From Chloroflexota bacterium (GTDB taxonomy: Bacteria; Chloroflexota; Dormibacteria; CF-121): a DNA stretch of 64,000 nt. Every line of letters begins with the position of its first letter. Within the stretch, counting starts at the first letter, position 1. Under the pieces are notes generated by a model. That model made no database searches. It was not told the origin of the DNA and was given only the letters and a program-made list of their open reading frames with translations. Where the stretch lies: contig VBID01000114.1 of assembly GCA_005880615.1 (NCBI GenBank), positions 93,324 through 157,323 of the forward strand. Reading direction: 5' to 3'. This document shows positions 1 to 64,000 of this stretch, one piece after another. The translations under genes and the position numbers were made by a program.

Positions 1-1824
1 ACCATCACCTTGCAGGAGCAGCTCTTCCACAAAGACATCCCCTTCTTGCAGAGCTGGCTGCCCTTCGACTTCAACGCCGTTCTGCTCAAGGGCCGGGCAA
101 ACTACGTCAGCTTGCGGCGCTGGAATCGCTACCTGAACGCGCCCAGCCGCCGGCCCGATGGAAGCTGGTTTGCGGACGAGGTGAAGTTCAAATTGCGGAT
201 GCTGGTCTGGCTGGCGCAGACCCAGACGGGGGACCGATCCGAGATCCGCCTCGCCGGGCTGGACGAGCTGTTCTGGGCGCGGGCGGCGTCCACGGCCGAA
301 GACTGCCTGGGTCCCCATTGCCTGAACTACCAGCAGCAGGCATGCTTCTACTGGAACAGCCGCCACGCGGCCCGGGCCGCCGACCTGGTGGTGACCAACC
401 ATGCCCTCCTGCTGGCCGACGCGCTGTCGGGGGGCACGGTCCTCCCGCCCTACCAGCACCTGATCGTGGACGAAGCCCATCAGCTGGAGGAGGCCGCCGT
501 CGAGAATTTGACCGTGCGGCTGTCGGAGGCCGTCCTGCTCGAGAATCTGGAGCAAGCCCTGACCTGGCTGGCCGCCGTCATCCAGCTGCCTGACTCCACC
601 CTGACCGCGGAGGCGGCCGCCGCCCGGGAAGGGGCGGCGCAGTTCTTCGCCGAATTGCAGAGCTTTGTGAAGCAGCCGCCGGTGGACCAGGACCCGCGCC
701 TGTTTGGGGAAAACCGGGTCCTGCTCGACCCGGCCGGCCGCCAGCTGCCGGGATTTGCCAGCCTGGTGGCCGCCGGGCGGCGGCTGACCGACCGGCTGTC
801 AGCGCTGTGCCGCGCGCTCGAGGCCGGCCTCGACCAGGCCGACCCCGACGGGCTCAACAGTCACGCCGTCCACGAGCTCGACCTGCGGGCCACCCAGCTC
901 AGCACGCTAACGGACCTGCTGCACGAAGCCTTCGCCCAGGCGCGCCCAGACCGGATGTACTGGCTGGTCATCGAGCGCCGGTCTGGCCGGCCCCTGCTGC
1001 AGGTGGTTCCCACGGACGCCGGCCGCACCCTGGCCGAGCGGGTCATCCAGGACAAGGAGACCGTGGTCTTCACCTCCGCCAGCCTGGCGGTGGCCGACTC
1101 GTTTGACTATTTCCGGCGGGGGGTGGGCCTGCGCGAGGCAGAGGCGCACGAGCTGATCTTGGCGTCGCCATTCGACTATCTCGCCCAGGCGCTGCTCTGC
1201 CTGCCCACCGATCTGAAGGAGCTGGACGACCCCCAGTTCCTCGACCAGACTGCCGAGACCGTCGCCTCGATTGCGCGCCAGCTGGAAGGGCGGACCCTCG
1301 TCCTGTTCACGGCGCACCAGCAGCTGCGCGACGTGGCCGATCGGCTGCGGCCGCTGTCCGCCGGAGACGGGGTCCTGGTCATGGCCCAAAACGTGGATGG
1401 CACCAGGCGGCAATTGCTGGAGCAATTCCGTGAGCACCCGCGCACCATCCTGCTGGGGACGAGCAGCTTCTGGCAGGGGATCGACGTGCCCGGCGACGCG
1501 CTCTCCTGCGTGGTGATCGTGCGCCTGCCGTTTGGCGTCCCGACGGACCCGGCCCGGGTGGCCCGCAGCGCCGGACTCCGGGATCCATTCACCGAGTTGC
1601 TGCTGCCGGAGGCGGTGCTGCGCCTGAAGCAGGGGTTTGGCCGCCTCATCCGCAAGCGGACGGACCGGGGGGCGGTCGTGCTGCTCGACCACCGAGTCGC
1701 CCATCGGGCCTACGGCCAGGCCTTCCTGGACGCCCTGCCGCGGGCCGCGGTTCACCTGGGGTTGTCGGACGAGCTGGCGCCCACCATCGGCCGGTGGCTG
1801 GAGCGCACGGTGAGCCTGGGGTGA
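1..1824 (+). CDS. dinG: ATP-dependent DNA helicase DinG/Rad3-like, 5' end outside window (partial)
   Basis: Open frame runs from base 1. DEAH box (LIVDEAHQLEEAA). C-terminal helicase motifs VVTNHALLLADA and QGIDVPGDALSCVVIVRLPF. Stop TGA at 1822-1824. Confidence 0.8.
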   Translation, partial: TITLQEQLFHKDIPFLQSWLPFDFNAVLLKGRANYVSLRRWNRYLNAPSRRPDGSWFADEVKFKLRMLVWLAQTQTGDRSEIRLAGLDELFWARAASTAEDCLGPHCLNYQQQACFYWNSRHAARAADLVVTNHALLLADALSGGTVLPPYQHLIVDEAHQLEEAAVENLTVRLSEAVLLENLEQALTWLAAVIQLPDSTLTAEAAAAREGAAQFFAELQSFVKQPPVDQDPRLFGENRVLLDPAGRQLPGFASLVAAGRRLTDRLSALCRALEAGLDQADPDGLNSHAVHELDLRATQLSTLTDLLHEAFAQARPDRMYWLVIERRSGRPLLQVVPTDAGRTLAERVIQDKETVVFTSASLAVADSFDYFRRGVGLREAEAHELILASPFDYLAQALLCLPTDLKELDDPQFLDQTAETVASIARQLEGRTLVLFTAHQQLRDVADRLRPLSAGDGVLVMAQNVDGTRRQLLEQFREHPRTILLGTSSFWQGIDVPGDALSCVVIVRLPFGVPTDPARVARSAGLRDPFTELLLPEAVLRLKQGFGRLIRKRTDRGAVVLLDHRVAHRAYGQAFLDALPRAAVHLGLSDELAPTIGRWLERTVSLG

Positions 1825-2693
1825 GCGACGACCATCGGCTCCGGGTCGCCCTGGCCCAGATGGCGCCCGCACTGGGCGACCGGCAGCGAAACCTGGAGGC
1901 GCACCGGGGATGGATCGGCAAGGCTAAGGCGACCGGCGCGCAGCTCCTGGTCTTCCCCGAACTGAGCCTCACCGGCTACTTCCTCAAGGACCTGGTCCCG
2001 GAGGTCGCGATCACCCGCGACGGGCCGGAGATGCAGGAGCTGGCCAGCCTGTCCGGGGACCTGGACCTGGTGGTGGGCGCCGTGCTGGAGGAACCCGACC
2101 ACCGCTACTTCAACGCCTCGGTCTATCTCAGCCGCGGGGAGCTGCGGCACATCCACCGCAAGGTGTACCTGCCCACCTATGGCATGTTCGACGAGCAGCG
2201 GTACCTCGCGTCCGGGGACCGCTTCCGGAGCTTCCCCACCGGCTACGGGCGGGCCGGCATCCTGATCTGCGAGGACATCTGGCATCTGTCCACGGCGTAC
2301 ATCCTGAGCCTGCAGGGCGTGGATCTCATCATCTGCCCCTCGGCCAGCCCGGGTCGCGGGGTCAGCACCGACGAGCGATTGGGGACGGCCGAGTCGTATG
2401 CCCTGCTATGCCGGACCTACGCCCAGTTCTTCACCACATTCTTCCTCTACTGCAACCGGGTCGGCTACGAGGACGGGGCCAACTTCTGGGGCGGCTCGAT
2501 GATCATCGGTCCCAATGGCGACCTCATCCAGCAGGAGGAGGACGCTGACGAGGCGCTGGTCACCGCTACCCTGAACCTGGGCGATGTGCGCCACGAACGG
2601 CTCTCCAACCCGTTACTCCGCGATGAGAAGCTGGAATTGACCATCAATGAGCTCCGCCGGGTCTGGCATGAGCGTACCCGCGAACCGTACTGA
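1821..2693 (+). CDS. Carbon-nitrogen hydrolase (nitrilase superfamily), likely glutaminase partner of NadE
   Basis: [31 protein letters not shown] (Glu-Lys-Cys CN-hydrolase triad context). GTG 1821 overlaps dinG stop (GTGA). Alternative ATG at 1794. Sits directly upstream of nadE, overlapping it. Confidence 0.75.
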
Positions 2694-3525
2694 ACGCGCG
2701 GAATTCCTGCCCCTCGCCATCAATCCCGCGTTGGTGGAGCGTATCCTCCTCGGCTTTATCCAGGACGAGGTACGCAAGGTCGGATTCCAGCGGGTGGTCA
2801 TCGGGCTGAGTGGCGGGGTCGACTCCAGCCTGGCCGCCACGCTAGCGGCGCGAGCGCTTGGTCCGTCCAACGTGAAGGGACTGCTCATGCCCTATCGCTT
2901 GAGCGATCCCCGCAGCCAGAGTGACGCTGAGGCCGTCGTGCGCCAGCTGGGCATCGAGCACGAGCTGATCGACATCAGTCCCCAGATCGACGCCTACTTC
3001 GCCCGCTATCCCGACGCCGAACAGGCCCGCCGGGGGAACAAGATGGCCCGGGAGCGGATGACCATCCTGTACGACCACTCGTGGGGGTGGCAGGCGCTGG
3101 TGCTGGGCACTAGTAACAAGACGGAGCTGCTGCTTGGCTACGGCACCATCTACGGCGACATGGCCAGTGCCGTGAATCCGATCGGGGACCTGTACAAGAC
3201 CCAGGTCTGGCAGCTCTCGGATGCCCTGGGCGTGCCCACGGCCATCGTGCAGAAGGCGCCGTCGGCCGACCTCTGGGCCGGGCAGACTGACGAGGTCGAG
3301 CTGGGCTTTCAGTATCGGGAGGTGGACCGACTGCTCTACTACCTGATCGAGCGCCGCTACTCGATCGCCGAACTCGAGCGAGAGGGATTCGCGCGCCCCT
3401 TCATCGACGTGGTCATGGGCAAGGTGCGGGACAGCCAGTACAAGCGGCGGCTGCCGGTGATCGCCAAGCTCTCCAGCCGCACCATCGACCGCGACTTCCG
3501 CTATCCGCGCGACTGGGGTCACTGA
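2668..3525 (+). CDS. nadE: NAD+ synthetase (PP-loop ATP pyrophosphatase)
   Basis: [12 protein letters not shown]-loop and NadE-like length. Alternative ATG at 2647. Overlaps the upstream CN-hydrolase ORF. Confidence 0.85.
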
Positions 3526-3533
3526 TTCCGCTT

Positions 3534-4109
3534 TTGGCCACGGATCCGCTGATCGGCGGGCTCTTTTGGGCTGCCGTCGCCTTCTGGTTGGTGGCCGAGT
3601 GGGTGTTTGGCGTTCGCAGCCGGCCGCCGGCCGGCGCCGCCCTGAGGGACCGCGGTTCCCGGATCGTGGTGGTCGCCTCAGTGGGGATCGGGGTCGCCCT
3701 GGCGGCCAACCTGGCGTTCGCCGTGCCGGAGGCGGCCATCGCGCCCAGCCGCCTGGTGCCGCTGGCCGGCGTCGCTCTTATGGTGGCGGGTGAAGGCTTC
3801 CGGCTGTACGCCATCCGCAGCCTGGGCCGATATTTCACCTTCGTGGTGGCGCTCCACCCCGGTCAGCACCTGGTCGAGTCGGGTCCGTACCGGCTAATTC
3901 GGCACCCGTCGTATACCGGGTCGCTGGTGACGGTGCTCGGGATATGCCTGGCCATGGCCAACTGGCTCTCCCTGGTGGGCGTGATCCCGGCGGCGCTCGG
4001 GTACGGGTACCGGATCCGGGTCGAGGAGCGCGCGCTGGTGGAGGGGCTGGGCGAGGCGTACCGAGCCTACAGGCGCCGGACCAAGCGGATCATTCCTTAC
4101 ATTGTGTGA
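3534..4109 (+). CDS. Isoprenylcysteine carboxyl methyltransferase (ICMT)/phospholipid methyltransferase-family membrane protein
   Basis: Hydrophobic N-terminus and C-terminal RHPSYTGSL motif typical of the ICMT family. Confidence 0.7.
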   Translation: MATDPLIGGLFWAAVAFWLVAEWVFGVRSRPPAGAALRDRGSRIVVVASVGIGVALAANLAFAVPEAAIAPSRLVPLAGVALMVAGEGFRLYAIRSLGRYFTFVVALHPGQHLVESGPYRLIRHPSYTGSLVTVLGICLAMANWLSLVGVIPAALGYGYRIRVEERALVEGLGEAYRAYRRRTKRIIPYIV

Positions 4110-4111
4110 GC

Positions 4112-4813
4112 GTGGGCACGCTCTACCTCGTTTCAACCCCCATCGGCAACCTGGATGACATCACGCTGCGGGCCTTGCAGGTGCTGGAGGCGGCGCCGCT
4201 GGTGGCGGCCGAAGACACCCGCCACACGCTGAAGCTGCTCACCCACTTCGGCCTGCGCCGGCCACTGGTGAGCCTGCATGCCCACAACGAGGAGCGGCAA
4301 CTGGAGAGCATCCTGGAGCGGTTGAAGCAGCACGATATTGCGCTGGTTTCGGACGCGGGCACCCCGGCGCTGTCGGACCCCGGCGTGCGGCTGGTGAGCG
4401 CGGCGGTGGCCCGCGGCTTCGCCGTGGTGCCCATCCCCGGGCCGTCCGCGCCGCTGGCGGCCCTGGTGGCGTCGGGGTTGCCCACCAACCAGTTCACGTT
4501 CCTGGGATTCTTGCCTCGCAAGCGCGGCGAGCTGGAGCGTGTGCTGGGCGACGCGGGGGAGGCCCGCCGGACCTTCGTGTTCTTTGAGTCACCGCATAGG
4601 CTGACGAAAACATTGGCTATAATGGCTGCCACCCTCGGCCCGCGCGCCATGGTGGTAGCCCGGGAGATCACCAAGACGCACGAAGAATTTGTTCGCGGAA
4701 CCCCAGCTGCACTGCTGGCCCACTTTGAGCAGCGGCCGCCGCGTGGGGAGCTGACGGTGGTGGTGGCCGGGAGCGATTGGAAACCTGTGAACGGGGCCGG
4801 CAGCAATGGGTAA
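4112..4813 (+). CDS. rsmI: 16S rRNA (cytidine1402-2'-O)-methyltransferase
   Basis: LYLVSTPIGNLDDITLRALQVLE, a tetrapyrrole-methylase-fold RsmI N-terminus. GTG 4112 lies just after the ICMT stop. The ORF-track extension back to 3944 overlaps ICMT and is rejected. Confidence 0.85.
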   Translation: MGTLYLVSTPIGNLDDITLRALQVLEAAPLVAAEDTRHTLKLLTHFGLRRPLVSLHAHNEERQLESILERLKQHDIALVSDAGTPALSDPGVRLVSAAVARGFAVVPIPGPSAPLAALVASGLPTNQFTFLGFLPRKRGELERVLGDAGEARRTFVFFESPHRLTKTLAIMAATLGPRAMVVAREITKTHEEFVRGTPAALLAHFEQRPPRGELTVVVAGSDWKPVNGAGSNG

Positions 4814-6362
4814 GTTCTACGTCACCACCGCCATCGTGTACGTCAACGACAAGCCTGCCCTGCATTACCTGTATGAGGTCGTGGCCGCCGACGTCCTGGC
4901 CCGCTATCACCGGATGATTGGCGACGACACGTTCTTCCTGACCGGAACTGATGAGCATTCCATCAACGTGGAGCGCGCCGCCAAGCGGGAGGGTCTTCCG
5001 GCGAAGGTGTACAGCGACCAGATGGCGCAGCTCTACCGCGACGTCGAGGCGCAATTCGGCATCTCCTACGACCGATTCATTCGGACCGAAGATCCGGACC
5101 ACGTGGCCGGCGTTCAGAAATTCATTGGCCAGATGCAGGCGAAGGGGGATATCTACAAGGGCACCTACAGCGGCTGGTACTGCCCATCGTGTGAAGCCTT
5201 CTACCAGGCGGACGAGCTGAACGATGGGTACTGCCGGATTCACCCGTCGATCAAGGCCAGCTGGCTGCAGGAGGACAACTACTTTTTCGCACTGTCGAAA
5301 TACCAGGGCCGGCTGCTGCAGCACATCGAGAAACATCCCGAGTTCATCCAGCCCGAGAGCCGGCGAAATGAGATTCTCGGCTGGTTGAGGGCGGGCCTTC
5401 GCGACTTCAGCATCTCGCGCTCCACAATCACGTGGGGCATCCCCTTTCCCGGCGATGAGCGGCACGTCGTGTATGTGTGGGGCGACGCGCTGGTCAACTA
5501 CATCACCGGTGTCGGGTATGGCACCGATGAGGCGCTGTTCAAGCGCTGGTGGCCGGCCGACCTCCACATCATCGGCAAGGACATCACCCGCTTCCATACC
5601 CTCTACTGGCCCGCCATGCTGATGTCTGCCGGCGTCGCGTTGCCCAAGCGGATCTGGGGCCACGGCTTCATGCTGTATCGCGGACAGCGGACCAGCAAGA
5701 CCGCCGGTACGGCCATCGACCCCATCGAGGTGGCGAGCATGTTTGGGGCCGACGCGGTGCGGTACCTGGTCCTCCGTGAGGTGCCATTCGACCGCGACGC
5801 GGATATCAGCGTGGAGGCCATGACCGATCGGTTCAACGCCGACCTGGCCAACGACCTGGGGAACTTCGTCTACCGCAGCCTCTCCATGCTCCAGCGCTAC
5901 TTCGACGGAAAGGTCCCCGCTCCGGACGGCGATACGACCAAGTTGGACGCGGACCTGCGCAAGGCGTTTGAGAAAGCCGTCAAAGGCCAGGGGAAATGCC
6001 TCAAGGACCTCAACTACACCGGCGCCCTCGAGTTGATCTGGGCTGCCGTCAACCGCGGTAACAAGTACATCGAGGAGAGTGCGCCCTGGGTGCTCGCCAA
6101 GCAGTCCGACCAGCGCAAGCGGCTGCAGACCGTGATGTACAACCTGGCCGAGGCGATCCGGCTGACCAGCCTCCTGATCGCGCCCTTTATGCCGGACACC
6201 GCGCAGAAGATCGCGGCGCAGGTCAAGGCCGATTTCAAGATGCCCTGGGTCACCGCCCAGGAATGGGGCGGCACCGCAGTCCGGACGCAGACGACGCTGG
6301 GTGGCGTCCTGTTCCCCCGGATCGAGAAAGAGCTGGCAAGCTCATCGACCTCATCCAGCTGA
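4806..6362 (+). CDS. metG: Methionyl-tRNA synthetase (short form, no C-terminal tRNA-binding extension)
   Basis: Class I aaRS N-terminus YVTTAIVYVNDKPALHYLYE, zinc knuckle CPSCEAFY, KMSKS-like KTAGTAIDP. Confidence 0.9.
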   Translation: MGKFYVTTAIVYVNDKPALHYLYEVVAADVLARYHRMIGDDTFFLTGTDEHSINVERAAKREGLPAKVYSDQMAQLYRDVEAQFGISYDRFIRTEDPDHVAGVQKFIGQMQAKGDIYKGTYSGWYCPSCEAFYQADELNDGYCRIHPSIKASWLQEDNYFFALSKYQGRLLQHIEKHPEFIQPESRRNEILGWLRAGLRDFSISRSTITWGIPFPGDERHVVYVWGDALVNYITGVGYGTDEALFKRWWPADLHIIGKDITRFHTLYWPAMLMSAGVALPKRIWGHGFMLYRGQRTSKTAGTAIDPIEVASMFGADAVRYLVLREVPFDRDADISVEAMTDRFNADLANDLGNFVYRSLSMLQRYFDGKVPAPDGDTTKLDADLRKAFEKAVKGQGKCLKDLNYTGALELIWAAVNRGNKYIEESAPWVLAKQSDQRKRLQTVMYNLAEAIRLTSLLIAPFMPDTAQKIAAQVKADFKMPWVTAQEWGGTAVRTQTTLGGVLFPRIEKELASSSTSSS

Positions 6363-7132
6363 TCGACTCGCACGCGCACCTGCTGTCCCTTCGGGCGCCA
6401 GACACGCCGGACTCCGCGCTGCGGGAGGCCGCCGACGCCGGTGTCACCCGGGTGATCAACATCGGCGACGACCCGACCGATAACGAACCGGGCATCCAGC
6501 TGGCCGAGCGGATCCCGGCGCTGCGCACGACCGTCGGCTGGCATCCGCACTTTGCGGATCACCCCTTAGAGGCCAAGGAGCTGCGAGCGTTGCGAACCCT
6601 GGCGGCGCATCCGCGGGTGGTCGCCGTGGGCGAGATTGGCCTGGACTACGCCTTCACCGAGTACCACCGGGTGCCGGCCAAAGCGCAGGCCCGCGCGTTT
6701 CGACAGATGCTGGGCTTGAGCCAGGAGCTGGGCAAGCCGGTGGTGCTGCACACGCGCGACGCCTTTGCCGACCTGCTGGCCATCCTCGACGAATTTCCCG
6801 GGATCGGCGGCGTATTCCATTGTTTCAGCGGCAACGCGGCCATCGCCTCGGAGTGCCTGGCTCGCGGCTTTGCCATTTCATTCGCGGCCACCGTCACCTA
6901 TCCGGGGGCCCATGACGTCAAAGGCGCGGCCGGCCTGGTGCCGTTGGACCGGATGCTGGTGGAGACCGACGCGCCGTTCCTTCCACCCCAGAGCCGCCGC
7001 GGCCAGCCCAACGCGCCGCGCTACCTGCCCGAGACCGTTCAGGGCATCGCCACCCTCCGCGGGGACAGCATCGAATCCGTAGCCGCCGCCACCCGGCGCA
7101 ATGCCATCCAGCTGTTCGGACTCGATGGCTGA
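6263..7132 (+). CDS. tatD: TatD-family metal-dependent hydrolase/DNase
   Basis: LIDSHAHL metal-binding motif. ATG 6263 gives about 100 nt of overlap with the metG 3' end. A later non-canonical start near 6353-6359 is also possible. Confidence 0.75.
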   Translation: MGRHRSPDADDAGWRPVPPDRERAGKLIDLIQLIDSHAHLLSLRAPDTPDSALREAADAGVTRVINIGDDPTDNEPGIQLAERIPALRTTVGWHPHFADHPLEAKELRALRTLAAHPRVVAVGEIGLDYAFTEYHRVPAKAQARAFRQMLGLSQELGKPVVLHTRDAFADLLAILDEFPGIGGVFHCFSGNAAIASECLARGFAISFAATVTYPGAHDVKGAAGLVPLDRMLVETDAPFLPPQSRRGQPNAPRYLPETVQGIATLRGDSIESVAAATRRNAIQLFGLDG

Positions 7133-7973
7133 TCCACCTGACCTCGCCAACCCGTCGACGATCCGCGCCGTGGCGCGCCGCTTTGGCGTGCAGTTCCAGC
7201 GCCGGTGGGGCCAGAACTTCCTGGCCGATCGGGGCCAGCTGGAGCGGCTGGTGGCCGCCCTGGCGGTTCGCCCAGCTGAGCACGTTGTGGAAGTGGGCCC
7301 GGGCCTCGGGGTGCTGACCCGGGAACTGGCCCAGCGCGCCGCGAGCGTCGTGGGGGTAGAGGTCGATTCGGCCTGCGTTCGGGCACTGGGGCTGACTCTG
7401 CGCGGGCTGGCCAACGTGACCATCGTGCTGGGAGACATCCTGGTCCAGCCGGTGGGTCGCCTGGGCCCGACCCCCTACCGGGTCGTCGGGAACATTCCGT
7501 ACAACCTGACCGGCGCCCTGTTTGGGCATCTGCTGGAGCAACCCGATCCGCCACGGCAGATCGACCTGCTGGTGCAGAAGGAAGTCGCCCAGCGGATCGC
7601 GTCGCCGGGCGGCGATTGGAGCCTGGCCACCCTGAGCGTACGGGCGTTCGGTAGCGCCGAGCTGATCCTGGCTATTCCCAAGGAGGCCTTCTTCCCGGTG
7701 CCCAAGGTGGCGTCGGCTCTGCTGCGGATCGTTCCGGAGCCGATGCCCGTCATCCCGCGTGATGAGCTCCCCGAGTTTTTCAAGTTCGTCCGCCCGTTCT
7801 TTCAGGCCCGGCGAAAGCAACTGCCGTACGTCCTCACGAGGAGGTTGGGCCTGTCGAACGCGCAGGCGCGAGCTCACCTGAGCCAGCTGGGGATCGATCC
7901 AGCTCGCCGCCCGGAAACGCTTTCGCTGGAGGAGTGGCGGCGACTCTTCGCCCGGCGTATAGTTCCCGCCTAG
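7125..7973 (+). CDS. rsmA: 16S rRNA (adenine1518/1519-N6)-dimethyltransferase
   Basis: FGQNFL and VVEVGPGLGVLT SAM-binding motifs. ATG 7125 overlaps the tatD stop. Confidence 0.85.
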   Translation: MADPPDLANPSTIRAVARRFGVQFQRRWGQNFLADRGQLERLVAALAVRPAEHVVEVGPGLGVLTRELAQRAASVVGVEVDSACVRALGLTLRGLANVTIVLGDILVQPVGRLGPTPYRVVGNIPYNLTGALFGHLLEQPDPPRQIDLLVQKEVAQRIASPGGDWSLATLSVRAFGSAELILAIPKEAFFPVPKVASALLRIVPEPMPVIPRDELPEFFKFVRPFFQARRKQLPYVLTRRLGLSNAQARAHLSQLGIDPARRPETLSLEEWRRLFARRIVPA

Positions 7974-7996
7974 AACACAGGAGGGACGGACGCACG

Positions 7997-8317
7997 ATGG
8001 ACGACGATATCCCGTTTTCGCGGCGGGTCTACTCGGGGCGGGGCGTCTTCCTAGACAACCTCCTGACTGAGGTGGCCGCCCGGCCCGAATTGCTTCGCCT
8101 GGTAAGACGGGCGAAAGAGATGAGCGACGATGAGCTGGCCACCCTGGTCGAGGTGATTGGGCGCTCCAGTGGTCGACCGGTCCGCCACCGGCGGTGGCAT
8201 CTGCCCAGACCCACCCTGCCGGTGACCCTGCTGGCCGGTGCGGGCGCCCTGGTCGTGGTCCTCGGTGTCATCAGCGTGGTGCTCTTCGTGTTCGGCACGG
8301 CCCGCGCCGCAGGATAA
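7997..8317 (+). CDS. Hypothetical protein with C-terminal transmembrane helix
   Basis: ATG 7997 preceded by GGAGGG. C-terminal hydrophobic stretch LLAGAGALVVVLGVISVVLFVF. No recognisable domain. Confidence 0.35.
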   Translation: MDDDIPFSRRVYSGRGVFLDNLLTEVAARPELLRLVRRAKEMSDDELATLVEVIGRSSGRPVRHRRWHLPRPTLPVTLLAGAGALVVVLGVISVVLFVFGTARAAG

Positions 8318-8372
8318 GCCTCACGGCGAGGCTTATGATGCAGTGGCCTTGAGGGACCCCCGCGACATCATT

Positions 8373-9659
8373 GTGCCGCGCCCCGGTGGGTTCGGCGGTG
8401 TCCTCGGCAATCCGGACTTCCGGCTGATGTGGTCGGCGCAGATTGCCTCGCAACTGGCCGACAAGTTCCTGATGTTCTCGCTGCTGATCCTCAGCTACAC
8501 CGTCAGCCGAACCAGCACCCAGGGGGCGACGCTGTTCCTGGCTTACACGCTGCCCTCGGTTTTCCTCAGCCCCTTCGCCGGTGTGTACGCGGACCGCCAC
8601 AACAAGAAGCTGCTGATGTTCTGGACAAACGCCATCCGGGGCGGCCTCATCCTCCTGATCCCGCTGAGCCGGTACTCCCCCTATTTCCAGGGAGTCACCT
8701 GGCACCTGCTGGTTATCACCTTCCTGTTTGCCGCGGTAGGCCAGGTCTTCGCCCCGGCGGAGGCGGCGTCGATCCCGTTCATCGTCAATAGCGAAGGGCT
8801 GATGACGGCCACATCCGTGTTTACCAGCACGGTGATGCTCACGCTGCTGGTGGCGGTCCCGCTCTCGACGCTGGCCGTCCGATTCCTCGGCCAGGAGTCG
8901 CCCTATTGGGCAGCGGCGCTGCTCTTCTTTATAGCCGCGGGACTGATCCTGCTGATTCGAACGCCGCTGCGGCTGGTGACGCACGTCGCGCCCGAATCGC
9001 CGGATCTCCTCTATGAGCTCCGGGAAGGGGTGGCATATATTGCCTCCCGGCCGGAGGTCCGCACCGCGGTCCTGCAGCTCAGCCTGACCATCACCATCAT
9101 CTTCTCCGTCTTCGTGGTGGCGCCCCAATACATGAGCACGGTGCTGCAGCTGCAGGCGCGCGACGTGTACCTGATCCTGGGGCCGGCCGTGCTCGGCATG
9201 CTGGCCATGGCCTTCTTTTTGGGCCAGTACGGTCGCCATTTCCGGCGAACCCGGCTCCTGATCGGCGGCCTGCTCTCAGCTGGCGTGACCCTGATGCTGG
9301 TGGCGGTCGTCCCCAGCCTGCTGCGCCAGTTCGCCCCCAACTTGTTGCTGAGCTTCCCGGCAATCTTCGGCCTGGTGGGGGGCCTGGAGTTCGGGGTGCT
9401 CTTCATCCCAGCCTTTACGGTCCTGCAGGAACACACCGAAGCAGAGCTTCGGGGTCGCATCTTCGGGGCGGTGTTCACCGTGGTCAACGCCGCGGTGGCC
9501 GTGCCCATCCTGCTGGCCGGCGGGCTCGCGGACCTGTTCGGCGTGTCGCGGGTGATCTTCGGGATGGGGGTGCTGCTGGTGCTGGCCGGCCTCACGTCCG
9601 CGCTTCCCAGTCGCCGCAGCCCGTTGATTCCGCCGAAGGAAATGAAGGAGAACCGCTAG
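8373..9659 (+). CDS. MFS transporter
   Basis: About 12 predicted hydrophobic segments. N-terminal GNPDFRLMWSAQ is a typical MFS start. GTG 8373 or ATG 8427 are the plausible starts. Confidence 0.7.
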   Translation: MPRPGGFGGVLGNPDFRLMWSAQIASQLADKFLMFSLLILSYTVSRTSTQGATLFLAYTLPSVFLSPFAGVYADRHNKKLLMFWTNAIRGGLILLIPLSRYSPYFQGVTWHLLVITFLFAAVGQVFAPAEAASIPFIVNSEGLMTATSVFTSTVMLTLLVAVPLSTLAVRFLGQESPYWAAALLFFIAAGLILLIRTPLRLVTHVAPESPDLLYELREGVAYIASRPEVRTAVLQLSLTITIIFSVFVVAPQYMSTVLQLQARDVYLILGPAVLGMLAMAFFLGQYGRHFRRTRLLIGGLLSAGVTLMLVAVVPSLLRQFAPNLLLSFPAIFGLVGGLEFGVLFIPAFTVLQEHTEAELRGRIFGAVFTVVNAAVAVPILLAGGLADLFGVSRVIFGMGVLLVLAGLTSALPSRRSPLIPPKEMKENR

Positions 9660-9684
9660 CCCGCCGATATAATCGGTGGGTCCA

Positions 9685-9761
9685 GGGCGCATAGCTCAGT
9701 TGGTACGAGCGCTTCCATGACAAGGAAGAGGTCACAGGTTCGACTCCTGTTGCGCCCACCA
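9685..9761 (+). tRNA. tRNA-Val (anticodon GAC)
   Basis: Cloverleaf: acceptor GGGCGCA/TGCGCCC, D-arm GCTC..GAGC, anticodon stem CTTCC/GGAAG with loop ATGACAA (U33, A37, anticodon GAC), T-arm ACAGG TTCGACT CCTGT, encoded CCA. Confidence 0.85.
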
Positions 9762-9805
9762 AAGTTCCCTTCCCGATGAAGGTGCCAGCGGCACCTTGGA
9801 ACTGA

Positions 9806-10313
9806 GCCCCTTTCTACGACGGATGGAGCCGGTCGAATGAGTGCCTGGTCGAGACCATCGGCGCCCTCTCCCTCGAGCAACTCGCGCTGAGGCCGGCACC
9901 CGACCTCTGACCCTCTGGGCCACCACCGCCCATCTCGCTGGGGCCCGGGTGTACTGGTTGTGCGCGATCCTCCAGGAGCCCGGTGCCGGGGCGCGCTCTA
10001 TTCCGATGCCACCGGAGCCGGTTGGGAGGACGACCTGGCGCACCCGCGTGAGCCCAGAGAACTCATCTTCGCCTTGGAATCCTCCTCGACCATCGTTCAG
10101 GCATGCCTTGAGCGCTGGACGCCGGCGATGCTACAAGACGAATTCCGTCGAGAGATCGCCGGCAAGCTCCAGCTCCAGCCCCGCCAGGCTGTGCTCCTGC
10201 GGCTGCTCACGCACGACGGCTACCACGGTGGCGAGATCTCGCAGACACTCGGAATGCACGCACTCAAGGAGGTTCACCTCTGGACCGGCCGCCATCGGCC
10301 CCTTGCAACCTGA
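9806..10313 (+). pseudogene. DinB/YfiT-like (DinB_2) metal-dependent hydrolase family, frameshifted pseudogene
   Basis: The homologous sequence is spread over three frames: 9806-9910 (ETIGALSLEQLALRPAPD, ends at TGA), 9905-9960 (LWATTAHLAGARVYWL), and 9960-10313 (C-terminal LLTHDGYHGGEISQ motif). No start codon. Paralogous to the intact DinB-family gene at 15173-15718. Confidence 0.5.
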
Positions 10314-10478
10314 GAGAGGCAGCTCGAGGACGGCTACGTGCTCCGCAGCGTGGCGGTCGACCTGCCCATCAGCGAGGTGGTAGACGCGCCGAAGTGGATT
10401 GTCTCTGCCTTGTTGCCGCTCGACCGTTTCACCGGGGGAGAGGAGTAGACGAGGCCTGGGCTGGCCTCGTCCACGTTC

Positions 10479-11957
10479 TCAGCTGACCGGCGCTCCCTGA
10501 GTCGCCAGGGCCGGCGCTTCGCCGAACACCAGTCGTGCCTCCTGGAGGCTCTGCGGGCGGTTGCTCCGAAGGTAGAACAGGACGGCGACGCCGATCACCA
10601 CCCAGGCGATGGCGATCGGAGCGGCAAAACTGGCCGGCGCAGTCAGCGAGGGAAAGGGCGGCAGGCCGATGGCAGCCACCAGCGGGGGCACGAAGACGAG
10701 TGAGCCGGCCACTGGGATCACCCCGTGAAGCCAGATGTTCCACTCCTCCGGGTGCTCACGGCGATAGAGCCGCAGACACGAGATGTTCCCGGCGATGTAG
10801 ATCAGGATGGTGATGAAGGTGGCGACCGTGCCGAGCAGCGCGAAAGCGTTCAGGGGTCCGCCGGTGACGAATCCCAGCACCACCGCCACCGCCACCCCAT
10901 AGACGAACTGGGCGAGGACGGCGACGGAGGGCGTCCGGTACCGCGGGTGGACCCGGGCGAACGCGCGCGGGATGGCGCCCACCCGCCCCATGGCGTAGAG
11001 CACCCGAGTGGCCGCGTTGGCGCCGGCATTGCTGTTGGCGATGGCGCTGTTGGCCACCGCCAGGAAGACGAGCACCCAGAGGGGGCCCCACGCTTGCACC
11101 GCCAGTTGGTGCCACGGGTCGCCGTTTCCGGCGTTCGGGAAGTTGGCCATCTTATCTGGGCCGAACGCCACGGTGCCCGCATAGGTGGTGAAGACGTAGA
11201 AGAGGCCGATCCCGAGGCAGGAGAGCAAGACCGCGCGTCCGATCGTTCGGCGGGGATCTTTCGTTTCCTCCGCCAGGGGGATGCTGGCCTCAAAACCGAT
11301 GAAGGCGAGGATGCCGAAGATCATTCCCTGGGCGATCCCCGACAGCCCACCGAGGCGAGTATCGGCCGCCAGGCTCGGGGTGAACACCTGGAGGGTGTTC
11401 TTGCTTCCGGCCTGCACAATCAATGTGATCGCCAGGGCCAGGAAGACCACGATCTCGAACGCGCCCAGGACGGCGCCAGTCTCGGTCGACAGCTGGACGC
11501 CGAAGTAGGTCAGCCCGAGCACGATGACGGCCGCCACGATGGACCAGATCCACCAGGTCCCCAGCGGGGTGCCGAGCGTGCTGTGCAGGGTCGTGTCCAG
11601 CAGGTTGCCAAAGATCAAGAACAGGAGCGGTGCCACGATGGGCTCCGACAGGAGAAAGCCCCAGCCGACCAGGAAGCCGGCGCTGGGATTGAGGCTGCGG
11701 CTGGCGTACGTATAAAATCCACCGGCTGACGGCAGGTGCCGGGCCAGCTGGCCGATGCAGCTGGCGACCAGCAGGCAGGCGACCAGGGCCAGGGCCACCG
11801 CCAGGGCGGTTGAGCCGCCTGCATAGGGAGTCGCGAAGATGATGGAGAACGCCACCGCCGCCGCCGGAGCCATGTGCGTGATCGACTGGAACAGGACCGG
11901 TACCAATCCGACCGCATTGGGCTTGAGCTGCGGGGTCGAGCCGACAGCAGTTGCCAT
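10479..11957 (-). CDS. APC-family amino acid/polyamine permease
   Basis: 12-TM protein. Start MATAVGSTPQLKPNAVGLVPVLFQSITHMAP at ATG 11957 with GAGGGAGGG SD. An amino-acid-permease-like motif FYTYASRSLNP is present. Confidence 0.8.
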   Translation of the reverse strand: MATAVGSTPQLKPNAVGLVPVLFQSITHMAPAAAVAFSIIFATPYAGGSTALAVALALVACLLVASCIGQLARHLPSAGGFYTYASRSLNPSAGFLVGWGFLLSEPIVAPLLFLIFGNLLDTTLHSTLGTPLGTWWIWSIVAAVIVLGLTYFGVQLSTETGAVLGAFEIVVFLALAITLIVQAGSKNTLQVFTPSLAADTRLGGLSGIAQGMIFGILAFIGFEASIPLAEETKDPRRTIGRAVLLSCLGIGLFYVFTTYAGTVAFGPDKMANFPNAGNGDPWHQLAVQAWGPLWVLVFLAVANSAIANSNAGANAATRVLYAMGRVGAIPRAFARVHPRYRTPSVAVLAQFVYGVAVAVVLGFVTGGPLNAFALLGTVATFITILIYIAGNISCLRLYRREHPEEWNIWLHGVIPVAGSLVFVPPLVAAIGLPPFPSLTAPASFAAPIAIAWVVIGVAVLFYLRSNRPQSLQEARLVFGEAPALATQGAPVS

Positions 11958-12140
11958 GCCATTCCCTCCCTCGGCGCCCGAAGGCGCGAAAATTCTACAG
12001 GAAACGTACTCCGGGCGATAGCGGCGGGTCAAGGTCCGGCCGGCCGGCCCGTTATACCGGGTGATGCTGCCCCTGCGCACCAGGATCCGCCTGTGGCTCG
12101 CCCGGCTGCTGGACCAGTTGCTGCTCCGAGGGTTCTGGAA

Positions 12141-12168
12141 CTAAAAAGCCGCGAGTACGTCTCGCGGC
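12141..12168 (-). terminator. Intrinsic-terminator-like hairpin with U-tract on the - strand
   Basis: Minus strand reads GCCGCGAG-acgta-CTCGCGGC followed by TTTTTAG. No annotated - strand gene ends here. Confidence 0.35.
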
Positions 12169-12249
12169 TTGAGCGATCGCGACGTCCGAATCGGGCTAAA
12201 GTCTTGTAACGCGCGAGCCCGGCCGGGCTTACGCCGGTCCCATGCCATA

Positions 12250-12702
12250 ATGCGGTCGACCATGGCCGAGGCCCCATCGCCCGACGGGGAAACCCAGGAC
12301 CGGGTGCTGATTTTCCAGCCCGAGACGCGCCAGGCCCGCGCCTACCGGGAACTCTTTGAACACAACGGCTACCAGGCACGGACCGCGCTGCCGGCCGACG
12401 ATGTGCAGCGGATCTGCGAGGAGGTCCAGCCGGCGCTGGTGATCTTCGACATGGGATTCTGGGAAGCGGACAGCGCGCTTGTCTTTGGCATCCTCAACAA
12501 CGCGTTGGGCTTCCAAAGACCGGTCATCATCGGCCTGAGCACCCTCGACGTCCACACCCGGCGGGCCAGGCGTTTCGGCGCCGATGCGGTCTGGATCCGG
12601 GGCGTTGACGACGCGGTCGGGCTGCCCCGGCTCGCCGGCCAGCTGCTCGCCGCGCGCCGAGCGGGCACGCTCAAGGTGCCGCAGCCGAAGACCCCGCTCT
12701 AG
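12250..12702 (+). CDS. Atypical (degenerate) response-regulator receiver-domain-like protein
   Basis: A CheY-like alpha/beta pattern (VLIFQPE...ALVIFDMGF...VIIGLS...GADAVWIRG) that lacks the usual N-terminal acidic pair and the conserved Lys. Possible starts ATG 12250 or 12262. Confidence 0.5.
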   Translation: MRSTMAEAPSPDGETQDRVLIFQPETRQARAYRELFEHNGYQARTALPADDVQRICEEVQPALVIFDMGFWEADSALVFGILNNALGFQRPVIIGLSTLDVHTRRARRFGADAVWIRGVDDAVGLPRLAGQLLAARRAGTLKVPQPKTPL

Positions 12703-12806
12703 GCACACCCCGTTAGGCAATTCCCGAGCCCGAATCCACAGTTGAGGCCTCAACCGCTTTTCCCCACTCGCTGCGAGAAGCAATAAATATGTGGAAAAGA
12801 ATTGCC

Positions 12807-12837
12807 TTGACATTTCGTCGCACGTCGGTCGTATCAT
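12807..12837 (+). promoter_or_regulatory. Sigma70-like promoter (TTGACA-N19-TATCAT) with AT-rich upstream tract
   Basis: TTGACA at 12807-12812 and TATCAT at 12832-12837. An AT-rich block (caataaatatgtggaaaagaatt) precedes it. It lies about 70 nt upstream of the strong SD (AGGAGG 12890-12895) and TTG 12906. Confidence 0.4.
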
Positions 12838-12905
12838 AGACAGGCGTTTCGCGCCTACGGTCTCGGCAGGACCATAGCTCTCGAGGAAAGAGGAGGTCGC
12901 TCCGG

Positions 12906-13184
12906 TTGAAAGCCGCTCCACCCATCAAGACCTGCACGCGCGCCGGTTGCACCAACCTGGTGAAGAAATCGACGGCCCGCTACTGCAGCATTGGGTGCTG
13001 TGCGCAGGATCCGGTTCGGAAGGAGCGGCTCCGCCACCAGGCCCGGCGGGCACCCATCGTGCCGCTCTCCCATCAGTTGTCGCTCACGTTCAAGGCCAAC
13101 CCCGACCTGGAAGCCTGGCTGATGGAGCGGCTGCCCAGTGGGGAAGGGATCCCAGCCGGGCTGCAACGCCTGCGGGCAGGCTGA
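12906..13184 (+). CDS. Small Cys-rich protein: N-terminal zinc ribbon (C-x4-C...C-x3-CC) plus C-terminal ribbon-helix-helix-like segment
   Basis: TTG start 10 nt after AGGAGG. Cysteine pattern CTRAGC...YCSIGCC. SLTFKANPDLEAWLMERL resembles an RHH beta-strand plus helix. No assignable family. Confidence 0.5.
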   Translation: MKAAPPIKTCTRAGCTNLVKKSTARYCSIGCCAQDPVRKERLRHQARRAPIVPLSHQLSLTFKANPDLEAWLMERLPSGEGIPAGLQRLRAG

Positions 13185-13208
13185 TCTCTCTATAAGAGGC
13201 TAGGCTCT

Positions 13209-13404
13209 AAGCCCGGGTCCATCGATCGGACGACGCAGATCGGGATGCGGGGCGTGCCGAGCCGAAGGAGGCGACGAGCACGGGAGGGAGCGCATCCGTT
13301 GATGCGTGACCGACCGCGCACAGGAGACGACGCCCGGAGCCCGGCCTCGGGCTCAGGCCGCATCCGCGCCCAAGATGCTAGTTCGATTCGATGGACCCGG
13401 GCTT
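13209..13404 (-). mobile_element. MITE-like 196-bp element with 17-bp perfect TIRs (copy A, inverted relative to copy B)
   Basis: AAGCCCGGGTCCATCGA at 13209-13225 and its reverse complement at 13388-13404. The core is about 90% identical to 45480-45615 on the opposite strand. Confidence 0.5.
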
Positions 13405-13436
13405 ATAATCGGCGTCACCTCCGGAGGTGATGTCCG

Positions 13437-15176
13437 ATCGGCCAGGATCTCGAGACCCTTCGCCATTCCACCGCCCACGTAATGGCGGCCGCCGTGCTCG
13501 ACTTATTCCCCGGCACGGCCATCGGGATCGGGCCCGCGACCGACGAGGGATTCTATTACGACTTCGATTTCCGCAACGGCGGCCGCCCGGTGGAGGCCGA
13601 TCTGCGCCGGATCGAGGCGCGCATGCGCGAGATTGTTCGGGCGGCTCCCGCCTTCGTCAAGGAAGAAGTGCCGAAGCCGACGGCGGTGGAGCTCTTCCGC
13701 AAGCTCGACCAGCCGTACAAGGTCCAGCTGGTCGAGGAAAAGGTGACCGAACCGACGGCGCGGCTCTACCGGACCGGAGACTTCGTGGACCTCTGCCTGG
13801 GCCCGCACCTGCACGACGCCGGTCAGCTAGGGGCCTTTCGGCTACTCTCGCTGGCCGGCGCCTACTGGAAGGGCAGCGAGAAGAACCCGATGCTGACCCG
13901 GATTTACGGGACGGCCTTTCCCACCGAGGCCGAGCTGGAGGCACACCTCAAACGTCTGGAGGAGGCGGCCCAGCGGGACCATCGGAAGATCGGCAAGGAG
14001 CTCGACCTGTTCATGATCGACGACATGGCCGGCCGGGGCCTGCCGCTCTGGCTGCCCAAGGGGGCGACGGTGCGCCGGCTGTTGGAGGAGTACATCGTTA
14101 GGAAGGAATTGCGGGCAGGCTACCAGCACGTGCGCACCCCCGACATCGCCCGCCTCGACCTCTACAAGCAAAGCGGGCACTGGGCTCGCTACCGAGAGGC
14201 GATGTACCCACCCTCCAAGATCGAGGACGAGGAGTGGCAGCTGCGGCCCATGAACTGCCCCCACCACATCCGGATTTTCCAGCGCCGTGCCTACAGCTAT
14301 CGCGACCTGCCGGTGCGGCTGGCGGAGCTCGGCACCGTCTACCGCTACGAGAAGTCGGGCGAGGTGTCGGGGCTGATCCGGGTGCGCGCCTTCACCATCA
14401 ACGATGCCCACATCTTCTGCCGGCCGGACCAGGTGACCCAGGAGTTCGACGCCGTGGTCCGGCTGATTCTGGAGGTCTACGAAGCGCTGGGCGTCACCGA
14501 CTTCTACTTCCGCCTCTCGTTGCGTGACCAGACCAGTGACAAGTGGATGGGGGACCCGGCGGTGTGGGAGATGGCCCAGGAGGCGGCCCGCGCCGCACTC
14601 CGGGCGGGCGGGCACACGTTCGTGGAGGCCCCCGGGGAGGCCGCCTTCTACGGACCGAAGCTCGACGTTCAGATCAAGGACGCTATCGGCCGCGAGTTCA
14701 GCCTGTCCACCAACCAGATCGACTTCCTGATGCCCGAGGCCTTCGGCCTGGAGTACACCGATGCCGACCAGACCCAGAAGCGGCCGGTGATGATCCACCG
14801 CGCCCCCATCGGCTCCTTCGAACGCTTCATGGCCTACATGATCGAGCTCTATGCTGGGGCCTTTCCCCTCTGGCTGGCGCCGGTGCAGGTGGTCTTCATC
14901 CCTATCGCGGACCGCCACCTGGCCGGGGTGGAGGGTATCGCGGCGCGCTTTCGTGACCAGGACCTGCGGGTGGAGGTGGACGGCCGCGGCGAGCGGATGC
15001 AGGCCAAGATCCGGGACGCCCAGCTGCAGAAGGTGCCCTACATGGCGGTGGTGGGCGACCGCGAACTGGAAAGCGGCCAGGTCAACGTTCGGACCCGAGA
15101 CGGCGGCCAGGAAGCGCTGGCGGTCGAGGCGTTTCTTGACCGGCTGCGCCGCGAGAGCAAGGCGCCTAGCATATGA
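13437..15176 (+). CDS. thrS: Threonyl-tRNA synthetase lacking the N1 (TGS) domain
   Basis: The frame opens only at 13431, after TGA 13428-13430. The conserved editing motif HSTAH precedes the first ATG (13482). The only SD-adjacent start is ATC 13437 (GGAGG 13423-13427). Class II catalytic and anticodon-binding domains follow. Confidence 0.85.
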   Translation: MGQDLETLRHSTAHVMAAAVLDLFPGTAIGIGPATDEGFYYDFDFRNGGRPVEADLRRIEARMREIVRAAPAFVKEEVPKPTAVELFRKLDQPYKVQLVEEKVTEPTARLYRTGDFVDLCLGPHLHDAGQLGAFRLLSLAGAYWKGSEKNPMLTRIYGTAFPTEAELEAHLKRLEEAAQRDHRKIGKELDLFMIDDMAGRGLPLWLPKGATVRRLLEEYIVRKELRAGYQHVRTPDIARLDLYKQSGHWARYREAMYPPSKIEDEEWQLRPMNCPHHIRIFQRRAYSYRDLPVRLAELGTVYRYEKSGEVSGLIRVRAFTINDAHIFCRPDQVTQEFDAVVRLILEVYEALGVTDFYFRLSLRDQTSDKWMGDPAVWEMAQEAARAALRAGGHTFVEAPGEAAFYGPKLDVQIKDAIGREFSLSTNQIDFLMPEAFGLEYTDADQTQKRPVMIHRAPIGSFERFMAYMIELYAGAFPLWLAPVQVVFIPIADRHLAGVEGIAARFRDQDLRVEVDGRGERMQAKIRDAQLQKVPYMAVVGDRELESGQVNVRTRDGGQEALAVEAFLDRLRRESKAPSI

Positions 15177-15718
15177 CGATGGCATCTGTGGACCCGGTGA
15201 CGGCGCCGTCCGAATACCAGCGGCTCATGCTCTCGCTGGTCGGGGAGGACGATCCGGCGTCGGTCCAGGAGGAGACGCCCGGCGCGGTCAGGGGGATGAT
15301 CGCCACGGCAGCCGCCGACATTCGCCGCCGGCCGGCCGAGGGTGAGTGGTCGGTGCTCGAACTGGTCGGTCACCTCGCCGACGCCGAGCTGGTCATGGCC
15401 GCCCGGTACCGGTGGGTGCTGGCTCACGAGGAGCCGCCGATCGCCGCCTATGACCAGGACCGCTGGGTGGACCGGCTCCGGCACAACGACGACGATCCGC
15501 GCGACCTGCTGGCCCTCTTCGAGCCGTTGCGGCTGGCCAACCTGGCCCTCTGGCGGCGCACCCCCGGGCCGGCTCGGCAACGGGTTGGCCTCCATTCCGA
15601 GCGCGGCCGGGAGAGCCTCGACCTGATGTTCCGGATGATCGCCGGTCACGACCGCTTTCATCTGGCCCAGATGGACCGGACGCTGCGGGCCATCAGGGTC
15701 GGCGCCGGTTCAGCCTAG
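15173..15718 (+). CDS. DinB-family (DinB_2) protein
   Basis: WSVLELVGHLADAELVMAARYRWVL and C-terminal H-x3-H helix motifs. ATG overlaps the thrS stop (ATGA). Confidence 0.75.
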   Translation: MTMASVDPVTAPSEYQRLMLSLVGEDDPASVQEETPGAVRGMIATAAADIRRRPAEGEWSVLELVGHLADAELVMAARYRWVLAHEEPPIAAYDQDRWVDRLRHNDDDPRDLLALFEPLRLANLALWRRTPGPARQRVGLHSERGRESLDLMFRMIAGHDRFHLAQMDRTLRAIRVGAGSA

Positions 15719-16417
15719 TAACCTGGCCTGCAACGGCTCCTCCACTAGGTGGCCGTCGCGGACGAAGATCTGGTAGGCCTGGGCGCCCGCGCGCTCCGAG
15801 ACGACGTCGGCCAGCTCCCGGCCACGAAAATGCAGCGCCGCCCCATCGTCGATGGCGAGTCCGGCCGGGAATCCCTCCGCGATCAACCGCTGGTAGGTCG
15901 GCCGACGCTTCGGATCGTCGCTGAAGTGGGGGCAGGCGCTGCCGGAAAGAAAGCCGAGGCCGTCCTGCCTGGGGGCCAGGTCAGATCCCACCGAATCGGT
16001 CAGATAAGCCTCGAACCAACAGATGGCGCCGGCGCTCATGCCGGCGAGGACGGCGCCCGCATCCCAGGCCTCCCGCAAGAGGCGGTCCAGGCCGTGCAGC
16101 CGCCAGACCGCGAGCAGATTCGTGGTGCTGCCGCCGCCGACGTAGAAGGCCTGCTGCTCCCTGACGAACCGGGGCAAGTCGTGGGTGAGCGGCGTCTGAA
16201 AAAGCGGCAGGTCGGAGGGTCGGCAGTCCAGCTGGGCGTAGGCTCGATAGAAGCGGGCGAGATAGCTCTCCGCATCGCCGCTGGCCGTTCCCAGGAAACA
16301 GATCCGCGGCCGGGGCCGCCCGGCCAGGCTCAGGATGAAGGCATCGATGGGGGTCGGCACGCCGGTGGCGGAGAAACCGCCGCCCCCCAAGGCGACAATG
16401 TGGCCCGGCACGGGCAC
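15710..16417 (-). CDS. Peptidase S51 (dipeptidase E/cyanophycinase-like)
   Basis: MPVPGHIVALGGGGF N-terminus and overall S51/class I glutamine amidotransferase-like pattern. Confidence 0.7.
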   Translation of the reverse strand: MPVPGHIVALGGGGFSATGVPTPIDAFILSLAGRPRPRICFLGTASGDAESYLARFYRAYAQLDCRPSDLPLFQTPLTHDLPRFVREQQAFYVGGGSTTNLLAVWRLHGLDRLLREAWDAGAVLAGMSAGAICWFEAYLTDSVGSDLAPRQDGLGFLSGSACPHFSDDPKRRPTYQRLIAEGFPAGLAIDDGAALHFRGRELADVVSERAGAQAYQIFVRDGHLVEEPLQARLLG

Positions 16418-16445
16418 AGAATAACCTCCGCCGGGCTGGACGCCA

Positions 16446-16453
16446 TGTATAAT
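16446..16453 (+). promoter_or_regulatory. Extended -10 promoter (TGtTATAAT) for the infC operon leader
   Basis: TG at 16446-16447 and TATAAT at 16448-16453. No good -35, consistent with an extended -10 promoter. Confidence 0.45.
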
Positions 16454-16521
16454 GCAGTCCCTAAGCAGAGGCTGTCCAAACTCTCACCTTGAGGCGCGCC
16501 AGAGAGGTTGTGGGGACGTAA

Positions 16522-16548
16522 AGATAGCCTCCGGCTATCTTTTTTTGT
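16522..16548 (+). terminator. Intrinsic terminator/attenuator hairpin in the infC leader
   Basis: AGATAGCC-tcc-GGCTATCT followed by TTTTTTT. It ends 3 nt before the infC SD TAAGGAGG (16551-16558). No + strand gene lies upstream of it. Confidence 0.6.
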
Positions 16549-16586
16549 TGTAAGGAGGTTGATCCACGGCCTTTCGGGAACTGCGA

Positions 16587-17114
16587 ATTAACGACCAGAT
16601 TCGTGCGCAGGAAGTTCGGCTCATCGATGACGAAAATCAGCAACTCGGGGTGGTATCCCTCGAGCGAGCGAAGCAACTGGCGATCGAGCGAGATATGGAC
16701 CTGGTCGAGGTGGCGCCCCAGGCGCAGCCGCCAGTGTGCCGGATCATGGACTACGGCAAGTTCAAGTTCGAAAGCCTAAAGAAAGACAAAGATGCACGCA
16801 AGAAGCACCAGAACATCAAGGTCAAGGAGATGAAGCTCCGCCCCAAAATCGGTGAGCACGACTTCCAGACCAAATTCCACAACGTCAAGTCCTTCCTGGA
16901 GCAGGGGGACAAGGTGAAGCTGACCATCATGTTCCGCGGCCGTGAGATGGTCCACCAGGATATCGGCAAGAACCTGCTGGACCGGATGGCCCGCGAGCTC
17001 AAGACGATCAGCAGCGTCGAGCGCACCCCCCTGCTGGAAGGGAAGAACATGATCATGATCCTGGCCCCGGTGTTGGCGCCGACCGCCGCCAAGCCAGCCT
17101 CGGAGGGCACCTAA
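16587..17114 (+). CDS. infC: Translation initiation factor IF-3
   Basis: RINDQIRAQEVRLIDDENQQLGVVSLERAKQLA matches the IF3 N-terminal domain. The frame is open from 16563 with no ATG/GTG/TTG before the conserved residues. ATT 16587 is the candidate start (E. coli-like AUU). The ORF track's GTG 16650 would cut into the N-domain. Confidence 0.8.
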   Translation: MNDQIRAQEVRLIDDENQQLGVVSLERAKQLAIERDMDLVEVAPQAQPPVCRIMDYGKFKFESLKKDKDARKKHQNIKVKEMKLRPKIGEHDFQTKFHNVKSFLEQGDKVKLTIMFRGREMVHQDIGKNLLDRMARELKTISSVERTPLLEGKNMIMILAPVLAPTAAKPASEGT

Positions 17115-17311
17115 TGCCCAAACTGCGCACCCATAAGGCGTCTCAGAAGCGCTTCCGGTTCACCAAGACCGGCAAGATCGTGCGGCCACACGGGCAGAAG
17201 AGCCATCTGCTCGTGCACAAGAGCGCGCGCCGCAAACGGCAGTACAGCAAGCTTGTCATTCTGCAGGGCGGCGACGCGGCCATCGTGCGCCGGGCGCTCC
17301 CGTACCGATAA
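17114..17311 (+). CDS. rpmI: 50S ribosomal protein L35
   Basis: MPKLRTHKASQKRFRFTKTGKIVR. Confidence 0.9.
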   Translation: MPKLRTHKASQKRFRFTKTGKIVRPHGQKSHLLVHKSARRKRQYSKLVILQGGDAAIVRRALPYR

Positions 17312-17332
17312 GTCGAAGGAAGGTGATCGACC

Positions 17333-17695
17333 ATGCCTCGTGTCAAGCGCGGCGTCCCAGCGCGGCGGCGCCACAAGAAGATCCTCAAACTGGCCAAGGG
17401 CTTCCGGCTGACGCACCGGACGCTGTTCCGCCCGGCAAATGAAGCCGTCCTCCATTCGCTTCAGTACGCCTTCCGTGACCGACGGGCGCGCAAGCGCGAC
17501 ATGCGCAAGCTCTGGATCACTCGCATCAACGCCGCCAGCCGGAGCCATGGGCTGCCCTACAACCAGTTCATGCACGGCCTGAAGGTGGCGGGGGTTACGA
17601 TCAACCGGAAGATGCTGGCCGACCTGGCGGTACGGGACGACCAGTCCTTCATCCAGCTGGTCGACCTGGCCAAAGGCTCCCCGGCAAAAAGCTGA
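17333..17695 (+). CDS. rplT: 50S ribosomal protein L20
   Basis: [25 protein letters not shown]. Confidence 0.9.
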
Positions 17696-17826
17696 CCAGA
17701 TCGTGCTACCATGCCTGCACCATGAGCGGCATGGTTTGGCTTTCTTTCTTTCTCGGGCCGGCTCGCGGCCGGCCTTCTGCGTAGCGCCCAACCGTCGCTT
17801 GGCGCGCGTCCGGGGAGGGCCTTCTG

Positions 17827-18852
17827 ATGGCTAACCTGCCAGAGGATCTCGAACGCCTACGACTGGCCGCGCACTCCCAGATCGCGGCGGCCCAGGACCC
17901 CACGGCCCTGGAGCAGCTGCGGGTCGCCCTGCTGGGGAAGAAGGGGACGCTGACCGCCACCCTGCGCGGTCTGGGGAGTCTCCCGCCCACCGAACGGGCC
18001 CAGGCCGGTGAGCGGGCGAACGCGGTGAAGAAAGAGCTGGAGGAGGCGATCGCGGCCCGGGCTGCCGCCCTCGAGGAAGCCCGCCGGGCCGGGCTGGCCG
18101 AGCAGGAGTGGCTCGACATCACATTCATTCCGCAGGACGAGGGGTATGGGCATCTGCACCCGATCACGCTCATCATGCGCGAGATCCGGGCGGTGTTCTC
18201 CCATATCGGCTACACGGTTGCCGTCGGCCCCGAGGTGGAGGACGAGTGGCACAACTTCGAGGCCCTCAACATCCCTGCCGGTCACCCGGCGCGGGACGAC
18301 ATGGATAGCTTCTACGTGGGGTCCGGCGCGCTGCTGCTGCGGACCCATACCTCCCCGGTCCAGATCCGCTACATGGAACAGCACCAGCCGCCCATCCGCA
18401 TCATCGCACCGGGCCGCGTCTATCGGCGAGACTACGACGCGACCCACCTGCCGCAGTTCCACCAGGTCGAGGGGCTGTGCGTGGATAGCGACATCCGCCT
18501 GTCGGACCTGAAGGGCACGCTGGAGTATTTCGCTCGCTCGATCTTTGGCGCCGAGCGCCGGATCCGGTTGACGGGCGACCACTTTCCCTTCACCGAGCCA
18601 AGCGTCGGGGTGGCGGTCTCCTGCGGGATCTGCGGCGGCGCCGGCTGCTCGAGCTGCAAGCGCGGCTGGCTGGAAATCCTGGGGGCGGGGATGGTCCATC
18701 CACAGGTGCTGCGCAATGGCGGCATCGATCCCGCTCGGTACTCGGGTTTCGCCTTCGGCATGGGCCCCGACCGGATCGCCATGCTGAAGTACAACCTGCC
18801 CGACATCCGGAGCATCGTCGAGCCCGACGTGCGGTTCCTGAGGCAGTTCTAG
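17827..18852 (+). CDS. pheS: Phenylalanyl-tRNA synthetase alpha subunit
   Basis: Class II motifs, FTEPSVGVAVSC...GWLEILGAGMVHPQVL. Confidence 0.9.
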   Translation: MANLPEDLERLRLAAHSQIAAAQDPTALEQLRVALLGKKGTLTATLRGLGSLPPTERAQAGERANAVKKELEEAIAARAAALEEARRAGLAEQEWLDITFIPQDEGYGHLHPITLIMREIRAVFSHIGYTVAVGPEVEDEWHNFEALNIPAGHPARDDMDSFYVGSGALLLRTHTSPVQIRYMEQHQPPIRIIAPGRVYRRDYDATHLPQFHQVEGLCVDSDIRLSDLKGTLEYFARSIFGAERRIRLTGDHFPFTEPSVGVAVSCGICGGAGCSSCKRGWLEILGAGMVHPQVLRNGGIDPARYSGFAFGMGPDRIAMLKYNLPDIRSIVEPDVRFLRQF

Positions 18853-21212
18853 TGCTGATCTCGGCTGGCTGGCTGCGCGAGTACGTGGACGTGCCGGCTG
18901 ATACCGCCGCGTTGGCCGAGCGCCTCACCCTGGCCGGGATGGAGGTGGAGCGCATCCAGGAACCGTTTGTGGACGTGGTGGTGGCCGAGGTGGTCGAACT
19001 TCGGCCGCACCCGAACGCCACCAAGCTGCAGCTGGCGCGGGTGAAGACGGGGGACGCCAGCATCGAGGTGGTCACCGGCGCGACCAACCTTTCAAAGGGG
19101 GACCGGGTCCCGCTGGCTCGCGCCGGTGCGCGCCTCGGCAACCGGACCATCAGCGCCGAGGTCTTTCGCGGCGTCCGCTCGGAGGGCATGCTGTGCTCAG
19201 CCATTGAGCTCGGCCTGGGCGAGGATGCCGACGGCATCATGGTCCTGGACCGGAAGGCCCCGCTGGGAGCGGACCTCCGCACCCTGTTCCCGATCGGTCC
19301 GGTGCTGGACATGGAGATCAAGTCCAACCGTCCGGACCTGCTAGCCCACCTCGGGATCGCGCGGGAAATCGCCGCCCTCTACGGCACGGCGCTGCGACCG
19401 CCCGCCTCGCGCCCGGGCAGGGCCCTCGCGGCCGGACCGGCGTCGATCACGATTGAGGATGCGGAAGGCTGCCGCCGCTTCGTCGGCCAGCTGATGCACG
19501 GCGTCAAGGTCGGCCCGTCCCCTAGCTGGATGCAGGCTCGGCTCCGCGCGGCCGGGGTGCGACCCATCAGCAACGTGGTGGACATCACCAACTACGTGAT
19601 GCTGGAGAGCGGCCAGCCCATGCACGCTTTCGACTACGATCGCCTGGCGGGCGGCCGACTGGTGGTGCGCCGAGCCAGGGCCGGGGAGCGGCTCGTCTGC
19701 CTCGATGGGAAGACCCGCGAGCTGACTCCTGACTACCTGGTGGTGGCAGACGCCGAGCGGGCCCAGGCCCTGGCCGGCATCATTGGCGGCGCGGACAGTG
19801 CCGTCCAGGCCGCCACCACGGCCGTCCTCCTGGAAGCAGCCACCTGGGAGCCGCGGCGGATCCGCGCCACGTCTCGGGCGCTCGGCCTACGTTCCGAGGC
19901 CTCGGCTCGGTTCGAACGGGGGCTGAGCCCGGCCCTCAGCAAGCCGGCCGTGGATCGCGCCGCCGCGCTGCTGGCCGAGATCGCCTCGGGCACCGAGGTC
20001 CAGGCCGTCGACGTCTACCCCGTCCCCCTGGTCCAGCGGGCGATCACGGTGCGGAGCGCCGAGCTGGACCGAATCCTGGGCGTCAGCGTCCCCAAGCGGC
20101 AGGCCTCGTCCATCCTGGAGCGGCTTGAGTTCGCAGTGAAATCCACCACCGACGGCCTGCGGGCCACCCCGCCGGCCTTTCGGCTGGACTGCTCGATCCC
20201 CGAAGACATTGCGGAAGAGGTCGGCCGCATCTACGGCTACGATCGCGTGCCGAGCACGCTGCCCGGCGAGCGAAGGCCGGTGATCGACGTCTACCAACTC
20301 GCCGACGCCGACGACCGCGTCAGGGAACTCCTGGCCGGCCTTGGCTTCAGTGAGACCGTCACCTACAGCTTCGCGGAGGCCCATACCGCGACCCTCGTCC
20401 GTCTCCCATCGGCACCCGCCGATGCGCTGACCGTCAGGAATCCCATCCTTGAACGCCGCGACACCTTGCGGGTCAGCCTGCTTTCCGGGCTGCTGGCGAA
20501 TCTTGCCCTCAACGCTCGCCAGGATCAACCCGACACGCGGCTGTTCGAACTGGCGACCGCATTCTGGGGCCGAGCGGGCGATGCCTGGCCGGAGGAGCCA
20601 CGGCTGCTGGCCGTTGCCGCTCATGTGAGCAGTGGCCAGCCGGAGGCGGCGGCCCAGGCGTTACGCAGGCTGGAAGCCGGATTACGCCTGCTCCGGCAGC
20701 GAATCGGGCGCCAGCCCCTGGCTGTCCGGCAGGCCGCGGTGGCAGGCTTCCACCAGGGGCGCTCGGGGGAGATCATCCGCGAGGGCGCCGTCATCGGCGC
20801 GGTCGGCGAGGTCCATCCCGGCGTCCTGCGCACGCTGGAGCTGCCCGGCCGGGCGGTGGTCGCGGAGGTCCTGTTCGACCCCTTCGTCGAATACGGCCTG
20901 GCTGTCCCCCAGGCCTCGCCGCTGGCCCGCTTTCCGGACATCCGCCGCGATCTGACCGTGATCGTTCCGCGCCAGGCAGCCAGTAACGAGCTGCTGCAAG
21001 TTATGCACGAGCACGGCGGTTCTACGTTAAGGGAGATTGCCATGCTCAGCGAATACGAGGGGCCACAACTCCCGTGGGGGACCCGTAGCATCTCGTTCCG
21101 CCTCGTCTACCAGGCTGCCGATCGCACCCTGACGGCGGCCGAGGTCTCAGAGCGCCATGAGGCCATCATCACGGCGCTTCGGCGGCGCTTCGGCGCGGAT
21201 GTGAGGGCCTGA
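18852..21212 (+). CDS. pheT: Phenylalanyl-tRNA synthetase beta subunit
   Basis: MLISAGWLREYV N-terminus, B3/B4 and FDX-ACB regions. GTG overlaps the pheS stop. Confidence 0.9.
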   Translation: MLISAGWLREYVDVPADTAALAERLTLAGMEVERIQEPFVDVVVAEVVELRPHPNATKLQLARVKTGDASIEVVTGATNLSKGDRVPLARAGARLGNRTISAEVFRGVRSEGMLCSAIELGLGEDADGIMVLDRKAPLGADLRTLFPIGPVLDMEIKSNRPDLLAHLGIAREIAALYGTALRPPASRPGRALAAGPASITIEDAEGCRRFVGQLMHGVKVGPSPSWMQARLRAAGVRPISNVVDITNYVMLESGQPMHAFDYDRLAGGRLVVRRARAGERLVCLDGKTRELTPDYLVVADAERAQALAGIIGGADSAVQAATTAVLLEAATWEPRRIRATSRALGLRSEASARFERGLSPALSKPAVDRAAALLAEIASGTEVQAVDVYPVPLVQRAITVRSAELDRILGVSVPKRQASSILERLEFAVKSTTDGLRATPPAFRLDCSIPEDIAEEVGRIYGYDRVPSTLPGERRPVIDVYQLADADDRVRELLAGLGFSETVTYSFAEAHTATLVRLPSAPADALTVRNPILERRDTLRVSLLSGLLANLALNARQDQPDTRLFELATAFWGRAGDAWPEEPRLLAVAAHVSSGQPEAAAQALRRLEAGLRLLRQRIGRQPLAVRQAAVAGFHQGRSGEIIREGAVIGAVGEVHPGVLRTLELPGRAVVAEVLFDPFVEYGLAVPQASPLARFPDIRRDLTVIVPRQAASNELLQVMHEHGGSTLREIAMLSEYEGPQLPWGTRSISFRLVYQAADRTLTAAEVSERHEAIITALRRRFGADVRA

Positions 21213-21775
21213 TGGATTTCCTCGACTTGATGATCATTGCCACCCTGGTGGTCAACATCACGCTGGGCGTCCGCTTTGGCGTGATGAGGCGGGTAGTGGC
21301 CTTCATCGGACTCTTCCTGGGCGTGGGGGCGGCCACCCTGGTGAGCGCCAACAGCTCCATCCACGTGGCATCCACCTTTGGCTTGACGTCCGCGTTGTGG
21401 ACGCACGTGGTCACCTACATCGGGATCGTGGTGGGGTCCGTCCTCCTCTTTGAGATCCTGGGCATGGTCTACTCCCGCTTCCTGGAAAGCCTGGTGGCCG
21501 CCATGTTCGACGCCGCTTCCGGCGGCGTGCTGGGCGCGGTGCTTGGGGTCGTCGAAGTGTCGCTCGGCCTCTATATCGGCATCGGCTTGATCAACACCGC
21601 GTTGCCGGCCGGCTATGCATACCCGCCGTCGTTTGTTCATGCACAGGAGTTGATCGTGGGGTCGTTCTTTGCTCCCCACTTCTACGGGCTGTTTCCACTG
21701 ACGAAGGTGATCTTCGCAGCCGTGCTGCCCAGCAGCATCGGGACGTACTTCACGCAGCTACTGCAAACGAACTAG
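21212..21775 (+). CDS. cvpA: CvpA-family membrane protein
   Basis: MDFLDLMIIATLVVNITLGVRFGVMRRVVAFIGLFLG and 4 TM helices. ATG overlaps the pheT stop. Confidence 0.6.
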   Translation: MDFLDLMIIATLVVNITLGVRFGVMRRVVAFIGLFLGVGAATLVSANSSIHVASTFGLTSALWTHVVTYIGIVVGSVLLFEILGMVYSRFLESLVAAMFDAASGGVLGAVLGVVEVSLGLYIGIGLINTALPAGYAYPPSFVHAQELIVGSFFAPHFYGLFPLTKVIFAAVLPSSIGTYFTQLLQTN

Positions 21776-21837
21776 GCTCAACCTCAGCGAGTCGCACGGG
21801 CGACGAGACCCCGGGGCACGTCAGCCAGCGGAATGAC

Positions 21838-21892
21838 TCACGCATAATGGCGCGATGAGGCCTGAGCCCGAGGGTCCGAGCGTCGCGGTCCA
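21838..21892 (+). repeat. Partial (5'-end) copy of the MITE-like element
   Basis: gcataatggcgcgatgaggcctgagcccgagggtccgagcgtcgcggtcc aligns to 45474-45530 of copy B. It ends 4 nt before GTG 21896. Confidence 0.4.
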
Positions 21893-21895
21893 GCC

Positions 21896-22285
21896 GTGAA
21901 GTCCACGACCAGTCCGACCATTGCGCCGTGGCTTTCGGTCCGCGATGCGACGAGGGCGGTCGAGTACTACCGGGCGGCGTTCGGCGCGGTCGAGGTCTAC
22001 CGGCTCGCCGGGGACGATGGGGCCATCGCGGTCGCGCAGCTGTCGATTGGGGGAGCCATGTTCTGGGTCCAGAACGACGTCGCAGCCAGCCGTGACGGCC
22101 GGGTCACCGGGTCGGTTCGGATCATCCTGTCGGTCGACGATCCAGACTCGGTGTTCGAGCGGGCGGTCGCCGGCGGGGCCACCATCAGAGCGGCGATGCA
22201 CGAAGAGTACGGGTGGCGAACTGGCCGTGTTACCGACCCCTTTGGCCACGACTGGGAGCTGAGCAAGCAGCTCGCCCCCGCGTGA
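21896..22285 (+). CDS. VOC-family (glyoxalase/bleomycin-resistance/PhnB-like) protein
   Basis: Paired beta-alpha-beta-beta-beta modules, VEYYRAAFGAVEVYR...AMFWVQND. Confidence 0.7.
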   Translation: MKSTTSPTIAPWLSVRDATRAVEYYRAAFGAVEVYRLAGDDGAIAVAQLSIGGAMFWVQNDVAASRDGRVTGSVRIILSVDDPDSVFERAVAGGATIRAAMHEEYGWRTGRVTDPFGHDWELSKQLAPA

Positions 22286-22394
22286 GGGTCCCAATCGGAT
22301 AGGCACCCTGATCCGGCGCGAGGCTGACGTTATCGAGCGCCCCGATTCCCTGACCCGACCGCGGCTGGGCCGCGCCTTCTACGCGCGCGACCCG

Positions 22395-22946
22395 GTGACC
22401 CTGGCGCGCGACCTACTGGGTCGCATCCTTTTCTTCGACTCGCCCAAGGGGCTGCTGAGCGGCCGCATCGTGGAGACCGAGGCCTACACCGGCGCGGCCG
22501 ATCCCGCCTCCCACGCCTACCGCGGGGCCACCCCTCGGAACATGGTCATGTTCGGTCCCGCCGGGTACGCCTACGTCTATTTCACCTACGGCATGCACCA
22601 CTGCCTGAACGTGGTGGCCGGGCGGAGGGGCACGGCCGGCGCGGTCCTGCTGCGCTCGCTCGAGCCGCTCGGGGGGCTGGCCGTCATGCAGGACCACGGC
22701 GTGCGGGGCGGGGACGAGCGCCTCTGCAGCGGGCCGGGAAAGATCTGCAAGGCCTTCGGCCTCACCCTCCGGCACAACGGGTTGGATCTGACCCGCGGCC
22801 CGTTGGGGATCGCGGCCGGCCAACCGATTGACGACCGGCTGGTGGAGGTTGGAACGCGCATCGGGATTCGCCGAGCGGCGGACTTCCCCTACCGGTTCAC
22901 GATCGCCGGGAGCGGGAGCCTCTCGGTGCGCGCGCGCCCGGTGTGA
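22395..22946 (+). CDS. mpg: DNA-3-methyladenine glycosylase (AAG/MPG family)
   Basis: LLGRILFFDSPKGLLSGRIVETEAYTGAADPASHAYRG...YFTYGMHHCLNVV. The conserved PRLGRAFYARD lies upstream of GTG 22395 in frame, so the true start may be a non-canonical codon near 22350-22365. Confidence 0.8.
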   Translation: MTLARDLLGRILFFDSPKGLLSGRIVETEAYTGAADPASHAYRGATPRNMVMFGPAGYAYVYFTYGMHHCLNVVAGRRGTAGAVLLRSLEPLGGLAVMQDHGVRGGDERLCSGPGKICKAFGLTLRHNGLDLTRGPLGIAAGQPIDDRLVEVGTRIGIRRAADFPYRFTIAGSGSLSVRARPV

Positions 22947-22998
22947 TTCGACGGCGATGCTTTTTGGCCGGGCTGGGCCGATGCCATACTAACCCGAT

Positions 22999-24048
22999 AT
23001 GCCAGCGTCCACGGTGAACTCGCAGGTGGCGGTCGTGCAGCGACCTTCGGTACTACTCGATCGCAGCGCGACCATCGCCCGGGCCGTGGAGAGCATCGAT
23101 GAAGCGGCGTCGCACGGGGCGAGGCTGATCACCTTTCCCGAAACCTATATCCCCGGCTATCCCGAGTGGATCTGGCGGCTCCGGCCGGGCACGGACTCCC
23201 AGCTGACCGCCGAGATCCATGCCGAGCTGGTCCGCCAGGCGGTCGACCTGAGTACGGACCAGCTGGATCCGATCCTGGCCGCGGCTCGACGTCACAGCGC
23301 GACCGTCGTGGTCGGCCTCCAGGAGCGGGATGCCTCGTTCAGCCGTGGCACGCTGTACAACACGGTGGTGGTGGTCAGCGCCGAGGGCGAGATCGTGAAT
23401 CGCCACCGCAAGTTGATGCCCACTAACCCCGAACGGATGGTGTGGGGCGTCGGCGATGCCGCTGGGCTGAAGGTGCTGGACACCCCAGCCGGCCGGTTGG
23501 GTGGGCTCATCTGCTGGGAAAACTACATGCCGCTGGCCCGCTACGCGCTCTACGCGGAAGGCGTGGAAATTTATGTCGCTCCCACCTGGGACATGGGGCC
23601 GGCCTGGGTCTCATCGATGGTCCACATCGCCCGCGAGGGACGCTGCTGGGTGCTCAGCAACGGCACCTCCCTGCAGGGGCGGGATATCCCGGAGGGCTTC
23701 CCCCATCGAGCCGCCCTTTTTCCCGAACCCGAGGAGTGGATCAACGAGGGCGACTCGGTGATCGTGGCGCCCAACGGCACCATTGTCGCCGGACCGCTCA
23801 ACAAGAAGCACGGCATCCTGTACGCCGAGTGCGACCCGGCGCAAGCGGCCAGCGCGCATCGCACCTTGGACGTGGCCGGTCACTACTCCAGGCCAGACGT
23901 CTTCAGGCTCGAGGTGCGACGCGACGCAGCGGTCCCGGTGACCTTCCGTGACCAGCATCAGCCTCCGGGGGCGACCGCTTCCCAACCCGACGGCGGGTCG
24001 GCCCCGTTGCCAGCACCCAAGAAGACTCGGGAGATCCGGCTCACCTGA
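22999..24048 (+). CDS. Nitrilase/aliphatic amidase (CN hydrolase)
   Basis: ITFPETYIPGYP and CWENYMPLARYALYAEGVEIYVAPTWD (catalytic Cys context). Confidence 0.8.
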   Translation: MPASTVNSQVAVVQRPSVLLDRSATIARAVESIDEAASHGARLITFPETYIPGYPEWIWRLRPGTDSQLTAEIHAELVRQAVDLSTDQLDPILAAARRHSATVVVGLQERDASFSRGTLYNTVVVVSAEGEIVNRHRKLMPTNPERMVWGVGDAAGLKVLDTPAGRLGGLICWENYMPLARYALYAEGVEIYVAPTWDMGPAWVSSMVHIAREGRCWVLSNGTSLQGRDIPEGFPHRAALFPEPEEWINEGDSVIVAPNGTIVAGPLNKKHGILYAECDPAQAASAHRTLDVAGHYSRPDVFRLEVRRDAAVPVTFRDQHQPPGATASQPDGGSAPLPAPKKTREIRLT

Positions 24049-24061
24049 GCCCGAACCCGGG

Positions 24062-26605
24062 CTAGGGCGACGGCTGGGGCTGGAAGGGCGCCATAACCGT
24101 GAAGGTGGTCTGGCCGACCGCCGGGGCATTTCTCGGGTTGTAGTCGTAGGCCTGCACGATGAGGGTGTGAGGCCCCGGGATATGGATGGTCACCTGGTAG
24201 GGGCCTTGCCTGATGATGGCGATCGGCGTACTCCCGCCGTCGAGGAAGAAATCGACCTCCATGATCGCCTGATCGTCCTGCGGGACCGCCGTGATGGTGA
24301 TGCCCCCGTCCGGGAGCTGGGTCAGCATCAGCGGCTGGAGGGTGGGCGGGATGGTTTCCGTCATCACGCTGCAGGTTTGGGTCGGCATGGTCGGGTTGTC
24401 CTTGGCCTTGAGCTCGTCCGGGTACCCCGGCGGATAGACCACGAAGGTCTTGGTGGCGATCAGCTGGGTTGGTGTGTCCGGGGCGGCCAGCAGTCCGTCG
24501 GTCGTGCAGACGCGGACCACCTTGTACCAGTCGTCGTCCCGGTTGGGGGTCAGGCCGGCGACGAACCAGTCCGTCACGGTCTGTCCTGCCGATGAGCAGG
24601 CGGCCGTGGCGCGCAGCCCGCTCGCCTTGCACACCGTCACCTGCTTGAGGCCATCGGGTCGGGTCCAATCGTGCACCGGCTGGCTGGCCTCATAGGCATT
24701 GAAGATGTCGCGGAAGATCAGGCCCGGACCGAAGGCGCCCCAGACCACCCCGGCCGGCGTGGACAGGTCGGAGTTCTCGCCGGGCGGGCAGACGCCGGCG
24801 CACGTGTGTCCCATCCAGGTTCCGATGACGATGTCGGGGTTGTAGCCAATGAACCAGGAGTCGTGCCAGTTCTCGGTGGTGCCGGTCTTGGAGGAAAACG
24901 GGCGGGTGATGTGGAGCGGCGCGCCTACCGGCTTCAGCACGTCGTTCACCAGCCAGGCCACCTGCGGACTGAGCACGCGCACCCCGGGGGTCGGCTTCCA
25001 CTCGGTCAGGGTGTTGCCGTTGCTGTCGGTGACCTTCAGGATCACCACGGGGTCGTGACGCACCCCGCCGTTGGCCAGCACGGCGAACGCGTTGAAGTGT
25101 TCCAGGGGGATGACCTCGCTGGCGCCGATCGCCTGGCCGAGGCCGCGCTCCGGCGTCAGGTTCGAGGAAGTGAGGCCCATCATCCGCGCGGTCTGGAAGA
25201 CCCGAGCGTAGCCGAGCTGCTTGAGCAGCAAGATGGCCGGGATGTTGCGGGATTCCGACAGGGCCTGGCGGAGGGTGATGATGCCTTCGCTCTTGTGGTC
25301 CCAGTCCACGAAGGGCTGGCCGTTGATCTTGCCCTCCTCGTCGTTGGAGACGTTGGCCGGCCCCAACCCATTGGAAAAGGCCGTGGAGTAGACGTAGATC
25401 TTGAAGGACGAGCCGGGCTGGCGCCCGGGCCGGCTGGTAATGACGTTGAATTCCCCGCCGATGCCCCGGTCGTAGTAGTTGGCGCTGCCCACCATGGCCA
25501 GCACCTGCCCGGTGGCCGGGTCGATCACCTCGGCCGCCCCGTTGTTGACATTCTTGGCGCGCAGGTCGGGCCGGTTGACATTGCTGGCTACCGCCGCCTC
25601 GGCGATTTTCTGCAGCCCGGAATCCAGGGTGGTGGTCACCTGCAGGCCGCCGGCCCGCACCACCTCCGGACCGTACTGGCGGTCGAGCGTCTGCAGGATG
25701 TAGTCCACGAACCAGGGGGCCGTCACGTTCTGCTGCAGCGTGCCGTTCTTGTAGACCAGCTTCTCGCTCACGGCCGTGTCGTATTCTTGGGCGGTGATGT
25801 GGTGGTCGCGCAGCATGGCCCGCAGCACGATGAGCTGGCGGTTGCGGGCGGCGTCGCCGGTCTGCGGGTCGAAGGGGTCGAAGTCGGAGGGGGCGTTCGG
25901 GATGCCCGCCAGCAGGGCGGCCTCGGCGATGTCCAGGTCTTTGGCGGACTTGGCGAAGTAGGTCTGGGCGGCGGCCTCGGCGCCGTACGCCTCATGGCCG
26001 TAATAGATCTCGTTCAGGTAGAGAGTCAGGATCTCGGTCTTGGTGTAGCGGCGCTCGATGTCGAGGGCCAGCACGGCCTCCTTGATCTTGCGCTCGACGC
26101 TGCGCTCATTGGTGAGTAGGGTCGCCTTGACCAGCTGCTGGGTGATGGTGCTGCCACCCTGGGCGGCCCGCACGTGGGTGATGTCGGCCAGCGCTGCCCC
26201 AATGACCCGGCGGAAGTCGATGCCGTGATGGGTGTAGAAGGTGCGGTCCTCCAGCGAGACCGTCGCCTGCACCAGGTGGGGCGAGATCGCACTCAGCGGG
26301 ACCACGGTCCGGATCCCCTCCGAGGTGTGCTTGACGTAGAGCAGCACCCCATTGCGGTCGTAGATCTTGGTCGACTGGGCCAGCTCGCGCACCCGCAACG
26401 AGTTGGTGTCCGGGAGATCGCGAGTGTACGTCTGGTACTTATCGAAGGCCTCGGCCCCCCCGCCCAGGCTCATGGTGAAGAGCACGGTCAGGGTGACGAC
26501 CGCGAACTTCGCCAGCATGCCGCGCCCATTGCGGCGGCGTCGCATGCGGGTGACGGTGAGGACTCGCAGGGCGGCCCGGCGGGCCAGGGCGTGTCTACTC
26601 AGCAT
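24062..26605 (-). CDS. Class A penicillin-binding protein (glycosyltransferase GT51 plus transpeptidase) with C-terminal Ig-like extension
   Basis: GT51 motifs (RVIGAALADITHVRAAQGGSTITQQLVK), transpeptidase SSFK, KSG/KTG box, and about 170 aa extra at the C-terminus. Start at ATG 26605 or 26659. Confidence 0.85.
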   Translation of the reverse strand: MLSRHALARRAALRVLTVTRMRRRRNGRGMLAKFAVVTLTVLFTMSLGGGAEAFDKYQTYTRDLPDTNSLRVRELAQSTKIYDRNGVLLYVKHTSEGIRTVVPLSAISPHLVQATVSLEDRTFYTHHGIDFRRVIGAALADITHVRAAQGGSTITQQLVKATLLTNERSVERKIKEAVLALDIERRYTKTEILTLYLNEIYYGHEAYGAEAAAQTYFAKSAKDLDIAEAALLAGIPNAPSDFDPFDPQTGDAARNRQLIVLRAMLRDHHITAQEYDTAVSEKLVYKNGTLQQNVTAPWFVDYILQTLDRQYGPEVVRAGGLQVTTTLDSGLQKIAEAAVASNVNRPDLRAKNVNNGAAEVIDPATGQVLAMVGSANYYDRGIGGEFNVITSRPGRQPGSSFKIYVYSTAFSNGLGPANVSNDEEGKINGQPFVDWDHKSEGIITLRQALSESRNIPAILLLKQLGYARVFQTARMMGLTSSNLTPERGLGQAIGASEVIPLEHFNAFAVLANGGVRHDPVVILKVTDSNGNTLTEWKPTPGVRVLSPQVAWLVNDVLKPVGAPLHITRPFSSKTGTTENWHDSWFIGYNPDIVIGTWMGHTCAGVCPPGENSDLSTPAGVVWGAFGPGLIFRDIFNAYEASQPVHDWTRPDGLKQVTVCKASGLRATAACSSAGQTVTDWFVAGLTPNRDDDWYKVVRVCTTDGLLAAPDTPTQLIATKTFVVYPPGYPDELKAKDNPTMPTQTCSVMTETIPPTLQPLMLTQLPDGGITITAVPQDDQAIMEVDFFLDGGSTPIAIIRQGPYQVTIHIPGPHTLIVQAYDYNPRNAPAVGQTTFTVMAPFQPQPSP

Positions 26606-26697
26606 GTAAACCCGCCGACTATAACGGTTTGGGTCCAAAAAAGGTGACTCTGCGCGCATTCAAACCCAACTCGGATGGCGTATATACTCGCCTGCAC

Positions 26698-27906
26698 GTG
26701 ACGACACGAGTTGGTGACGAAACGGCAAAGGACGGACAGGCAACGGCGCAGGATTGGGAGCGGCTAACCGCCGGGGCGGTCGAGATCGTTGACGCCAAGC
26801 ACCTTCAGGACCGCCTAGCCCGGGGCGATCGGCTGCGGGTCAAGCTCGGGCTCGACCCAACCAGGCCGGACATCCACCTCGGCCACACCGTGGTTCTTCG
26901 TGCCTTACGGCGCTTCCAGGAGCGGGGCCACAAAGCCATACTGATCATCGGCGATACAACAGCGCAGATTGGGGATCCGTCTGGGCAGAGCGCGACGCGG
27001 CCGCAACTCAGCCGTAAAGAAGTTGAATCCGCTGCGGGGACGTACTTGCAGCAGGCCTGGAAGATCTTGGACGAAGCGGAAACCGAGGTCCGCTGGCAGT
27101 CAGAGTGGTTCGACAAGATGAACCTCGCTGATCTAGTTCGCCTAATGAGCTATTACACAGTTGCCAAGATGCTTGCTCGCGAGGACTTCGCCAAGCGCCA
27201 TAGGGAGGCGCGGCCCATCGGCCTACATGAGTTGCTGTATCCGCTTTTGCAAGCTTATGACTCGGTAGCGGTCAAGGCAGACCTCGAACTTGGTGGGACA
27301 GACCAGACCTTCAATCTGCTGGTCGGCCGCGACATACAGCAAGCTTTCGGCCAGCCAGCCCAGGACATCATGACCACCCCCCTCCTTGAGGGGATCGATG
27401 GTATCCAGAAGATGAGCAAGAGCCTTGACAACTACGTCGCGATCGACGAGGAGCCACAGGAGATCTACAGAAAGATCCTTAGCATTCCAGACTCCCTAAT
27501 CCCGCGCTATTTCCGCCTTGCAACGCTGATGTCGCCTGGCGAGCTGAGAGAGATAGAGGTCCGGCTCAAGCTCGGGGAGAACCCGTTAGAGCTCAAGAAG
27601 CAACTAGCCAAGCTGATTATCGCCGAGCTTCGAAGTCCGCTCGAGGCGGAGCACGTTTACGAAGACATCCGTACGCACGTCTCGTACAAGAATCGGCCTA
27701 TTAAGCCCGATCCTCGGCCACTGTCCCAGCTCTTCATAGATGCGGGACTTGCAAACAGCAAGAGCGAGGTGCGCCGGCTCGTCAGCCAGAATGGGATATT
27801 CATTAACGAGCAACTTGTCGTGCATCCGGATGGAGTCGTCACGCCAGAGACGGGCATGCTCTTGAGACGCGGCCGGCACCACGCAGTGCGGCTCGTGGTG
27901 CAGTAG
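26698..27906 (+). CDS. tyrS: Tyrosyl-tRNA synthetase (Thermus-type short form)
   Basis: HLGH and KMSKS motifs, C-terminal S4-like domain. Start GTG 26698 or TTG 26629, in a divergent overlap region shared with the PBP gene. Confidence 0.85.
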   Translation: MTTRVGDETAKDGQATAQDWERLTAGAVEIVDAKHLQDRLARGDRLRVKLGLDPTRPDIHLGHTVVLRALRRFQERGHKAILIIGDTTAQIGDPSGQSATRPQLSRKEVESAAGTYLQQAWKILDEAETEVRWQSEWFDKMNLADLVRLMSYYTVAKMLAREDFAKRHREARPIGLHELLYPLLQAYDSVAVKADLELGGTDQTFNLLVGRDIQQAFGQPAQDIMTTPLLEGIDGIQKMSKSLDNYVAIDEEPQEIYRKILSIPDSLIPRYFRLATLMSPGELREIEVRLKLGENPLELKKQLAKLIIAELRSPLEAEHVYEDIRTHVSYKNRPIKPDPRPLSQLFIDAGLANSKSEVRRLVSQNGIFINEQLVVHPDGVVTPETGMLLRRGRHHAVRLVVQ

Positions 27907-27927
27907 ACTTTCAGGTCGGGTTCTGCC

Positions 27928-28683
27928 ATGTCCGGACATTCCAAATGGTCGACGATCAAGCACAAGAAGGCGGCCACGGACGCCCGCAAAGGCCAGCAGT
28001 TCACCAAGGTGGCGCGTGAGCTCACCATCGCGGCCAAGGAAGGGGGCGGCAACCCGGACGGCAACTATCGCCTGCGGTTGGCGATCGAAAAGGCGCGCGA
28101 CGTCAACATGCCCCAGGACAACATCAAGCGGGCCATCCAGCGGGGGACCGGCGAGCTGGGGGGCGCCCAGATGGAGGAGCTCCGCTTCGAGGGCTACGGC
28201 CCCAGCGGGGTGGCCATCATCGTGGAGACGGTCACCGACAACCGAAACCGGACCGCGGGCGAGATTCGGAACCTGTTCACTAGGGCCGGCGGCAGCCTGG
28301 GGGCCACGGGCAGCGTGGCCTGGATGTTCCACCGGGAGGGGCAGATCACCGTTGATGCCAAGAAGAAGGACCCCGATGAGGTCGGACTGGAGGCCATCGA
28401 GCTGGGGGCCGCCGACGCCCGGGTCGACGGCGCGTCGGTCGACGTGGTGACCGACCCTCACCAGCTGCACGTGGTGCGTGATGCCCTCAAGAAGAAGGGC
28501 TACGCGATCGAGTCCGCCGAAGTCACCATGAACGCGTCGCAGACGATCAGCCTCGATGAGACCAGGGCCGCCTCGGTCCTGAAACTGCTCGACGCCCTGG
28601 AGGAGCTCGACGACGTCCAGGCGGTCTACTCGAACATCGACGTGCCGGCGGACGTGCTGGAACGGATCAGCGAAAGCGCCTGA
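27928..28683 (+). CDS. yebC: YebC/PmpR-family transcriptional regulator
   Basis: MSGHSKWSTIKHKKAATDARKGQQFTKVARELTIAAKEGGGNPDGNYRLR. Confidence 0.85.
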   Translation: MSGHSKWSTIKHKKAATDARKGQQFTKVARELTIAAKEGGGNPDGNYRLRLAIEKARDVNMPQDNIKRAIQRGTGELGGAQMEELRFEGYGPSGVAIIVETVTDNRNRTAGEIRNLFTRAGGSLGATGSVAWMFHREGQITVDAKKKDPDEVGLEAIELGAADARVDGASVDVVTDPHQLHVVRDALKKKGYAIESAEVTMNASQTISLDETRAASVLKLLDALEELDDVQAVYSNIDVPADVLERISESA

Positions 28684-28717
28684 CGGCTCGACGGAGTTCG
28701 CGGGAGGAGGGAAAGGC

Positions 28718-29230
28718 GTGCTCGTGCTGGGAATCGATCCGGGTCTGGCGGATACCGGCTACGGGGCGGTGCGCCGAGAGGGGGACCGGCTGCTGGTGGT
28801 CCGCAGTGGCACCATCAAGACCCCCGCCAGCCTGCCCGACCCGGACCGGCTGCGCGTCCTGGCTCAGGAGCTGCGCGGGCTGATGGCCCAGCTGCAGCCC
28901 GAGGTGGTGGCGGTGGAGGAACTGTTCTTCTCCAAGAACGTGCGCACGGCCATGGCGGTGGGCCAGGCTCGCGGGGTGGCGATCCTGATGGCCATCGAGG
29001 GCGGCGCCCGCATTCACGAGTACACGCCGCCGCAGGTCAAGCTCTCGGTCACCGGGTTCGGCGGGGCCACTAAGTCGCAGATGCTGAAGATGGTGCAGGC
29101 GGTCTTGCGCACCCGGGCGTTGCCCCAGTCGGACGATGCTATTGACGCCCTGGCGGTCGCCATCTGCCATCACCACGCCGGCCGGCTCCGAACGGTGCTG
29201 AGCCGGGCCCCGGTAGGCGTCCGGGTGTGA
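28718..29230 (+). CDS. ruvC: Holliday junction resolvase RuvC
   Basis: VLGIDPGLADTGYGAV catalytic N-terminus. Confidence 0.9.
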   Translation: MLVLGIDPGLADTGYGAVRREGDRLLVVRSGTIKTPASLPDPDRLRVLAQELRGLMAQLQPEVVAVEELFFSKNVRTAMAVGQARGVAILMAIEGGARIHEYTPPQVKLSVTGFGGATKSQMLKMVQAVLRTRALPQSDDAIDALAVAICHHHAGRLRTVLSRAPVGVRV

Positions 29231-29826
29231 TCGCCAGCCTGTCCGGCACGTTGCTGCACCGGGGCGCCGACGCCCTCATCGTGGACGTGAACGGGGTGGG
29301 CTACCTCGTGACCGTCGGTGCTCGCACCTTCACCCAGCTGGGAAAGACCGGGGAGCCGGTGCGCCTCTACACCTACACCCACGTGCGAGAGGACATCCTG
29401 GCTCTGTATGGGTTCAGCAGTCCCGAGGAACTTGCCTTCTTCAAGCTCCTCCTGTCGGTCAAGGGCATCGGACCGAAAGCGGCCCTGGCGATCTTGAGCC
29501 GGGCCGAGCTCAAGGTGATCAGCCGGGCCATCCTGAACGAAGACGCCGCCCTCCTGAGCACGATCCCGGGAATCGGACCCAAAACCGCGGCTCGGGTCGT
29601 GCTCGAGCTCAAGGGCAAGCTAAAAGAGGAGATGTTCGCGGCCGAGCCGCTGCCCGGCGCGGCCGGCGACGCGGTCACCCAGGCGCTGGCCGTGTTGACC
29701 GGCCTCGGCTATACGCCGGGCGAGGCCCGCGAGGCGGTGCGCCACGCGGCGGCGGGTAACGGGGGAGGCCGATCCGTGGAGGAGCTGGTCACGGTGGCGC
29801 TTCGGGGGCTCGATCGGCGTGACTGA
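29227..29826 (+). CDS. ruvA: Holliday junction branch-migration protein RuvA
   Basis: [31 protein letters not shown] overlaps the ruvC stop. Confidence 0.9.
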
Positions 29827-30835
29827 CCGGCTGGTCGCCGGCAAGGAGCAGGTCGAGGAACGCGAGTTCGAGACCACGCTGCGGCCGCGCCGGCTGGCCG
29901 AGTTCATCGGCCAGACCGGAGTCAAGGCCAATCTCGAAGTCCTGATCTCGGCGGCCCGCCAGCGCCAGGAACCGGTGGAGCACATCCTGATCGCCGGCCC
30001 TCCGGGCCTGGGGAAGACGACCCTGGCCAACATCCTGGCCAACGAGATGGAGGTCAACATCCGCACCACCTCCGGCCCAGCGATCGAGCACCAGGGCGCG
30101 CTGGCCTCCATCCTGATGAACCTGGAGGACCGGGACGTGTTCTTTATCGACGAGATCCACCGCCTGGCCCGCCCGGTGGAGGAGAGCCTGTACCCGGCGA
30201 TGGAGGATTTCAAGTTCGACTGGGTCAGCGGCAAGGGCGCGGGCGCCACCCCGCTGCGCCTGCAGCTGCCGCGATTCACGGTGATCGGTGCTACCACCCG
30301 CCAGGGGATGCTCTCGGCCCCCCTGCGGGACCGGTTCGGAGCGGTCTACGCGCTCTATTTCTACGAAACCGAGGACCTCTTCCAGATCGTGACTCGGTCG
30401 GCGCGGCTGTTAAATGTGGCGATCGACGAGGCCGGCACCAGCGCCATCGCTCGTCGCGCCCGGGGCACCCCCCGGATCGCTAATCGCCTGTTGCGCCGGG
30501 TGCGGGACTATGCCCAGGTCCGCGCGTCGGGCTACATCGACGAAGGAGTGGCCCTGGCGGCCATGTCCATGCTGGAGGTGGATGACCTGGGGCTGGACTC
30601 GGTCGACCGCCGAATCCTGCGGACGATTGTTGAAAAGTATGACGGCGGGCCGGTGGGCGTGGAGACGGTGGCCGTCTCGGTCTCGGAGGATCCGGAGACG
30701 ATCGAGGATGTCTATGAGCCCTTCCTGATGCAGCTCGGGTTCCTCTCGCGGACACCCCGCGGGCGAGTCGCCACCAAGCTCGCCTACGACCACCTGGGAC
30801 TGGTCAAAGCGACCGAGCAACCGCGATTGCTCTAG
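29819..30835 (+). CDS. ruvB: Holliday junction DNA helicase RuvB
   Basis: AAA+ Walker [12 protein letters not shown] and sensor motifs. GTG overlaps the ruvA stop. Confidence 0.9.
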
Positions 30836-30879
30836 ACAAATCGCCGGCCGGGCGGCCGGCGGTCCACTGGGATCGGGCC

Positions 30880-32007
30880 ATCACGCTGGCGGCCATTGTC
30901 TTCCTAGCGTCCTTCTCGCTGTTCCTGTTCAGTGGGACGCTGCCGATCTACCTCTACCGGGATCGCGGTTTCTCGCTTTCGACGGTGGGCCTGCTGGTGG
31001 GGCTCGCCTTCGGCGTCCAGTTAGTGGCCACGCTGCTGTCCGGACCGGTGATCGATCGCTGGGGGGCGGGGCTGGCGCTGCGGGCCGGGCCGGCGCTCTA
31101 CCTGGCGGCCGCCGTGCTCTTCGTGGTTGCCCCGGAAGTCGTGCCGATTTCGGTGGCCCGCGTCTTGCAGGGCCTCGGGATCGCCCTGCTGCTGCCCGCC
31201 GCCTACACGCTCCTGCCCAGCCTGGTCGGGCCGCGACAGCGGGCCACCGCCTTCGGGGTGGTGGGCGTGATCCAGAACATTGCCCTGGCCATCGCCCCGC
31301 CGCTGGGACTCTGGCTCCTGAGCCGTGGCCCGAGCGTGCTTTTTGGTACGGCGGTGGCCGCCGCCGCGGCGGGGATGGTAGCGGGTCTGCGCCTTAGAGC
31401 CGGCCGGCCATCGGCTGCCCGCGCCAGCGTGTTCACCTATCGCGCCAGCTGGACGCCGCTGCTGGCCGCCACCTTCCTGACCATCGTGTACTGGGGCGTG
31501 ATCACGGCCTTTCTGCCGATCTATGTGACGCAGCATCACGGTGGCAATGTTGGCTGGTTCTTCACCGCCGATGCCATCGCCATCATGCTGTTGCGAATCC
31601 CCGCCGGGTGGCTCACGGATCGGATCGGCACCCGCTGGCTGCTGGTGACCGGTATCGTCCTCACCGATCTGGCGGTGCTGGCCCTGCTCTGGCCGCCGTC
31701 GTTGCCGGTGCTGGTGCTGTCGGGTGCGGGAACCGGGGCCGGTGCCGCCTTCCTGATTCCGCCGACGCTGCTGGAGCTGAGCAAGCGCAGCGACGAGGGG
31801 GACCGCGGAACCGCCATGGCCCTGTTTAGCAGCAGCTTCGCGGCGGCGCTGGGAGTGGGGAGCGTGGGTGGCACCCCACTGGTCACCCACTTCGGCTTCC
31901 TTGCCACGCTGGTGCTGAGCGCGGCCGTCTGCCTGGCCGCGGCCCCCATCGTGGTGGTTACGCTTCGATCAGGTGAAGACGAGCGACTTCGACTATCCCC
32001 TCCCTGA
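30880..32007 (+). CDS. MFS transporter (N-terminal start uncertain)
   Basis: The hydrophobic MFS frame is open from the ruvB stop region (30841) and encodes TM1 (AAIVFLASFSLFLF) upstream of the first GTG (30985). No ATG/GTG/TTG lies in 30841-30984. ATC 30880 is the candidate start. The 3' end overlaps queA by 35 nt. Confidence 0.6.
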   Translation: MTLAAIVFLASFSLFLFSGTLPIYLYRDRGFSLSTVGLLVGLAFGVQLVATLLSGPVIDRWGAGLALRAGPALYLAAAVLFVVAPEVVPISVARVLQGLGIALLLPAAYTLLPSLVGPRQRATAFGVVGVIQNIALAIAPPLGLWLLSRGPSVLFGTAVAAAAAGMVAGLRLRAGRPSAARASVFTYRASWTPLLAATFLTIVYWGVITAFLPIYVTQHHGGNVGWFFTADAIAIMLLRIPAGWLTDRIGTRWLLVTGIVLTDLAVLALLWPPSLPVLVLSGAGTGAGAAFLIPPTLLELSKRSDEGDRGTAMALFSSSFAAALGVGSVGGTPLVTHFGFLATLVLSAAVCLAAAPIVVVTLRSGEDERLRLSPP

Positions 32008-33007
32008 GTCGCTGATCGCCCAGCACCCGCCGGTGGAGCGCGATGCCGGCCGCATGCTGGTACTCGACCCCATGGCCGACCGCCTCGAGCACGCGACCGT
32101 GCGGGATCTGCCGCGCTTCCTTGCTCCGGCCGACCTGCTGATCTTCAACGACAGCCGCGTGCTGCCGGCTCGGTTGCGGGGGGTGCGCGCCGGTGGGGGA
32201 GAGGCCGAGGTGATGCTGCTCCGTCCCGCCCAGGATGGGTGGTGGGAGGCCCTGGTCCGGCCAGGCCGCAAGCTCAAGCCCGGGACGACGGTCCAGGTCG
32301 GCGGATCGGCGCTGCAGGTCGAGATCGGGAACGGGGACGCGGAGGGGACCCGGTCGGTCCGGCTCTACGGGGTGGAGCGTCCCCTGGACGAGGTGCACCG
32401 AGTGGGGGAGATGCCGACGCCGCCCTACATCCGGGAGCGGCTGGCCGATGCCGATCGCTACCAGACGATCTACGCGCGCGAAGAGGGCTCCGCCGCCGCC
32501 CCCACCGCCGGGCTGCACTTCACGCAGCGGTTGCTGGATGCCGTACGGGCCCGCGGCGTGGCAATCGAGTTCGTGACTTTGCATGTTGGGCTTGATACGT
32601 TCCGGCCGGTTCAGGAGGCGGACCCGGCCGAGCATCGGATGCACCGAGAAGCCTATGAGCTGTCACCCAGGGTGGTGGAGGCGGTCGAGCGCGCGCACAA
32701 ACGCGGCGGCCGGGTGGTGGCGGTGGGCACCACTACGGTACGCGTCCTTGAGACCTGCGCCACGGACACGAGAACCCTCCGTGCCGGCCAGGGTTGGAGC
32801 GAGCTCTTCATCCGCCCGGGCTTTCGGTTCCGGGTGGTCGATGCGTTGCTCACCAACTTCCACTTCCCGCAGAGCACGCTGCTGATGCTGGTCAGCGCTT
32901 TCGCCGGGCGAGAGCGGATCTTGCAGGCGTACCAAGAGGCCATCCGGGAAAACTATCGCTTCTACAGTTTCGGGGATTGCATGCTGATCACCGGCCGCAG
33001 TGTTTGA
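31973..33007 (+). CDS. queA: S-adenosylmethionine:tRNA ribosyltransferase-isomerase
   Basis: MKTSDFDYPLPESLIAQHP. Confidence 0.9.
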   Translation: MKTSDFDYPLPESLIAQHPPVERDAGRMLVLDPMADRLEHATVRDLPRFLAPADLLIFNDSRVLPARLRGVRAGGGEAEVMLLRPAQDGWWEALVRPGRKLKPGTTVQVGGSALQVEIGNGDAEGTRSVRLYGVERPLDEVHRVGEMPTPPYIRERLADADRYQTIYAREEGSAAAPTAGLHFTQRLLDAVRARGVAIEFVTLHVGLDTFRPVQEADPAEHRMHREAYELSPRVVEAVERAHKRGGRVVAVGTTTVRVLETCATDTRTLRAGQGWSELFIRPGFRFRVVDALLTNFHFPQSTLLMLVSAFAGRERILQAYQEAIRENYRFYSFGDCMLITGRSV

Positions 33008-34103
33008 GCTGGTCCGCGAGGAGGCGGGCGCCCGCCGGGGCCGGCTGCAGACTGCGCATGGGGTGATCGAGACGCCGGCCTTCATGCCGGTGGGCACCCA
33101 GGCCAGTGTGAAAGCGCTCAGCCCTGACGACCTGGCCACGCTCGGGGTGCAGGTCTTGTTGGGCAACACCTACCACCTGGCGCTGCGGCCGGGCGCGGAC
33201 CGCATCGCCCGGCTGGGCGGGTTGCATCGTTTCATGGGGTGGACGGGAGCCATCCTGACCGACAGCGGCGGCTTCCAGGTCTTCAGCCTCGACCACCTGG
33301 TCCGCGTCAGTGACGAGGGCGCCACCTTTCGGTCCCACCTCGACGGCAGCGAGCAGCGCTTCACGCCGGAGTCGGTGATGGCGATTCAGCGCGAGCTGGG
33401 CTCGGACATCGCCATGGCCTTCGATGAGCCGGTGCCGTGGCCCTCGGACGCCAACCGCGCCAGCGCCGCCCTGGAGCGGACCCACCGCTGGGCGGAGCGC
33501 TGCCTGGCCGCGGCCCCGGGCTCCGGGCAGCTTCGATTCGGCATCGCCCAGGGTGGGTTCAACCGAGACTTGCGCCGCCAAAGCGCGCTGGCACTCCGAA
33601 GCCTGGCCTTCGATGGATATGCCGTCGGCGGACTGAGCCTGGGTGAACCGAAGGCGCTCACCCTCGAACTGCTCGAGCTCCAGGCCGGCGAATTGCCGCG
33701 CGACCGGCCCCGCTACCTGATGGGGGTGGGCACCCCCTTCGACCTCATCGAGGCGGTGGCCCGCGGCGTGGACCTGATGGACTGCGTGCTGCCCACCCGG
33801 ATCGCGCGCAACGGCTCGGTCCTGACCCGCGGCGGACGCATCAACCTGCGGAATCGCCGCTTCGCCGACGACGCGGGGCCGCTCGACGACGGCTGTGGCT
33901 GCTACAGCTGCCAGCGTTTCAGTCGGGCGTACCTTCGGCATCTGTTCATGGCGGGTGAGATCCTGGCCCACCGATTGGCATCGATCCATAACCTCTTCGT
34001 GCTGCTCCGGCTGATGGACCGGATTCGTGATGGCATCGGCTCGGGTTCGCTAGCTGCGCTGTTCGGGGACCTGCGCACCGAGTGGCAGAGCGCGCCGCTT
34101 TAA
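33000..34103 (+). CDS. tgt: Queuine tRNA-ribosyltransferase
   Basis: TPAFMPVGTQASVK, zinc site CxCxxC...H (CGCYSCQRFSRAYLRHL). Confidence 0.9.
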   Translation: MFELVREEAGARRGRLQTAHGVIETPAFMPVGTQASVKALSPDDLATLGVQVLLGNTYHLALRPGADRIARLGGLHRFMGWTGAILTDSGGFQVFSLDHLVRVSDEGATFRSHLDGSEQRFTPESVMAIQRELGSDIAMAFDEPVPWPSDANRASAALERTHRWAERCLAAAPGSGQLRFGIAQGGFNRDLRRQSALALRSLAFDGYAVGGLSLGEPKALTLELLELQAGELPRDRPRYLMGVGTPFDLIEAVARGVDLMDCVLPTRIARNGSVLTRGGRINLRNRRFADDAGPLDDGCGCYSCQRFSRAYLRHLFMAGEILAHRLASIHNLFVLLRLMDRIRDGIGSGSLAALFGDLRTEWQSAPL

Positions 34104-34163
34104 GCAGTTAGCCTCGACCCGACTCGGGCCTGAATTTGAGCCTCTATATACTTTTCGTTCGGC

Positions 34164-35579
34164 ATGCGGGCCAGCGGTAAGTGGCTTCTCGTCATCCTGG
34201 GCGTCGCCCTTTTGGCGGCGTTCATCGACGGTTACTCGTATATCTACCGGTTTACCAGCGGGCAGGGGCTCGATAAGCCACTGGCGGACAAGCCCACCAT
34301 CTCGGTGCCGGCCCTGGGCATCAACTGGCAGATCTACGTGCACAAAGGGTTGGACCTGGTGGGCGGCACCCACCTGGAGCTGCAGATCACCAACGTGCGC
34401 TCAGGCATCACGCTGTCGGAGGCGCGCGATCGCGCCCTGTTCATCATCGAAAACCGGGTGAACGCCGCCGGCTTCTCCGAGCCGGTGGTGCGATCGGAAG
34501 GAGCCGACCGAATCATCGTAGAGCTGCCCGGGGTCAACCTCAAGCAGGCCGAGGACCTGATCGGCAAGACCGCCTACCTGACCATATGGAAGTGGGTCCC
34601 CGGGAAGCCAAGCGCGACCGTGCTCGGCCAGCTCAACCCGACCGATGCGCAGAAGTATGCCGGCTACACGCCCGAATGGACGCACATCGACGGCAGCATG
34701 ATCACCAATGCCGCCCGCTCCACCGATTCGACCGGCCTGCCGGATGTCTCGATCTCCCTCAACTCCCAGGGCGCCCAGTTGTTCGACACCCTGACCAAGG
34801 AGCGCTTCTCCCACCGGGTGGCCGGGGCCGACCAGCCGCCCGATAACAAGATCGCCATCTTCCTGGACAAGAACCTGGTCGAGGACGCGGGCGTGGAGAG
34901 CGAGATCGCCGGCGGCCAGGCCATCATCACCGGTGGCTTCACCGCGGACAGCGCCACCCAGCTGGCGCTGCAGCTCAACTCCGGCGCGCTGCCAGGGTCC
35001 GTCAACGTCATTTCGAACACGGCGGTGGGCGCCACCCTGGGGGCCAACACGGTGCGCCTCAGCCTCTTGGGCGGAGGCCTGGGGCTGGCCATCGTCGTCC
35101 TGTTCATGATCCTGTACTACCGGCTACCCGGCGTGGTGGCCAGCCTGGCGCTGATGATTTACGCTGGCGCCGTCCTGGCCATCTTCAAGCTGTTCGGTGT
35201 CACGTTGACGCTGGCCGGCCTGGCGGGGTTCGTCCTCTCGGTCGGGATGGCGGTGGACGCCAACGTCCTGATCTTTGAGCGGGTGAAGGAGGAATTACGC
35301 TCCGGGCGCACCTTGGGTGCGGCCATGGAGGTCGGGGTGAAGCGCGCCTGGCCGGCCATCCGCGACTCCAACATCTCGACCTGGATCACCTGCGGGGTAC
35401 TCGCCTTCTTCGGGGCGCCGCTGATCAAGGGCTTCGCCATCACCCTGGCGATCGGCGTGGCGGTCAGCATGTTCTCGGCCATCGTTACCACCCAGCAGTT
35501 CTTGCAGGTGGTGGCCGGGATGCAGGCGGCCCGGCGGCTGTCCTTCTACGGCGTGCAGGCGCCCCCCAAGGCAGCCTGA
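34164..35579 (+). CDS. secD: Protein translocase subunit SecD
   Basis: N-terminal TM, periplasmic domain, C-terminal 5-TM bundle (LAGLAGFVLSVGMAVDANVLIFERV). Confidence 0.9.
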   Translation: MRASGKWLLVILGVALLAAFIDGYSYIYRFTSGQGLDKPLADKPTISVPALGINWQIYVHKGLDLVGGTHLELQITNVRSGITLSEARDRALFIIENRVNAAGFSEPVVRSEGADRIIVELPGVNLKQAEDLIGKTAYLTIWKWVPGKPSATVLGQLNPTDAQKYAGYTPEWTHIDGSMITNAARSTDSTGLPDVSISLNSQGAQLFDTLTKERFSHRVAGADQPPDNKIAIFLDKNLVEDAGVESEIAGGQAIITGGFTADSATQLALQLNSGALPGSVNVISNTAVGATLGANTVRLSLLGGGLGLAIVVLFMILYYRLPGVVASLALMIYAGAVLAIFKLFGVTLTLAGLAGFVLSVGMAVDANVLIFERVKEELRSGRTLGAAMEVGVKRAWPAIRDSNISTWITCGVLAFFGAPLIKGFAITLAIGVAVSMFSAIVTTQQFLQVVAGMQAARRLSFYGVQAPPKAA

Positions 35580-36454
35580 TGAATATCGTCGGGCGGCGGA
35601 ACTGGTACTTCGGGCTGTCGTTGCTGATCATCCTGCCCGGGATTGTCTCCATGGCCGTGCTCGGCTTCCGCCTCGGGATCGACTTCCAGGGCGGCAGCCA
35701 GCTCAACCTGGTCTTCGCCAACCCGGTACAGGCGAGCGCCATCCAGCGCGAGGTGGACACGTTCAGCGTCGACGGGACGGTTCAGCAGACCACGGCCAAT
35801 GGCGTGCTGATCACGACCAAGCCGCTGGGCCAGGCCACCCAGCAGAACCTCGAGAACGACCTGGCTGCCAAGTTTGGGGCGATCGACCCGAGCCGGTCCG
35901 GAACGCAGTTGGTCGGGCCCACGGTCGCCCGGGAACTCGTGATCGGCGCTGGAGGCCTGATTGCGAGTGCCTCGCTGTTGATCATGATCTACCTCCGCGT
36001 GCGGTTCGCCTCCCTTCGGTTCGCCGTGTGCGCCATCCTGGCCCTGCTGCACGACGTCTTCGTGCTCACCGGGGTCTACTCGATCCTGGGCCGGGTCTTC
36101 AATCTGCCCATCGGCGAAATCAACACCCTGTTCGTGACCGCGGCGCTGACCGTCATCGGCTTTTCCGTCCATGACACGATCGTCATCTTCGACCGGATCC
36201 GCGAGAACCTGAAGGTGGCCAGCCGGCTCAACTTCGAGCAGACGGTCAACCTGAGCATCATCCAGTCGCTGGCCCGGTCCCTGAACACGTCCATGACCGT
36301 CGTCTTCGTCCTGGTGGCGCTGTTCCTGATCAGCCCGCCCAACATCAAGGGCTTCACTCTGGCCCTGCTGATCGGGATCGTCAGCGGGACGTACTCGTCG
36401 ATCTTCAACGCCAGCCCACTGCTGGTGGTGTGGCGCCGGTTGGCCCAGCGCTAG
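35579..36454 (+). CDS. secF: Protein translocase subunit SecF
   Basis: MNIVGRRNWYFGLSLLIILPG. The stop of secD overlaps this start. Confidence 0.9.
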   Translation: MNIVGRRNWYFGLSLLIILPGIVSMAVLGFRLGIDFQGGSQLNLVFANPVQASAIQREVDTFSVDGTVQQTTANGVLITTKPLGQATQQNLENDLAAKFGAIDPSRSGTQLVGPTVARELVIGAGGLIASASLLIMIYLRVRFASLRFAVCAILALLHDVFVLTGVYSILGRVFNLPIGEINTLFVTAALTVIGFSVHDTIVIFDRIRENLKVASRLNFEQTVNLSIIQSLARSLNTSMTVVFVLVALFLISPPNIKGFTLALLIGIVSGTYSSIFNASPLLVVWRRLAQR

Positions 36455-36575
36455 CGCTCACCCCCACCCCGACCCTCCCCCTGAGGGGGCGGGCGAGAAG
36501 CCTGGGATGGCGGCGCCCGGCCCAGCGGTAGGGCTCACCCCACCCCGACCCTCCCATGAGGGGGTGGGAGAGAAC
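36455..36575 (+). repeat. Two tandem copies (about 45 bp each, 80 bp apart) of a GC-rich hairpin repeat
   Basis: GCTCACCCCCACCCCGACCCTCCCCCTGAGGGGGCGGGCGAGAAG at 36455-36500 and GCTCACCCCACCCCGACCCTCCCATGAGGGGGTGGGAGAGAAC at 36532-36575. Each half folds as CCCTCCC/GGGAGGG around a TGA loop. Confidence 0.5.
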
Positions 36576-36603
36576 CGCTCACAATGGGTATAAGGAGGAG
36601 GCC

Positions 36604-36876
36604 ATGGCAAAGACTAAGACCAAAGTCTGTACCCACCTCGACCAGATTCGGGACCTGCCGCCGCGCACACCGGAAGGCTGCGAGGAATGCCTGAAGACCG
36701 GAGACGAGTGGCTTCATCTGCGGCTCTGCCGCGAGTGTGGCCACGTGGGCTGTTGCGACGATTCGAAGAACAAGCACGCGACCAAGCACTTCCAGAAGAC
36801 GAAACACCCGATCATCCGCTCGTTCGAGCCGGGGGAGGACTGGAGCTGGTGCTTTGTCGATGAGGTGTACGTCTGA
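36604..36876 (+). CDS. UBP-type zinc-finger (ZnF-UBP) domain protein
   Basis: ATG 36604 preceded by AAGGAGGAGG. Full ZnF-UBP cysteine/histidine pattern: CTHL...CEEC...LRLCRECGHVGCCD...HATKHFQKTKHP. Confidence 0.7.
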   Translation: MAKTKTKVCTHLDQIRDLPPRTPEGCEECLKTGDEWLHLRLCRECGHVGCCDDSKNKHATKHFQKTKHPIIRSFEPGEDWSWCFVDEVYV

Positions 36877-36971
36877 TAGAGCCGAATCCGGGCTTGGGGG
36901 CCTCTATACTAGCCACGAAATGAATACGGCGAAGCTCCTGGGGTGCGGTCCCCGCAGTCGTTAGCAATCTC

Positions 36972-37445
36972 ATGGCGGAGACCCAGGCCCTGGCGGATCA
37001 GATCCGCGCGCTGATCACCCCGACCCTCACGCATCTGCGGTTCGAGCTCTACGATCTCGAGTTAACCGGCGGCCGCGGTCACCGCCTGTTGCGGATCATG
37101 ATCGACCGGCCGGAGGGCGTGTCGCTCGACGACTGCGAGCGGGTCAGTCATTCGCTCAGCCCGCTGCTCGATCAGGTCGACCTGCTCCCCGATCACTACG
37201 AGCTCGAGGTATCCTCGCCGGGGGCGGAGCGGCCGCTGCGCACGCCTGATGAGTTTCGCCGCTTCCTCGGCAAGCGCGCCAACCTCCGCTACCGGGTGGG
37301 CGATCAGGAACAGGTCTCCGAAGGCCGCCTGATCGCCGTCTCCACCGATACCATCGAGCTCCAGCTGCGTGACGGCAAAAAGGAACGCCTGGTCGCCGTC
37401 CCCTTCCGGGACCTCGTGGCGGCGCGCCTGGCCGTCGAGTTCTAG
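36972..37445 (+). CDS. rimP: Ribosome maturation factor RimP
   Basis: LRFELYDLELTGGRGHRLLRIMIDRPEGVSLDDCERVSHSLSPLLD. Confidence 0.85.
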   Translation: MAETQALADQIRALITPTLTHLRFELYDLELTGGRGHRLLRIMIDRPEGVSLDDCERVSHSLSPLLDQVDLLPDHYELEVSSPGAERPLRTPDEFRRFLGKRANLRYRVGDQEQVSEGRLIAVSTDTIELQLRDGKKERLVAVPFRDLVAARLAVEF

Positions 37446-37462
37446 GCGGGTTCTGGTCCTTC

Positions 37463-38536
37463 GTGCTGAAGTCTGATTTCATCAAGGCGCTCGACCAGAT
37501 CCAGGAGGAGAAGGGGATCTCGAAGGATTCGCTTCTCATGCTGGTGGAGAGCGCCCTCGCCACCGCCTACCGGCGCGCCTTTAACGCCGACACCGCTCGA
37601 GTCCGGATCGATCCGGACACGGCGCAGGTGTCCATCTTCGGCCGGCGTACGGTGGTCGACCGAGTGCAGGACGCCGCCACGGAGGTTTCCCTGGCGGACG
37701 CTCGGCGTGAGCGTCCGGAGGCGGCGCTAGGGGAGAGTCTCGAAGTGTCGATTCCCACCGAGGACTTCGCCCGCCTGGCCGCCCAGATCAGCAAGCAGGT
37801 GGTGTTCCAGCGCTTGCGCGAGGCGGAGAAAGACCAGGTCCTCAAAGACGTGCTCGAGCACCGCGGCGAGATGGTGAGCGGCGTCGTGGATCGAATCGAG
37901 GAGCACGGTGGCGAGAAGGTCGTCTACCTCGAGCTGGGCAAAGCGGAAGGCGTCATGCCCCCGGAGGAGCAGATCCCGGGCGAGTCGCTGCGGCCGGGCC
38001 AGCGGGTCAAGGTCCTGCTGCTGGAGCAGCGGCGGCACGGGCGCGGCGCCCAGGTCCTGGTCTCGCGAGCCCACAAGGCCTTCATCCGCCGGCTGCTCGA
38101 GTTCGAGATCCCCGAGGTGGCCTCGGGGGCGGTGCAAATCCGGGCGTTGGCCCGAGAACCCGGGGTCCGCACCAAGGTTGGGGTGTCGGCGACGCAGCCG
38201 GGCTTGGATCCGGTGGGGGCCTGCATCGGGCCGCGGGGAGTCCGGCACCGGTCGGTGGTGAGCGAGCTGGGCAACGAGCGGGTGGACTTCATTCCGTGGG
38301 CAGATGACCAGCCGACGCTGGTGGCCAACGCGCTCAGCCCGGCGACTGTGCTGGGCGTCGACATCGACCGCGCCGGCCGAACGGCGACGGCGCATGTCCC
38401 GGAGGGCCAGCTGTCCCTGGCCATCGGCAAGGAGGGCCAGAACGTCCGGCTGGCCGCCAAGCTGACGGGATGGCGAATCGACATCAAGCCGGTGACCGCG
38501 GCGGAGAGCGAGGCCAGACACGCCACCACGGCTTAG
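37463..38536 (+). CDS. nusA: Transcription termination/antitermination factor NusA
   Basis: N-terminal domain (ALESALATAYRR), S1, KH1/KH2 (IGKEGQNVRLAAKLTGWRIDIK). Confidence 0.9.
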   Translation: MLKSDFIKALDQIQEEKGISKDSLLMLVESALATAYRRAFNADTARVRIDPDTAQVSIFGRRTVVDRVQDAATEVSLADARRERPEAALGESLEVSIPTEDFARLAAQISKQVVFQRLREAEKDQVLKDVLEHRGEMVSGVVDRIEEHGGEKVVYLELGKAEGVMPPEEQIPGESLRPGQRVKVLLLEQRRHGRGAQVLVSRAHKAFIRRLLEFEIPEVASGAVQIRALAREPGVRTKVGVSATQPGLDPVGACIGPRGVRHRSVVSELGNERVDFIPWADDQPTLVANALSPATVLGVDIDRAGRTATAHVPEGQLSLAIGKEGQNVRLAAKLTGWRIDIKPVTAAESEARHATTA

Positions 38537-38552
38537 CCCGCCCCCGCTACGA

Positions 38553-38813
38553 ACGTGCGTCGCCTGCCGGCAATCCAAGCCCAAGCGCGAGCTGGTCCGG
38601 CTGGTCCGCGGCGCCGACGGCGTAGCCGTCGACCCGACCGGGCGGGCGCCGGGTCGGGGGGCTTACCTGTGCCGGGACCCAGCCTGCTGGCGAGTCGCGG
38701 AGAAGAAGCGGAGCCTGGAGCGGGCGCTGGGGGGTCCCATCCGTCGAGAGGATTGGCTGCGGCTGTCCGCGGGAATACTGAATTCAGTTCAGGCGACTAG
38801 TATCATTCCTTAG
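38553..38813 (+). CDS. ylxR: YlxR-family (DUF448) RNA-binding protein, start codon unresolved
   Basis: The frame +1 relative to the ORF-track ORF encodes RTCVACRQSKPKRELVRLVRGADGVAVDPTGRAPGRGAYLCRDPACW (a canonical YlxR motif) through to TAG 38811-38813. No in-frame ATG/GTG/TTG lies between the upstream TGA (38493-38495) and the CxxC motif. Confidence 0.6.
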   Translation, partial: TCVACRQSKPKRELVRLVRGADGVAVDPTGRAPGRGAYLCRDPACWRVAEKKRSLERALGGPIRREDWLRLSAGILNSVQATSIIP

Positions 38814-38849
38814 TTCGGCGTAATCCAGAGTTCATTCAGAGGAGTTCGT

Positions 38850-40847
38850 ATCGCTACTCAGACCCGTGGCATCAAAGTTCAACAGCTGGCGCGCGACCTC
38901 GGGGTCGAGGCCCGCGACATCCTGGAGTTCCTGAAGACGTATCGGCGTGCCCCGCGGCATGCCATGGCCGTGCTCACCCCGGACCAGGAGGCCGCGGCGC
39001 GGACTCAGTTCGCCCAGGCGGCCGCCCCGGTGGAGGCCGCCAAGCCCAGCGAGACCAAGGGGGTCCAGCTACCGCCCAGCGTCAGCGTGAAGGAGCTGGG
39101 GGAGTACCTCGGCGTCAGCGCCGTGGAGATCATCAAGGAACTGATGCGCAACGGCATCATGGCCAACATCAACCAGCAGATCGACTTCGACACGGCTGCC
39201 CTGGTCGCCGACACGTTCGGCATCCAGGCCTCGCCGATGGCGATGGACGCGGCCATCACGGAGGAGATCGTGGGCGAGGACACCAGCCAGGTCAAGATGA
39301 CCACCCGCTCCGAGCTCTTCAGCCTGGATGGAGAGGACCCGGCCAACCTGAGGCCCAGGCCGCCGGTGGTCACCGTCATGGGCCACGTCGACCATGGCAA
39401 GACCTCGCTACTGGACGCCATCCGACAGACCAAGGTGGCGGCGGGGGAGGCGGGCGGCATTACCCAGCGCATCGGCGCCTACTCGGTGGAGGAAAAGGGC
39501 CGCCCCGTGGTCTTCCTGGATACCCCCGGTCATGAAGCCTTCACCGCCATGCGGGCCCGCGGCGCCCAGGTCACGGATGTCGTGGTCCTGGTGGTGGCCG
39601 CCGATGATGGCGTGCAACCGCAGACAATCGAGGCCCTCTCCCACGCCAAGGCGGCGGGCGTGCCCATCGTGGTGGCCATCAACAAGATCGACCGCGAAGG
39701 GGCCAACCCGGAGCAGGTCATGCGGCAGCTTAGCGACCATGGCTTGGTGCCGGAGGCCTGGGGTGGCCAGACCGTCATGGTGCCCGTCTCGGCCAAGCAG
39801 AAGAAGGGCATCGGCGACCTCCTGGACATGATCCTGCTGGTTTCGGAGCTCCAGGAACTCAAGGCCAACCCCGCCAAGCCGGCCGCTGGCACCGTCATCG
39901 ACGCCCACCTCGAGAAGGGCCGAGGCCCGGTGGCCACGGTGCTGGTGCAGACCGGCACCCTCCGGGTCGGGGACAACATGGTGGTGGGGCATATCTTCGG
40001 CAAGGTGCGCGCCCTGCTGAATGATGAGGGCAAGAAGATGAAGGAAGCGGGTCCGGCCACCCCCGCGGTGGTGACCGGCCTACCCGACGTCCCCACCGCG
40101 GGTGACGTCTTCCAGGTGGTCTCCACCGAGAAGGTGGCCCGCACCATCGCCATGCAGCGAGCCGAGCAGCACCGGGTAGCTACCCTGGCGCAAACTCGCC
40201 GGGTGACGCTCGCCGACCTGGCGGCGCAGGTCCAGGAAGGCAAGATCAAGGACCTAAACCTGGTGCTCAAGGCCGAGAGCAACGGGTCGGTCGAGGCCCT
40301 GAAGAGCTCGCTGCTGAAGATCCAGGACCCGCAGGTCCGGATCAACATCGTCTTCGAGGGCGTGGGCGGAGTCACGGAGTCAGACATCCTGCTGGCGGCC
40401 GTCTCCAACGCTCTGGTCATCGCCTTCAGCGTCAAGCCCGACGCCGCCGCCCAGCGGGCGGCCGAGCGCGAGAAGGTCGATATCCGCCAGTACGACGTCG
40501 TGTACAACGTGACCAATGACATCGAGAAGGCCATCAAGGGCCTCTATGAGCCGACCTTCGTGGAGGTCTGGGAGGGCCGCGCCGAGGTGCTCCAGCCCAT
40601 CAAGATCCCCAAGGTCGGCAACATCGCCGGCTCCCGCGTCGTGGATGGCAAGATCTCCCGCGACTCGAGGGTCAAGATTTCCCGCGACGGCCAGCTGCTG
40701 CTGGAGGGACAGATCGTGGCTTTGAAGCGCTTCAAAGACGACGTCAAAGAAGTCACCGTGGGCCTGGAGTGCGGGATCCAGGTGGAGGGCTTCCAGGACT
40801 TCCAGACCGGTGACGTGCTGGATGCGTACCTGGTGAAACAGGCGTGA
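38850..40847 (+). CDS. infB: Translation initiation factor IF-2
   Basis: The IF2 N-domain (IKVQQLARDLGVEARDILEFLKT) is encoded upstream of the first ATG (38964), in frame. The frame opens after TAG 38811-38813 with no canonical start. ATC 38850 sits 5 nt after AGAGGAG. G-domain GHVDHGKTSLLD...DTPGHEAF...NKID. Confidence 0.85.
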   Translation: MATQTRGIKVQQLARDLGVEARDILEFLKTYRRAPRHAMAVLTPDQEAAARTQFAQAAAPVEAAKPSETKGVQLPPSVSVKELGEYLGVSAVEIIKELMRNGIMANINQQIDFDTAALVADTFGIQASPMAMDAAITEEIVGEDTSQVKMTTRSELFSLDGEDPANLRPRPPVVTVMGHVDHGKTSLLDAIRQTKVAAGEAGGITQRIGAYSVEEKGRPVVFLDTPGHEAFTAMRARGAQVTDVVVLVVAADDGVQPQTIEALSHAKAAGVPIVVAINKIDREGANPEQVMRQLSDHGLVPEAWGGQTVMVPVSAKQKKGIGDLLDMILLVSELQELKANPAKPAAGTVIDAHLEKGRGPVATVLVQTGTLRVGDNMVVGHIFGKVRALLNDEGKKMKEAGPATPAVVTGLPDVPTAGDVFQVVSTEKVARTIAMQRAEQHRVATLAQTRRVTLADLAAQVQEGKIKDLNLVLKAESNGSVEALKSSLLKIQDPQVRINIVFEGVGGVTESDILLAAVSNALVIAFSVKPDAAAQRAAEREKVDIRQYDVVYNVTNDIEKAIKGLYEPTFVEVWEGRAEVLQPIKIPKVGNIAGSRVVDGKISRDSRVKISRDGQLLLEGQIVALKRFKDDVKEVTVGLECGIQVEGFQDFQTGDVLDAYLVKQA

Positions 40848-41293
40848 GCATCGACCAGGAGGGCTACGGCTACCGCCCCGACGAGCGCGGTGTCGATCGC
40901 CTGATGGAAGACCTGCGAACGCTTTCGCCAGCGGGCATCGACCGCGCGGCCTGGGGGTGGGATTCGCACGAGGGCGGGCACTCGGTGGAACGCTTCCGCG
41001 ACGCCGAAAAAGCGGCCCTCCGCGTCATCGAGCAGTCGAATCGTGGCCCCGCCTGGGAACAGGTGCGGCGCTCCATCCTGGACCTGACCGAAGGGCGTTC
41101 CTCGCTGGTGTCCTGGAAGATCGAGCATGGGGACCCCGGCCACAAGGCGGAGCAGGCCGCCCTGGGCGCGGCCCTGGCGTTAGTGGGGGGAGAGAAATTG
41201 CCCCACAAGGAATTCGTCAGCCTGGTCCGCCCGATGGCGGAGGCGCTGCCCTGGCTCCTGCCGGAGGTCGCACCCGAACCGCGCCGGTCGTAA
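40844..41293 (+). CDS. Hypothetical protein in the infB-rbfA operon
   Basis: GTG overlaps the infB stop (GTGA). No recognisable domain. Translation begins MSIDQEGYGYRPDERGVDRLMEDLRTLSPAGIDRAAWGWDSHEGG. Confidence 0.5.
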   Translation: MSIDQEGYGYRPDERGVDRLMEDLRTLSPAGIDRAAWGWDSHEGGHSVERFRDAEKAALRVIEQSNRGPAWEQVRRSILDLTEGRSSLVSWKIEHGDPGHKAEQAALGAALALVGGEKLPHKEFVSLVRPMAEALPWLLPEVAPEPRRS

Positions 41294-41300
41294 GAGACAC

Positions 41301-41328
41301 CCTTCCCTCCCCCCTGAAGCGAGGGGAA
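41301..41328 (+). repeat. GC-rich hairpin (divergent member of the CCCTCCC...GGGAGGG family) in the rbfA leader
   Basis: CCTTCCCTCCCCCCTGAAGCGAGGGGAA folds as CCCCT-gaagcg-AGGGG. Confidence 0.35.
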
Positions 41329-41390
41329 ATGTTGGCGCGGCGATGTCCTGAGCTTAGGTGGGAGCGCAATGGGGGAGAATAGGTCCCGTG

Positions 41391-41753
41391 GGAACGCACC
41401 GCGTGGAACGGGTGGCGGCGCAGCTGCAGAAGGAGATCAGCGAGATCATGCGGCGCGACCTCAAGGATCCGAGGGTCTCCATGTGCAGCATTACCCAGGT
41501 CAAACTGTCCCCCGACCTGCGTAATGCCACCATCCGGGTGAGCGTCGTCGGGGAGCCGGATAGCCAGCAGGCGGCGATCGAGGGCCTGCAGCGGGCGCGG
41601 GGCTTCATCCGCCGTGAGCTGGGGGCCCGGTTGACCAACCTCCGCTTTTCCCCAGAGCTCCGGTTCGAGCTGGACCTGTCGATCGCGTACAGCGTGCGCG
41701 TCAGCCAGCTCTTGCGAGAGGTGCTTCCCAGCGACCAATCAGCGAATGGCTGA
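41391..41753 (+). CDS. rbfA: Ribosome-binding factor A
   Basis: GTG 41391 after GGGGGAGAATAGG. RVERVAAQLQKEISEIMRRDLKDPRV...VKLSPDLRNATIRVSV. Confidence 0.85.
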   Translation, partial: GTHRVERVAAQLQKEISEIMRRDLKDPRVSMCSITQVKLSPDLRNATIRVSVVGEPDSQQAAIEGLQRARGFIRRELGARLTNLRFSPELRFELDLSIAYSVRVSQLLREVLPSDQSANG

Positions 41754-42750
41754 GCTCTCTCCCCCGCGCCCGGAGGTGGCCGAGGCGGCCCCCCGCATCT
41801 GGTCGATTGTCGCGTCGGCCACGGCATTGGGAGCGATCTGTCACAAAGACGCCGACGGCGACACGCTGGGGTCGGCGCTGGCGTTCCGGTTCGCCCTCCA
41901 GCCACTGGGCAAGCGGGTCAGCGTGGTCGCCTCGCCGCCGGTCCCGCAGGCGTGGTGGTTTCTGCCGGGAATCGAGACGGTGAACGCCACCTCCCTGCCC
42001 TCGGGCGGCCCCCTGTTCATCTTCGACTCGACCGGACCGGAACGGGCCGGGATTCACGCCGACACCATCCGGCGGGCGCCGGTCGTGGTCAACATCGATC
42101 ATCACATCTCCAACCCTGGTTTTGGATCGGTGGACCTGGTCATCACCGAGGCCGCCTCGACCGGGGAGATCGTCTTCGACTTGCTCAAGGCCTGGAAGGT
42201 CCAGATCCCCCCCGAAGCCGCGGCCAACCTGTACGCCACCATCCTGTCCGACACGGGCGGTTTCCGGCACGACAACACCTCCGAGCGCGCGCTGCGGGCG
42301 GCCGCCGAGCTGGTTTCGCTGGGGGCCGACCCGGCGCTGATCGCCCGCGGTCTGTTCAAGAGCCGGCCGGCGTCGACGCTGCGGATGCAGGGCCGGATCC
42401 TGCAGAGCCTCCATTTCGAGTGCGGGGACCGGTTGGTCTGGGGGGCGATCACCCAGGCCGATCTGCGCGACACCGGCGCCTTGACCGAACAGGCCGATGG
42501 CGCCATCGATCAGCTCAACACGGTGCGGGGAGAGGAGATCGCCATCCTGTTCAAGCAGGTCAGTCCGGTGCTGACCAAGGTCAGCATTCGGACGCGCGAG
42601 CAGGTGGACGCCGCCGCCCTGGCGGCCGAGTTCGGGGGAGGCGGACACCGCCGCGCCTCGGGCCTCGAGCTGGAGGTACCGCTGTCCGAGGCGGAAGGCC
42701 GCGTGCTGCAAGCGGCGCGGCGGGTGCTTGGCTGCCCGGAGCCCGACTGA
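41746..42750 (+). CDS. nrnA: DHH/DHHA1 phosphoesterase (NrnA-like oligoribonuclease/pAp phosphatase)
   Basis: DHH motifs (ICHKDADGDTLGSALA, NIDHH) and DHHA1 GGGH. Confidence 0.8.
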   Translation: MAELSPPRPEVAEAAPRIWSIVASATALGAICHKDADGDTLGSALAFRFALQPLGKRVSVVASPPVPQAWWFLPGIETVNATSLPSGGPLFIFDSTGPERAGIHADTIRRAPVVVNIDHHISNPGFGSVDLVITEAASTGEIVFDLLKAWKVQIPPEAAANLYATILSDTGGFRHDNTSERALRAAAELVSLGADPALIARGLFKSRPASTLRMQGRILQSLHFECGDRLVWGAITQADLRDTGALTEQADGAIDQLNTVRGEEIAILFKQVSPVLTKVSIRTREQVDAAALAAEFGGGGHRRASGLELEVPLSEAEGRVLQAARRVLGCPEPD

Positions 42751-43643
42751 CCGTCTCCACGAAGGTTCACGCCGGCCTGCTCAACATCGCCAAGCCTCCG
42801 GGCGTGACCTCGTTCGGCGTCGTCCACCGGGTGCGCCGGCTGACCGGGGTGCGCCGGGTCGGCCACGGCGGCACCCTGGACCCGGCGGCCGACGGGGTGC
42901 TGCCGGTGCTCATCGGACCGGCCACCCGACTGACCGAGCTGGTGCACGAGTGGCCAAAGACCTACCGGGCCACCCTGCAGCTGGGGGCGACATCGACCAC
43001 CTATGATGCCGAGGGCGTGGTCACCCCGCGGTCGGATCCCAGCCGGGTGAACGAGGCGATGATCACCGCCCTGCTGCCGGACTTCGTGGGGCACATCGCG
43101 CAGGTGCCACCTCTCTATTCGGCGCTCAAGGTGGGAGGCGAGCCCCTCTATCGAAAGGCGCGGCGCGGGGAGACCGTAGCACTGGTCGCCCGACCCGTCC
43201 AGATCATCGGGATAGCGCTGCGGTCTTTCGACCAGGCGACCGGTCGGGCCGTGATCCATGTCCAGTGCGGCCGGGGTGCCTACGTTCGCAGCCTGGCCCA
43301 TGACCTGGGGGCCCGACTCGGGTGCGGCGCCTATCTGGCGGCATTGACCCGCACGGCGGTGGGGCCACTCCAGCTGGCGGACGCCGTACTGCTGGGAACC
43401 CTGGAGCAGGCGGGCCCGAACTGGGAGCGCTGGCTGCTGGCGCTGGACCTTCCGCTGCGCGACTGGGCCGCCATCACGGTCGACGCCGGGCAGGCCCTGG
43501 CGCTCAGCCATGGCCAGCCGATGGGACCGCAGCCCGTGGCGGCCGGCCGCTACCGGGTGATCGATGAGACCGGCCGGCTGCTGGCCTGGGGTGTGATCGA
43601 TGCCGCGGGGCGGTTTGCGCCGGCCGGGGTTTTCCCGCCGTGA
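42729..43643 (+). CDS. truB: tRNA pseudouridine(55) synthase
   Basis: HAGLLNIAKPPGVTSFGVVHRVRRL...GHGGTLDP catalytic Asp motif. TTG 42729 is the only canonical start before the conserved block, and it overlaps nrnA by 22 nt. Confidence 0.85.
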   Translation, partial: WLPGARLTVSTKVHAGLLNIAKPPGVTSFGVVHRVRRLTGVRRVGHGGTLDPAADGVLPVLIGPATRLTELVHEWPKTYRATLQLGATSTTYDAEGVVTPRSDPSRVNEAMITALLPDFVGHIAQVPPLYSALKVGGEPLYRKARRGETVALVARPVQIIGIALRSFDQATGRAVIHVQCGRGAYVRSLAHDLGARLGCGAYLAALTRTAVGPLQLADAVLLGTLEQAGPNWERWLLALDLPLRDWAAITVDAGQALALSHGQPMGPQPVAAGRYRVIDETGRLLAWGVIDAAGRFAPAGVFPP

Positions 43644-44575
43644 GCCTGACCGTCCGCTTCGGGTTCCCGGATCCGGGGATGTTTGGCCCGGTGCACGCCA
43701 CCATTGGCACCTTCGATGGCCTGCACCGGGGCCACCTCAGAGTGGTGACCCCGGTCATTGAGGGGGCCCGCGCCGCGGGGGTGGTCAGCCTGGTGGTGAC
43801 GTTTGAGCCACATCCGCGCTGCGTGCTCGATCCCGACCACTGTCCGCAGAACCTGACGACCCTGGATGAGAAGACCTGGTTGCTCGACCAGCTCGGCCTG
43901 GACCACCTGCTGGTCATCCCGTTCACGCCCCAGGTGGCGGCCCTGAGCCCGGCCGACTTCATGCGCCGCCTGACCCGCGGCATGCAACTCCAGCATCTCT
44001 TCGCTGGCTATGACTTCGCCTTCGGGCGGGGCCGCCGGGGCGACCACACGTTCTTGCGCCAGCTGGGTACCCGGCAGGGGTTTGCGCTGGATGTGGTCCC
44101 GGCGCAGGAACGTGGCGGCGAGCCGATCAGCAGCTCTCGCATCCGGCGGCTGCTCTTGCTGGGCCAGGTACGGGCCGCGTCGCAACTCCTCGGCCGCGAC
44201 TACTTCCTGCGCTCGGTGGTGGAGCAGGGGGCCCAGCGGGGCAAAGGGCTGGGATTCCCCACGGCCAACCTGAAGATCACGCCCAACAAGTTGCTGCCGG
44301 CCAACGGGGTGTACGCTGTCCGGGTCGACCTGGAGGGGGCCGAGTATCAGGGCGCCCTGAACCTGGGGTTTCGTCCCACGTTTGGCGGCCATGCCCTGAC
44401 CGTCGAAGTCTTCCTCTTCGACTACCAGGGCGACCTGTACGGCAAACTGCTGACAGTGTTCTTCGTCCAGCGACTGCGGGGGGAGCGGCGGTTCGCCTCT
44501 GTTACCGCGCTCCAGCACCAGATCAGCCGGGATGTGGAGACCGCACGACGGGTCCTGAGCCGCTCGTCATCGTAA
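43640..44575 (+). CDS. ribF: Bifunctional riboflavin kinase/FAD synthetase
   Basis: ATIGTFDGLHRGH adenylyltransferase motif and C-terminal riboflavin kinase domain. Confidence 0.85.
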   Translation: MSLTVRFGFPDPGMFGPVHATIGTFDGLHRGHLRVVTPVIEGARAAGVVSLVVTFEPHPRCVLDPDHCPQNLTTLDEKTWLLDQLGLDHLLVIPFTPQVAALSPADFMRRLTRGMQLQHLFAGYDFAFGRGRRGDHTFLRQLGTRQGFALDVVPAQERGGEPISSSRIRRLLLLGQVRAASQLLGRDYFLRSVVEQGAQRGKGLGFPTANLKITPNKLLPANGVYAVRVDLEGAEYQGALNLGFRPTFGGHALTVEVFLFDYQGDLYGKLLTVFFVQRLRGERRFASVTALQHQISRDVETARRVLSRSSS

Positions 44576-45450
44576 ACCCGGTCGCGGGCGATGGCCGGGC
44601 GCGCCGGTTCTGGGCCCGCGGCGCCGCCGCCTGTGCTGCCGCCGGGGTGAACGTGAACGTCGTCTGGACCACCCGGCGCGGCGCCGCCGCCGAGGCCGCG
44701 GCCACCGCCAACGGGCAAACCGTGATCGCGGTGGGCGGCGATGGCACCATCCACGAGGTGGTGAACGGATTGCTGCGTCGGCCGGGAACGGCGCGGCCCC
44801 GTTTCGGAGCCCTGCCCGCCGGAACGGGCGGCGACTTCTGCCGCAGCCTGCCCGGACCGCGCGACCCGGCCCTGATCCCGGGGTGGCTCCAGGCGTCCCG
44901 GTTCAAAACCATCGACGCGGCGCGCGCCGCCACCTCCAACGGCCGGCGATTCTTCATCAACGCGGCCGATGCCGGCATCGGGGCCCGCATCGCCCGCCGG
45001 GCGGTCGCTGCCCCGGCGCTGCTGGGCGGGACCGCTCGGTACCTTGGCGCCGCCGCCTGGAGCCTCATGGTGCACCGAAACGTGGCGGTGCGCCTCCGCC
45101 TCGACGACGGGCCGACCGAGCGCCTCCGAGTCTGGACCATCGTGGTGGCCAACGGCGGCTATGCCGGCAGTGGCATGTGGCTGGCGCCCGACGCCAGGCT
45201 GGATGACGGGTGGCTGGATGTGGTGATCATCGGCGACATCGGGCGGCCACTGGCTATCCGCAGCCTCCCGCTGCTGTACCAGGGAAAACATGGACGGCTG
45301 GCGCAGGTGCGCTTCGCCCGGGCCCGCCGGGTGGAGATTGAGGCCGAGACCCCCGCCCAGGTCCAGGCCGATGGCGAGCTGGTGGGGGAGACGCCCGCCG
45401 TCTTCGAGGTGATACCGGGAGCCCTGGACGTCCTCTCGTGGGACGGCTGA
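44569..45450 (+). CDS. DAGK_cat-family lipid kinase (YegS/diacylglycerol kinase-like)
   Basis: The conserved N-terminus LVIVNPVAGDGRARRF and the GGDGT motif are in one frame, which has no ATG/GTG/TTG for more than 200 nt upstream of GTG 44647. ATC 44569 is the candidate start, overlapping the ribF stop. Confidence 0.7.
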   Translation: MVNPVAGDGRARRFWARGAAACAAAGVNVNVVWTTRRGAAAEAAATANGQTVIAVGGDGTIHEVVNGLLRRPGTARPRFGALPAGTGGDFCRSLPGPRDPALIPGWLQASRFKTIDAARAATSNGRRFFINAADAGIGARIARRAVAAPALLGGTARYLGAAAWSLMVHRNVAVRLRLDDGPTERLRVWTIVVANGGYAGSGMWLAPDARLDDGWLDVVIIGDIGRPLAIRSLPLLYQGKHGRLAQVRFARARRVEIEAETPAQVQADGELVGETPAVFEVIPGALDVLSWDG

Positions 45451-45638
45451 GCCCGAACCCACAGAAACGAACTTGCATCTCGGATGCGGCCTGAGCCCGA
45501 GGCCGGGCTCCGAGCGTCGTCTCCTGTGCGCGCTCGGTCACGCATCGACGGATGCGCTCCCTCGCCTGCTCGTCGCCTCCTTCGGCTCGGCGCGCCCCGC
45601 ATCTCAATCTGCTTCGTCCGCTCGGTGGATCCGGGCTG
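45450..45638 (+). mobile_element. MITE-like element copy B (about 190 bp, imperfect TIRs)
   Basis: It begins at the DAGK stop codon. The core is about 90% identical to the reverse complement of 13227-13387. Termini AGCCCGAACCCACAG ... CGGTGGATCCGGGCTGG are inverted. Internal direct repeats CGTCGTCTCC and CGTCGCCTCC. Central palindrome CGCATCGACGGATGCG. Confidence 0.5.
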
Positions 45639-45705
45639 GCCAAACAGCTGTTCCCTGTTTTCGGCTGACGGCAAGGACTACCATCGGGTCGAAAAGGAGG
45701 TAACG

Positions 45706-46062
45706 GCCATGGGCAAGTACGCAGTCATGGGCGGCTACACGGCGGAGACCTGGGCCCGCTTCGTTCAGAATCCGGGGGACCGGGCCGCCGCGGTGCGGAA
45801 AGCCGCGGAGAGCGTGGGGGCGAAGCTCGACAGCATTTACTGGACGTTCGGCGACGACGACTATCTGGTGATCGTGGACGCGCCGGATGATGTCACCGCG
45901 GCGGCCGTTTCGGTCGCCGTCGGAAGCTCCGGCGCCCTTCGGAACCTGCGGACCATCAAGTTGATTACGGCCGACGAGCTGCAGAAGGTGCTGGCCAAAG
46001 CCAAGACCGCGGCCGGCGCGTACGTTCCACCTGGGGCCAGGGAGCCCGTCGCCACCCGCTGA
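45706..46062 (+). CDS. GYD-domain protein
   Basis: ATG after AAAAGGAGGT. MGKYAVMGGYTAETWARFVQNP...YWTFGDDDYLVIVDAPDD matches the GYD family. Confidence 0.7.
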   Translation, partial: AMGKYAVMGGYTAETWARFVQNPGDRAAAVRKAAESVGAKLDSIYWTFGDDDYLVIVDAPDDVTAAAVSVAVGSSGALRNLRTIKLITADELQKVLAKAKTAAGAYVPPGAREPVATR

Positions 46063-46083
46063 TCGCGACCCGTCGACCCGAAA

Positions 46084-46117
46084 GGCGGGCGGCCATCGGG
46101 CCGCCCGTTATTTTGTT
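46084..46117 (+). terminator. Intrinsic terminator
   Basis: GGCGGGCGGCC-atcg-GGCCGCCCG followed by TTATTTTGTT, 22 nt after the GYD stop. Confidence 0.6.
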
Positions 46118-46120
46118 CCG

Positions 46121-46783
46121 GTGAAGCCGATCCGAGCCCTGGTGTTCGACTTCGACGGCCTCATCGTCGAAACCGAGGAGCCCATCTTCCGGGCCTGGCA
46201 GCGCATCTACCGCGAGCAGGGGCAGGAGTTGCCGCTCGAGATCTGGGTCACCATCATCGGTACGTCCTCCGGACCCTTCGATCCGATCCAGTACCTGGAG
46301 GAGCGGGTCGGCCGTCCGCTCGACCGGCAGCGTTTCGACGACCTGGAGCGCCGCTACTACGAGGAAGCGACCGCCCTGCAGCGGCTGATGCCGGGGGTGG
46401 CCGAGTACCTGCGAGACGCCCGCCGGTTGCACCTGGGGGTGGGCATCGCGTCCAGCTCCAGGCGCGCCTGGGTCCTCGAGCATCTGAAGCGGTTCGCCAT
46501 CGCCGATGCCTTCGACGCCGTCGTCTGCCGGGAGGACGTGACGCGCACCAAGCCGGATCCGGAACTCTACCTCGAGGCTACAAAGCGACTGACGGTCATG
46601 CCTGAGGAAGCCCTGGCCCTGGAGGATTCCAGCAACGGCATCGCCGCCGCCAAAGCGGCCGGCCTGCGCTGCGTGGCCGTCCCCACCGTGATGACCGCCA
46701 GCCTGGATCTGAGCCGCGCCGACCTGAGGATCCCATCCTTAGGAGCGGTCTCCCTAACTGACCTGCTGGCTCAGATCGGCTGA
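46121..46783 (+). CDS. HAD-IA family hydrolase (beta-phosphoglucomutase-like)
   Basis: VFDFDGLIVETEE (motif I DxD) and later S/T and K-x(n)-D HAD motifs. Confidence 0.75.
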   Translation: MKPIRALVFDFDGLIVETEEPIFRAWQRIYREQGQELPLEIWVTIIGTSSGPFDPIQYLEERVGRPLDRQRFDDLERRYYEEATALQRLMPGVAEYLRDARRLHLGVGIASSSRRAWVLEHLKRFAIADAFDAVVCREDVTRTKPDPELYLEATKRLTVMPEEALALEDSSNGIAAAKAAGLRCVAVPTVMTASLDLSRADLRIPSLGAVSLTDLLAQIG

Positions 46784-47059
46784 TTCTTTTTCGAGCGACT
46801 CACGCACCTCGTGGAGGTACGCCACCAGATCGGCGCTAGAGAGATCGGCCCGGGCGTGCCGCATCCGCTCGACGGCCACGCCGGCCATGAAGCTGGCCAG
46901 TGGGGCAAACCGACGTTCCTGCGTGTGGGCCGCCACCCTGGCCAGGTCCAGGATCTCGGCCGCCACGTCCGGGTCAAGCTCCGGAGGATCAATGGCCGCT
47001 TGTCGGCGGAAGGCAGCCTCGACCAGCCGCCGGCCCAGCGCCGTCAACCAATCATTCAT
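46754..47059 (-). CDS. Hypothetical protein, divergent from the fdh operon
   Basis: ATG at 47059 (- strand). No recognisable domain. Overlaps the HAD gene 3' end convergently by 30 nt. Confidence 0.4.
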   Translation of the reverse strand: MNDWLTALGRRLVEAAFRRQAAIDPPELDPDVAAEILDLARVAAHTQERRFAPLASFMAGVAVERMRHARADLSSADLVAYLHEVRESLEKESADLSQQVS

Positions 47060-47071
47060 GGTTCAGACAGT

Positions 47072-47101
47072 TTGACATGATCGCTATCTGGTCCTTATCA
47101 T
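47072..47101 (+). promoter_or_regulatory. Sigma70-like promoter (TTGACA-N17-TTATCA) upstream of fdnG
   Basis: TTGACA at 47072-47077 and TTATCA(T) at 47095-47101, about 40 nt upstream of ATG 47139. Confidence 0.4.
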
Positions 47102-47138
47102 CAACGGGTTCGCGGCCGGGGAAGATGAGGTAGGGCGA

Positions 47139-50100
47139 ATGCCTGAACTTACGCGCCGGGCTTTTTTGAAACTGAGCGCCGCGGGGACCGGCGCCGCCGG
47201 GCTCACCGCCCTGGGGTTCGATACCGCGTCAGCGGTCCAGGTCACCCAGAACTTCCGCATTGCCGGGGCGCGCGAGTCGCACTCGGTCTGCCCTTACTGC
47301 GCGGTCGGCTGCGCGCTGGTCGCGTACACGCAGGACAATGCCGACGGCAGCCGCCGCCTCCTGCAAATCGAGGGCAACCCGGACAGCCCGGTGAACGAAG
47401 GCCGCCTGTGTCCCAAGGGCGCTACCGCCATGCAGCTGGCGACCAGCGCCCGGCGAGTGGAATCGCCGATGTACAGGGCGCCGGGCAGTGACCACTGGCA
47501 GAAGATCACCTGGGACGACCTGCTGAACAAGCTGGCTCAGCGCATCAAAGACGCCCGAGACGCCACCTTCGTCGCCCAGGATGGCAGTGGGAACACCGTC
47601 AACCGCACGGAGGGGATCGCCTTCGCCGGCGGCGCCGCCTTCAGCAGCGAAGAAGGGTACTTCGCCACCAAGGTGATGCGCGGCCTCGGCCTGGTCCATC
47701 TCGAACAGCAGGCACGGGTTTGACACGGGCCCACGGTGGTCAGTTTGGCCGCCACATTCGGGAGAGGGGCCATGACCAACCACTGGCGCGACATCAAGAA
47801 CGCCGACCTGATCCTGATCAACGGCGCCAACCCGGCGGAAGCCCATCCGGTCGGCTTTCAATGGTTCGTCCAGGCTAAGCTCGATCCCCAGCGTGGCCCG
47901 GGCGCCGGCGGCGGCGCCAAGATCATCCACGCCGACCCGCGCTTCACGCGCACGTCGGCGTTGGCCGATATCTACGCCCGCATCCGAACCGGCACCGACG
48001 TCGCCTACTTCGGCGGGCTGATCAACTACGTGCTGCAAAACAACCTCCATCACGAGTCGTACGTCACCAATTACACGAACGCCTCCTTCCTGGTGAAGAA
48101 GGAATACGGGTTCACCGATGGGCTCTTCAGCGGCTACGATCCCAAGGCCCGCAAGTACAACACCGCCTCCTGGGGCTACCAGATCGATGACGCCGCTAGC
48201 GTCGCTTATAACGCGGCCCATCCGCCGGCCGGCGGCGCGGTCGCCACCCTGGCCAAGCGCGACCTGACCTTGCAGGACCCGCAGACCGTGTTCCAGCTCA
48301 TGAAGCAGCACTATTCCCGGTACACGCCAGAGATGGTCTCGCGGATCACGGGCATTCCGCAGGACCAGTTCTTGCGGATCGCCAAGCTGGTGGGGGAGAT
48401 GGGGCAACCCAACAAAGTGATGACGATCGTCTACGCGGTCGGCCTCACCCACCACACGACCGGGGGCGAGCTGATCCGGTCGGGGGCCGTCCTCCAGTTG
48501 CTGCTGGGCAACATGGGCCGCCCCGGCGGCGGCATGAACGCCGAGCGCGGTCATGCCAATATCCAGGGTAACACCGACCACGCCATCTCCTGGGAGATCC
48601 TGCCGGGGTACCTGCAAATCCCGGCGCCGCAACGCAAGACCATCGACGAGTACGTGGCGGCACAAGCACCCAAGAAGCTGGACCCACAATCGTGGAACTT
48701 CTTCGGAACCAACTACAAGAAGTTCATGGTCAGCCTGCTGAAGGGCTGGTACGGGGACGCCGCCACCAAGGACAACGACTTCGCCTTCAATTTCATCCCC
48801 AAACCGGGCCAGAACTCGTCGTGGATGTCCATCTACGACCAGTCGCTGAAGGGCAAGATGCAGGGCCTGATTCTTTCGGGGATGACGGCGACCAGCATCG
48901 GCCCTGATTCGAACCGGGTGATGGAGGCCCTGGCCAACCTGAAGTGGCTGGTCGTGATGGACGCGCTGCCGACCACCAGCTCGGAGTTCTGGCGCCGCCC
49001 CGGGGCCAGCCCGGCGTCTATCCAGACCGAGGTCTTCATGGTGCCGACTACCCACTGGATCGAGAAGGACGGCTCCTTCACCAACAGCGGCCGGTGGGCG
49101 CAATGGAAGGAGCAGGTCCTGCCCCCACAGGGGCAAGCCCGGCACGATCACTGGATCCTGGCCGACCTCTTCCAGCGGGTGAAGACCCTCTACCGGCAGC
49201 AGGGCGGCAAGTTCCCGGACCCGATCATCGCCCTGACCCTCAAGTACCAGGACCCGGCCAAGCCGCAGCTGGACGAGATCGCCCAGGAGATCAACGGCTT
49301 CGATCTGACCACCGGCAAGCGGATGAGCAGCTTCGCCAACCTGAAGGACGATGGGACCACCACCGCCGGTGACTGGATCTACACCGGCAGCTACCCGGAC
49401 AGCGGCAACCTGATGAAGCGGACGGACGGCATTCAGGATGTGAAGACCAACGACCCGACCGGGATGGGGTTCTTCCCCAAGTGGGCCTGGTCCTGGCCGC
49501 TCAACCGCCGGGTGCTGTACAACCGGGCCTCGGCCGACCTGGAGGGCAAGCCCTGGGACCAGACCCGCCCCGGCATTACCTGGAACGGAAGCAAGTGGGT
49601 CGGGGACGTGCCCGACTACCCGGCCACCATGAAGCCGTACACCCTGGATCCGAAGGCGTGGCTGCCGTTCATCATGACCGGCGAGGGGACCGGCCGCCTG
49701 TTCAGCACCTCAATGCTCGACGGGCCCCTCCCCGAGCACTACGAGCCGGTCGAAGCACCGGTGGCCAACCCCCTTCATCCAGGCCAGTCGGCCTCCCCGG
49801 TGGCCTTCCTCTATTCAGGGGGCGGCTCGTTCGGAGCGGCCAAGGACAGCTTTGGGACGGTCGCCGACTACCCGTACGTCGCTACCAGCTACCGCCTGAC
49901 CGAGCACGAGCACTATGTCACCCAGCACGTGCCCCTGCTGGTCGGGCTGCAGCCGCATCCGTTCGTTGAGGTCCCCGAGGAGCTGGCCAAGGAGAAGGGC
50001 ATCCAGACGGGCGACCGGGTGCGGGTGACGTCCAAGCGCGGCAAGATCGAGGTCCTGGCCCTGGTCACCAAGCGGCTGGCAGCCAGCACCATCGACGGCA

Positions 50101-50276
50101 AGAAGGTCTACACCATCGGCATCCCGATCCATTGGGGATTCGTGGGAGTGGCAGCCGACCAGGACCCGAGCAAGGGCGCCAACTGGCTGGCCAATGCGCT
50201 GACCCCCTTCGTGGGCGACGCCAACGCCTACACGCCCGAGTTCAAGGCCTTCCTGGTGGACCTGAAGAAGATATGA
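47139..50276 (+). CDS. fdnG: Formate dehydrogenase-N/O-type alpha subunit, selenocysteine-containing (in-frame UGA at 47721-47723)
   Basis: Tat signal RRAFLKLSAAG. The two ORF-track ORFs (47139-47723 and 47736-50276) are in the same frame, separated only by TGA. Across the junction the sequence QQARV-U-HGPTVVSLAATFGRGAMTNHW matches the E. coli FdnG Sec196 context. A hairpin GGUGGUC-AGUUU-GGCCGCC begins 11 nt after the UGA, consistent with a SECIS element. Confidence 0.85.
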
Positions 50277-51055
50277 TCAGCACCCTCGTCCGGACCGACC
50301 CCTGGCCACTCCGACGGCAGCGGACCGACGAGCTCTTGACCCGCTATGCCTTCGCGAGCGAGCTGCTCGGCTTCTACCGGTCGCTGCTGCCCGTCCAGGA
50401 GAAGGCCTACCGCGCGGCCGAAGAGGATCATCCGGGCCCGACCGATCTCCCCAGGTACGTGGTGGATCGGGTGATGCCCACCGTGATCGACGTCACGGTC
50501 GCCGACGGGCCCCGGCGGCTCCGCGATGGCGTGGTGGAGCGCTTCTGTTCAGCCGACCTACCCGACCTGGTAGGCCGCTGGCTGAGCGGCGCGGCGCAGA
50601 CTCCCTTTGAGGTTTTCCTGGCCCGCGCCTCGGCCAGCCCGGTGCTCGAGGCCCTGAAGGGGGAACGCGAAAGCCCCCTGAATGATCGACACTGCCCGGC
50701 CTGTGGGGGGCTGCCCCAGTTGAGCTACTTTGCCGTCACCGGGGAGGCGCTGGTCACCGGCCCCCGCTACTTGCTCTGCTCCCGGTGCGGGCGGACCTGG
50801 GTGTTCAGCCGAATGGTCTGCGCCGGGTGTGGCGAACGGTCAGGAAACCAGATGCCGATCTATCGCGAGGAGGCCCAATTCCCGCACGTCCGGATCGACG
50901 CCTGCCAGGCCTGCCAGCACTACCTGCTGACCTTCGACCTGCGCCAGGACACGGCCGCCGTGCCGGTGGTCGACGAGCTGGCCTGCCTTCCCCTCGACCT
51001 GTTCGCCCGCGAGCGGGGGTTCACCAAGATCACGCCAAACCTGTTGGGGAATTGA
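50273..51055 (+). CDS. fdhE: Formate dehydrogenase accessory protein FdhE
   Basis: Four CxxC pairs (CPACGG...CSRCG...CAGCGE...CQACQ). ATG overlaps the fdnG stop. Confidence 0.8.
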   Translation: MISTLVRTDPWPLRRQRTDELLTRYAFASELLGFYRSLLPVQEKAYRAAEEDHPGPTDLPRYVVDRVMPTVIDVTVADGPRRLRDGVVERFCSADLPDLVGRWLSGAAQTPFEVFLARASASPVLEALKGERESPLNDRHCPACGGLPQLSYFAVTGEALVTGPRYLLCSRCGRTWVFSRMVCAGCGERSGNQMPIYREEAQFPHVRIDACQACQHYLLTFDLRQDTAAVPVVDELACLPLDLFARERGFTKITPNLLGN

Positions 51056-51056
51056 A

Positions 51057-51827
51057 ATGGCTACACCCGTAGGCTTCTTCACCGACACGACCCTCTGCAT
51101 CGGCTGCAAGGCCTGCGAGGTGGCCTGCAAAGAGTGGAACCAGCTGCCCGACAACCCCATCCAGTTCCGGGACAGCTACGACAACACGGGCCAGCTCGAC
51201 CAGCGGAACTTCCGGCACGTGCGCTTCGTCGAGCAGGCCACCTCCAACCCGGACAAGCCGATCGCCTGGTCGATGATGAGCGACGTCTGCAAGCACTGCG
51301 CCAACGCCAGCTGCCTGGAAGTCTGCCCCACCGATGCCATCATCCGAACCGAGTTCGACACCGTCTACATCCAGCAGGACGTGTGTAACGGCTGCCGCGA
51401 CTGCATCGCGGCCTGCCCCTACGGCGTCATCGGCTTTGACTCCCAGAGCGGCACGGCCAAGAAATGCACGTTCTGCTACGACCGCCTGCAGAACAACAAG
51501 ATGCCTGCCTGCGCGCAGGCCTGTCCGACCCAATCGATCAAGTTCGGCAACCTGGCCGACCTGCGCAAGATGGCGGCCGATCGGGTGCAGGCGTTGCAGG
51601 CGCAAGGCGTCACCCAGGCCCGCATCTATGGGGACACGGAGTACGGCGGCCTGCACGCCTTCTTCCTGCTCACCGACAAGCCGGAAGCCTACGCGCTGCC
51701 CAACGCCGAGAGCGCGGTGCTGCCCGGCCGGAACGACGTTCCCGGGTACCTCGCGGTGGCGGTCACCTCGGTGCTGGCAGCCATCGGCGGCCTGGTCGCC
51801 TTCCGCCGCCGGGGTGAGCGCGCCTGA
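51057..51827 (+). CDS. fdnH: Formate dehydrogenase iron-sulfur subunit (4x[4Fe-4S])
   Basis: CIGCKACEVACK, CKHCANASCLEVCP, CNGCRDCIAACP, CTFC...CAQACP, plus a C-terminal TM anchor. Confidence 0.85.
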   Translation: MATPVGFFTDTTLCIGCKACEVACKEWNQLPDNPIQFRDSYDNTGQLDQRNFRHVRFVEQATSNPDKPIAWSMMSDVCKHCANASCLEVCPTDAIIRTEFDTVYIQQDVCNGCRDCIAACPYGVIGFDSQSGTAKKCTFCYDRLQNNKMPACAQACPTQSIKFGNLADLRKMAADRVQALQAQGVTQARIYGDTEYGGLHAFFLLTDKPEAYALPNAESAVLPGRNDVPGYLAVAVTSVLAAIGGLVAFRRRGERA

Positions 51828-52717
51828 TGCTGACCGAGCATTTCGTCGCCGCGCCGCACTGGGAGTGGTACATCCTGGCCTACTTCGTGGCGGCCGGTCT
51901 CAGCGGCGGCACCTACGTCATTGGGACCATGCTGCGGCTCTGGGGCGATGCCCGCGATCTGCCGGCTTCGCGGCTGGCCTTCTTCATCAGCTGGCCGCTG
52001 CTGCTCGTCTGCCCCATCCTGCTGACGCTGGATCTGGGGCAGCCGACGCGCTTCTGGCACATGCTGATCGACAGCCGAACCGCGGGGCTGGCCTTTAAGT
52101 CCTGGTCTCCGATGTCGGTGGGCGCCTGGGCCCTCCTCATCTACGGGATTTTCAGCACCGTGATGTTCGTGGTCGCTCTGGGAGAAACGCGCTCCACCCC
52201 CGCGCTGTTGTCCCGTGTGTCAAAGGTGGCCGGCACCCTGGCGGGACGGGTCGTCATGGTGGTGGGGGCGCTCTTCGCGCTCTTCGTCTCCGCCTACACC
52301 GGCGTGCTCCTGGCAGTCAGCAACCAGCCGGTCTGGAGCGACACCTGGACCCTCGGCGGGTTGTTCTTGGCCTCCGGTCTGAGCGGCGCCAGCGCGCTCG
52401 TGCTGCTGATGAGCCGGCGCCGGCCGGAAGCTGCGGAGACGGACGAGAAACTCCTGGAGGCCGATCGCTATTTCATCATCCTGGAGCTGGTCCTGATTGC
52501 CCTCTTCTTCGTCACCTTGGGAGGGGTGCTCTCGCGCGTGCTCAGCGGAGGGTGGCTGGTGCTCTGGTTGGTGGTGCTGGCGGGGACGGTGGTGCCGCTC
52601 CTCGTGCATTGGCGGCCCGCCTGGCGGCAACGGATCTCCCGGAACCTGGGTCCCATCCTGGTCCTGCTCGGGGTGCTCGCCCTTCGGGCTGTGGTTATTT
52701 TCAGCCCACAGAGTTAA
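51827..52717 (+). CDS. NrfD/PsrC-family integral membrane subunit of the formate dehydrogenase complex
   Basis: Eight or nine hydrophobic helices. It overlaps the fdnH stop. No cytochrome-b (FdnI-type) His pattern. Confidence 0.7.
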   Translation: MLTEHFVAAPHWEWYILAYFVAAGLSGGTYVIGTMLRLWGDARDLPASRLAFFISWPLLLVCPILLTLDLGQPTRFWHMLIDSRTAGLAFKSWSPMSVGAWALLIYGIFSTVMFVVALGETRSTPALLSRVSKVAGTLAGRVVMVVGALFALFVSAYTGVLLAVSNQPVWSDTWTLGGLFLASGLSGASALVLLMSRRRPEAAETDEKLLEADRYFIILELVLIALFFVTLGGVLSRVLSGGWLVLWLVVLAGTVVPLLVHWRPAWRQRISRNLGPILVLLGVLALRAVVIFSPQS

Positions 52718-52837
52718 CCGGGCCGCGACCCGACCGCGCCCGCCGTTACGGCGGCGTAACGCTTTCGGCTGGGACGGACAGACCCCTCTGGGCCTGCCGT
52801 TCTCTCAGATAGATCCCACGTCAGAGGAGGAAACCTC

Positions 52838-53524
52838 GTGCATCGCACCCTGTGTGCCCTTGCCACCAGCGTGACTTTGGTGGTCGCATTGAACGTCGGC
52901 GCCGCCGCGGCCGGCAACACGCATTCCTCGCCCAAGCCACACGGCCACGGCTCGATCCATGGCCCGGCGAATGGGATTCAGGACAATCAGGACAAGACCG
53001 GGGCCGCGGACCATGGCACCCTACAGTTCGGTCCATTCGCGAGTGGGTCGACCGACTCCGGGACCTGCGGCAACGACTGGGCGAACGACACGTTCAATCG
53101 TTTCTTCACGGTGGTGACCAACGAGGACGGGACTGTCCGGGTGGTCGAGTTCTTCAAGGATGCCACCTTTGTGACCGCTGTCCTCCCTATCACGTCCACC
53201 GGTCCCATCAAGAGCCCTGGCGCGTGCGAGAACGGAGTCAACAACGGGGGCTTGGTGACGCCCGACATCAACGGGCGATTCCAGGGCTATCTCCTGGGCA
53301 GCGTTAGCGGAGCAACGCTCGACCCCCGCTTGGCCAATTGCACCGTTGACACCTGCGGCACCACGGCGAAGTTCATCGCGACGGTATTTGGAGCCGGCGC
53401 CACCTACGACGTGACGACCTTCCTGTTCAACTACAGCTCATCGGATCAGCAGCTGATCCAGCGTCACTGGAAGAATGCCTCCGATGATCGCGGCGGCAAT
53501 CGCGGCGACATTCGCACCAGCTAA
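52838..53524 (+). CDS. Secreted hypothetical protein (signal peptide, 4 Cys)
   Basis: GTG 8 nt after GGAGG. Signal-peptide-like MHRTLCALATSVTLVVALNVGAAAA. No recognisable domain. Confidence 0.5.
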   Translation: MHRTLCALATSVTLVVALNVGAAAAGNTHSSPKPHGHGSIHGPANGIQDNQDKTGAADHGTLQFGPFASGSTDSGTCGNDWANDTFNRFFTVVTNEDGTVRVVEFFKDATFVTAVLPITSTGPIKSPGACENGVNNGGLVTPDINGRFQGYLLGSVSGATLDPRLANCTVDTCGTTAKFIATVFGAGATYDVTTFLFNYSSSDQQLIQRHWKNASDDRGGNRGDIRTS

Positions 53525-53543
53525 CTCAACGTCGGTTGACGAA

Positions 53544-53579
53544 GGGGCTTCGCCCGCGGGGCGAGGCCCTTTTTGTTTG
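53544..53579 (+). terminator. Intrinsic terminator
   Basis: GGGGCTTCGCCC-gcg-GGGCGAGGCCC followed by TTTTTGTTT, immediately after the 53524 stop. Confidence 0.65.
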
Positions 53580-53593
53580 GCCGTGAGATCGGC

Positions 53594-53654
53594 TGAGGGG
53601 GAGCCCGGGCCAGATGATCACCCCCTCTGTGACCTTCCCTTGAGCGGGAGGGAA
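53594..53654 (+). repeat. Two GC-rich hairpins (family members) in the leader of the truncated LLM gene
   Basis: GAGGGGGAG...CACCCCCTC at 53595-53627 and TTCCCT-tgagcgg-GAGGGAA at 53634-53654, followed by GGGGGGAGGGAG. Confidence 0.35.
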
Positions 53655-53693
53655 ATCCTAAAGGGGGGAGGGAGTTATAAGCTCTTGGGGGCT

Positions 53694-54188
53694 ATGGTCA
53701 ATGTCGGGGTAGTCCTTCCGGCCTGGTTCAGCGACGCGGGCGACTACCTGGCCGATGCCCGGGCGCTGGAGGAGGCCGGCGTGCACTCCCTCTGGCTCGA
53801 AGCCAAAGATCGGACTCCCGACCCGGACATGCTGCTGGCCGCCATCGCGGCCGTGACCAGCCGGGTGAAAGTCGGCCTGCGGATGCCGAGCGGCGAGGAC
53901 GCTCGGTTCGCCGTGCGGCTGGACACGCTGCAGCGACTGTCGCGGTTCCGGGCCATCACCGGCCAGGTGCGGCGAGGCGGAGCGGAGCTGATCGCCGGGC
54001 CGCAGCCCGTCGTGCGGTTCATGGTGGTGCCGGTGCCAGCCGATCCGGCGGCCTGGGCCGATACGCTGGACGCCGCCGAAAAACAGGGTGCCGGCGTCCT
54101 GGTGCCCCTCTTTCCCGGCCTGCTCGACCTGTTGCGGCGGCCCGAGCAGGCTGACGACCGCTCGGACCTCATTCTCAGCCAGGGTTGA
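53694..54188 (+). CDS. LLM-class (luciferase-like) flavin/F420-dependent oxidoreductase, N-terminal portion only (truncated, about 164 aa)
   Basis: MVNVGVVLPAWFSDAGDYLADARALEEAGVHSLWL is a typical LLM N-terminus, but the ORF is about half the usual length. Confidence 0.5.
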   Translation: MVNVGVVLPAWFSDAGDYLADARALEEAGVHSLWLEAKDRTPDPDMLLAAIAAVTSRVKVGLRMPSGEDARFAVRLDTLQRLSRFRAITGQVRRGGAELIAGPQPVVRFMVVPVPADPAAWADTLDAAEKQGAGVLVPLFPGLLDLLRRPEQADDRSDLILSQG

Positions 54189-54297
54189 TCTCCCTGGGTT
54201 TCACGGTAAGCCGTATTCGGTATACTTCCGAGCGACTCGGCGCAGGTGTTCGACTTGCCAACGGCACCCGGGCTGAGCAGCCAAAGGAGGTCACAGA

Positions 54298-54561
54298 CTG
54301 GCAGCAACAGCAAAAGTACAGGTCATCGCCGATAATCGTCGCAGCGAGAAGGACACCGGGTCGGCGGAGGTCCAGATCGCCATCTTCTCGGAGCGGATTA
54401 GCCACCTCACCGACCACCTAAAAGACCACAAGCGCGATCAAGGCTCGCGGCGTGGGCTGCTCCAACTGGTGGGGAAGCGGCGCCGTCTCCTGAACTATCT
54501 GCAGCGCGAGGACATCGAGCGCTACCGGGCCCTGGTCGCCAAGTTAGGGCTGCGGAGGTGA
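54298..54561 (+). CDS. rpsO: 30S ribosomal protein S15
   Basis: [86 protein letters not shown] is encoded in the frame +1 relative to the ORF-track ORF at 54185-54421. The frame opens at 54277 with no ATG/GTG/TTG. CTG 54298 lies 7 nt after AAGGAGG (54284-54290). Confidence 0.8.
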
Positions 54562-54761
54562 TGGCCTAGGGTGTATCTCGGCCGTGCGAACGGCCGCCAG
54601 GGTCCCACGGAACGGGTTAGAGATTGGTGCGCGGAGAACGTCAGGCGTCAGCCGACCTTCTTCGGACCCCAACCCCTAACCCTCCTCGAAGCGGGTCACG
54701 TGGGTCGAACTCGATCAACCAAATTGGCCGCGCTCCGGTGCGGCACCCCAGGAGGGTTTTC
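54562..54761 (+). promoter_or_regulatory. rpsO-pnp intercistronic leader with hairpins
   Basis: GGCCGT-gcga-ACGGCC at 54580-54595, then further GC hairpins, then SD CCAGGAGGG before GTG 54762. Confidence 0.35.
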
Positions 54762-56990
54762 GTGAAGCAAACGCAATTACAAATTGGCGGACGGACGCTG
54801 ACGATAGACACCGGTCGAATGGCTGGCCAGGCCAGTGGCGCCGTCCTCATTCGCATGGGAGACACCGTGCTCCTCGTCACCGCCACCATGTCGGAATCGC
54901 CGCGTGAGGGCATCGACTTTTTCCCGCTGACCTGTGACTACGAAGAGAAGCTGTACGCCGCCGGCAAGATCCCCGGTGGCTTCATCCGCCGGGAGGGCCG
55001 GCCCAGCGAAACAGCCGTCCTCAACAGCCGGCTGATCGACCGGCCGGTGCGTCCGCTGTTTCCCAAGGACTTCCGTAACGACGTCCAGGTGATCGCGACC
55101 GTGCTCTCGGTCGACCAGGATGCTGACCCGGCCACCATGGCCATCGTGGGCGCCTCGACCGCGCTGACCATCTCCAAGATCCCCTTCCTGGGGCCGATCG
55201 GTGCCGTGCGGATGGGGCTGCTCGAGGGCGAGTTGGTGGTCAACCCACCGGTGAACCGGATGGAGGAGAGTCAGCTGGACCTTGTGGTGACCGGCACCCG
55301 GGAGGCCATCATCATGGTCGAGGCGGGGGCCAAGGAGGTTCCCGAGGACACCGTGGTCGAGGCCATGCGGCGGGCGCATGGCGAGATCGTGCGCCTGTGC
55401 GACCTGCAGGAGGCCTTCGCCCGCGAGGTGGGGACGCCCAAGGTCCAGGTGACACCGGCGGTGGTCGATGCCGAAGTGGACCAGGCGGTCGACCAGTACC
55501 TGGCCGAGCGCCTGGATGCCGCCCTGTTCAACCCCAGCAAGAGCCTGCGCGAGTCGGCGCTGGATGATCTGAAGAAGGAGACGGTCGCCGAGCTCTCCCC
55601 GCGCTTTGCCGACCGGCTGACCCAGGTGGCCAAGGCCTTCGACGCCAAGGTCAAGCAGCGGGTCCGCCAGAAAATCCTGGACGACGGCATGCGCCCCGAC
55701 GGCCGGCAGACGACCGAGATCCGGCCCATCAGCTGCGAGGTGGGACTCCTGCCCCGGACCCACGGCTCGGCGCTGTTCACGCGGGGCCAGACCCAGGTGC
55801 TGAGCATCGTGACGCTGGGGTCGATCGGGGACAAGCAGAAGCTCGACGGCCTGGGCCTGGAAGAGTCCAAGCGCTTCATGCACCACTACAATTTCCCGCC
55901 GTTCAGCGTGGGCGAGGTGCGGCCGCTGCGGTCTCCCGGCCGCCGGGAGATCGGGCACGGGGCGCTCGCCGAGCGCGCTCTGACCGCGGTCATCCCCACA
56001 GAAGTGGATTTCCCCTACACCATTCGCCTCGTGAGCGAAACGCTGTCGTCCAACGGCTCGACCTCGATGGCCAGCACCTGCGGCGCCAGCCTGGCGCTGA
56101 TGGATGCGGGCGTCCCCACCAAGTCCCAGGTGGCGGGCATCGCCATGGGCCTGATCACCGGGGAGGGCGGCCGGTCCGCCATTCTGAGCGACATCCAGGG
56201 CGTCGAGGACGCGCTGGGTGACATGGACTTCAAGGTTGCCGGCACGGCGACGGGCATTACGGCGCTGCAGATGGACATGAAGGTCAAGGGCATCAGCATC
56301 GAGCTGATCGGCCGGGCCCTGGCGCAGGCCCGCGAGGGGCGGATGTTCATCATGGACAAGATGAACGCCACGCTGGGCAGCCCGCGGACCACCATGTCGG
56401 CCTACGCTCCGCGCATGGTCACCATCCAGATCCATCCCGACAAGATCCGGGAAGTAATCGGTCCCGGAGGCAAGACGATCCGCAAGATCATCGAGGAGAC
56501 CGGGGTCTCCATCGACGTGGAGGATGACGGCCGCGTGATCATCGGGTCGGTCAACGGCGAGGCCTCCGACAAGGCCATCCAGATGATCCGGGACCTCACC
56601 GGCGAAGTCGAGGTCGGCAAGAACTACAAGGGCAAGGTGGTCCGGATCATGCCGTTCGGGGCGTTCGTCCAGATCATGCCCAACACCGACGGCCTGGTGC
56701 ACATCAGCCAGCTGGCGGAGGAGCGGGTGGAGCGGGTGGAGGACGCGGTCCAGGTGGGCCAGGAGATCGAGGTCAAGGTGACCGAAGTCGACAGCCAGGG
56801 CCGCATCAACCTGTCGCGCAAAGCCGTGCTGCAGGAGGCCAAGGGCATCACCGGGGACTGGGTCGTCAGTGCCAGCGATCGGCGGCGTCCAATCGGTGGT
56901 GGGACGGACGGAGGGGCAGGCGGCGGTGGCTACCGCGATCGGGGCCCGCGGCGGGAGTTCGACCGGAGCGGGAACCGGGGCCGGCGCTAG
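54762..56990 (+). CDS. pnp: Polynucleotide phosphorylase
   Basis: Two RNase PH domains, KH ([15 protein letters not shown]) and S1 domains, and an RGG-rich C-terminal tail. GTG 54762 after GGAGGG. Confidence 0.9.
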
Positions 56991-57077
56991 ACCTTAGCCC
57001 GGATCCGGGCTTAAGTTTCGGCAGATCGAGGCGGCGTCGGGCCATGAGCCGCGCCGCCTCTGGCTCCAAAATTCGCT

Positions 57078-57755
57078 GTGCCGGCGACGGCTGGCGGCCT
57101 TATACTTTCCGGCGGCTTGGTTTCCTTTCCGGATCTGGCGGCGCTCGGCGAGGCGGTGCATGACTGCCGGCGCTGCGCCCTCGGGTCGAGCCGAACCCAC
57201 GCCGTCCCCGGGGTCGGGCCCCGGAACGCCCGGATCGTGATCGTGGGCGAAGCCCCGGGCCAGATGGAGGACCAGCAGGGCGAACCTTTCGTGGGCGCTG
57301 CCGGCAAGCTCCTGGATCAGCTGCTGCGGGGCATCGGGCTGTCGCGGGCTGAGGTCTTCATCACCAACGTGCTGAAATGCCGGCCTCCCGGTAACCGCGA
57401 TCCTCTGCCGGAGGAAGCCCAGGCCTGCGCCCCCTACCTGGACCAACAGCTGGCCCTGATCAAGCCGGAGGTCGTCCTCATCCTGGGGCGGCACGCCCTG
57501 GCCCGGCTCCTGCCCGGGCATGATTCGATCTCCCGGGTGCACGGTCGCGTACTCTTCAAGAATGCGACCGCCTATATCCCGATTTACCATCCGGCGGCGG
57601 CCCTGTACAACAGTTTCCTGATGCAGACCCTCGAGCAGGACTTCCAGGCGGTTCGCACCTATCTCGACCGGGCGGCCCGGCAGCCGGCCCCGGTCCCGGC
57701 GGCATCGGCCGCCGGCGGCACTGACCCGGACCACCAGCTCAGCCTGTTTGGCTAG
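57078..57755 (+). CDS. Uracil-DNA glycosylase, family 4
   Basis: CRRCALGSSRTHAVPGVGPRNARIVIVGEAPGQMEDQQGEPFVGAAGKLL, a 4Fe-4S family 4 UDG. Confidence 0.8.
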   Translation: MPATAGGLILSGGLVSFPDLAALGEAVHDCRRCALGSSRTHAVPGVGPRNARIVIVGEAPGQMEDQQGEPFVGAAGKLLDQLLRGIGLSRAEVFITNVLKCRPPGNRDPLPEEAQACAPYLDQQLALIKPEVVLILGRHALARLLPGHDSISRVHGRVLFKNATAYIPIYHPAAALYNSFLMQTLEQDFQAVRTYLDRAARQPAPVPAASAAGGTDPDHQLSLFG

Positions 57756-57760
57756 CCAGG

Positions 57761-59422
57761 TTGCCTAAGAAGCCGCTGCTGCGGGCCATCCCGCTGGGCG
57801 GGCTGGGCGAGATCGGGCGCAACATGATGGCGCTCGAGTACGACGAGCACATCGTCGTGGTCGATGCTGGGTTGATGTTCCCCGAGGAGGAGATGCTGGG
57901 GGTGGATCTCGTCCTCCCCGACATCACCTACCTGGTGGAGCGCAAGGAGCACGTGCTGGCGTTCCTGCTGACCCACGGCCACGAGGACCACGTCGGGTCG
58001 CTGCCCTACGTGCTGCCCCGGATCAACGCCCCGATCTACGGCACCCGCCTGACCCTGGGGCTGCTGAAGAACAAGCTGCGCGAGCACAAGCTGCTGGATA
58101 GCGCCCAGCTGCACGAGGTCAAGGCCGGCGACCGAATCGAGCTCGGCCCCTTCAAGGTCGAGTTCATCCACGTCGCCCACAGCATCCCGGACGGGGTGGC
58201 GCTGGCCATCGAAACCCCAGCCGGGGTCGTCATCCACACGGGCGACTTCAAGATGGACCAGACCCCGGCCGACGGCGCGCCTACCGACATGGCTCGCCTC
58301 TCCAACTACGGCGATCGGGGGGTGCTGATGCTGATGTCGGACAGCACCAACGCCGAGCGGGAGGGCTTCACCCTCTCCGAACGGGTGGTGGGGGAGGCCT
58401 TCCAGGAGATCTTCGGCCAGTGCCCGGGCCGGATCATCATCTCCACCTTTGCGTCGAACATCTATCGGATCCAGCAAGCCATGCAAACCGCGGCGCGCTA
58501 CAAGCGCAAGGTGGCGGTGGTCGGCCGCTCGATGGTCAACAACGTCGCCATTGCCCAGGAGCTCGGCTACCTCGACATCCCGTCCGACCTGATGGTGAAG
58601 ATCCAGGACATCGGCAAGGAGCCGGACGAACGGCTGGTGATCCTGTCCACCGGAAGCCAGGGCGAGCCGCTCTCGGCGCTGACCCGGATCGCGGCCCAGG
58701 AGCATCCCCAGGTCAAGCTCAAGCCGGGAGACAGCGTCATCCTGTCCGCCAGCCCCATCCCCGGGAATGAAGAGCTGGTGTCGAGAACCATCAACAACTG
58801 CTACAAGCACGGTGCCCGCGTCTTCTACCCGCCGCTGCACCGGGTGCACGCCTCCGGGCACGCTAACTCGGAGGAGCTGAAGCTGATGCTGAACCTGGTG
58901 AAGCCGAAGTTCTTCCTGCCGGTTCACGGCGAGTTCCGACACCTGGCGCACCACGCGGAAATTGCGCACGACGTGGGCATCCCCAAGGAACGAGTGGTGG
59001 TGGTCGATGACGGGAACGTGGTGGAGTTGGACGGGGCGCCCCGCCTACGTAACAAAGTGCCGGCCGGCTACGTCTTCGTCGACGGGCTAGGCGTCGGCGA
59101 CGTGGGTTCGGTGGTGTTGCGCGACCGTCGGGTGCTATCCCAGGACGGCATCTTCATCGTGATCGTGACCGTCAACAAGGACACGGGCCAGCTGGTGGGC
59201 GACCCCGACCTGATCTCCCGCGGCTTCGTGCATCAGCAAACGTCTGACACCCTGCTGGATGCCGCTCGCGATCAGGTGACCAAGACCATCAACAAGCTGG
59301 GCGGGCAGGGTCCCCCCGAATGGCAGGTGGTGAAGAGCGCGGTGCGCGACGCCATGAGCCGGTACCTCTACGAGCAGACCCGGCGGCGCCCCATGATCAT
59401 CCCGATCGTGGTGGAGATCTAG
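57761..59422 (+). CDS. rnj: Ribonuclease J
   Basis: Metallo-beta-lactamase HGHEDHVGSLPYV, beta-CASP and C-terminal domains. TTG start. Confidence 0.9.
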   Translation: MPKKPLLRAIPLGGLGEIGRNMMALEYDEHIVVVDAGLMFPEEEMLGVDLVLPDITYLVERKEHVLAFLLTHGHEDHVGSLPYVLPRINAPIYGTRLTLGLLKNKLREHKLLDSAQLHEVKAGDRIELGPFKVEFIHVAHSIPDGVALAIETPAGVVIHTGDFKMDQTPADGAPTDMARLSNYGDRGVLMLMSDSTNAEREGFTLSERVVGEAFQEIFGQCPGRIIISTFASNIYRIQQAMQTAARYKRKVAVVGRSMVNNVAIAQELGYLDIPSDLMVKIQDIGKEPDERLVILSTGSQGEPLSALTRIAAQEHPQVKLKPGDSVILSASPIPGNEELVSRTINNCYKHGARVFYPPLHRVHASGHANSEELKLMLNLVKPKFFLPVHGEFRHLAHHAEIAHDVGIPKERVVVVDDGNVVELDGAPRLRNKVPAGYVFVDGLGVGDVGSVVLRDRRVLSQDGIFIVIVTVNKDTGQLVGDPDLISRGFVHQQTSDTLLDAARDQVTKTINKLGGQGPPEWQVVKSAVRDAMSRYLYEQTRRRPMIIPIVVEI

Positions 59423-59531
59423 AGGGCTGCCGGCGGCAGCCGTTCGGGATGGGACACCCTGGCTCCCGCTGGTAAAATGCTGCGTAACGTCGTAGCCTCC
59501 GTCGCAGTTCACGTCCTGAAGTGATCCAACC

Positions 59532-61802
59532 ATGAAAACCCGACGCAAACGCGTCACCCGGCGTGCCCGGCGCCCGGCGAGCCGGACGCGGTTCAAGATC
59601 CGGCGCATCCGTGTTCCGTCGCTCAAGGTACCCGCCCGCCAGCAACGGGAACTGGCCGGGCTGGCTGGCCTGCTGGTGGCGGCGCTGATCGCCCTGGCCG
59701 TCTACCTGCCCAGCGGCGGCGGCTCGGCGATGCAGGCCCTCCGACTCGGCCTGGATGGGCTGTTTGGGGTGGGCGTCATCGTCGTCATCCTGGCCGCCCT
59801 GGCGGCCGGCCTGGAGCTGCTGGCGCCCTGGATCGAGACCTTTACCCTGGGCCGTGGCCTGGGGATCGTCCTCTTGCTGGGCGGTGTGCTCGGCCTCCTG
59901 CAGCTGGCCAGTGCCGGCAGCGGTGGGGCGGTTGGCCGGGCGGAGACCGAGGCCCTGCGCGGCTTCCTGGGCACGGCTGGCAGCCTGCTGGTGCTGACCG
60001 CCGTGGTGCTGGGGGCGCTGGTGCTGGCCTTTGACCTGTCCCTCCGCGACCTCGCCGGGCTGATCCGCGAGCGATACGAGGACGCCCAGCACGAGCGGCG
60101 TACCATCTTGGCCGAACGCGCGGTGCGCGGCCGGCCGGTGGTCCGGATCGCGGGTCCGATGGCCCAGCCGCCGCGGGAGGTCGAGGAACCGATGCTGGTT
60201 CCCATCCAGGGGCTGGCCGCAGCCGATCCCGAGCCGCTGGCCCGGGTGGCGCCCCGGCCGAACATCGTCCGCCTTGAACAGGATGCGGAACCGAACAAAG
60301 CCGCGGCGCAGCTCGAGCAGGAACACGCGACAGCTGTGCTGCTCGTGGCGGATGAGGACGATGAGCCGCCCCGCGAGTGGCGGAAGCCCGAGCTGTCCTT
60401 GCTGGACACGGTGACGGTGCGCAAGGAACGGCTGCAGGACGAGATCGTGGCCAACATCAAGACCATCGAGCAGACGCTGCTCAGCTTTGACGTCGAGGCC
60501 AAGGTGATCGGCGTGAACTCGGGCCCGGCGGTGACCCAGTACGAGCTCCAGCCGGCTAAGGGGGTGGCGGTGCGCAAGATCACCGCCCTGCAGAACGATC
60601 TGTCGCTGGCCCTCTCGGCCACGGTCCGCATCCAGGCGCCGATTCCGGGGAGGCCCGCGGTGGGCGTGGAGGTCCCCAACAAGGCGACCAGCCTGGTCAC
60701 GCTGCGCGAGATCATCCAGACGCCGACGTTCCAGGACGACAAGACCCTGCTGTCGCTGGCCATCGGGACCGACGTGAGCGGCAATACCGTGGTCGGCGAC
60801 CTGACCAGGATGCCGCACCTGCTGATCGCGGGGGCCACCGGCTCGGGCAAGAGCGTCTGCATCAACGCGCTGCTGGCGGGCCTGATGTTCCAGGCGACGC
60901 CCGATGAGATGAAGCTGATCCTGATCGACCCCAAGCGGGTGGAGTTCTCCCTGTACCAGGACCTGCCTTACCTGATGGTGCCGGTGGTCACCGAGTCCGA
61001 CCAAGCGGTCGCCTCGTTGCGCTGGGCCGTGATGGAGATGGACAACCGGTACAAGCTGTTCGCCAGCCACACGGTCCGCAACATCGGTGACTTCAACGAG
61101 CGGGCGACCGAGATGGGCCTCCGGCCCCTGCCCTACATCGTGGTCGTCATTGACGAACTGGCTGACCTGATGATGGTGGCGGCCGGCGAGATCGAGGAGC
61201 TGATCTGCCGGATCGCCCAGCTGGCCCGGGCGGTGGGCATCCACCTGCTGGTCGCCACCCAGCGTCCATCGGCGGACATCATCACCGGCCTGATCAAGGC
61301 CAACATCCCATCCCGCATCGCCTTCGCCGTGAGCTCCAGCATCGACTCCCGGGTCATCCTGGACGAGACCGGCGCCGAGAAGTTGCTGGGCCGGGGCGAC
61401 ATGCTCTACCTGCCGGTGGAAGCCAGCAAGGCGACTCGCTTGCAAGGCGTGTTCGTGTCCGAGCGGGAGATCAAGGGCATCGTCGACTTCTGGCGAGCGC
61501 AGGGGAAGCCGCAGTACCAGGAGGAGATCTTCAACGTAGAAGCCACCGTGTCCTGGGCCAAGGAGCAGACCAAGCGCGATCCGCTGTTCGGCAAGGGTGC
61601 CCGGGTGGTGGCCACCGAGGGCCGGGCCTCGGTGTCGCTTCTGCAGCGCAAGCTGAACGTGGGGTACACGCGGGCCGCCCGGATCGTGGACCAGCTGGCC
61701 GAGCAGCGGGTGGTCGGCCCCTACGAGGGCAGCAAGTCGCGCGAGGTCCTCATGAACCTGCTCGAGGTGGACGACCTCGTGCGTGATCTCGACGATTCGT
61801 GA
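59532..61802 (+). CDS. ftsK: DNA translocase FtsK/SpoIIIE
   Basis: N-terminal TM helices, Walker A GATGSGKSVCINALL, gamma (winged-helix) domain at the C-terminus. Confidence 0.9.
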   Translation: MKTRRKRVTRRARRPASRTRFKIRRIRVPSLKVPARQQRELAGLAGLLVAALIALAVYLPSGGGSAMQALRLGLDGLFGVGVIVVILAALAAGLELLAPWIETFTLGRGLGIVLLLGGVLGLLQLASAGSGGAVGRAETEALRGFLGTAGSLLVLTAVVLGALVLAFDLSLRDLAGLIRERYEDAQHERRTILAERAVRGRPVVRIAGPMAQPPREVEEPMLVPIQGLAAADPEPLARVAPRPNIVRLEQDAEPNKAAAQLEQEHATAVLLVADEDDEPPREWRKPELSLLDTVTVRKERLQDEIVANIKTIEQTLLSFDVEAKVIGVNSGPAVTQYELQPAKGVAVRKITALQNDLSLALSATVRIQAPIPGRPAVGVEVPNKATSLVTLREIIQTPTFQDDKTLLSLAIGTDVSGNTVVGDLTRMPHLLIAGATGSGKSVCINALLAGLMFQATPDEMKLILIDPKRVEFSLYQDLPYLMVPVVTESDQAVASLRWAVMEMDNRYKLFASHTVRNIGDFNERATEMGLRPLPYIVVVIDELADLMMVAAGEIEELICRIAQLARAVGIHLLVATQRPSADIITGLIKANIPSRIAFAVSSSIDSRVILDETGAEKLLGRGDMLYLPVEASKATRLQGVFVSEREIKGIVDFWRAQGKPQYQEEIFNVEATVSWAKEQTKRDPLFGKGARVVATEGRASVSLLQRKLNVGYTRAARIVDQLAEQRVVGPYEGSKSREVLMNLLEVDDLVRDLDDS

Positions 61803-61850
61803 CACGCAGCTGTCATGGAGGCGGGGTACCATGATCGGCGTGTTAATCGA

Positions 61851-61890
61851 CACCCCCACCCTGACCCTCTCCCTGAGGGGGAGGGAGAAG
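61851..61890 (+). repeat. GC-rich hairpin repeat (same family as 36455-36575) overlapping the yajQ SD
   Basis: CACCCCCACCCTGACCCTCTCCCTGAGGGGGAGGGAGAAG. The CTCTCCC/GGGGGAG stem has a TGA loop. The 3' arm GGGAGGGAG is the SD for ATG 61893. Confidence 0.5.
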
Positions 61891-61892
61891 TC

Positions 61893-62384
61893 ATGACGCA
61901 GGAGTATTCGTTCGACGTGGTGTCCCAGTACGACCGGCAGGAGCTGGTGAACGCCGTGAACCAGGCCCAGCGGGAGGTGACCACCCGCTACGACTTCAAG
62001 GACGCCGGCGCCTCCATCGCGCTGGGCGACAGCGAACTGGTGCTGGACGGGCCGTCGGAGATGAAGCTCAAGGCCATGGTCGATGTGCTGCAGAGCAAGC
62101 TCGTCCGGCGCAACCTGTCACTCAAGATCCTGAAGATGGGTCCGGTCGAGCCGGCGGCCAAGGGGACGGTCCGGCAGCGGATCGAGCTCCAGGCCGGCAT
62201 CACCGATGAGCTGGCCCGCACCCTGGTCAAACAGATCAAAACGGTCAGTCCCAAGGTCCAGCCCCGGATCCAGGGTGACGCGATTCGCGTCTCCAGCCGG
62301 GAGAAGGACCTGCTGCAGAAGGTCATCCAGTCATTGCGCGAGACCGACGCCCCGGTGCCGCTGCAGTTCATCAACTACCGGTGA
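61893..62384 (+). CDS. yajQ: YajQ-family (UPF0234) nucleotide-binding protein
   Basis: MTQEYSFDVVSQYDRQELVNAVNQAQREVTTRYDFKD. The ORF-track extension back to 61815 runs through the repeat and is rejected. Confidence 0.8.
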   Translation: MTQEYSFDVVSQYDRQELVNAVNQAQREVTTRYDFKDAGASIALGDSELVLDGPSEMKLKAMVDVLQSKLVRRNLSLKILKMGPVEPAAKGTVRQRIELQAGITDELARTLVKQIKTVSPKVQPRIQGDAIRVSSREKDLLQKVIQSLRETDAPVPLQFINYR

Positions 62385-62879
62385 GTGGTGCCCGTAGACC
62401 CCGAGATCTTCGCCCGAGCCGAGCAGGTGGGGGAGAGGCTCCGGCAGCGGGGGTGGTCGGTGGCGGTGGCCGAATCCTGTACCGGCGGCCTGCTGGGGGC
62501 GGCGCTGACCGACGTGCCGGGCAGCTCGCGCTACTTCCTGGGCGGGGTGATCGCCTACGCCGATCGGGTGAAGGTGGAGCAGCTGGCGGTACCGCCCAGC
62601 GTGCTGCGCACCCAGGGCGCCGTGAGCGCGGAGACGGCGGCCGCCATGGCCAGCGGCGTTCGCCAGCTCCTGCGGGCCGACGTCGGGGTGTCGATTACCG
62701 GAGTGGCCGGGCCTGGCGCGGAGGAGGGCAAACCGGCTGGCCTGACCTTCATCGGGGTGGCTGCCCCGCAATCCGCTACGCAGCGCTACGACTGGACCGG
62801 CGACCGGTGGGCCAACCGCCGGCAGTCGGTGATCGCCGCCCTGGATCTCCTGGCCAGGGCCCTCAAGGGCAAGCCTTGA
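62385..62879 (+). CDS. CinA C-terminal domain protein (nicotinamide-nucleotide amidohydrolase PncC-like)
   Basis: VAVAESCTGGLLGAALTDVPGSSRYFLGGVIAYADRVKVEQL. GTG immediately after the yajQ stop. Confidence 0.8.
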   Translation: MVPVDPEIFARAEQVGERLRQRGWSVAVAESCTGGLLGAALTDVPGSSRYFLGGVIAYADRVKVEQLAVPPSVLRTQGAVSAETAAAMASGVRQLLRADVGVSITGVAGPGAEEGKPAGLTFIGVAAPQSATQRYDWTGDRWANRRQSVIAALDLLARALKGKP

Positions 62880-62945
62880 CACTAATACAAATTTGTGGAA
62901 TAGTGACGGGAGCCAGGCCCCGCCGCTGGACCGAAGGGGAAGAGT

Positions 62946-63956
62946 ATGTCGGATAAAGAACGCGCCCTCATCGCCGCCCTGACGCAGATCGAACGGTCCT
63001 ACGGGAAGGGGTCCATCATGCGGCTGGGGGAGGCCGCCGCCCAACGCAATGTGGACATCATCCCGACCGGATCGCTGACCCTGGACATGGCGCTGGGGGT
63101 GGGCGGCATTCCGCGCGGGCGTGTGGTGGAGATCTACGGGCCGGAGTCGTCCGGCAAGACCACCCTGGCGCTGCATGTCATCGCGGAAGCGCAAAAGAAG
63201 GGCGGCGTGGCGGCTTTCATCGATGCCGAGCACGCCCTGGACCCGGTGTACGCGGGGCGGATCGGGGTCAAGACCGAAGATCTCCTGATCTCCCAACCGG
63301 ACACCGGCGAGCAGGCGCTGGAAATTGTCGACGTGCTGGTCCGCTCGGGTGCCGTCGACGTCATCGTGGTGGATTCGGTGGCGGCGCTGGTGCCCAAGGC
63401 CGAGATTGAAGGGGAGATGGGGGACAGCCACGTCGCGCTGCAGGCCCGGCTGATGTCGCAAGCATTGCGCAAGCTGACGGCCGGCATCTCCAAATCCAAC
63501 ACCTCGGTGATCTTCATCAACCAGCTGCGGGAGAAGGTGGGCATCATGTTCGGCAACCCCGAGGTGACGACCGGGGGTCGGGCGCTGAAGTTCTATGCCT
63601 CCATCCGGCTGGACATCCGGCGCATCGACTCCATCAAGAGTGGCCTGGACGTGATCGGCAGCCGGGTCAAGGTCAAGGTGGTCAAGAACAAGGTCGCGCC
63701 GCCATTCAAGGCCGCCGAGTTCGACATTCTCTACAACGAGGGGATCTCCTACTGGGGCAGCGTGCTCGACGCGGCCGTCGACGGCGCCCTGGTCGAGAAG
63801 AGTGGCTCCTGGTTCTCCAGCAACGGCCAGCGACTGGGGCAGGGTCGCGAGCAGACGGTCGCCTTCCTCAAGGCCAATCCCGCGGTGGGGGAGGAGCTGA
63901 TCCAGAAACTCCGGGAGCGGGCGGAGAAGGCGGCCCTGGCGCCGGCGTTGGCGTAA
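62946..63956 (+). CDS. recA: Recombinase RecA
   Basis: Walker [14 protein letters not shown]1/L2 loops, [14 protein letters not shown]. Confidence 0.95.
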
Positions 63957-64000
63957 GCGCACCCGTAAACCGATCACCCCAATGAGGCAGCGCCGGGTGC

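Follow-up and report, generated by a model that had tools for sequence, protein, structure and literature searches.

Several kinds of short intergenic repeat come close to the element described here. Bacterial MITEs such as Correia/NEMIS of Neisseria, Nezha of cyanobacteria and MITEAba12 are small, non-coding and bounded by terminal inverted repeats, and they occur as many dispersed intergenic copies with insertion polymorphism between strains, nesting and deletion derivatives. The ERIC/IRU repeats of enterobacteria and the bcr1-type repeats of the Bacillus cereus group are imperfect palindromes of 100-200 nt whose folds are backed by compensatory changes and whose size variants come from internal insertions or deletions at fixed points; for ERIC and bcr1 an RNA role by co-transcription has been proposed. 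IS630 prefers a CTAG target and duplicates TA, and IS200/IS605 shows an orientation bias relative to replication. REP/BIME-RAYT repeats and the IS200/IS605-derived PATEs are extragenic hairpin repeats that make no target duplication and show strand-specific structure and orientation bias; REPs are 20-40 nt long and bear a GTAG or CGTC tag (PMC3733652). For CSP1-4, a high density of transposases and long spacers have been noted (PMC13212565).

The repeat analysed here lies directly upstream of thrS in a 64,000-nt stretch of Chloroflexota DNA, hereafter the window. A sequence-only reading had described it as a non-coding, TIR-flanked, multi-copy mobile repeat of MITE-like type, and that description has held up: related genomes yielded about 45 copies as well as empty sites, and the repeat had no Rfam match. 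We consider it probable that this copy (copy 1) is a member of an undescribed, non-coding, self-complementary "foldback", MITE-like mobile family of soil Chloroflexota. The family is new, the general kind (MITE-like or foldback intergenic repeats) is known, and the literature on Chloroflexota/Limnocylindria gave no described repeat of this kind. The likeness to bacterial MITEs extends to all the features listed above, with units here of 110-360 nt, but this family has no demonstrable target-site duplication of fixed length, as classical DDE-type MITEs do, and no identified parent insertion sequence, its hairpin takes in the whole element and not just the ends, and it shows a strong strand asymmetry of pairing together with a uniform orientation relative to genes. 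Palindrome size, a compensated fold and size variants made by internal insertion or deletion recall the ERIC/IRU and bcr1-type repeats, from which the family differs in phylum and in having no sequence similarity to them.

Units, variants and distribution of the family

All the parts that had been named for copy 1, namely the 17-bp perfect terminal inverted repeats, the internal motifs, the central hairpin, TATAAT, GGAGG and TTCGAT (13382-13387), were found at their given positions (Table 1; loci fetched from related genomes carry L numbers). The terminal repeat reaches 18 bp when T13208/A13405 is included; its left arm belongs to the outer portion of helix 1, a helix that covaries among copies. 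The sequence-only reading had also noted the core, at about 90% identity, at 45480-45615; a complete element is indeed present there (copy 2), with its own diverged terminal repeats beyond the shared core, although the identity is slightly lower than had been given, at 86-87% (a BLAST alignment of 194 nt gave 87%, a global one 169/196). The window contains exactly two matches to a 25-mer of the core, at 13256-13280 (+) and 45567-45591 (-), and 0 of 100 shuffles matched it.

Table 1. Features of the repeat family in the window and allelic states of the thrS site
Feature	Position	Strand	Remark
Solo hairpin AGCCCGGCCGGGCT	12216-12229	.	probably a scar left by a family member
Copy 1 of the repeat (196-nt subtype)	13209-13404	+	stop of a conserved 92-aa ORF (13184) on the left, thrS -10-like box on the right
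Left terminal inverted repeat AAGCCCGGGTCCATCGA	13209-13225	+	17 nt, perfect
Copy 1 interior, 162 nt	13226-13387	+	reverse-complemented relative to L066/L067
GGATGCGG	13243-13250	+	5' side of helix 3; partner 13358-13365
GGAGGCGACG, first direct-repeat motif	13267-13276	+	opposite the second motif across the central internal loop
Apical hairpin GCGCATCC-GTTG-ATGCGT	13290-13307	+	stem beneath with covarying pairs
GGAGACGACG, second direct-repeat motif	13323-13332	+	other arm of the hairpin
Mini-hairpin AGCCCGGCCTCGGGCT	13338-13353	+	apparently both ends of an inner element joined together
CCGCATCC	13358-13365	+	3' side of helix 3
Right terminal inverted repeat	13388-13404	+	exact reverse complement of AAGCCCGGGTCCATCGA; ends on the first T of TATAAT
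TATAAT, thrS -10-like box	13404-13409	+	already in element-free alleles
GGAGG Shine-Dalgarno	13423-13427	+	9 nt ahead of the in-frame ATC at 13437
thrS, without TGS domain	13437-15176	+	likely start ATC 13437; gene callers take ATG 13482
Empty site	15711-15714	.	between convergent DinB-like and peptidase S51 genes; 130-133-nt derivative in L035/L063
Empty site, rplT-pheS spacer	17692-17695	.	L035, L063: ~136-nt insert with ~120-nt deletion derivative
Solo hairpin AGCCCGAACCCGGGCT	24048-24063	.	3' end of transglycosylase gene; full 180-nt copy at the equivalent place in L061
Copy 2 of the repeat (196-nt subtype, 6-nt deletion)	45449-45638	-	flanked by YegS-like kinase gene and GYD gene
Solo hairpin AGCCCGGATCCGGGCT	56996-57011	.	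equals first 10 + last 6 nt of the family consensus
Empty site	57061-57064	.	362-nt nested composite in L006 (~96% identical)
Family ends, degenerate form			AGCCCGGATC...GATYCGGGCT
thrS site, empty			L075, L076, L077, L079, L081, L083, L084, L086, L087, L061
thrS site, 196-nt element			window, L066, L067
thrS site, nested composite			L063, L082, L085
thrS site, 128-nt derivative			L060, L064, L069, L070

Alignment of 25-33 full copies gave a basic unit of 179-181 nt with the ends AGCCCGG...CCGGGCT, which are kept in all copies. Both window copies, as well as L010 and L031, belong to a 196-nt subtype in which an extra hairpin, GAGCCCGGCCTCGGGCTC, is added to the basic unit. Composites of ~360 nt consist of a full unit nested within another and are of two kinds, the inner unit sitting either in the GAAGGA loop or at the position of the extra hairpin of the 196-nt subtype. 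At the thrS locus L063 and L082 retain the full composite, with a complete nested copy exactly where copy 1 has its mini-hairpin; from this comparison the extra hairpin is read as the joined termini of an inner unit, and the window copies as nested composites in which that unit has collapsed. Other members are deletion derivatives of 110-135 nt and solo hairpins of 16-21 nt in which both termini are joined. The variants are best explained as derived from the ~180-nt unit either by nesting in the loop of another unit (~360 nt) or by internal deletion, which can run down to the solo hairpin. The window contains 7 instances of the pattern AGCCCG-N(0-30)-CGGGCT, where 0.9 are expected; intergenic GC-rich solo hairpins are probably scars of former copies, and such scars may be common genome-wide.

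From the shortest units (110 nt) to the longest (360 nt), the ORFs that cross them are not conserved between subtypes and no unit has conserved coding capacity, which agrees with the earlier view that the repeat encodes no protein. A peptide-coding reading, in which GGAGG would be followed by a GTG start, was rejected, as the GTG is missing in both window copies and many others. A 192-aa ORF at 45484-46062 (+) starts inside copy 2 and reads into the GYD gene, the true start of which is at about 45706, and an exact database look-up of the 118-aa GYD protein returned no record; ORF calls of this sort may explain both the missing record and annotated Arg-rich pseudo-peptides. The family accounts for spurious Arg-rich ORF calls in these MAGs, and also for long intergenic spacers in soil CSP1-4/Limnocylindria genomes.

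When one genome per species was scanned with a core 20-mer, ~40 contigs were found in two soil MAGs, 'Ca. Limnocylindria' SMAG_U11626 and the 'Ca. Eisenbacteria'-labelled SMAG_U11657, to which the window DNA is ~96% and ~91% identical, respectively; the remaining matches were scattered singles, mostly without further similarity to the element, and one of them (L013) is a partial copy. The ThrRS encoded in the window is 100% identical to a protein recorded as 'MAG: Chloroflexi bacterium'. BLAST and nhmmer yielded ~45 units in related genomes, and the copy-number comparison by BLASTN showed a dispersed multi-copy family there. No match was obtained when the element was compared by blastn with the plasmids in PLSDB. 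As far as sampled, the family is confined to a soil Chloroflexota lineage (Limnocylindria and CSP1-4-like MAGs). SMAG_U11657 (GCA_035635515.1, DASQAY01; contigs L009, L011, L019-L021, L025, L028, L032, L037, L041, L052, L059 and L060) has 98% ThrRS identity and synteny with the Chloroflexota window, so that its NCBI label 'Candidatus Eisenbacteria bacterium' looks wrong, or these contigs look mis-binned. In a Dormibacterota-labelled MAG (DASUVY01), L013 1700-1860 contains the core only, 88% identical over 83 nt and without terminal arms; coxS-like and coxL-like genes lie on either side and the upstream ORF ends inside this partial copy. It hints at an old degraded copy, or at a core that is independent of the arms.

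Filled, empty and inverted alleles at thrS

Twenty-five loci were fetched for the thrS site, of which one duplicate, one without a match at the site and three with contig ends too close were dropped, so that the comparison covers the remaining 20 loci and the window. The site is empty in some of them and in others contains the 196-nt element, a nested composite or a 128-nt derivative, and one and the same ThrRS allele (P0015) accompanies an empty site in some assemblies and an occupied one in others. L072, L073 and L074 have no element at the copy-2 site; these three alleles came from a search for GYD homologues in which all matches were at most 91% identical. At three further positions the window is itself empty and relatives ~96% identical to it are filled, and at 15711-15714 solo hairpins of 21 nt and 17 nt are present in L064 and L061, respectively. 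Copies are thus gained and lost at exact positions among 91-99%-identical genomes, although part of this presence and absence could be homologous allele exchange between strains instead of fresh transposition or excision. The family can serve as a strain-level marker, since even >96%-identical genomes differ by gain, loss, truncation and flipping of copies.

The sequence-only reading had also suggested that the edge of the element supplies TATAAT and, with TTCGAT as the -35, the promoter of thrS. The empty alleles argue against this. They read ...GCTCTCTATAATCGGCGTCACC in nine close relatives and ...CCTCTATAATCGG in L061 and thus already have TATAAT, and the block TATAATCGGCGTCACCT..GGAGG is conserved to ~80% genome identity, which makes the -10-like box and the conserved leader older than the insertion. 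By this comparison copy 1 inserted flush against the existing thrS TATAAT, to which it adds at most the first T. The pair of TTCGAT and TATAAT fails a sigma-70 consensus scan; moreover, relatives have TCCGAT or deleted sequence at the proposed -35 position, which lies in the portion that is inverted, deleted or replaced among close relatives. A consensus scan of the element detected no sigma-70-like promoter and no intrinsic terminator. We infer that the element is selfish or neutral toward thrS and not a promoter donor, and a tempting yet wrong promoter annotation is thereby removed.

Compared with L066 (JGI 3300026328; 99.6% identity over 21.7 kb) and L067 (ENA ERZ27315233; 99.4% over 12.1 kb), the interior of copy 1 is identical at 161/162 positions as the reverse complement and at 109/178 in the forward direction. 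In both loci the element occupies the site that it has in the window and the 17-18-bp terminal repeats agree, and the 100-nt flanks of L066 are identical to those of the window on both sides. Since every other occupied thrS allele is in the orientation of L066, the state in the window is the derived one, and it is most simply explained by a flip between the 18-bp perfect terminal repeats. An inverted state in a single assembly could be a misassembly, although usual final k-mers are longer than 18 bp, so that a repeat of this length should not confuse an assembler. A metagenome scan with the right TIR and its flank returned four contigs. One of these was known before, two have the deleted type, and the fourth is a chance match in a thioredoxin-reductase-like gene.

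These two orientations raise the question of an inverton, in which a site-specific invertase would flip the segment between the 18-bp repeats and phase-vary thrS. As in known invertons, there is a ~160-bp segment between 18-bp inverted repeats, inverted at one locus between 99.4-99.6%-identical assemblies with identical flanks and repeats, and it adjoins a -10 box with the -35 position just inside the flipped part. We nevertheless regard this explanation as extremely unlikely. The flipped state is rare (1 of ~11 occupied assemblies), many strains are without any element, and the quasi-palindromic arms leave the -35 region nearly unchanged by a flip (TTCGAT versus TCCGAT, neither of which resembles TTGACA). 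No promoter was found inside the segment and no invertase gene nearby, and the Pfam-annotated genes up to 10 kb on either side of thrS include no recombinase. The majority of copies in the family do not lie upstream of a gene, and a dispersed, mobile and highly similar family differs from a locus-specific switch.

As for thrS itself, translation appears from the sequence to start at ATC 13437, which is in frame and preceded by an in-frame TGA at 13428. This start is required for the conserved N-terminus (M/I)GQDLETLRHSTAHV, which bears the His motif of the editing domain. ATC likewise appears to be the start in L060 (750-770), L063, L064 and L066, and ATG stands there in L061 and L062; the NCBI start annotation in the DASQAY MAG (P0013) is ATC, while most gene calls take ATG 13482, giving 564 aa. 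The thrS cluster contains infC, the product of which discriminates against non-canonical starts, and a non-canonical thrS start with infC in the same cluster might be regulatory.

Hairpin fold, strand asymmetry and orientation

We call the strand that reads 5'-AAGCCCGG...GGATGCGGGG... canonical. The ~180-nt unit is predicted to form, over its full length, a long imperfect hairpin. For copy 1 the canonical strand gave a single long hairpin with an RNA minimum free energy of -124.1 kcal/mol (z = -9.2) and for copy 2 the value was -109.1 kcal/mol (z = -4.9); the complementary strands folded less well, at -111.5 and -90.6 kcal/mol, respectively, and DNA parameters ranked the strands in the same way (-65.8 versus -60.1 kcal/mol). 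In the consensus hairpin of 33 copies, which has 62 pairs, 97.4% of the cells are paired. Changes on both sides were found in 17 pairs, against 10.1 +/- 1.3 in shuffles (0 of 500 reached 17) and at most 5 in slid controls. They fall mostly in the terminal stem (10/22 pairs) and in the apical stem, helix 6 (double changes in 5/14 pairs), where the covarying pairs beneath the apical hairpin have two tandem G·A/A·G mismatches between them. The covariation signal comes from outside the middle of the rod, which does not vary; this middle part bears on its opposite arms the two direct-repeat motifs GGAG(G/A)CGACG, which are nearly invariant throughout the family.

Among the non-Watson-Crick cells, G·U accounts for 158 cells at 24 positions and A·C for 15 cells at 8 positions (sign test, p = 0.007). 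Because a G·U pair becomes an A·C mismatch on the complement, this difference marks one strand as the one that needs to fold. The hairpin has thus been kept through compensatory substitutions with a strong asymmetry of G·U over A·C. The covariation stems in part from shared subfamily ancestry, and gene conversion from arm to arm could create "compensatory" changes without structural selection. A mutational bias toward G·U over A·C was also considered and rejected by reasoning from the direction of deamination, since deamination on the exposed sense (lagging-template) strand predicts the opposite asymmetry in antisense copies.

Genes around the copies were called from codon-position GC content and the Pfam-annotated gene lists of the loci. 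At 10 of 10 unique loci between co-directional genes, i.e., the thrS site (in its common state), the copy-2 site, 57061, 17692, the L075 site, L010, L011, L012, L025 and L058, the canonical strand is antisense to the genes (two-sided binomial p 0.002); at the copy-2 site this holds for the YegS-like kinase and GYD genes alike. Four further copies with one callable neighbour are antisense too, and the sole sense-oriented copy is copy 1 of this window. Read-through transcripts will therefore almost never contain the well-folding strand, which favours a role of single-stranded DNA, in transposition or replication, over a role of RNA. Three candidate causes of the bias may be named: selection against canonical RNA in operons, where it would bring a stronger hairpin and two Shine-Dalgarno-like motifs; insertion coupled to one strand; and orientation-dependent instability of the hairpin at the replication fork.

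The strand data bear directly on the view that the copies are structured ncRNA genes or cis-acting RNA elements (an sRNA, an mRNA stabiliser or a processing site) that merely resemble a transposon. Such an RNA would fit the strong fold (z = -9.2 and -7.8), the 17 covarying pairs, the G·U enrichment, the two tandem G·A motifs, and the two invariant GGAG(G/A)CGACG motifs on opposite sides of an internal loop. Its well-folding strand is, however, antisense to the neighbours at 10/10 loci, which makes a co-transcribed RNA role in the manner of ERIC or bcr1 unlikely as well, and the consensus scan showed no promoter-like or terminator-like signal. The copies are also dispensable, being absent from near-identical strains, and they nest, delete and decay to scars. 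Nor is there a known RNA family to which they belong: with the Rfam covariance models only a tRNA in the window reached the gathering score (9685-9758, +, 68.4 bits; a tRNA gene unrelated to the repeat), and a permissive search (E <= 10) of 13100-13500, which included T-box and thrS leaders, gave nothing better than E = 1.3. We therefore judge an RNA gene or RNA element very unlikely and keep to a mobile element as the preferred reading.

Flanks, target site and candidate enzymes

As a mobile element without coding capacity, the family would be propagated in trans by an enzyme encoded elsewhere. The flanks of 28 unique loci gave the consensus Y-T-A | element | N-A-G, with TA on the left at 9/28 (p ~1e-10) and on the right at 8/28 (p ~4e-9) against a background of 1.4%. 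TA is thus enriched on each flank, and the outer consensus, Y-TA ... TA/NA-G, recalls CTAG, as in MITEs of the IS630/Tc1-mariner type. In such a case a DDE transposase would cut the element out and paste it into TA, preferably within CTAG, TA would be duplicated, and untidy empty sites would be excision footprints. Copy 1 and site 15712 have TA at both flanks, and the empty allele of L061, CCTC-TA-TAAT, compared with the filled thrS site fits a TA duplication exactly.

The remaining sites agree less well with this mechanism. TA stands on both flanks at 1 of the 28 tabulated loci, with site 15712 added by eye, and it is far less conserved than the ends of the element; a weakly conserved 3-nt extension of the inverted repeat would explain the flank pattern just as well. 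Five comparisons of filled with empty alleles gave junctions that were flush or off by 1-3 nt. Copy 2, set against its empty allele, is a flush insertion without TA. Other empty alleles (GCTCT-C-TATAAT, GGTT-C-AGCC and CCTCT-GG-CTCC) differ by 1-3 nt from the TA prediction. The empty alleles of L083, L075, the window and L072 do not fit a TA duplication, and the empty sites of close relatives give no simple TA target. Furthermore, neither the asymmetry of G·U over A·C nor the orientation bias is expected of double-strand cut-and-paste, and no IS630-like gene was found in the fetched loci. An IS630/Tc1-type MITE is thus a possible but rather doubtful explanation.

Absence of a consistent duplication, near-precise empty alleles, strand-asymmetric conservation of the hairpin and the shared gene-relative orientation at 10/10 loci between co-directional genes would be accommodated if the folded single strand were moved by an enzyme outside the DDE class, such as an HUH/Y1 transposase of the IS200/IS605-RAYT kind, with insertion or survival tied to the replication or transcription strand. 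The family shares with REP/BIME-RAYT repeats and PATEs the extragenic hairpins, the strand-specific structure, the orientation bias and the lack of a consistent target duplication. IS200/IS605 and REP elements, however, have subterminal hairpins without long terminal inverted repeats spanning the element; PATEs have distinct left and right subterminal hairpins and insert 3' of a fixed tetra- or pentanucleotide, whereas the arms here are mutually complementary over ~80 nt. A unit of ~180 nt with AGCCC ends is also unlike a REP/BIME. The lack of a consistent duplication is compatible with a PATE, but long terminal inverted repeats are present and a search of the element flanks for a fixed tetranucleotide found none, so that a conserved tetra- or pentanucleotide target is not established. 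In addition, the better-folding strand lies on the template side, the opposite of a simple lagging-strand-template expectation if genes follow replication, and no Y1 transposase gene was seen near any copy. On balance we think an HUH/Y1 enzyme unlikely.

More generally, the inferred enzyme would act on, or require, the folded single strand of one polarity, single-stranded DNA being likelier than RNA. On this basis we put forward, tentatively and as an improbable rather than a favoured proposal, a foldback element that is copied or moved by a non-DDE enzyme as a folded single strand of fixed polarity, without target duplication, that can flip in place, and whose insertion or survival is coupled to the strand of transcription or replication; such coupling would explain the 10/10 antisense copies. 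If true, single-strand mobility would be a mode not described for bacterial TIR-bearing MITEs, and if the pairing asymmetry and the orientation do reflect transposition, the family would offer a tractable case of single-strand, duplication-free mobility of a TIR-bearing element in an uncultured phylum-level lineage.

Profile HMMs of both ends, run over the ~0.8 Mb of fetched loci, a biased sample, found no end pair more than ~410 nt apart that could mark an autonomous partner, and no cognate transposase was found in these loci. A 408-aa ORF (L072 4256-5482, -), inserted between the GYD and HAD genes and missing from the window and from L074, was examined as a candidate transposase and rejected; it has no Pfam or other family match and no element ends around it.

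At site 17692-17695 (L035 5028-5163, L063 14344-14481) one end of the insert bears 9-10 additional nt (TCCGACTCTA) and the opposite end AAGC, with a 4-nt repeat (TCAG/CTGA) flanking the whole. The 10-mer TCCGACTCTA resembles the sequence adjoining the thrS site in L061 (TCCGACCTCTA), a likeness that would point to neighbouring DNA being carried along when the element moves.

Follow-up and report, generated by a model that had tools for sequence, protein, structure and literature searches.

The spacer between secF and a zf-UBP gene (36455-36604) in this stretch of DNA, a 64,000-nt window of 67% GC, carries two closely spaced repeats in which C-rich and G-rich sequence alternate, and the question raised by this locus is whether the repeats control the genes beside them or belong to a dispersed family of DNA elements. 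The original prediction described a tandem pair of GC-rich hairpin repeats with relatives in other 5′ leaders, and offered either a REP-like intergenic repeat or a family of anti-SD/SD translational control hairpins as the explanation.

A profile of 51 copies taken from other genomes, searched against the window only, bore out the predicted tandem pair and the third copy at 61851. Copy 1 (36459-36500; profile E = 9e-11) begins 4 nt past the secF stop codon (36452-36454) and reads CACCCCCACCC-CGA-CCCTCCCCC-TGA-GGGGGCGGG-CGAGAAG on the plus strand and CCCGCCCCC-TCA-GGGGGAGGG-TCG-GGGTGGGGG on the minus, which is the G-rich, purine-motif strand. Copy 2 (36537-36577; E = 2e-7), a degraded duplicate of copy 1 whose G-rich strand is also the minus, reads CACCCC-ACCC-CGA-CCCTC-CCA-TGA-GGGGGTGGG-AGAGAAC on the plus strand, having two 1-nt deletions and one substitution; the zf-UBP ATG (36605) lies 27 nt beyond its end and is preceded by its own SD, AAGGAGGAGG. 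The best preserved, copy 3 (61851-61892; E = 2e-13; G-rich strand minus), occupies the ftsK/yajQ spacer, where the plus strand reads CACCCCCACCC-TGA-CCCTCTCCC-TGA-GGGGGAGGG-AGAAGTC, followed by the yajQ ATG at 61893, and the minus strand CCCTCCCCC-TCA-GGGAGAGGG-TCA-GGGTGGGGG. All copies are intergenic and share the minus-strand layout CCCTCNCCC-N3-GGGNGAGGG-N3-GGGNGNGGG; a core pattern matched twice in the window versus 0.01 matches expected, and the consensus proposed originally was accurate. All three significant copies have the C-rich strand on the plus and the G-rich strand as the template strand. The observation that the repeats all lie on the plus strand before a start codon says little, as the plus strand encodes ~90% of the window's genes and almost every spacer here precedes a plus-strand gene.

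Two degenerate relatives had also been proposed, at 41301-41328 and 53594-53654, and both lacked statistical support. The candidate at 53617-53660 (minus; plus-strand sequence TCACCCCCTC-TGTGA-CCTTCCC-TTGAGC-GGGAGGG-AAAT) was matched in its hairpin part only (53635-53656) with a borderline E = 0.054; its blocks come in the right order by eye, and it is probably a decayed copy. The candidate at 41296-41333 (minus; GACACCC-TT-CCCTCCCCCC-TGAAGC-GAGGGG-AAATG on the plus strand), located directly 3′ of a stop codon, gave a non-significant E = 3.7 (41305-41317); its block order is right by eye and it may be a decayed copy, a reading to which the statistics lend no support.

The predicted hairpin found no support in folding energy, with z-scores of -0.3, -1.8 and -0.3 for the window copies, which were not significant because any shuffle of a C-run and a G-run folds well. 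It was supported by compensatory T-A, C-G and G-C variants of the Watson-Crick arm in other genomes. Rfam 15 contained no family for the element: in the window, in the local region at E <= 10 and in 12 element-rich loci, only tRNA and SRP RNA matched. No terminator T-run or terminator-like site was detected at the elements, whose tails read AGAGAA and, on the opposite strand, TGA/TG, and a promoter scan at the elements was negative.

The family to which the repeats belong was identified through the TMECO pattern, 5′-CCCTCNCCC-N3-6-GGGNGAGGG-N3-GGGNGAGGG-3′, in which one mismatched triplet is tolerated (Holder et al. 2015, PMC4666352). In the window this pattern hit 61853-61885(-) at 1 mismatch and 36461-36493(-) at 2 mismatches, where chance would yield no hit at <=3 mismatches, and it missed copy 2 because of the indels (the two 1-nt deletions) in that copy. 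Strict TMECO matches were present in related loci and in E. coli. A search with copy 3 retrieved 43 nt at 84% from 20085 places in 4478 of 5426 complete E. coli genomes (median of 5 per genome), as exemplified by CCCTCTCCC-TGA-GGGAGAGGG-TCG-GGGTGAGGG in the deoB-deoD spacer. The same element was earlier named BoxC and PIT, for potential intrastrand triplex (PMC4666352), and the HPG1/HPG2 "G-quadruplex-hairpin-duplex switch" is again the same element (Kaplan et al. 2016, PMC5100583). On the G-rich strand the architecture consists of three 9-nt blocks, namely one C block and two G blocks, of which the first is complementary to the C block and the second mirrors the first. The BoxC and PIT work reportedly goes back to Bachellier et al. 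in the 1990s and to Hoyne and Maher in 2000 and 2002. Judged by sequence, the window copies are members of this known BoxC/PIT/TMECO/HPGQ family, and the element is a short, non-coding, non-autonomous intergenic DNA repeat. The window copies are of "type A" (G5AG3 / G3TG5 blocks, TCA loops), as opposed to the E. coli second-loop types TTA or CCG; copy 3 is a type-A element with a point mutation. The type-A variant, with the G-strand sequence CCCTCCCCCTCAGGGGGAGGGTCAGGGTGGGGG, is frequent in non-proteobacterial genomes.

Copies beyond the window, which the original prediction had anticipated, proved abundant. A scan of one genome per species found at least 111 loci carrying the motif. Among the matches listed, the full 35-nt motif CACCCCCACCCTGACCCTCCCCCTGAGGGGGAGGG (on the other strand, CCCTCCCCC-TCA-GGGGGAGGG-TCA-GGGTGGGGG) was near-identical across groups, and the hosts included Dehalococcoidia and Limnocylindria (Chloroflexota), Dormibacterota, Eisenbacteria, Acidobacteriota, Nitrospirota, Actinomycetota, and alpha-, beta-, gamma- and delta-Proteobacteria with Desulfuromonadaceae, Geobacter and a Bdellovibrio-like MAG. 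Near-identical copies thus labelled occurred in more than 10 phylum-level groups, where host taxa are the labels in record titles and some MAGs are possibly mis-binned. Phage carriage was considered and rejected: only six matches came from viral contigs, these were the rhizobial variant or chance hairpins, and none was the window-type element. The spread and constancy of the element, with no known transposase, pose a testable question.

To relate the family to genes we used a crude GC3/ORF caller of our own, which limits the precision of the gene context, on 73 full elements from reference genomes (among the matches listed) and on 134 from an independent metagenome scan. Start-codon clustering was absent from both samples. 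In the pooled data, 16 of 127 classifiable copies lay between divergent genes versus ~31 expected from the spacer lengths of the same loci (p = 9e-4), and 31 of the 127 were in convergent spacers. Of the copies in co-directional spacers, 54 had the G-rich strand as sense and 26 the C-rich strand (p = 0.002), so that the orientation of the three window copies is the minority one in the family. With such orientations, with copies in convergent spacers and with no clustering at starts, the element therefore does not fit the description of a 5′-leader element.

These results bear directly on the proposed anti-SD/SD control, by which the C-rich arm would sequester the SD of a leader and free it on a signal. 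In its favour is copy 3: GGAGGG (61880-61885), within its G arm, ends 7 nt 5′ of the yajQ ATG and is bound to the C arm in the RNA fold predicted for this copy (-18 kcal/mol), and a relative with a 95% identical YajQ retains the G arm and its spacing before a GTG start. However, the purine arm forming or abutting the SD, put forward as a family trait, is confined among the window copies to this one at 61851; copy 1 follows a stop codon, and copy 2 stands well ahead of a start that has an SD of its own. An mRNA with the G arm at the 3′ side corresponds to the minority orientation (26/80), and convergent spacers are well populated. In addition, some yajQ relatives are without the element or have an internally deleted one, the third block is conserved and covarying yet needless for an SD hairpin, and E. 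coli members had no effect on expression signals according to Hoyne and Maher (2002), as that work is summarized in PMC4666352. Given also the absence of start-codon bias in the 73 and 134 elements, an outcome that the original prediction had itself named as refuting, we regard a family of SD control hairpins as largely refuted and highly improbable. A local SD-occluding hairpin at the yajQ copy is possible on the structure predicted there, and would be incidental. These are no riboswitch-like leaders, and annotations that make them regulators of secF, zf-UBP or yajQ should be avoided.

The orthologous ftsK-yajQ spacers showed how the copy at yajQ behaves over short evolutionary distances. Where YajQ is 100% identical, the element is identical. 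At 95% YajQ identity, with the GTG start and the G arm and spacing mentioned above, 9 nt are deleted, which fuses the first block to the C arm. At 86%, the site is without the element and two degenerate copies are found ~100 nt upstream, within a block that has 13 nt of the ftsK 3′ end as a direct repeat at its two borders. No element is present at 87% or, in a Dormibacterota MAG with conserved ftsK-yajQ-cinA-recA synteny, at 80%. Because these spacers vary, with the element identical, deleted, displaced or absent, the yajQ copy is best read as a recent and unstable arrival. As a separate observation, YajQ is 99% identical to that of a MAG labelled Ca. Eisenbacteria.

A similar picture was obtained at secF. 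The flank of the first unit (36442-36458, plus strand), comprising the last 13 nt of secF with its TAG stop and CGCT, recurs before copy 2 at 36519-36536 (plus strand) as a duplicated secF 3′ end that is now non-coding. The upstream flanks of copies 1 and 2 agree at 20 of 22 bases, GGCCCAGCG(C/G)TAG(C/G)GCTCA, with the secF stop codon included (GGCCCAGCGCTAGCGCTCA versus GGCCCAGCGGTAGGGCTCA in the alignment). Because the secF 3′ end and stop codon recur before copy 2, the tandem pair is one local duplication of ~78 bp and not two insertions; with this common flank the two copies are therefore not independent. Contigs encoding an identical SecF protein fell into two classes. Those of the first class match the window at 99.9% identity and contain the pair. 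In two others, whose flanking genes are 94-98% identical, the alignment with the window is lost precisely from 36465 to 36579; there, only CTCACCCCC|GAGAAG is left, which joins the two ends of copy 1 without its central 29 nt, and the remnant is followed by an unrelated spacer of ~177 nt.

The presence polymorphism between strains raised the possibility of classical REP elements or of MITEs moved in trans by a REP-associated tyrosine transposase (RAYT) or another transposase. REPs have two arms and a conserved 5′ tetranucleotide, are lineage-specific, and have a cognate RAYT that is typically REP-flanked. The repeats studied here resemble such elements in being short, GC-rich, palindrome-containing, intergenic and multi-copy, and the 13-nt direct repeat around the two-copy block of the 86% relative also speaks for this reading. 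Yet the repeats are built of three blocks, and at their 5′ side they have (T)CA or (G)ACA in place of a GTAG-type tetranucleotide. The sequence is common to many phyla, while REPs are species- or RAYT-specific. The flank repeats, of 13 nt and 17 nt, resemble slippage duplications rather than target-site duplications of fixed length. Clustering of 770 neighbouring ORFs revealed no recurrent neighbour protein family among the 111 loci listed, and tblastn with the E. coli RayT returned nothing below E = 0.1 in the window and in element-bearing loci totalling 1.04 Mb. Holder et al. likewise found no link to transposons, phages or plasmids (PMC4666352). Mobilization as a REP or MITE is accordingly improbable in our estimation. 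The REP-like description in the original prediction holds in so far as the repeats are dispersed, intergenic and structure-forming, but the family is BoxC/PIT/TMECO and not a classical REP.

To address the structure of the element, we compared its three blocks across metagenomes with the pattern CCCNCNCCCNNNGGGNGNGGGNNNGGGNGNGGG, in which the informative positions were left free and all other positions were fixed. After poly-C/poly-G junctions were discarded, 134 elements on 106 contigs remained, with 18 distinct block triples. In the antiparallel register, position 4 of the middle block versus position 6 of the third gave A/A 10 times, G/G 7 times, G/A once and A/G never (Fisher p = 2.5e-4), for block combinations that lack phylogenetic independence. 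When position 6 of the middle block was A, it faced A or T in 12 of 13 combinations, and when it was G it faced G in 2 of 3. Same-index block positions, used as a control, showed no association among the 18 triples. The first sample had too little diversity for this register test (13 block triples, Fisher p = 0.24). The alternative of a parallel-register triplex of the pyrimidine motif, formed by the C-rich strand, was rejected, its fit being 83% compared with 95% for the antiparallel register. The mirror covariation follows the purine-motif triad rules (G.G-C, A.A-T, T.A-T) and supports the published fold-back triplex; it provides an evolutionary argument for a model earlier backed in vitro only.

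Earlier work had characterized this fold with E. coli DNA. The G-rich single strand formed a hairpin with a reverse-Hoogsteen third strand by CD and NMR, with a Tm of 70-82 C (PMC4666352). The triplex was demonstrated for naked single-stranded oligonucleotides only, and DMS footprinting in living E. coli failed to reveal it (PMC4666352). The window copies conform to the fold imperfectly. All 9 triads of copy 1 are compatible, and it has one Watson-Crick mismatch, a G of the C block opposite an A of the middle block; copy 3 has one mismatched triad (A, middle position 4) and 8 of 9 triads compatible. None of the three is a perfect triplex, since each has a mismatch or indels.

The same G-rich strand could adopt a G-quadruplex, and Kaplan et al. 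(2016) proposed a switch in which a G4 of four G3 tracts, in competition with the C-block hairpin, would modulate the start or the termination of transcription. No family member departs from the four G3 tracts, GGG-NGN-GGG-N3-GGG-NGN-GGG, CD data attest both G4 and hairpin forms of E. coli motifs (PMC5100583), and archaeal analogues interconvert among triplex, hairpin and G4 depending on K+ (PMC8044849). The 2:1 excess of the G-rich strand on the non-template (sense) side points the same way, as opposed to the window, where it is the template for all three copies. In a G4, however, the loop bases would be unconstrained, and yet the G blocks show mirror-image covariation at their positions 4 and 6; with the third block covarying too, neither a G4 nor a plain hairpin explains these positions. 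The 18 imino signals in NMR spectra of the E. coli oligonucleotides were attributed by the authors to a triplex and not to a G4 (PMC4666352), and the experiments of Hoyne and Maher (2002), to the extent that PMC4666352 relates them, found neither terminator nor promoter activity. We thus consider it unlikely that a G4 switch on transcription accounts for the family.

A role at the RNA level, at the 3′ ends of transcripts, was the remaining option, with a 9-bp GC hairpin that would block 3′-to-5′ exonucleases or punctuate operons. E. coli REPs are described as mRNA 3′-end protectors and as operon punctuation. Among the matches listed, reference-genome copies are often a few to tens of nt past stop codons; copies are rare between divergent genes, and copy 1 is immediately downstream of secF. 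But the tendency to lie nearer the stop than the start codon, seen in the first sample (24/36), was not replicated in the metagenome sample (20/43; pooled 44/79, p = 0.37), and we dropped the claim. The conserved third block is left unexplained by such a role, and a sister strain manages without the secF copies. Moreover, RNA does not form purine-motif triplexes (Semerad and Maher 1994, as reported in PMC4666352), and the covarying third block therefore points to DNA. We judge an RNA 3′-end function to be a rather poor prospect.

Taken together, the published in vitro work, the turnover between strains and the covariation point to folding back of the DNA into a slippage-promoting structure, tolerated in spacers, as the most likely mode of action. 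The element would become transiently single-stranded during replication or transcription and fold, its G-rich strand turning back twice into an intrastrand purine-motif triplex, with a G-quadruplex as the alternative fold. The folded element, we infer, would stall polymerases and promote slippage or template switching. Events of this kind could have generated the ~78-bp duplication at secF and the 29-nt and 9-nt internal deletions in sister strains, as well as the gain and loss of elements around yajQ. In spacers, where the harm done is small, the element would then be tolerated and persist as a repeat that is mostly selfish or neutral. Any influence on adjacent genes would be incidental, as with the yajQ copy, whose G arm happens to give an SD that its C arm could pair. 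Element-bearing loci of E. coli were rearranged more between strains than control loci (PMC4666352). The instability described here rests on a handful of strain comparisons, namely the copy 1 remnant, the 9-nt deletion, the local duplication, and absence in distant relatives. We are highly confident that family identity together with fold-back slippage is jointly the best explanation.

The slippage and neutral-persistence model leaves two features unexplained: the near-identity of a 35-nt non-coding sequence across phyla, and the seeding of new copies at loci and in phyla far removed from one another. The 2:1 orientation bias is a hint of some strand-specific selection, which a purely neutral model does not predict. 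In a further scenario, which we regard as tentative and doubtful, the element would be a single unit, spreading horizontally or maintained convergently, that is actively selected for fold-back triplex formation in vivo across more than 10 phyla and possibly serviced or seeded by a conserved trans-acting activity. If it is true, the mirror covariation and the strand bias would constitute the first comparative evidence of a selected intrastrand DNA triplex.

Compared with known systems, the repeats share with SD-sequestering leader hairpins, such as RNA thermometers and translational operators, the capacity of the C-rich arm at yajQ to pair with the GGAGGG SD. They differ in their inconsistent position relative to starts, their mostly opposite orientation, the conserved third block, and the existence of orthologous leaders without the element. 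REP and BIME elements are also short GC-rich palindromic intergenic repeats that are strain-variable, sometimes tandem and often located after stops, but the two arms, the 5′ tetranucleotide and the lineage-specificity that mark REPs are absent here. The TRIP1 repeats of E. coli (PMC10888264) are unrelated despite their name. Another parallel is offered by the repetitive PQS with an adjacent C-tract in Methanomicrobiaceae, which is intergenic and multi-copy and places a G4-capable run beside a complementary C-tract (PMC8044849). In vitro this element interconverts between hairpin, antiparallel triplex and G4 in a K+-dependent manner (PMC8044849). Its hosts are archaeal, its block sequences are different, and its C-tract lies 3′ of the G run, in contrast to the 5′ position here and in E. 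coli.

HPG1/HPG2 elements share with our copies the four G tracts following a complementary C-rich tract, and they always flank ORFs. Many HPG copies lie between convergent genes and few between divergent ones (6 versus 1 for E. coli HPG1; PMC5100583), and the same trend was observed here. Kaplan et al. saw conservation fade away from E. coli (PMC5100583), whereas our matches extend to more than 10 phylum-level groups; they also proposed G4 switching and transcriptional regulation, whereas the covariation found here fits the triplex register better. The closest correspondence is to BoxC/PIT/TMECO as published, with the same three blocks of 9-nt length, the same block sequences, and loops of 3-6 and 3 nt. 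In both cases the elements are intergenic, occur in both orientations beside unrelated genes, and undergo local deletion, mutation and duplication between close strains. The published census covered 262 proteobacterial genomes, whereas the host here is an uncultured soil bacterium of 67% GC, probably a relative of Dormibacterota; the near-identical copies from E. coli to Chloroflexota and Dormibacterota extend the documented host range of BoxC/TMECO well past Proteobacteria.

In the sister strain, whose contigs carry an identical SecF, the 113 nt of the window that bear the tandem BoxC-type elements upstream of the zf-UBP gene (36466-36578) are replaced with an unrelated sequence of ~177 nt (L114 1585-1761 and L115 9411-9588). 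The ftsK-yajQ spacer, which carries the third copy in the window, is structurally unstable in relatives, even without the element. In one of these loci (L128 1276-1470), the spacer contained a ~170-nt block with two degenerate element copies, and 13 nt from the 3′ end of ftsK (AGATTCGTGACGC) recur as direct repeats on both sides of this block. In another (L130 1-290), a segment of ~170 nt including the first yajQ codons was duplicated in tandem.

The mechanical ORF list placed the starts of both genes downstream of the elements too far upstream, at ATG 36556 and ATG 61815, so that the reading frames ran through the elements (36556-36604 and 61815-61892, respectively). Gene calls on the source contigs, together with the Pfam coverage, located the real start codons at 36605 for zf-UBP (90 aa) and at 61893 for YajQ (163 aa). 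By eye, a GC hairpin with TTTTTGTTT after it, resembling an intrinsic terminator, was also noted at 53541-53580, a short distance upstream of the possible decayed element copy at 53617.

Some Dehalococcoidia appear to have a very high content of the element. An 8-kb locus of the Dehalococcoidia chromosome OY761449 (L027) contained at least 10 copies, four of which formed a head-to-tail array (6898-7100) with a period of 53-55 nt and a constant spacer (AATGAAAGGGAGAAGGATT). Among the 162 pattern matches in metagenome contigs (L135-L254), ~28 were poly-C/poly-G junctions (e.g. L145 and L163), commonly located at contig ends; these junctions, which are probably sequencing or assembly artefacts, were left out of the metagenome element sample.

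A variant of the BoxC-type element carrying a small extra hairpin in place of the second loop, GACCCTCCCC-TTGA-GGGGGAGGG-TCGG(AGCGNAGCT)CCG-GGGTGGGGT, was observed in Rhizobiales (L015, e.g. 4269-4310; L029, L035, L061, L069, L072, L079 and other Rhizobiales loci), often adjoined by a second short palindrome, ACCTCCCCCTTGAGGGGGGAGGTCGC. All six matches to the element in viral contigs were either this rhizobial variant or chance hairpins.

The window also harbors a second repeat unrelated to the BoxC-type element, a 157-nt segment present in two intergenic copies (13208-13406 and 45481-45637) that are inverted relative to each other and share 92% identity. The segment also matches a Limnocylindria MAG (L050 7073-7202) at 91.5% identity over 130 nt. 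The predicted RNA fold of the repeat had a z-score of −2.4, and an Rfam search with it returned no match. Because perfect 18-bp terminal inverted repeats (TAAGCCCGGGTCCATCGA and TCGATGGACCCGGGCTTA) bound the copy at 13208-13406, this copy looks, by its sequence, like a MITE of ~200 nt.

Follow-up and report, generated by a model that had tools for sequence, protein, structure and literature searches.

Genes Without Canonical Start Codons in the Window

The window analysed here is a 64,000-nucleotide stretch from the genome of a Candidatus Dormibacteraeota member, an uncultured soil bacterium (GC 67%) whose lineage is known here from metagenome assemblies alone. About nine of its 63 genes (infB, rpsO, infC, thrS, mpg, truB, ylxR, a DAGK-family gene and an MFS gene), all on the forward strand, contain no ATG, GTG or TTG between the upstream stop codon and the conserved N-terminal residues. 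The original prediction gave six to eight of about 65 genes; nine of about 63 were found, but the window is rich in translation genes, which inflates the rate. The N-termini were placed with NCBIfam and Pfam profile searches, and the profiles put them upstream of the first canonical codons. An automated tblastn search of stop-to-stop ORFs against relatives over-called missing starts, because the off-frame translation of an overlapping upstream gene also aligns in close relatives; it was replaced by queries built from the inferred starts.

The infB gene, encoding IF2, occupies positions 38850..40847. The in-frame TAG upstream lies at 38811-38813, the frame is open from 38814, and the first canonical ATG is at 38964. 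As predicted, no ATG, GTG or TTG precedes this ATG, and ATC 38850 is located 5 nt past the SD sequence AGAGGAG (38838-38844). Orthologous loci were gathered with a lineage-specific N-terminal alignment against metagenome contigs; the matches listed by a full-length IF2 search of genome contigs, dominated by generic G-domain patterns, all came from other phyla at about 50% identity. Of the 38 Dormibacteria loci that could be read, 30 have ATA, 7 ATC and 1 (L087) ATG at the homologous start, always with an SD of the AAAGGA or GGAGGA type upstream. The preceding stop differs among relatives (TAG, TGA or TAA), and in L115 a TAG directly abuts the ATA start. Over the 32 codons ahead of Met39 (37 distinct sequences), the entropy at codon positions 1, 2 and 3 was 0.25, 0.21 and 0.90, which indicates protein-level constraint before the first ATG. 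Relatives that conserve the unusual codons of the affected genes, or carry ATG at exactly those sites, are 68-96% identical in the N-terminal region of IF2. Met39 is invariant, and a short IF2 isoform beginning there may also exist. The segment upstream of the ATG had been labelled as the IF2 N-domain. For the first segment this label rests on resemblance, since the one Pfam IF2_N match is to the second copy (residues 77-125), and the first 50 residues of IF2 are left unmatched.

The infC gene for IF3 (16552..17114) begins with the SD AAGGAGG (16552-16558), followed by the stop TGA (16560-16562) and ACG at 16566. This ACG was invariant in all six loci compared, 7 nt past AAGGAGG and with TGA two codons upstream. 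Between the stop and the AFRELR peptide, in which all substitutions are synonymous, including CGA to AGG, there is room for just two codons, TCC and ACG. Counted from ACG, the N-terminal length of IF3 agrees with the solved Thermus and Geobacillus structures. The start had earlier been assigned to ATT 16587. This codon is present but internal; L171 has CTC in its place, and the SD is 28 nt away, with a duplex energy of -4.3 kcal/mol against -11.7 kcal/mol for ACG; on these grounds it was discarded in favour of ACG 16566.

The third gene, rpsO (S15; 54284..54561, stop at 54559-54561), carries the SD AAGGAGG at 54284-54290 and, 7 nt past it, CTG 54298, exactly as proposed. Its first canonical codon is number 65 of 94, and S15 started there would comprise only 30 residues. 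The start was CTG in 14/14 Dormibacteria loci, with AGGAGG 7-9 nt ahead and, in eight loci, an in-frame TAG inside the SD. In the control loci, namely the other-phylum loci returned by the full-length IF2 search, rpsO starts with ATG or GTG (24/24). The upstream peptide is conserved, and position 1 of the Pfam S15 profile corresponds to residue 6 counted from CTG.

Genes with Variable Start Codons

In thrS (13423..15176; SD GGAGG at 13423-13427), ATC 13437 lies 9 nt past the SD and the RHSTAH motif precedes the first ATG (13482), in agreement with the original prediction. An out-of-frame ATG (13430) is also present only 2 nt past the SD. At the DNA level, each of the five relatives inspected has ATG as the homologous codon, and the ThrS proteins of relatives open with M-x-x-DLETLRHST. 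The NCBI annotation gives the product as MGQDLETLRHST (protein P0121), and the identical truncated call is borne by about 24 ThrS proteins from this species cluster that were assembled independently. The mpg gene for 3-methyladenine DNA glycosylase (22332..22946) had likewise been expected to have conserved residues ahead of its first canonical codon. Based on the HMM, the conserved N-terminus does lie 10-12 residues upstream of it, but the start is now placed at ATC 22332, 8 nt downstream of GCGAGG. The ATG GAG CGC of L171 corresponds to ATC GAG CGC in the window, and mpg of L175 is also devoid of a canonical start. The upstream peptides of thrS and mpg are both conserved.

The ylxR/rnpM ORF (38496..38813) overlaps the 3' end of nusA in the +1 frame and shares its frame with infB, from which only a TAG separates it; this relation is not kept in L088. 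The proposed lack of a canonical start turned out to be more pronounced than claimed, as the whole 105-codon ORF is free of ATG, GTG and TTG. Among the possible starts, ACG 38520, 6 nt past GCGAGG (38508-38513), fits best. At the homologous position, relatives show ATG, CTG, ACG or ATC; in another group of relatives, ATG or TTG occurs a few codons downstream. No class I or near-cognate codon was found where the start is expected in L095, L105 and L116, and something other than a near-cognate start may operate there. The codon at 38547, chosen by NCBI in L004, was rejected as a start, because its CTA/CTG/CTT variation is that of an ordinary Leu codon.

It should be noted that truB (42747..43643) was absent from the original list and was added here as a ninth gene. 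Its conserved GLLNIAKPPG motif is not preceded by any canonical codon, and the GTG, ATG or TTG of relatives is GTT in this species. The probable start, CTG 42747, forms a CTGA overlap with the stop of the DHH-family gene ahead of it, and CTG 42732, the codon of the NCBI call in L004, is a second candidate. For the DAGK/YegS-family lipid kinase gene (44545..45450), the HMM-homologous N-terminus begins 28-31 residues upstream of the first canonical codon, so the expectation of a missing canonical start held. The proposed start, an ATC at 44569 that runs into the ribF stop (ATCGTAA), is disfavoured: position 3 of the Pfam DAGK_cat profile is the L of PLVIVNP, upstream of this codon, and a start at ATC would remove the conserved PLV from the first strand. 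The better fit is ACG 44545 or 44548, preceded by GGAG (44536-44539). In relatives, this gene starts with GTGA, ATGA, CTGA or GGAG-N7-8-ACG.

In the MFS transporter gene (30826..32007), the first transmembrane helix is indeed upstream of the first GTG (30985), with an HMM-homologous N-terminus about 37 residues upstream. The candidate starts are ATT 30826, 7 nt ahead of the ruvB stop TAG (30833-30835), and ATC 30880. Only two relatives were informative for this gene, one of which (L088) has CTGA at the ruvB junction. CTGA in place of the GTGA/ATGA of orthologues was also found for queA (four loci), the DAGK-family gene (three loci) and truB.

Start Codon Usage, SD Strength and Controls

Based on the above comparisons, which established the codons, their conservation, the translation of the upstream peptides and the SD strength, we suggest that near-cognate codons, one position off AUG, truly start translation of the affected genes (probability of about 0.85). 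Most likely, AUC or AUA serves as the start of infB, thrS and mpg, CUG as that of rpsO and ACG as that of infC; truB probably starts with CUG, and ylxR and the DAGK-family gene probably with ACG. We infer initiation exactly at the listed codons, with fMet as residue 1. The original proposal of frequent AUC, AUU and CUG initiation in this lineage is thus supported in substance but with a changed codon set (AUA/AUC, CUG and ACG), in which AUU remains only as one of the two MFS candidates. Three of its eight start assignments (infC, the DAGK-family gene and mpg) were revised.

SD sequences at functional spacing were found for infB, rpsO, infC, thrS and ylxR, and weaker ones for mpg, truB and the DAGK-family gene; the MFS gene has none at such spacing. 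The duplex energies were -12.1 (rpsO), -11.7 (infC), -10.8 (thrS) and -8.5 kcal/mol (infB), and those of 21 canonical control genes were mostly from about -2 to -8 kcal/mol.

At a generous per-gene rate of 0.5%, nine of 63 genes would be expected with p = 4e-11, and the five best-supported cases alone with p = 2e-5. Translation genes were affected in six of 21 cases and other genes in three of 42, a weak enrichment (Fisher p = 0.05). In 14 control gene families, the homologous start was canonical in every scorable relative, and an out-of-sample stretch of 10 kb contained 0-1 affected genes among nine. The pattern therefore looks gene-specific and sporadic rather than a uniform 10% of all genes. 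Judging from the alignments, two layers may be distinguished. The class-wide retention of non-canonical starts in infB, infC and rpsO looks selected, and the species-level turnover between ATG/GTG and near-cognate codons in thrS, mpg, truB, queA, ylxR and the DAGK-family gene looks tolerated.

Alternative Explanations

It was also proposed that systematic assembly errors, such as indels or miscalls, had erased canonical starts. Taken singly, the out-of-frame ATG 13430 just past the thrS SD could resemble an indel, but as a general explanation this is scarcely credible. Six independent assemblies of the species, from different samples and pipelines and 97.4-99.98% identical, are base-identical at the infB start region, and their infB, ylxR and DAGK-family starts are the same save for one synonymous CTA/CTG change. 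The shared truncated call of the ThrS proteins also speaks against errors, and the unusual codons recur across distinct species (38 loci for infB, 14 for rpsO and 6 for infC) or are matched by ATG at the same position in relatives. A lesion private to one assembly and unconserved, as in an artefact or pseudogene, was not found for these genes. The genuine starts might also be the downstream ATG or GTG, which gene callers pick and which in IF2 would be the invariant Met39, with the upstream conservation reflecting a non-coding leader RNA. This is very improbable: substitutions upstream of Met39 show three-base periodicity, those in AFRELR of infC are all synonymous, and the HMM profile matches are placed ahead of the canonical codons. 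A downstream start would also leave S15 at 30 residues, and ylxR offers no canonical codon whatever. Moreover, the alignment to orthologues suggested earlier as a check placed the ATG of relatives exactly on the ATC positions, which speaks against a start at the downstream ATG or GTG. Rfam at the gathering threshold detected only a tRNA-Val and no known leader RNA. Recoding was considered as a further source of these N-termini, by readthrough or frameshifting from the upstream gene (a NusA-YlxR or YlxR-IF2 fusion, or a +1 shift in thrS after ATG 13430). The common frame of ylxR and infB with TAG alone between them, the +1 overlap of the startless ylxR with nusA and the three relatives without a recognisable ylxR start could be read in this way. 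Nevertheless, it is very improbable and was rejected for ylxR, infB and thrS, as a conserved signal is absent and both frame relation and stop context vary. The ylxR-infB relation is lost in L088, the stop before infB varies, the nusA stop (GCT-TAG, GTC-TGA, CAC-TGA or TCC-TGA) has no conserved slippery site, and correctly spaced SDs precede the proposed starts.

A more serious contender, though on balance an unlikely one, is that start fidelity is relaxed throughout the genome owing to a changed IF3, 16S rRNA or initiator tRNA, with neutral drift to near-cognate codons and no gene-specific regulation. It would accommodate the nine affected genes out of 63 and the species-level turnover (ATG to ATC, GTG to CTG and the like) in the non-translation genes mpg, queA, the DAGK-family gene and the MFS gene. 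Against it stand the retention of ATH in 37/38 infB loci and of CTG in all 14 rpsO loci with no reversion to ATG, which argues for selection over drift, the almost entirely canonical control and out-of-sample genes and the weak excess of translation genes among those affected. A defective IF3 was dismissed as the cause, since the fidelity residues R25, Q33 and R66 (E. coli numbering) are intact; the position of Y75 is occupied by F, as in Geobacillus. IF3 thus looks orthodox and gives no pointer to globally relaxed fidelity.

Proposed Role of IF3 and Comparison with Known Systems

Returning to genuine near-cognate initiation, we tentatively propose, as one possible reading that is still open to doubt, an IF3-sensed start-codon regulon in Dormibacteria. 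It would include IF3 (ACG), IF2 (AUA/AUC), S15 (CUG) and, variably, thrS, truB and rnpM/ylxR, so that the initiation machinery is balanced via start-codon stringency, together with a lineage tolerance of near-cognates including ACG in several percent of genes. In the favoured reading of near-cognate initiation itself, the ordinary initiator tRNA would pair imperfectly with the near-cognate codon, and the ribosome would be brought in by an unusually strong, well-spaced SD or by an NTGA stop/start overlap. Codons of this kind are discriminated against by E. coli IF3; Sussman et al. (1996) are said to have placed ACG, CUG, AUU, AUC and AUA together in class IIA, the codons on which this discrimination acts. 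The output of infC, infB and rpsO would therefore vary inversely with the IF3 level, going down when IF3 is abundant and up when it is scarce, and the infC-type feedback would be widened to other parts of the translation apparatus. The near-cognate start of infC itself (ACG 16566) is what such control requires. To our knowledge, the starts listed for NCBI translation table 11 do not include ACG, and we know of no natural bacterial precedent for an ACG start. A literature search likewise retrieved nothing on Dormibacteraeota start codons or on a natural ACG start in bacteria.

In well-annotated genomes, 99.95% of the starts on record are ATG, GTG or TTG, and in E. coli only infC and pcnB, both starting with AUU, have confirmed non-canonical starts (10.1101/063800). 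ACG and AUC give Met-initiated protein (10.1101/063800), and IF3 overexpression in E. coli reduces re-initiation (PMC2268962). The E. coli infC likewise carries a conserved near-cognate start that is disfavoured by IF3, resulting in negative feedback, and is regularly mis-annotated by gene callers (10.1101/063800; PMC5472188). The Dormibacteria infC differs in having ACG instead of AUU, AUC or AUA, with a perfect AAGGAGG SD, and the principle is apparently widened to infB (AUA/AUC) and rpsO (CUG), with an IF3 dependence that is only inferred here. The Streptomyces sigR gene, which has a GTC start, a very strong SD (AGGAGGTG) and repression by IF3 (Feeney et al. 2017, PMC5472188), is similar in its lineage-conserved non-canonical start; it is mis-annotated in all genomes, and its start sets protein stoichiometry. 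In contrast to this single, experimentally tested regulatory gene of Actinobacteria, our comparative data concern several translation and other genes in a Chloroflexota-related class.

The NTGA overlaps at the starts of truB in the window and of queA, the DAGK-family and the MFS genes in relatives resemble ATGA/GTGA coupling, but the overlap is formed by CTG, in contrast to the ATG or GTG of orthologues. The position of ylxR, which meets the nusA stop in the +1 frame and has no start codon of its own, is reminiscent of the prfB-type +1 frameshift. Unlike prfB, it has no conserved slippery codon or in-register stimulatory SD, and ylxR of other relatives starts with an ordinary GTGA, ATG or TTG.

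Implications for Annotation and Possible Translational Control

Confirmed near-cognate starts are so far limited to very few bacterial genes, and a conserved ACG start of infC would enlarge the natural bacterial start-codon repertoire. Three core translation genes on three different near-cognates would constitute a natural test of IF3-based initiation homeostasis, and the conservation of these codons suggests start-codon-based control of the translation machinery. The 5' regions are short and portable to E. coli reporters, making this idea directly testable.

If the regulon or tolerance reading is true, a sizeable share of public Dormibacteraeota N-termini would be mis-annotated. In Dormibacteraeota genomes, IF2, S15, IF3, ThrS, TruB, YlxR and other proteins are systematically shortened or overlooked, which bears on marker-gene phylogenies and completeness estimates. 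YlxR is frequently uncalled, and the called lengths in relatives are mostly 627-629 aa for IF2, against about 665 aa, and 34, 63 or 104 aa for S15.

Non-canonical starts in the window

Translation of 65 stop-to-stop ORFs gave about 63 genes, and those ORFs with a sizeable open stretch ahead of the first canonical codon (ATG, GTG or TTG) were scanned against NCBIfam. In nine of the ~63 genes, the profile-homologous N-terminus lay upstream of this codon: thrS, infC, mpg (3-methyladenine DNA glycosylase), an MFS transporter gene, ylxR, infB, truB, a DAGK/YegS-family lipid kinase gene and rpsO. A canonical start fitted other genes with an N-terminal profile match, among them pheT, ruvA, ruvB, ruvC, queA, secF, rimP, nusA, ribF, metG, nadE and recA. 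In well-annotated bacterial genomes, 99.95% of annotated starts are ATG, GTG or TTG, and the confirmed exceptions in E. coli are only infC and pcnB (10.1101/063800). At a generous background of 0.5%, the chance of 9/63 is p = 4e-11. The original prediction of six to eight genes out of about 65 was correct in its high count, and the number itself is revised upwards, truB having been absent from its list; the coordinates for infB, thrS, rpsO, the DAGK-family gene, the MFS gene and mpg were all right on re-check. In the window, translation-related genes were affected in 6/21 cases versus 3/42 for the others (Fisher p = 0.05).

Systematic assembly errors had been named as the alternative to frequent non-canonical initiation. 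The window has a GC content of 64–70%, and its IF2 and ThrS proteins match MAGs named Candidatus Dormibacteraeota or Chloroflexi. An exact-protein look-up with the 627-aa IF2 returned 13 contigs from ENA, JGI and NCBI assemblies, six of which were fetched and aligned to the window with 97.4–99.98% identity. Among these six, the infB and DAGK-family gene starts show no base difference, and the variation at ylxR amounts to one substitution upstream and a CTA/CTG change. Since these start regions are identical in six assemblies, assembly error is excluded for the window. The NCBI annotation already uses ATC for thrS and the DAGK-family gene and CTG for ylxR, truB and mpg; the near-cognate infB starts are not used there.

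Conserved starts of infB, rpsO and infC

Relatives of infB were gathered by exact-protein look-up and by a metagenome scan with an alignment of the lineage-specific N-terminus. Most of their IF2 proteins are called at 627–629 aa, i.e., cut at a conserved internal Met. At the position homologous to ATC 38850, the 38 readable loci had ATA (30), ATC (7) or ATG (only L087), preceded by a Shine–Dalgarno sequence (SD) of the AAAGGA or GGAGGA type; in locus L115, TAG stands directly ahead of ATA. The N-terminal peptide (I/M)AT(T)(Q/T)TRGIKVQQLARDLGVEA is kept. Over 37 distinct sequences, the entropy at codon positions 1/2/3 was 0.25/0.21/0.90 (32 codons from the RGIK motif to the internal Met), and the same comparison gave no 3-base periodicity in the upstream leader. 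Judging by this codon-position periodicity, the region before the internal Met is translated, and the ATH codon is the only start available there. Both the entropy and the ATH conservation in 37/38 loci support the proposal that the infB coding sequence extends upstream of the first ATG and starts at ATC.

In the window, ylxR and infB share a reading frame (38496–40847), separated by one TAG (38811–38813) and 12 sense codons; this relation is lost in the related locus L088 and is therefore probably coincidental. A conserved TATCAT box (38801–38806) is suggestive of a separate infB promoter.

The CTG start predicted for rpsO was borne out: all 14 Dormibacteria loci that include this gene carry (T)AGGAGGT followed, after 7–9 nt, by CTG GCA. 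In 8/14 loci the SD contains an in-frame TAG, and gene callers output S15 at 34, 63 or 104 aa. As a control, rpsO genes of other phyla in the fetched loci had ATG or GTG at the expected distance (24/24). The rpsO leader (54219–54297) contains a conserved, −10-like GGTATACT box and a conserved hairpin (54239–54278); the loop of the latter, GCCAACGGCA, is invariant, and some compensatory changes occur among 11 loci. An Rfam search of this leader gave no match, and we consider it a candidate S15 autoregulatory leader.

The layout of infC was common to 6/6 loci: [A/G]AGGAGG, two variable bases, TGA, TC[C/A], ACG, GCN, TTT, MGG, GAR and CTN. ACG is invariant, and the substitutions in the AFRELR codons are all synonymous, including CGA to AGG. 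Only TCC and ACG stand between the TGA stop and the translated peptide, with ACG 7 nt after a perfect SD, and the IF3 N-terminus counted from ACG is as long as in the solved Thermus and Geobacillus IF3. ATT 16587, originally proposed as the start, lies 28 nt from the SD and is replaced by CTC in the related locus L171 and by ATC in four others; its SD duplex energy is −4.3 kcal/mol versus −11.7 for ACG. Based on the invariance, stop proximity, SD energy and N-terminal length, we conclude from sequence comparison that infC starts at ACG; the prediction of a non-canonical start holds, and ATT 16587 is rejected. ACG is not known to be among the starts that NCBI translation table 11 lists. A terminator-like hairpin (AAGATAGCC-N4-GGCTATC, then T7) at 16521–16546, just upstream of the infC SD and kept in 6/6 loci, could attenuate the infC-rpmI-rplT operon, by analogy with the B. 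subtilis L20 attenuation mechanism.

Sporadic replacements and generality

In the species cluster, gene calls for about 24 ThrS proteins from many samples give a length of 564 aa, against 576–579 aa and the N-terminus M-x-x-DLETLRHST in relatives with 76–90% identity. The NCBI annotation of ThrS (MGQDLETLRHST) corresponds to the ATC start, and at the DNA level the codon homologous to ATC 13437 is ATG in 5/5 relatives (L171–L175), in agreement with the prediction. ThrS of this lineage (13437–15176; 576–579 aa) has no N-terminal TGS domain; the editing domain (HxxxH motif) comes first. A TATAAT box is conserved at 13404–13409. The mpg N-terminus, placed upstream of GTG 22395, was confirmed likewise, with ATC GAG CGC (22332) in the window aligning with ATG GAG CGC in L171; L175 also has no canonical mpg start.

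In relatives, truB starts with GTG, ATG or TTG three codons ahead of GILNV. In the window species and the related locus L091, this position is GTT, with no canonical codon further upstream, and CTG 42747 forms a CTGA overlap with the upstream stop. CTGA also stands in place of GTGA/ATGA in four relatives' queA and three relatives' DAGK-family gene. For the latter gene, GGAG is followed after 5–8 nt by ACG in seven loci, including the window, and a canonical start occurs there in others. Since the Pfam alignment begins at the L of PLVIVNP, the proposed start ATC 44569, although correctly located, would truncate a conserved strand. As predicted, ylxR has no canonical start, the whole ORF (38496–38813) containing zero ATG/GTG/TTG. 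The codon preceding GCA GCG GCG varies by locus (ATG, CTG, ACG or ATC) and is ACG 38520 in the window, 6 nt after GCGAGG; no recognisable ylxR start was found in the relatives' loci L095, L105 and L116. For the MFS gene, the candidates are ATT 30826 and ATC 30880.

In 14 control gene families, the homologous start was canonical in every scorable relative. In the 10 kb past the window end, covered by L176 (a 32.6 kb contig of the same genome that shares the recA sequence exactly, with matching neighbours), a canonical start fits 8/9 genes. The sole suspect is spoVS (L176 14515–14784, ~4.5 kb past the window end), which reads ATT GAG ATT CTG AAG and whose called GTG start cuts off the conserved EILK. 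B. subtilis SpoVS begins MEILK, its Met falling exactly at this ATT. The ATT lacks an evident SD, and the same frame has an ATG 39 codons ahead of it; spoVS is a possible further near-cognate start. Frequent non-canonical initiation, as originally proposed for the lineage, is supported in revised form: as far as the compared sequences indicate, the pattern is a conserved core (infB, infC and rpsO) with sporadic species-level replacements, not a uniform 10% of genes.

Possible mechanism and relation to known systems

ATH is kept in 37/38 infB loci and CTG in 14/14 rpsO loci; such near-absence of reversion to ATG speaks for selection. In the window, SDs are strongest at the well-supported non-canonical starts. 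A strong SD also accompanies the GTC start of Streptomyces sigR, which IF3 represses (PMC5472188). IF3 debars non-canonical starts, with E. coli R25, Q33 and R66 contributing (PMC9723500); since all three are kept here, IF3 is probably proficient. Ordinary fMet-tRNA would initiate on the near-cognate codons, making the affected genes sensitive to IF3 by the feedback logic of infC, which would then reach IF2 and S15. Established examples of the principle are E. coli infC and pcnB (AUU) and Streptomyces sigR (GTC). What appears to be new is AUA/AUC on infB and CUG on rpsO, both lineage-wide, ACG on infC and frequent CTGA junctions; nothing on these features turned up in the paper library searched.

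Other features of the window

An insertion of ~7 kb between a GYD-family gene and rpsO (46754–54200, compared with L088–L090) is specific to the window genome relative to these other Dormibacteria and contains fdhA, fdhB and fdhE (formate dehydrogenase) and several more genes. Gene callers report the alpha subunit gene (47139–50276) as two separate ORFs of 194 and 834 aa. Its in-frame TGA (47721–47723; ARV*HGPT), which we take to be the selenocysteine position of FdnG-type enzymes, is directly followed by a stable hairpin.

A repeat element of ~150–180 nt occurs as two inverted intergenic copies with 92% identity, upstream of thrS (13210–13366, minus strand) and downstream of the DAGK-family gene (45481–45637, plus strand), and also in L171 (18668–18796), L087 (6460–6589) and L091 (9268–9413). 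Its predicted fold is strong (−70.9 kcal/mol, a value without shuffle control), and the element may represent either a non-coding RNA or a small mobile element.

Follow-up and report, generated by a model that had tools for sequence, protein, structure and literature searches.

Two related intergenic repeats point to a MITE family, often positioned at stop codons, in Candidatus Limnocylindria

The window analysed in the current study, a 64,000-nucleotide stretch of a Chloroflexota contig, carries two intergenic copies of one repeat, designated A and B, and a short third match, fragment C, the coordinates and constituent features of which are collected in Table 1. Copy B is located between a DAGK-family gene and a GYD gene, its sense strand being co-oriented with both, and it begins, as had been stated in an earlier reading of the DNA (here termed the sequence-only reading), at the A of the DAGK stop codon, while its end is positioned 71 nt from the GYD ATG (45709) and not approximately 65 nt as given there. 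Copy A lies upstream of thrS, where its right-hand TA together with 13406-13409 rebuilds a TATAAT hexamer approximately 70 nt upstream of that gene. Alignment confirmed that A and B represent two copies of one element, in inverted orientation relative to each other, with 87.1% identity over 194 nt (E 3e-65) and an ungapped shared core of 157 nt that is 92% complementary. The terminal repeats quoted in the sequence-only reading are correct, being perfect in copy A (18 of 18 positions paired, TA included) and degenerate in copy B (12 of 17).

The element was found to have no coding capacity. A 57-aa frame within it, which in copy B runs in frame into GYD, was dismissed as a gene since it is not preceded by an SD sequence, since GYD possesses its own AAGGAGG and ATG, and since the substitutions are paired or structural rather than codon-like. 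The spurious long ORF at 45484-46062 is explained by copy B. Across the whole window only a tRNA passed the Rfam gathering threshold, and on the copy A region at E≤10 the best match had E>1 with nothing relevant among the hits; a T-box or other thrS leader was rejected for this region on the basis that there is no Rfam match and that the site is empty in locus L134. A scan for sigma-70 promoters around A and B revealed no promoter-like site, and a scan for intrinsic terminators around both copies returned nothing above chance, the sole terminator-like match being a weak one on the minus strand inside copy B (approximately 0.2 expected by chance).

Table 1. Features of copies A and B and of fragment C (window coordinates)
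Feature	Position	Strand	Remarks
Copy A	13210..13403	-	194-nt putative MITE of the subfamily with a 15-nt internal TIR-TIR remnant; HMM 182 bits, E 2e-55
Copy A left target duplication, TA	13208..13209	.	Based on the L134 empty site
Copy A right target duplication, TA	13404..13405	.	Adjoins 13406-13409
Copy A TIR AGCCCGGGTCCATCGA	13210..13225	+	Perfect pairing with 13388-13403
Copy A other TIR TCGATGGACCCGGGCT	13388..13403	+	
Copy A junction versions			...CCATCGA/TCGGACGACG... versus ...CCATCGA/ATCGAACTAG...
Fragment C	21849..21885	+	Resembles the surroundings of the internal remnant over 26-37 nt
TGA stop codon of the DAGK-family gene	45448..45450	+	T-N-A target of copy B and also its left duplication
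Copy B	45450..45637	+	188-nt putative MITE of copy A's subfamily; HMM 162 bits, E 3e-49
Copy B left TIR AGCCCGAACCCACAG	45450..45464	+	
Internal hairpin TGAGCCCGAGGCCGGGCT of copy B	45492..45509	+	Counterpart in copy A at 13338-13355
Central stem-loop CGCATC-GACG-GATGCG	45541..45556	+	Strongest covariation of all helices
GCC-UCCUUC-GGC hairpin	45575..45586	+	Sense-strand loop is anti-SD-like; the opposite strand reads AAGGAGG
Copy B right TIR CGGTGGATCCGGGCT	45623..45637	+	Identical to the family consensus

Comparison of orthologous intergenic regions revealed that the sites of A and B are both polymorphic across lineages, in agreement with the notion of a single transposable, TIR-bearing element. 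The copy B site is empty in four related contigs (L002, L004, L005 and L006), all of which encode an identical GYD protein; the empty alleles read C TAA GCCAAAC (L004) and C TGA CCCAAAC (L002), the filled allele is longer by 188 nt, and the insertion corresponds to the element plus 2 bp, the right-hand duplication having degraded to TG (45637-45638). Copy B is a lineage-specific insertion. At the copy A site, the empty L134 allele reads ..GACCTC TA TAATCGG.., which equals the window flanks of copy A minus one TA and reveals an exact TA duplication. Two further filled/empty pairs, L117 against L120 (+180 nt, or 177 + 3) and L078 against L042 (+189 nt, or 186 + 3), bring the number of polymorphic sites to four, each with a T(N)A duplication of 2-3 bp. 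The duplication is not uniform: the strict TA rule of IS630/Tc1 fits copy A exactly, while the latter two sites are better fitted by the 3-bp TNA of IS5-type elements, which copy A does not fit, and copy B gained 2 nt. The flank logo of 37 sites reads C (-4, 29/37) T (-3, 22/37) N A / GCCCG ... CGGGC / T N A/G, consistent with a C-T-N-A-G context; five sites read TA/GCCCG..CGGGC/TA, and a perfect 3-bp TNA direct repeat is retained at 6 of the 37 sites, where approximately 2.5 would be expected.

MITEs are non-autonomous transposons that are bounded by terminal inverted repeats and lack genes of their own. Based on these findings we consider it likely that A and B belong to a MITE family, not described before, of Candidatus Limnocylindria, an abundant, uncultured class of soil and freshwater Chloroflexota. 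Copies are dispersed over 98 metagenome stretches, which yielded 72 full copies that differ in their flanks and, counting non-nested insertions only, at least 37 flank-distinct sites, and two full copies (L007 and L008) reside in one Limnocylindria MAG. The typical copy is 179 nt long with ends (A)GCCCGAATCCACCG...CGGTGGATCCGGGC(T) and a consensus TIR of 15-16 nt; other units measure 194, 229, 279 and 357 nt, and 50-nt 5' modules occur in variable number. The units of 179-194 nt, and the variants of up to 357 nt, are too short for a transposase gene. The variant units arose through nested insertion followed by recombination. Likewise, the internal hairpin TGAGCCCGAGGCCGGGCT is what remains, after collapse, of a nested copy belonging to a variant subfamily (TIR AGCCCGAGGCCGCCGG...), as it is absent from the 179-nt majority and full nested copies occupy exactly its position in L027, L036, L043 and others. 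Metagenome copies were retrieved using the GCC-UCCUUC-GGC hairpin (GCTCGTCGCCTCCTTCGGCTCGGC) as the search pattern; its invariance among these copies is therefore an ascertainment bias and was not used as evidence. The element also explains contig breaks and chimeric joins (L016, L019).

The degenerate repeats of copy B had been taken to indicate that it is the older of the two insertions, a proposal which the comparison reverses. The two sister lineages L002 and L004 lack copy B, yet the first of them, L002, carries a derivative of A at the A site. ThrRS identity is 98% for the L002 lineage and 89% for the L134 lineage, and A is missing only in the latter; since A is filled in the B-less L002 lineage and empty only in the more distant L134, A is the older insertion. 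Its perfect TIR is attributable to paired changes relative to the family consensus and not to youth.

All three insertions had been described as hugging start or stop codons, and for stop codons this holds family-wide. An element end lies no more than 3 nt from a stop codon at approximately 40% of sites, and at about 15 of about 45 flank-distinct sites for which neighbouring genes were called, gene contexts being derived from a crude GC3-based ORF caller that was checked on three loci with official gene calls only, and at two sites, between convergent genes, a stop codon overlaps both element ends. No association with start codons was seen among family sites with called neighbours: the next start downstream is mostly 14-203 nt away and is nowhere reliably abutted, and two start overlaps of -13 are a product of the crude caller's start calls. 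The plain availability of TA sites was rejected as the full cause of the stop-codon association, as only approximately 10% of non-disruptive TA sites in the window overlap stop codons and approximately 10-13% would be expected against approximately 27-40% observed. A CTAG-like target accounts better for the association, 13 of the 35 CTAG sites in the window overlapping stop codons. In a genome of 67% GC, stop codons supply these rare T(N)A/CTAG targets, and the data partly establish that stop codons (TAA, TGA, TAG) make up much of the harmless fraction, so that the element is often found on one. The rarity of the target thus offers a simple mechanistic reason for the occurrence of small repeats on stop codons in GC-rich genomes. 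On landing there, the duplication or the first base of the element would rebuild the codon.

Folded over its full length, the element forms a long branched hairpin of 46 pairs, in which 97.5% of cells are paired. Changes on both sides were observed for 16 pairs, compared to 7.7±1.0 in shuffles (0 of 500 reaching 16) and 3-8 in slid controls; in the central stem-loop (alignment columns 115-131) UA is exchanged with CG in 19 copies and CG with UA in eight. The branched hairpin is thus kept by compensatory changes. One strand folds better in all 64 copies (251 G.U cells against 33 A.C cells), and this better-folding RNA strand is usually the non-mRNA strand. Where the context is strictly co-directional, 12 copies share the direction of transcription and one opposes it (p=0.0034), and the inclusion of one-sided contexts gives 22 against five; one element strand is preferentially the mRNA strand. 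Strong covariation of internal stems combined with an orientation bias is unexpected for a purely parasitic cut-and-paste MITE.

It is conceivable, though in our estimation unlikely, that the element is a mobile module selected for its structure as RNA or single-stranded DNA, that its orientation matters to the host, and that it can flip without a recombinase. If so, a hairpin located between cistrons or at a 3' end, and bearing an anti-SD-like loop, might tune the stability or translation of neighbouring genes or, in a second version, the better-folding opposite strand might be harmful in mRNA; copies with perfect TIRs, such as A upstream of thrS, could then flip in place and provide two-state switching in the absence of a recombinase. 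Quite unlikely, in turn, is a structured RNA selected by the host (for example as an RNase III site, as an anti-SD decoy or as a stabiliser between cistrons or in the 3'-UTR) that spreads in a MITE-like manner and is conserved by its function. Such an RNA would account for covariation that resides in internal helices (columns 110-136) rather than in the transposase-binding ends, for the 12:1 orientation bias and for the conserved loop UCCUUC / GAAGGA, and it has precedents in bcr1, Correia and ERIC (PMC3184786, PMC10969869). It is at variance with the lack of a promoter or Rfam match and the single weak terminator-like match reported above, and with the finding that the better RNA hairpin is mostly on the non-mRNA strand; presence/absence in near-identical lineages, internal deletions, duplications and an inversion at a single site all argue against a locus-specific requirement, and the covariation could reflect what a master copy needs for mobilisation.

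For the preferred reading, a MITE, mobilisation would be performed in trans by a DDE transposase, of either the IS630/Tc1 type (TA) or the IS5/IS1031-IS427 type (TNA). Insertion duplicates 2-3 bp at T(N)A within a C-T-N-A-G-like context. The element would subsequently be co-transcribed with its neighbours, and selection may act on its structure or its orientation, either in RNA or in single-stranded DNA, with Correia, ERIC and bcr1 repeats as parallels. Within the 0.93 Mb of loci examined and IMG/VR, which defined the scope of the search for a parent transposase, TIR-like 15-mers (≤3 mismatches) paired at 0.3-4 kb revealed no autonomous parent and enclosed no transposase. What they enclosed, also where the pairs stand 0.7-2.6 kb apart, were host genes, allophanate-hydrolase-like and glycosyl-hydrolase-like ORFs among them. 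Inverted repeats matching at 20 of 24 positions and spaced by 0.7-2.6 kb were sought de novo in addition, and no element with these termini was retrieved; IMG/VR gave zero matches to a body 24-mer and a TIR 21-mer. The ends that any autonomous parent should match are GCCCGAATCCACC...GGTGGATTCGGGC.

That no DDE parent was found in the loci searched would suit a REPIN-like long hairpin repeat moved as single-stranded DNA by a RAYT or IS200-IS605-type Y1 transposase, as would the hairpin formed by the whole element, its compensatory changes, the consistently better folding of one strand in 64 of 64 copies (251 G.U versus 33 A.C cells) and the strand and orientation bias. We nevertheless regard this explanation as very unlikely, given that Y1 transposition makes no duplication whereas the target shows a net increase of 2-3 bp at the four filled/empty sites, that true terminal inverted repeats abut T(N)A, that 179 nt and a branched fold are unlike REP doublets, and that the strand expected on the lagging-strand template of co-oriented genes forms the weaker hairpin. 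Like the family, REPINs are hairpin repeats that abound outside genes and show paired changes in their two arms, yet they consist of two short REP palindromes with no target duplication, in contrast to the TIRs, duplication and 179-nt body of several helices described here.

The element is of an ordinary kind, while the family is undescribed. MITEs derived from IS630 (e.g. RUP of Streptococcus pneumoniae) duplicate TA, as is characteristic of IS630/Tc1, while those derived from IS5/IS1031-IS427, or Tourist-like (PIF/Harbinger) MITEs, duplicate TNA; MITEs of both the IS630 and IS5 types use CTAG/CTNAG-like targets and have TIRs of 15-18 nt. The family is alike in target and TIR, although no parent IS with matching termini was found. 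Correia elements (CREE/NEMIS, Neisseria) are likewise non-coding, TIR-bearing intergenic repeats of 100-200 bp with a TA-type duplication and many copies, and to our knowledge their parent transposase has not been identified. They share the long hairpin, which is co-transcribed in Correia, and differ in sequence and host phylum; the branched fold, the variable 50-nt 5' modules, the stop-codon association and the orientation bias are particular to the present family, while RNase III processing, IHF sites and promoters belong to the Correia side of the comparison. Cleavage of the Correia hairpin by RNase III has been reported (PMC10969869). The ERIC/IRU elements of enterobacteria and yersiniae are imperfect palindromes of approximately 130-180 nt. 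They reside in intergenic DNA that is transcribed, frequently directly 3' of a gene, and their effects are governed by the placement of the RNA hairpin in the transcript (PMC10969869). They are similar to the family in their imperfect palindrome, size and intergenic position but exhibit little sign of recent mobility, in contrast to the filled and empty sites, nested copies and subfamilies reported here. The bcr1 elements of the Bacillus cereus group are mobile repeats of approximately 155-180 nt with short direct repeats, compensatory changes and a cruciform-like RNA (PMC3184786). These resemble the family in size, mobility, flanking direct repeats and compensatory pair changes, and differ in having direct repeats of 5 bp rather than 2-3 bp at T(N)A, as well as an unrelated sequence and host. 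As far as the searchable literature shows, this is the first repeat family to be characterised in Limnocylindria, and if its covariation and orientation bias reflect selection at the RNA level it would constitute a Chloroflexota example of the transcript-shaping class to which Correia, ERIC and bcr1 belong.

The opposite orientation of A and B holds for this window but is peculiar to it, as the two copies run in the same direction in eight other assemblies. The 162 nt between the perfect 18-nt repeats of copy A are the exact reverse complement of the element in L012/L013, with identical flanks, and the window was assembled independently, from a strain with 99.93-99.98% identity. These observations, together with repeats that are shorter than usual assembler k-mers, which would make an assembly artefact not the obvious explanation, might suggest an invertible switch (inverton) upstream of thrS, with the 18-nt repeats as recombination sites and the assemblies as its two states. 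Such a switch is extremely unlikely: the flipped state occurs in one assembly against eight, no other site among the 37 exhibits both orientations, no promoter-like site was found within the element, and the neighbours (amino-acid permease, two small proteins, ThrRS, DinB_2 and peptidase S51) include no recombinase or invertase. No switch is needed for a single inversion event, which could result from template switching, or from short-homology recombination, between repeats that are perfect. The family provides strain-level markers for these populations in its filled and empty sites, its modular variants and the one in-place inversion.

A third, partial copy of 55 bp had been proposed at 21838-21892; a match does exist there, although it extends to 26-37 nt only, with 92% identity over 26 nt to A and 81% over 37 nt to B. 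Its score of 36.5 bits was reached in none of 200 dinucleotide shuffles of the window (35.6 bits in 2 of 200), so that it exceeds what GC composition alone would produce, yet it is weak (about 1% significance). That similarity to the element might be due to chance or GC-rich low complexity is refuted for A and B by the alignment given above, by HMM E-values of 1e-49 to 1e-55 and by dozens of full copies elsewhere, and has next to no likelihood overall, its sole application being to fragment C, whose top score nonetheless lies above all 200 shuffles. The match of fragment C is carried mainly by a short motif, GGCCTGAGCCCGAGG. An internal 21-mer that overlaps it, CCTGAGCCCGAGGCCGGGCTC, is the A/B version of this motif and also occurs alone in the unrelated genomes L009 and L010. 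A family HMM built from 54 copies, which does not significantly recover a solo TIR, did not detect fragment C at E≤10. It is probably a relic or footprint of a variant subfamily (TGA GCCCGAGG...). The lack of an SD sequence in the adjacent VOC-family gene had been ascribed to this fragment, an explanation that is not sustained: L129 lacks 12 nt, TGAGCCCGAGGG, and still has the same SD-less TCCAGCC ahead of the VOC start codon, so that the missing SD is ancestral.

Alignment substantiated that copies A and B represent a single sequence of approximately 190 nt in opposite orientation (87.1% identity over 194 nt, E 3e-65; 92% complementarity across a gap-free core of 157 nt), and the element is a genuine mobile MITE family, its length being insufficient for a transposase gene. 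Four comparisons of filled and empty sites were obtained. Insertion of B is borne out by L002, L004, L005 and L006, fetched stretches of relatives encoding an identical GYD protein, in which the spacer measures 69 nt as opposed to 258 nt; their empty alleles read C-TAA-GCCAAAC or C-TGA-CCCAAAC, while the filled allele carries an additional 188 nt between TGA and GCC. For A, the empty site of the relative L134 (ThrRS 89% identical), ..GACCTC-TA-TAATCGGCGTCACC..., equals the window flanks minus one TA, and the duplication at A is therefore a clean TA around AGCCCG...CGGGCT. Among the other fetched stretches, L117 versus L120 contrasts a filled TTA[GCCCG..CGGGC]TTG with an empty GGTG-TTA-GCCCGCC (gain of 177 + 3 nt), and L078 versus L042 shows a gain of 186 + 3 nt. 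The flank logo of 37 sites reads C(-4, 29/37) T(-3, 22/37) N A / GCCCG ... CGGGC / T N A/G. Based on these four pairs and the logo, we conclude that 2–3 bp are duplicated at T(N)A, within a context resembling CTNAG/CTAG. Among DDE transposons, TA duplication is the signature of the IS630/Tc1 type and TNA duplication that of the IS5 type; by analogy, the element's duplication would carry the signature of one or the other. No parent element with the same termini was found in either the fetched stretches or IMG/VR.

Positions of the features discussed (window coordinates unless a fetched stretch is named)
Feature	Position	Remark
Copy A	13210-13403 (-)	
Copy B	45450-45637 (+)	starts at the A of the DAGK-family TGA stop (45448-45450)
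Start codon (ATG) of GYD gene	45709	
Open frame beginning within copy B	45484-46062	
Match of fragment C	21849-21885	
Sequence resembling left terminal repeat	12726-12741	preceding gene ends at 12702
TTGACA ... TATCAT	12805-12845	
TATAAT hexamer	13406-13411	
Palindrome downstream of hexamer	13414-13432	
ThrRS	13482-15176	
REP-like copy, window lineage	~41290-41330	
REP-like copies, L002 lineage	L002 5640-5810	
Variant versions at the site of A	L011 3305-3533; L019 591-871; L132 1311-1423	
Opposite orientation at the site of A	L011-L014, L018, L036, L130, L131	concordant on the left in L016 and L017

A genome-collection scan employing a 21-mer taken from the element yielded two more full copies (L007 and L008), both in one Candidatus Limnocylindria MAG, and two unrelated genomes with just the 23–30-nt hairpin motif, while metagenomes scanned with a second query, a 24-mer, returned 98 stretches. 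BLAST analysis of all fetched DNA gave 153 matches ≥100 nt long, and 72 full copies with distinct flanks; 37 distinct sites were left once nested copies and orthologous duplicates had been taken out. The commonest form is 179 nt long with the ends (A)GCCCGAATCCACCG...CGGTGGATCCGGGC(T), the 229- and 279-nt forms have two or three 5' modules of ~50 nt, and the 194-nt subfamily (A, B, L007 and L008) has an additional TGAGCCCGAGGCCGG. Since in other loci exactly the TGAGCCCGAGGCCGG position is occupied by an entire nested copy belonging to a variant subfamily (terminal inverted repeat, TIR, AGCCCGAGGCCGCCGG...), forming 357-nt composites, the additional hairpin of A and B is probably best interpreted as what is left of a nested insertion that collapsed. 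A further, recurrent composite, in which a full copy lies within the GCCTCC^TTCGGC (anti-SD-like) loop of an older, ~75%-identical copy, was observed in L023, L026, L028, L030, L034, L038, L052, L054, L056, L060, L061, L078, L083, L100 and L116; either the composite itself was amplified or the loop is a preferred target. No Rfam family matches the element, promoter and terminator scans returned no promoter-like site and no terminator-like signal exceeding chance, and no description for Limnocylindria was found in the searchable literature.

The 18-nt terminal repeat of copy A (TAAGCCCGGGTCCATCGA) is perfect and the ends of B are indeed degenerate (12/17 positions pair), from which the sequence-only reading took B to be the older insertion. 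The order is the reverse: the site of A is filled both in the lineage of the window and in that of L002 (ThrRS 98% identical), the latter with a 113-nt derivative bearing an internal deletion, while B is absent from that lineage and from L004, and A is thus older and B younger. The perfect ends of A depart from the family consensus through paired changes. Near-identical strains were found to carry 194-, 229-, 279- and 113-nt versions at this single orthologous site. Two short contigs (the right flanks of L016 and L019) join the left half of A to the right half and flank of the copies at the L034 and L064 sites, indicating recombination between copies or chimeric assembly caused by the repeats. 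Directly after the preceding gene, GAGCCCGAATCCACAG matches the left terminal repeat of the family at 15/16 positions, with the hairpin GTTGAGGCCTCAAC coming next; this possible solo-TIR relic has no significant HMM match by itself (E 7.9).

Every other assembly covering the site of A holds the copy opposite to the window, with identical flanks and 18-nt terminal repeats, and the L012 and L013 interiors match that of the window at 100% in reverse complement. The opposite orientation of A and B is consequently correct for the window but peculiar to it. Elsewhere these contigs differ from the window by 0.02–0.07%, hence the window was assembled independently from a near-identical strain; because assembler k-mers usually exceed 18 nt, the length of the repeat, a real inversion is more likely. 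The perfect repeats may have given rise to it through short-homology recombination or template switching between them. There is unlikely to be a dedicated switch, given that neither a recombinase among the accompanying genes nor a promoter was found with the inversion, and no other site was found in both orientations.

Relative to shuffled sequences, A folds far better (z = -5.6 and -9.2 for its two strands) and B more weakly (z = -1.3). RNAalifold analysis of 54 flank-distinct copies produced a long, TIR-closed stem with internal branches, in which 97.5% of 2481 cells are paired. Changes on both sides were observed for 16 of 46 pairs as opposed to 7.7±1.0 in shuffled alignments (0/500 reached 16) and 3–8 in slid controls; in the central stem-loop, UA<->CG (19 copies), CG<->UA (8), GC<->AU (14) and GC<->CG (10) were seen, each pair being broken in just 1–3 copies. 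This covariation exceeds TIR co-evolution, and comparable compensatory changes have been described for bcr1 (PMC3184786). In 64 of 64 copies, the strand opposite 5'-AGCCCGAATCC...GCCTCCTTCGGC...-3' is the better folder (mean -109 versus -94 kcal/mol); the consensus structure of that strand comprises 55 pairs, and its 251 G.U versus 33 A.C cells derive from few columns and so reflect few independent events. In co-directional gene contexts, the AGCCCGAATCC...CCTCCTTC strand is the mRNA strand in 12 copies and its opposite in one (p=0.0034), or 22 versus 5 when sites with one called neighbour are included (p=0.0015). A palindromic target does not predict such a bias, which suggests post-insertion selection, for example against more perfect double-stranded RNA or AAGGAGG in transcripts; a link to replication could instead underlie it.

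The proposal that copies hug start and stop codons holds for stops alone: of ~45 flank-distinct sites for which neighbours were called, about 15 place an element end no more than 3 nt from a stop codon, and two of these lie between convergent genes whose stops both overlap the element ends. Neighbours were called using a simple GC3-based ORF caller, which on three loci reproduced most official calls and nearly all orientations. Downstream starts lie mostly 14–203 nt away with no reliable abutment, and two apparent -13 overlaps (L056 and L091) rest on start calls of this crude caller. In the window (67% GC), stop codons constitute ~10% of the TA and 13% of the TNA sites that can be hit without gene breakage, and about half of the non-disruptive CTAG sites (13 stop versus 12 intergenic). 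As TAA and TGA are themselves T-N-A and TAG is rebuilt from TA and the element's G, the pattern follows from target preference combined with purifying selection. The duplication leaves the stop codon intact, as in the DAGK-family gene, at whose TGA copy B begins as originally described, although 71 nt rather than ~65 nt separate it from the GYD start. An open frame beginning within B continues in frame into GYD, giving 192 aa where the actual protein has 117 aa; ORF-based annotation of this GC-rich genome can acquire false N-terminal extensions from MITE copies.

The supposed third copy, a 55-bp fragment upstream of the VOC-family gene, shrinks to a match of 26–37 nt (36.5 bits) that the family HMM does not detect. 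GC composition as its sole explanation is narrowly disfavoured, 36.5 bits being obtained in 0/200 dinucleotide shuffles of the window and 35.6 bits in 2/200. The fetched stretch L129 (CvpA protein identical) lacks only 12 nt (TGAGCCCGAGGG) of this region and shares the flank GCGCGATGAG.CC...CGAGC...TCCAGCC-start with the window, and fragment C would at most be a relic or footprint, 12–45 nt long, of the variant subfamily. Because L129 keeps the same TCCAGCC-start without the 12 nt, the missing SD of the VOC gene, formerly ascribed to C, is ancestral and not its effect.

A TATAAT hexamer, conserved in the empty allele of L134, stands ~70 nt upstream of thrS; copy A entered it at its first TA, and the duplicated TA makes the hexamer whole again. 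Shortly after the hexamer comes the perfect palindrome TCACCTCCGGAGGTGA, one half anti-SD-like and one SD-like, conserved in L132 and partly in L134; hexamer and palindrome may constitute a candidate thrS promoter and leader. A 92-aa gene is preceded by a promoter-like TTGACA ... TATCAT (19-nt spacer), for which the distant L134 lineage has the conserved counterpart GGGCTTGACATCGCGCGTTCCATCGGTCGTATCATAGACAGG. ThrRS is a short form of 564 aa with tRNA_SAD, core and anticodon-binding domains and no TGS domain, homologues in more distant Limnocylindria measuring 576–581 aa. A separate, unrelated family of short palindromic REP-like hairpin repeats (CCCCTCCC-N4-GGGAGGGG) was also observed. The window lineage has a single copy, located between the 149-aa gene and rbfA; the L002 lineage has three in tandem at this position, and L024, L028, L030, L064 and L073 contain others.
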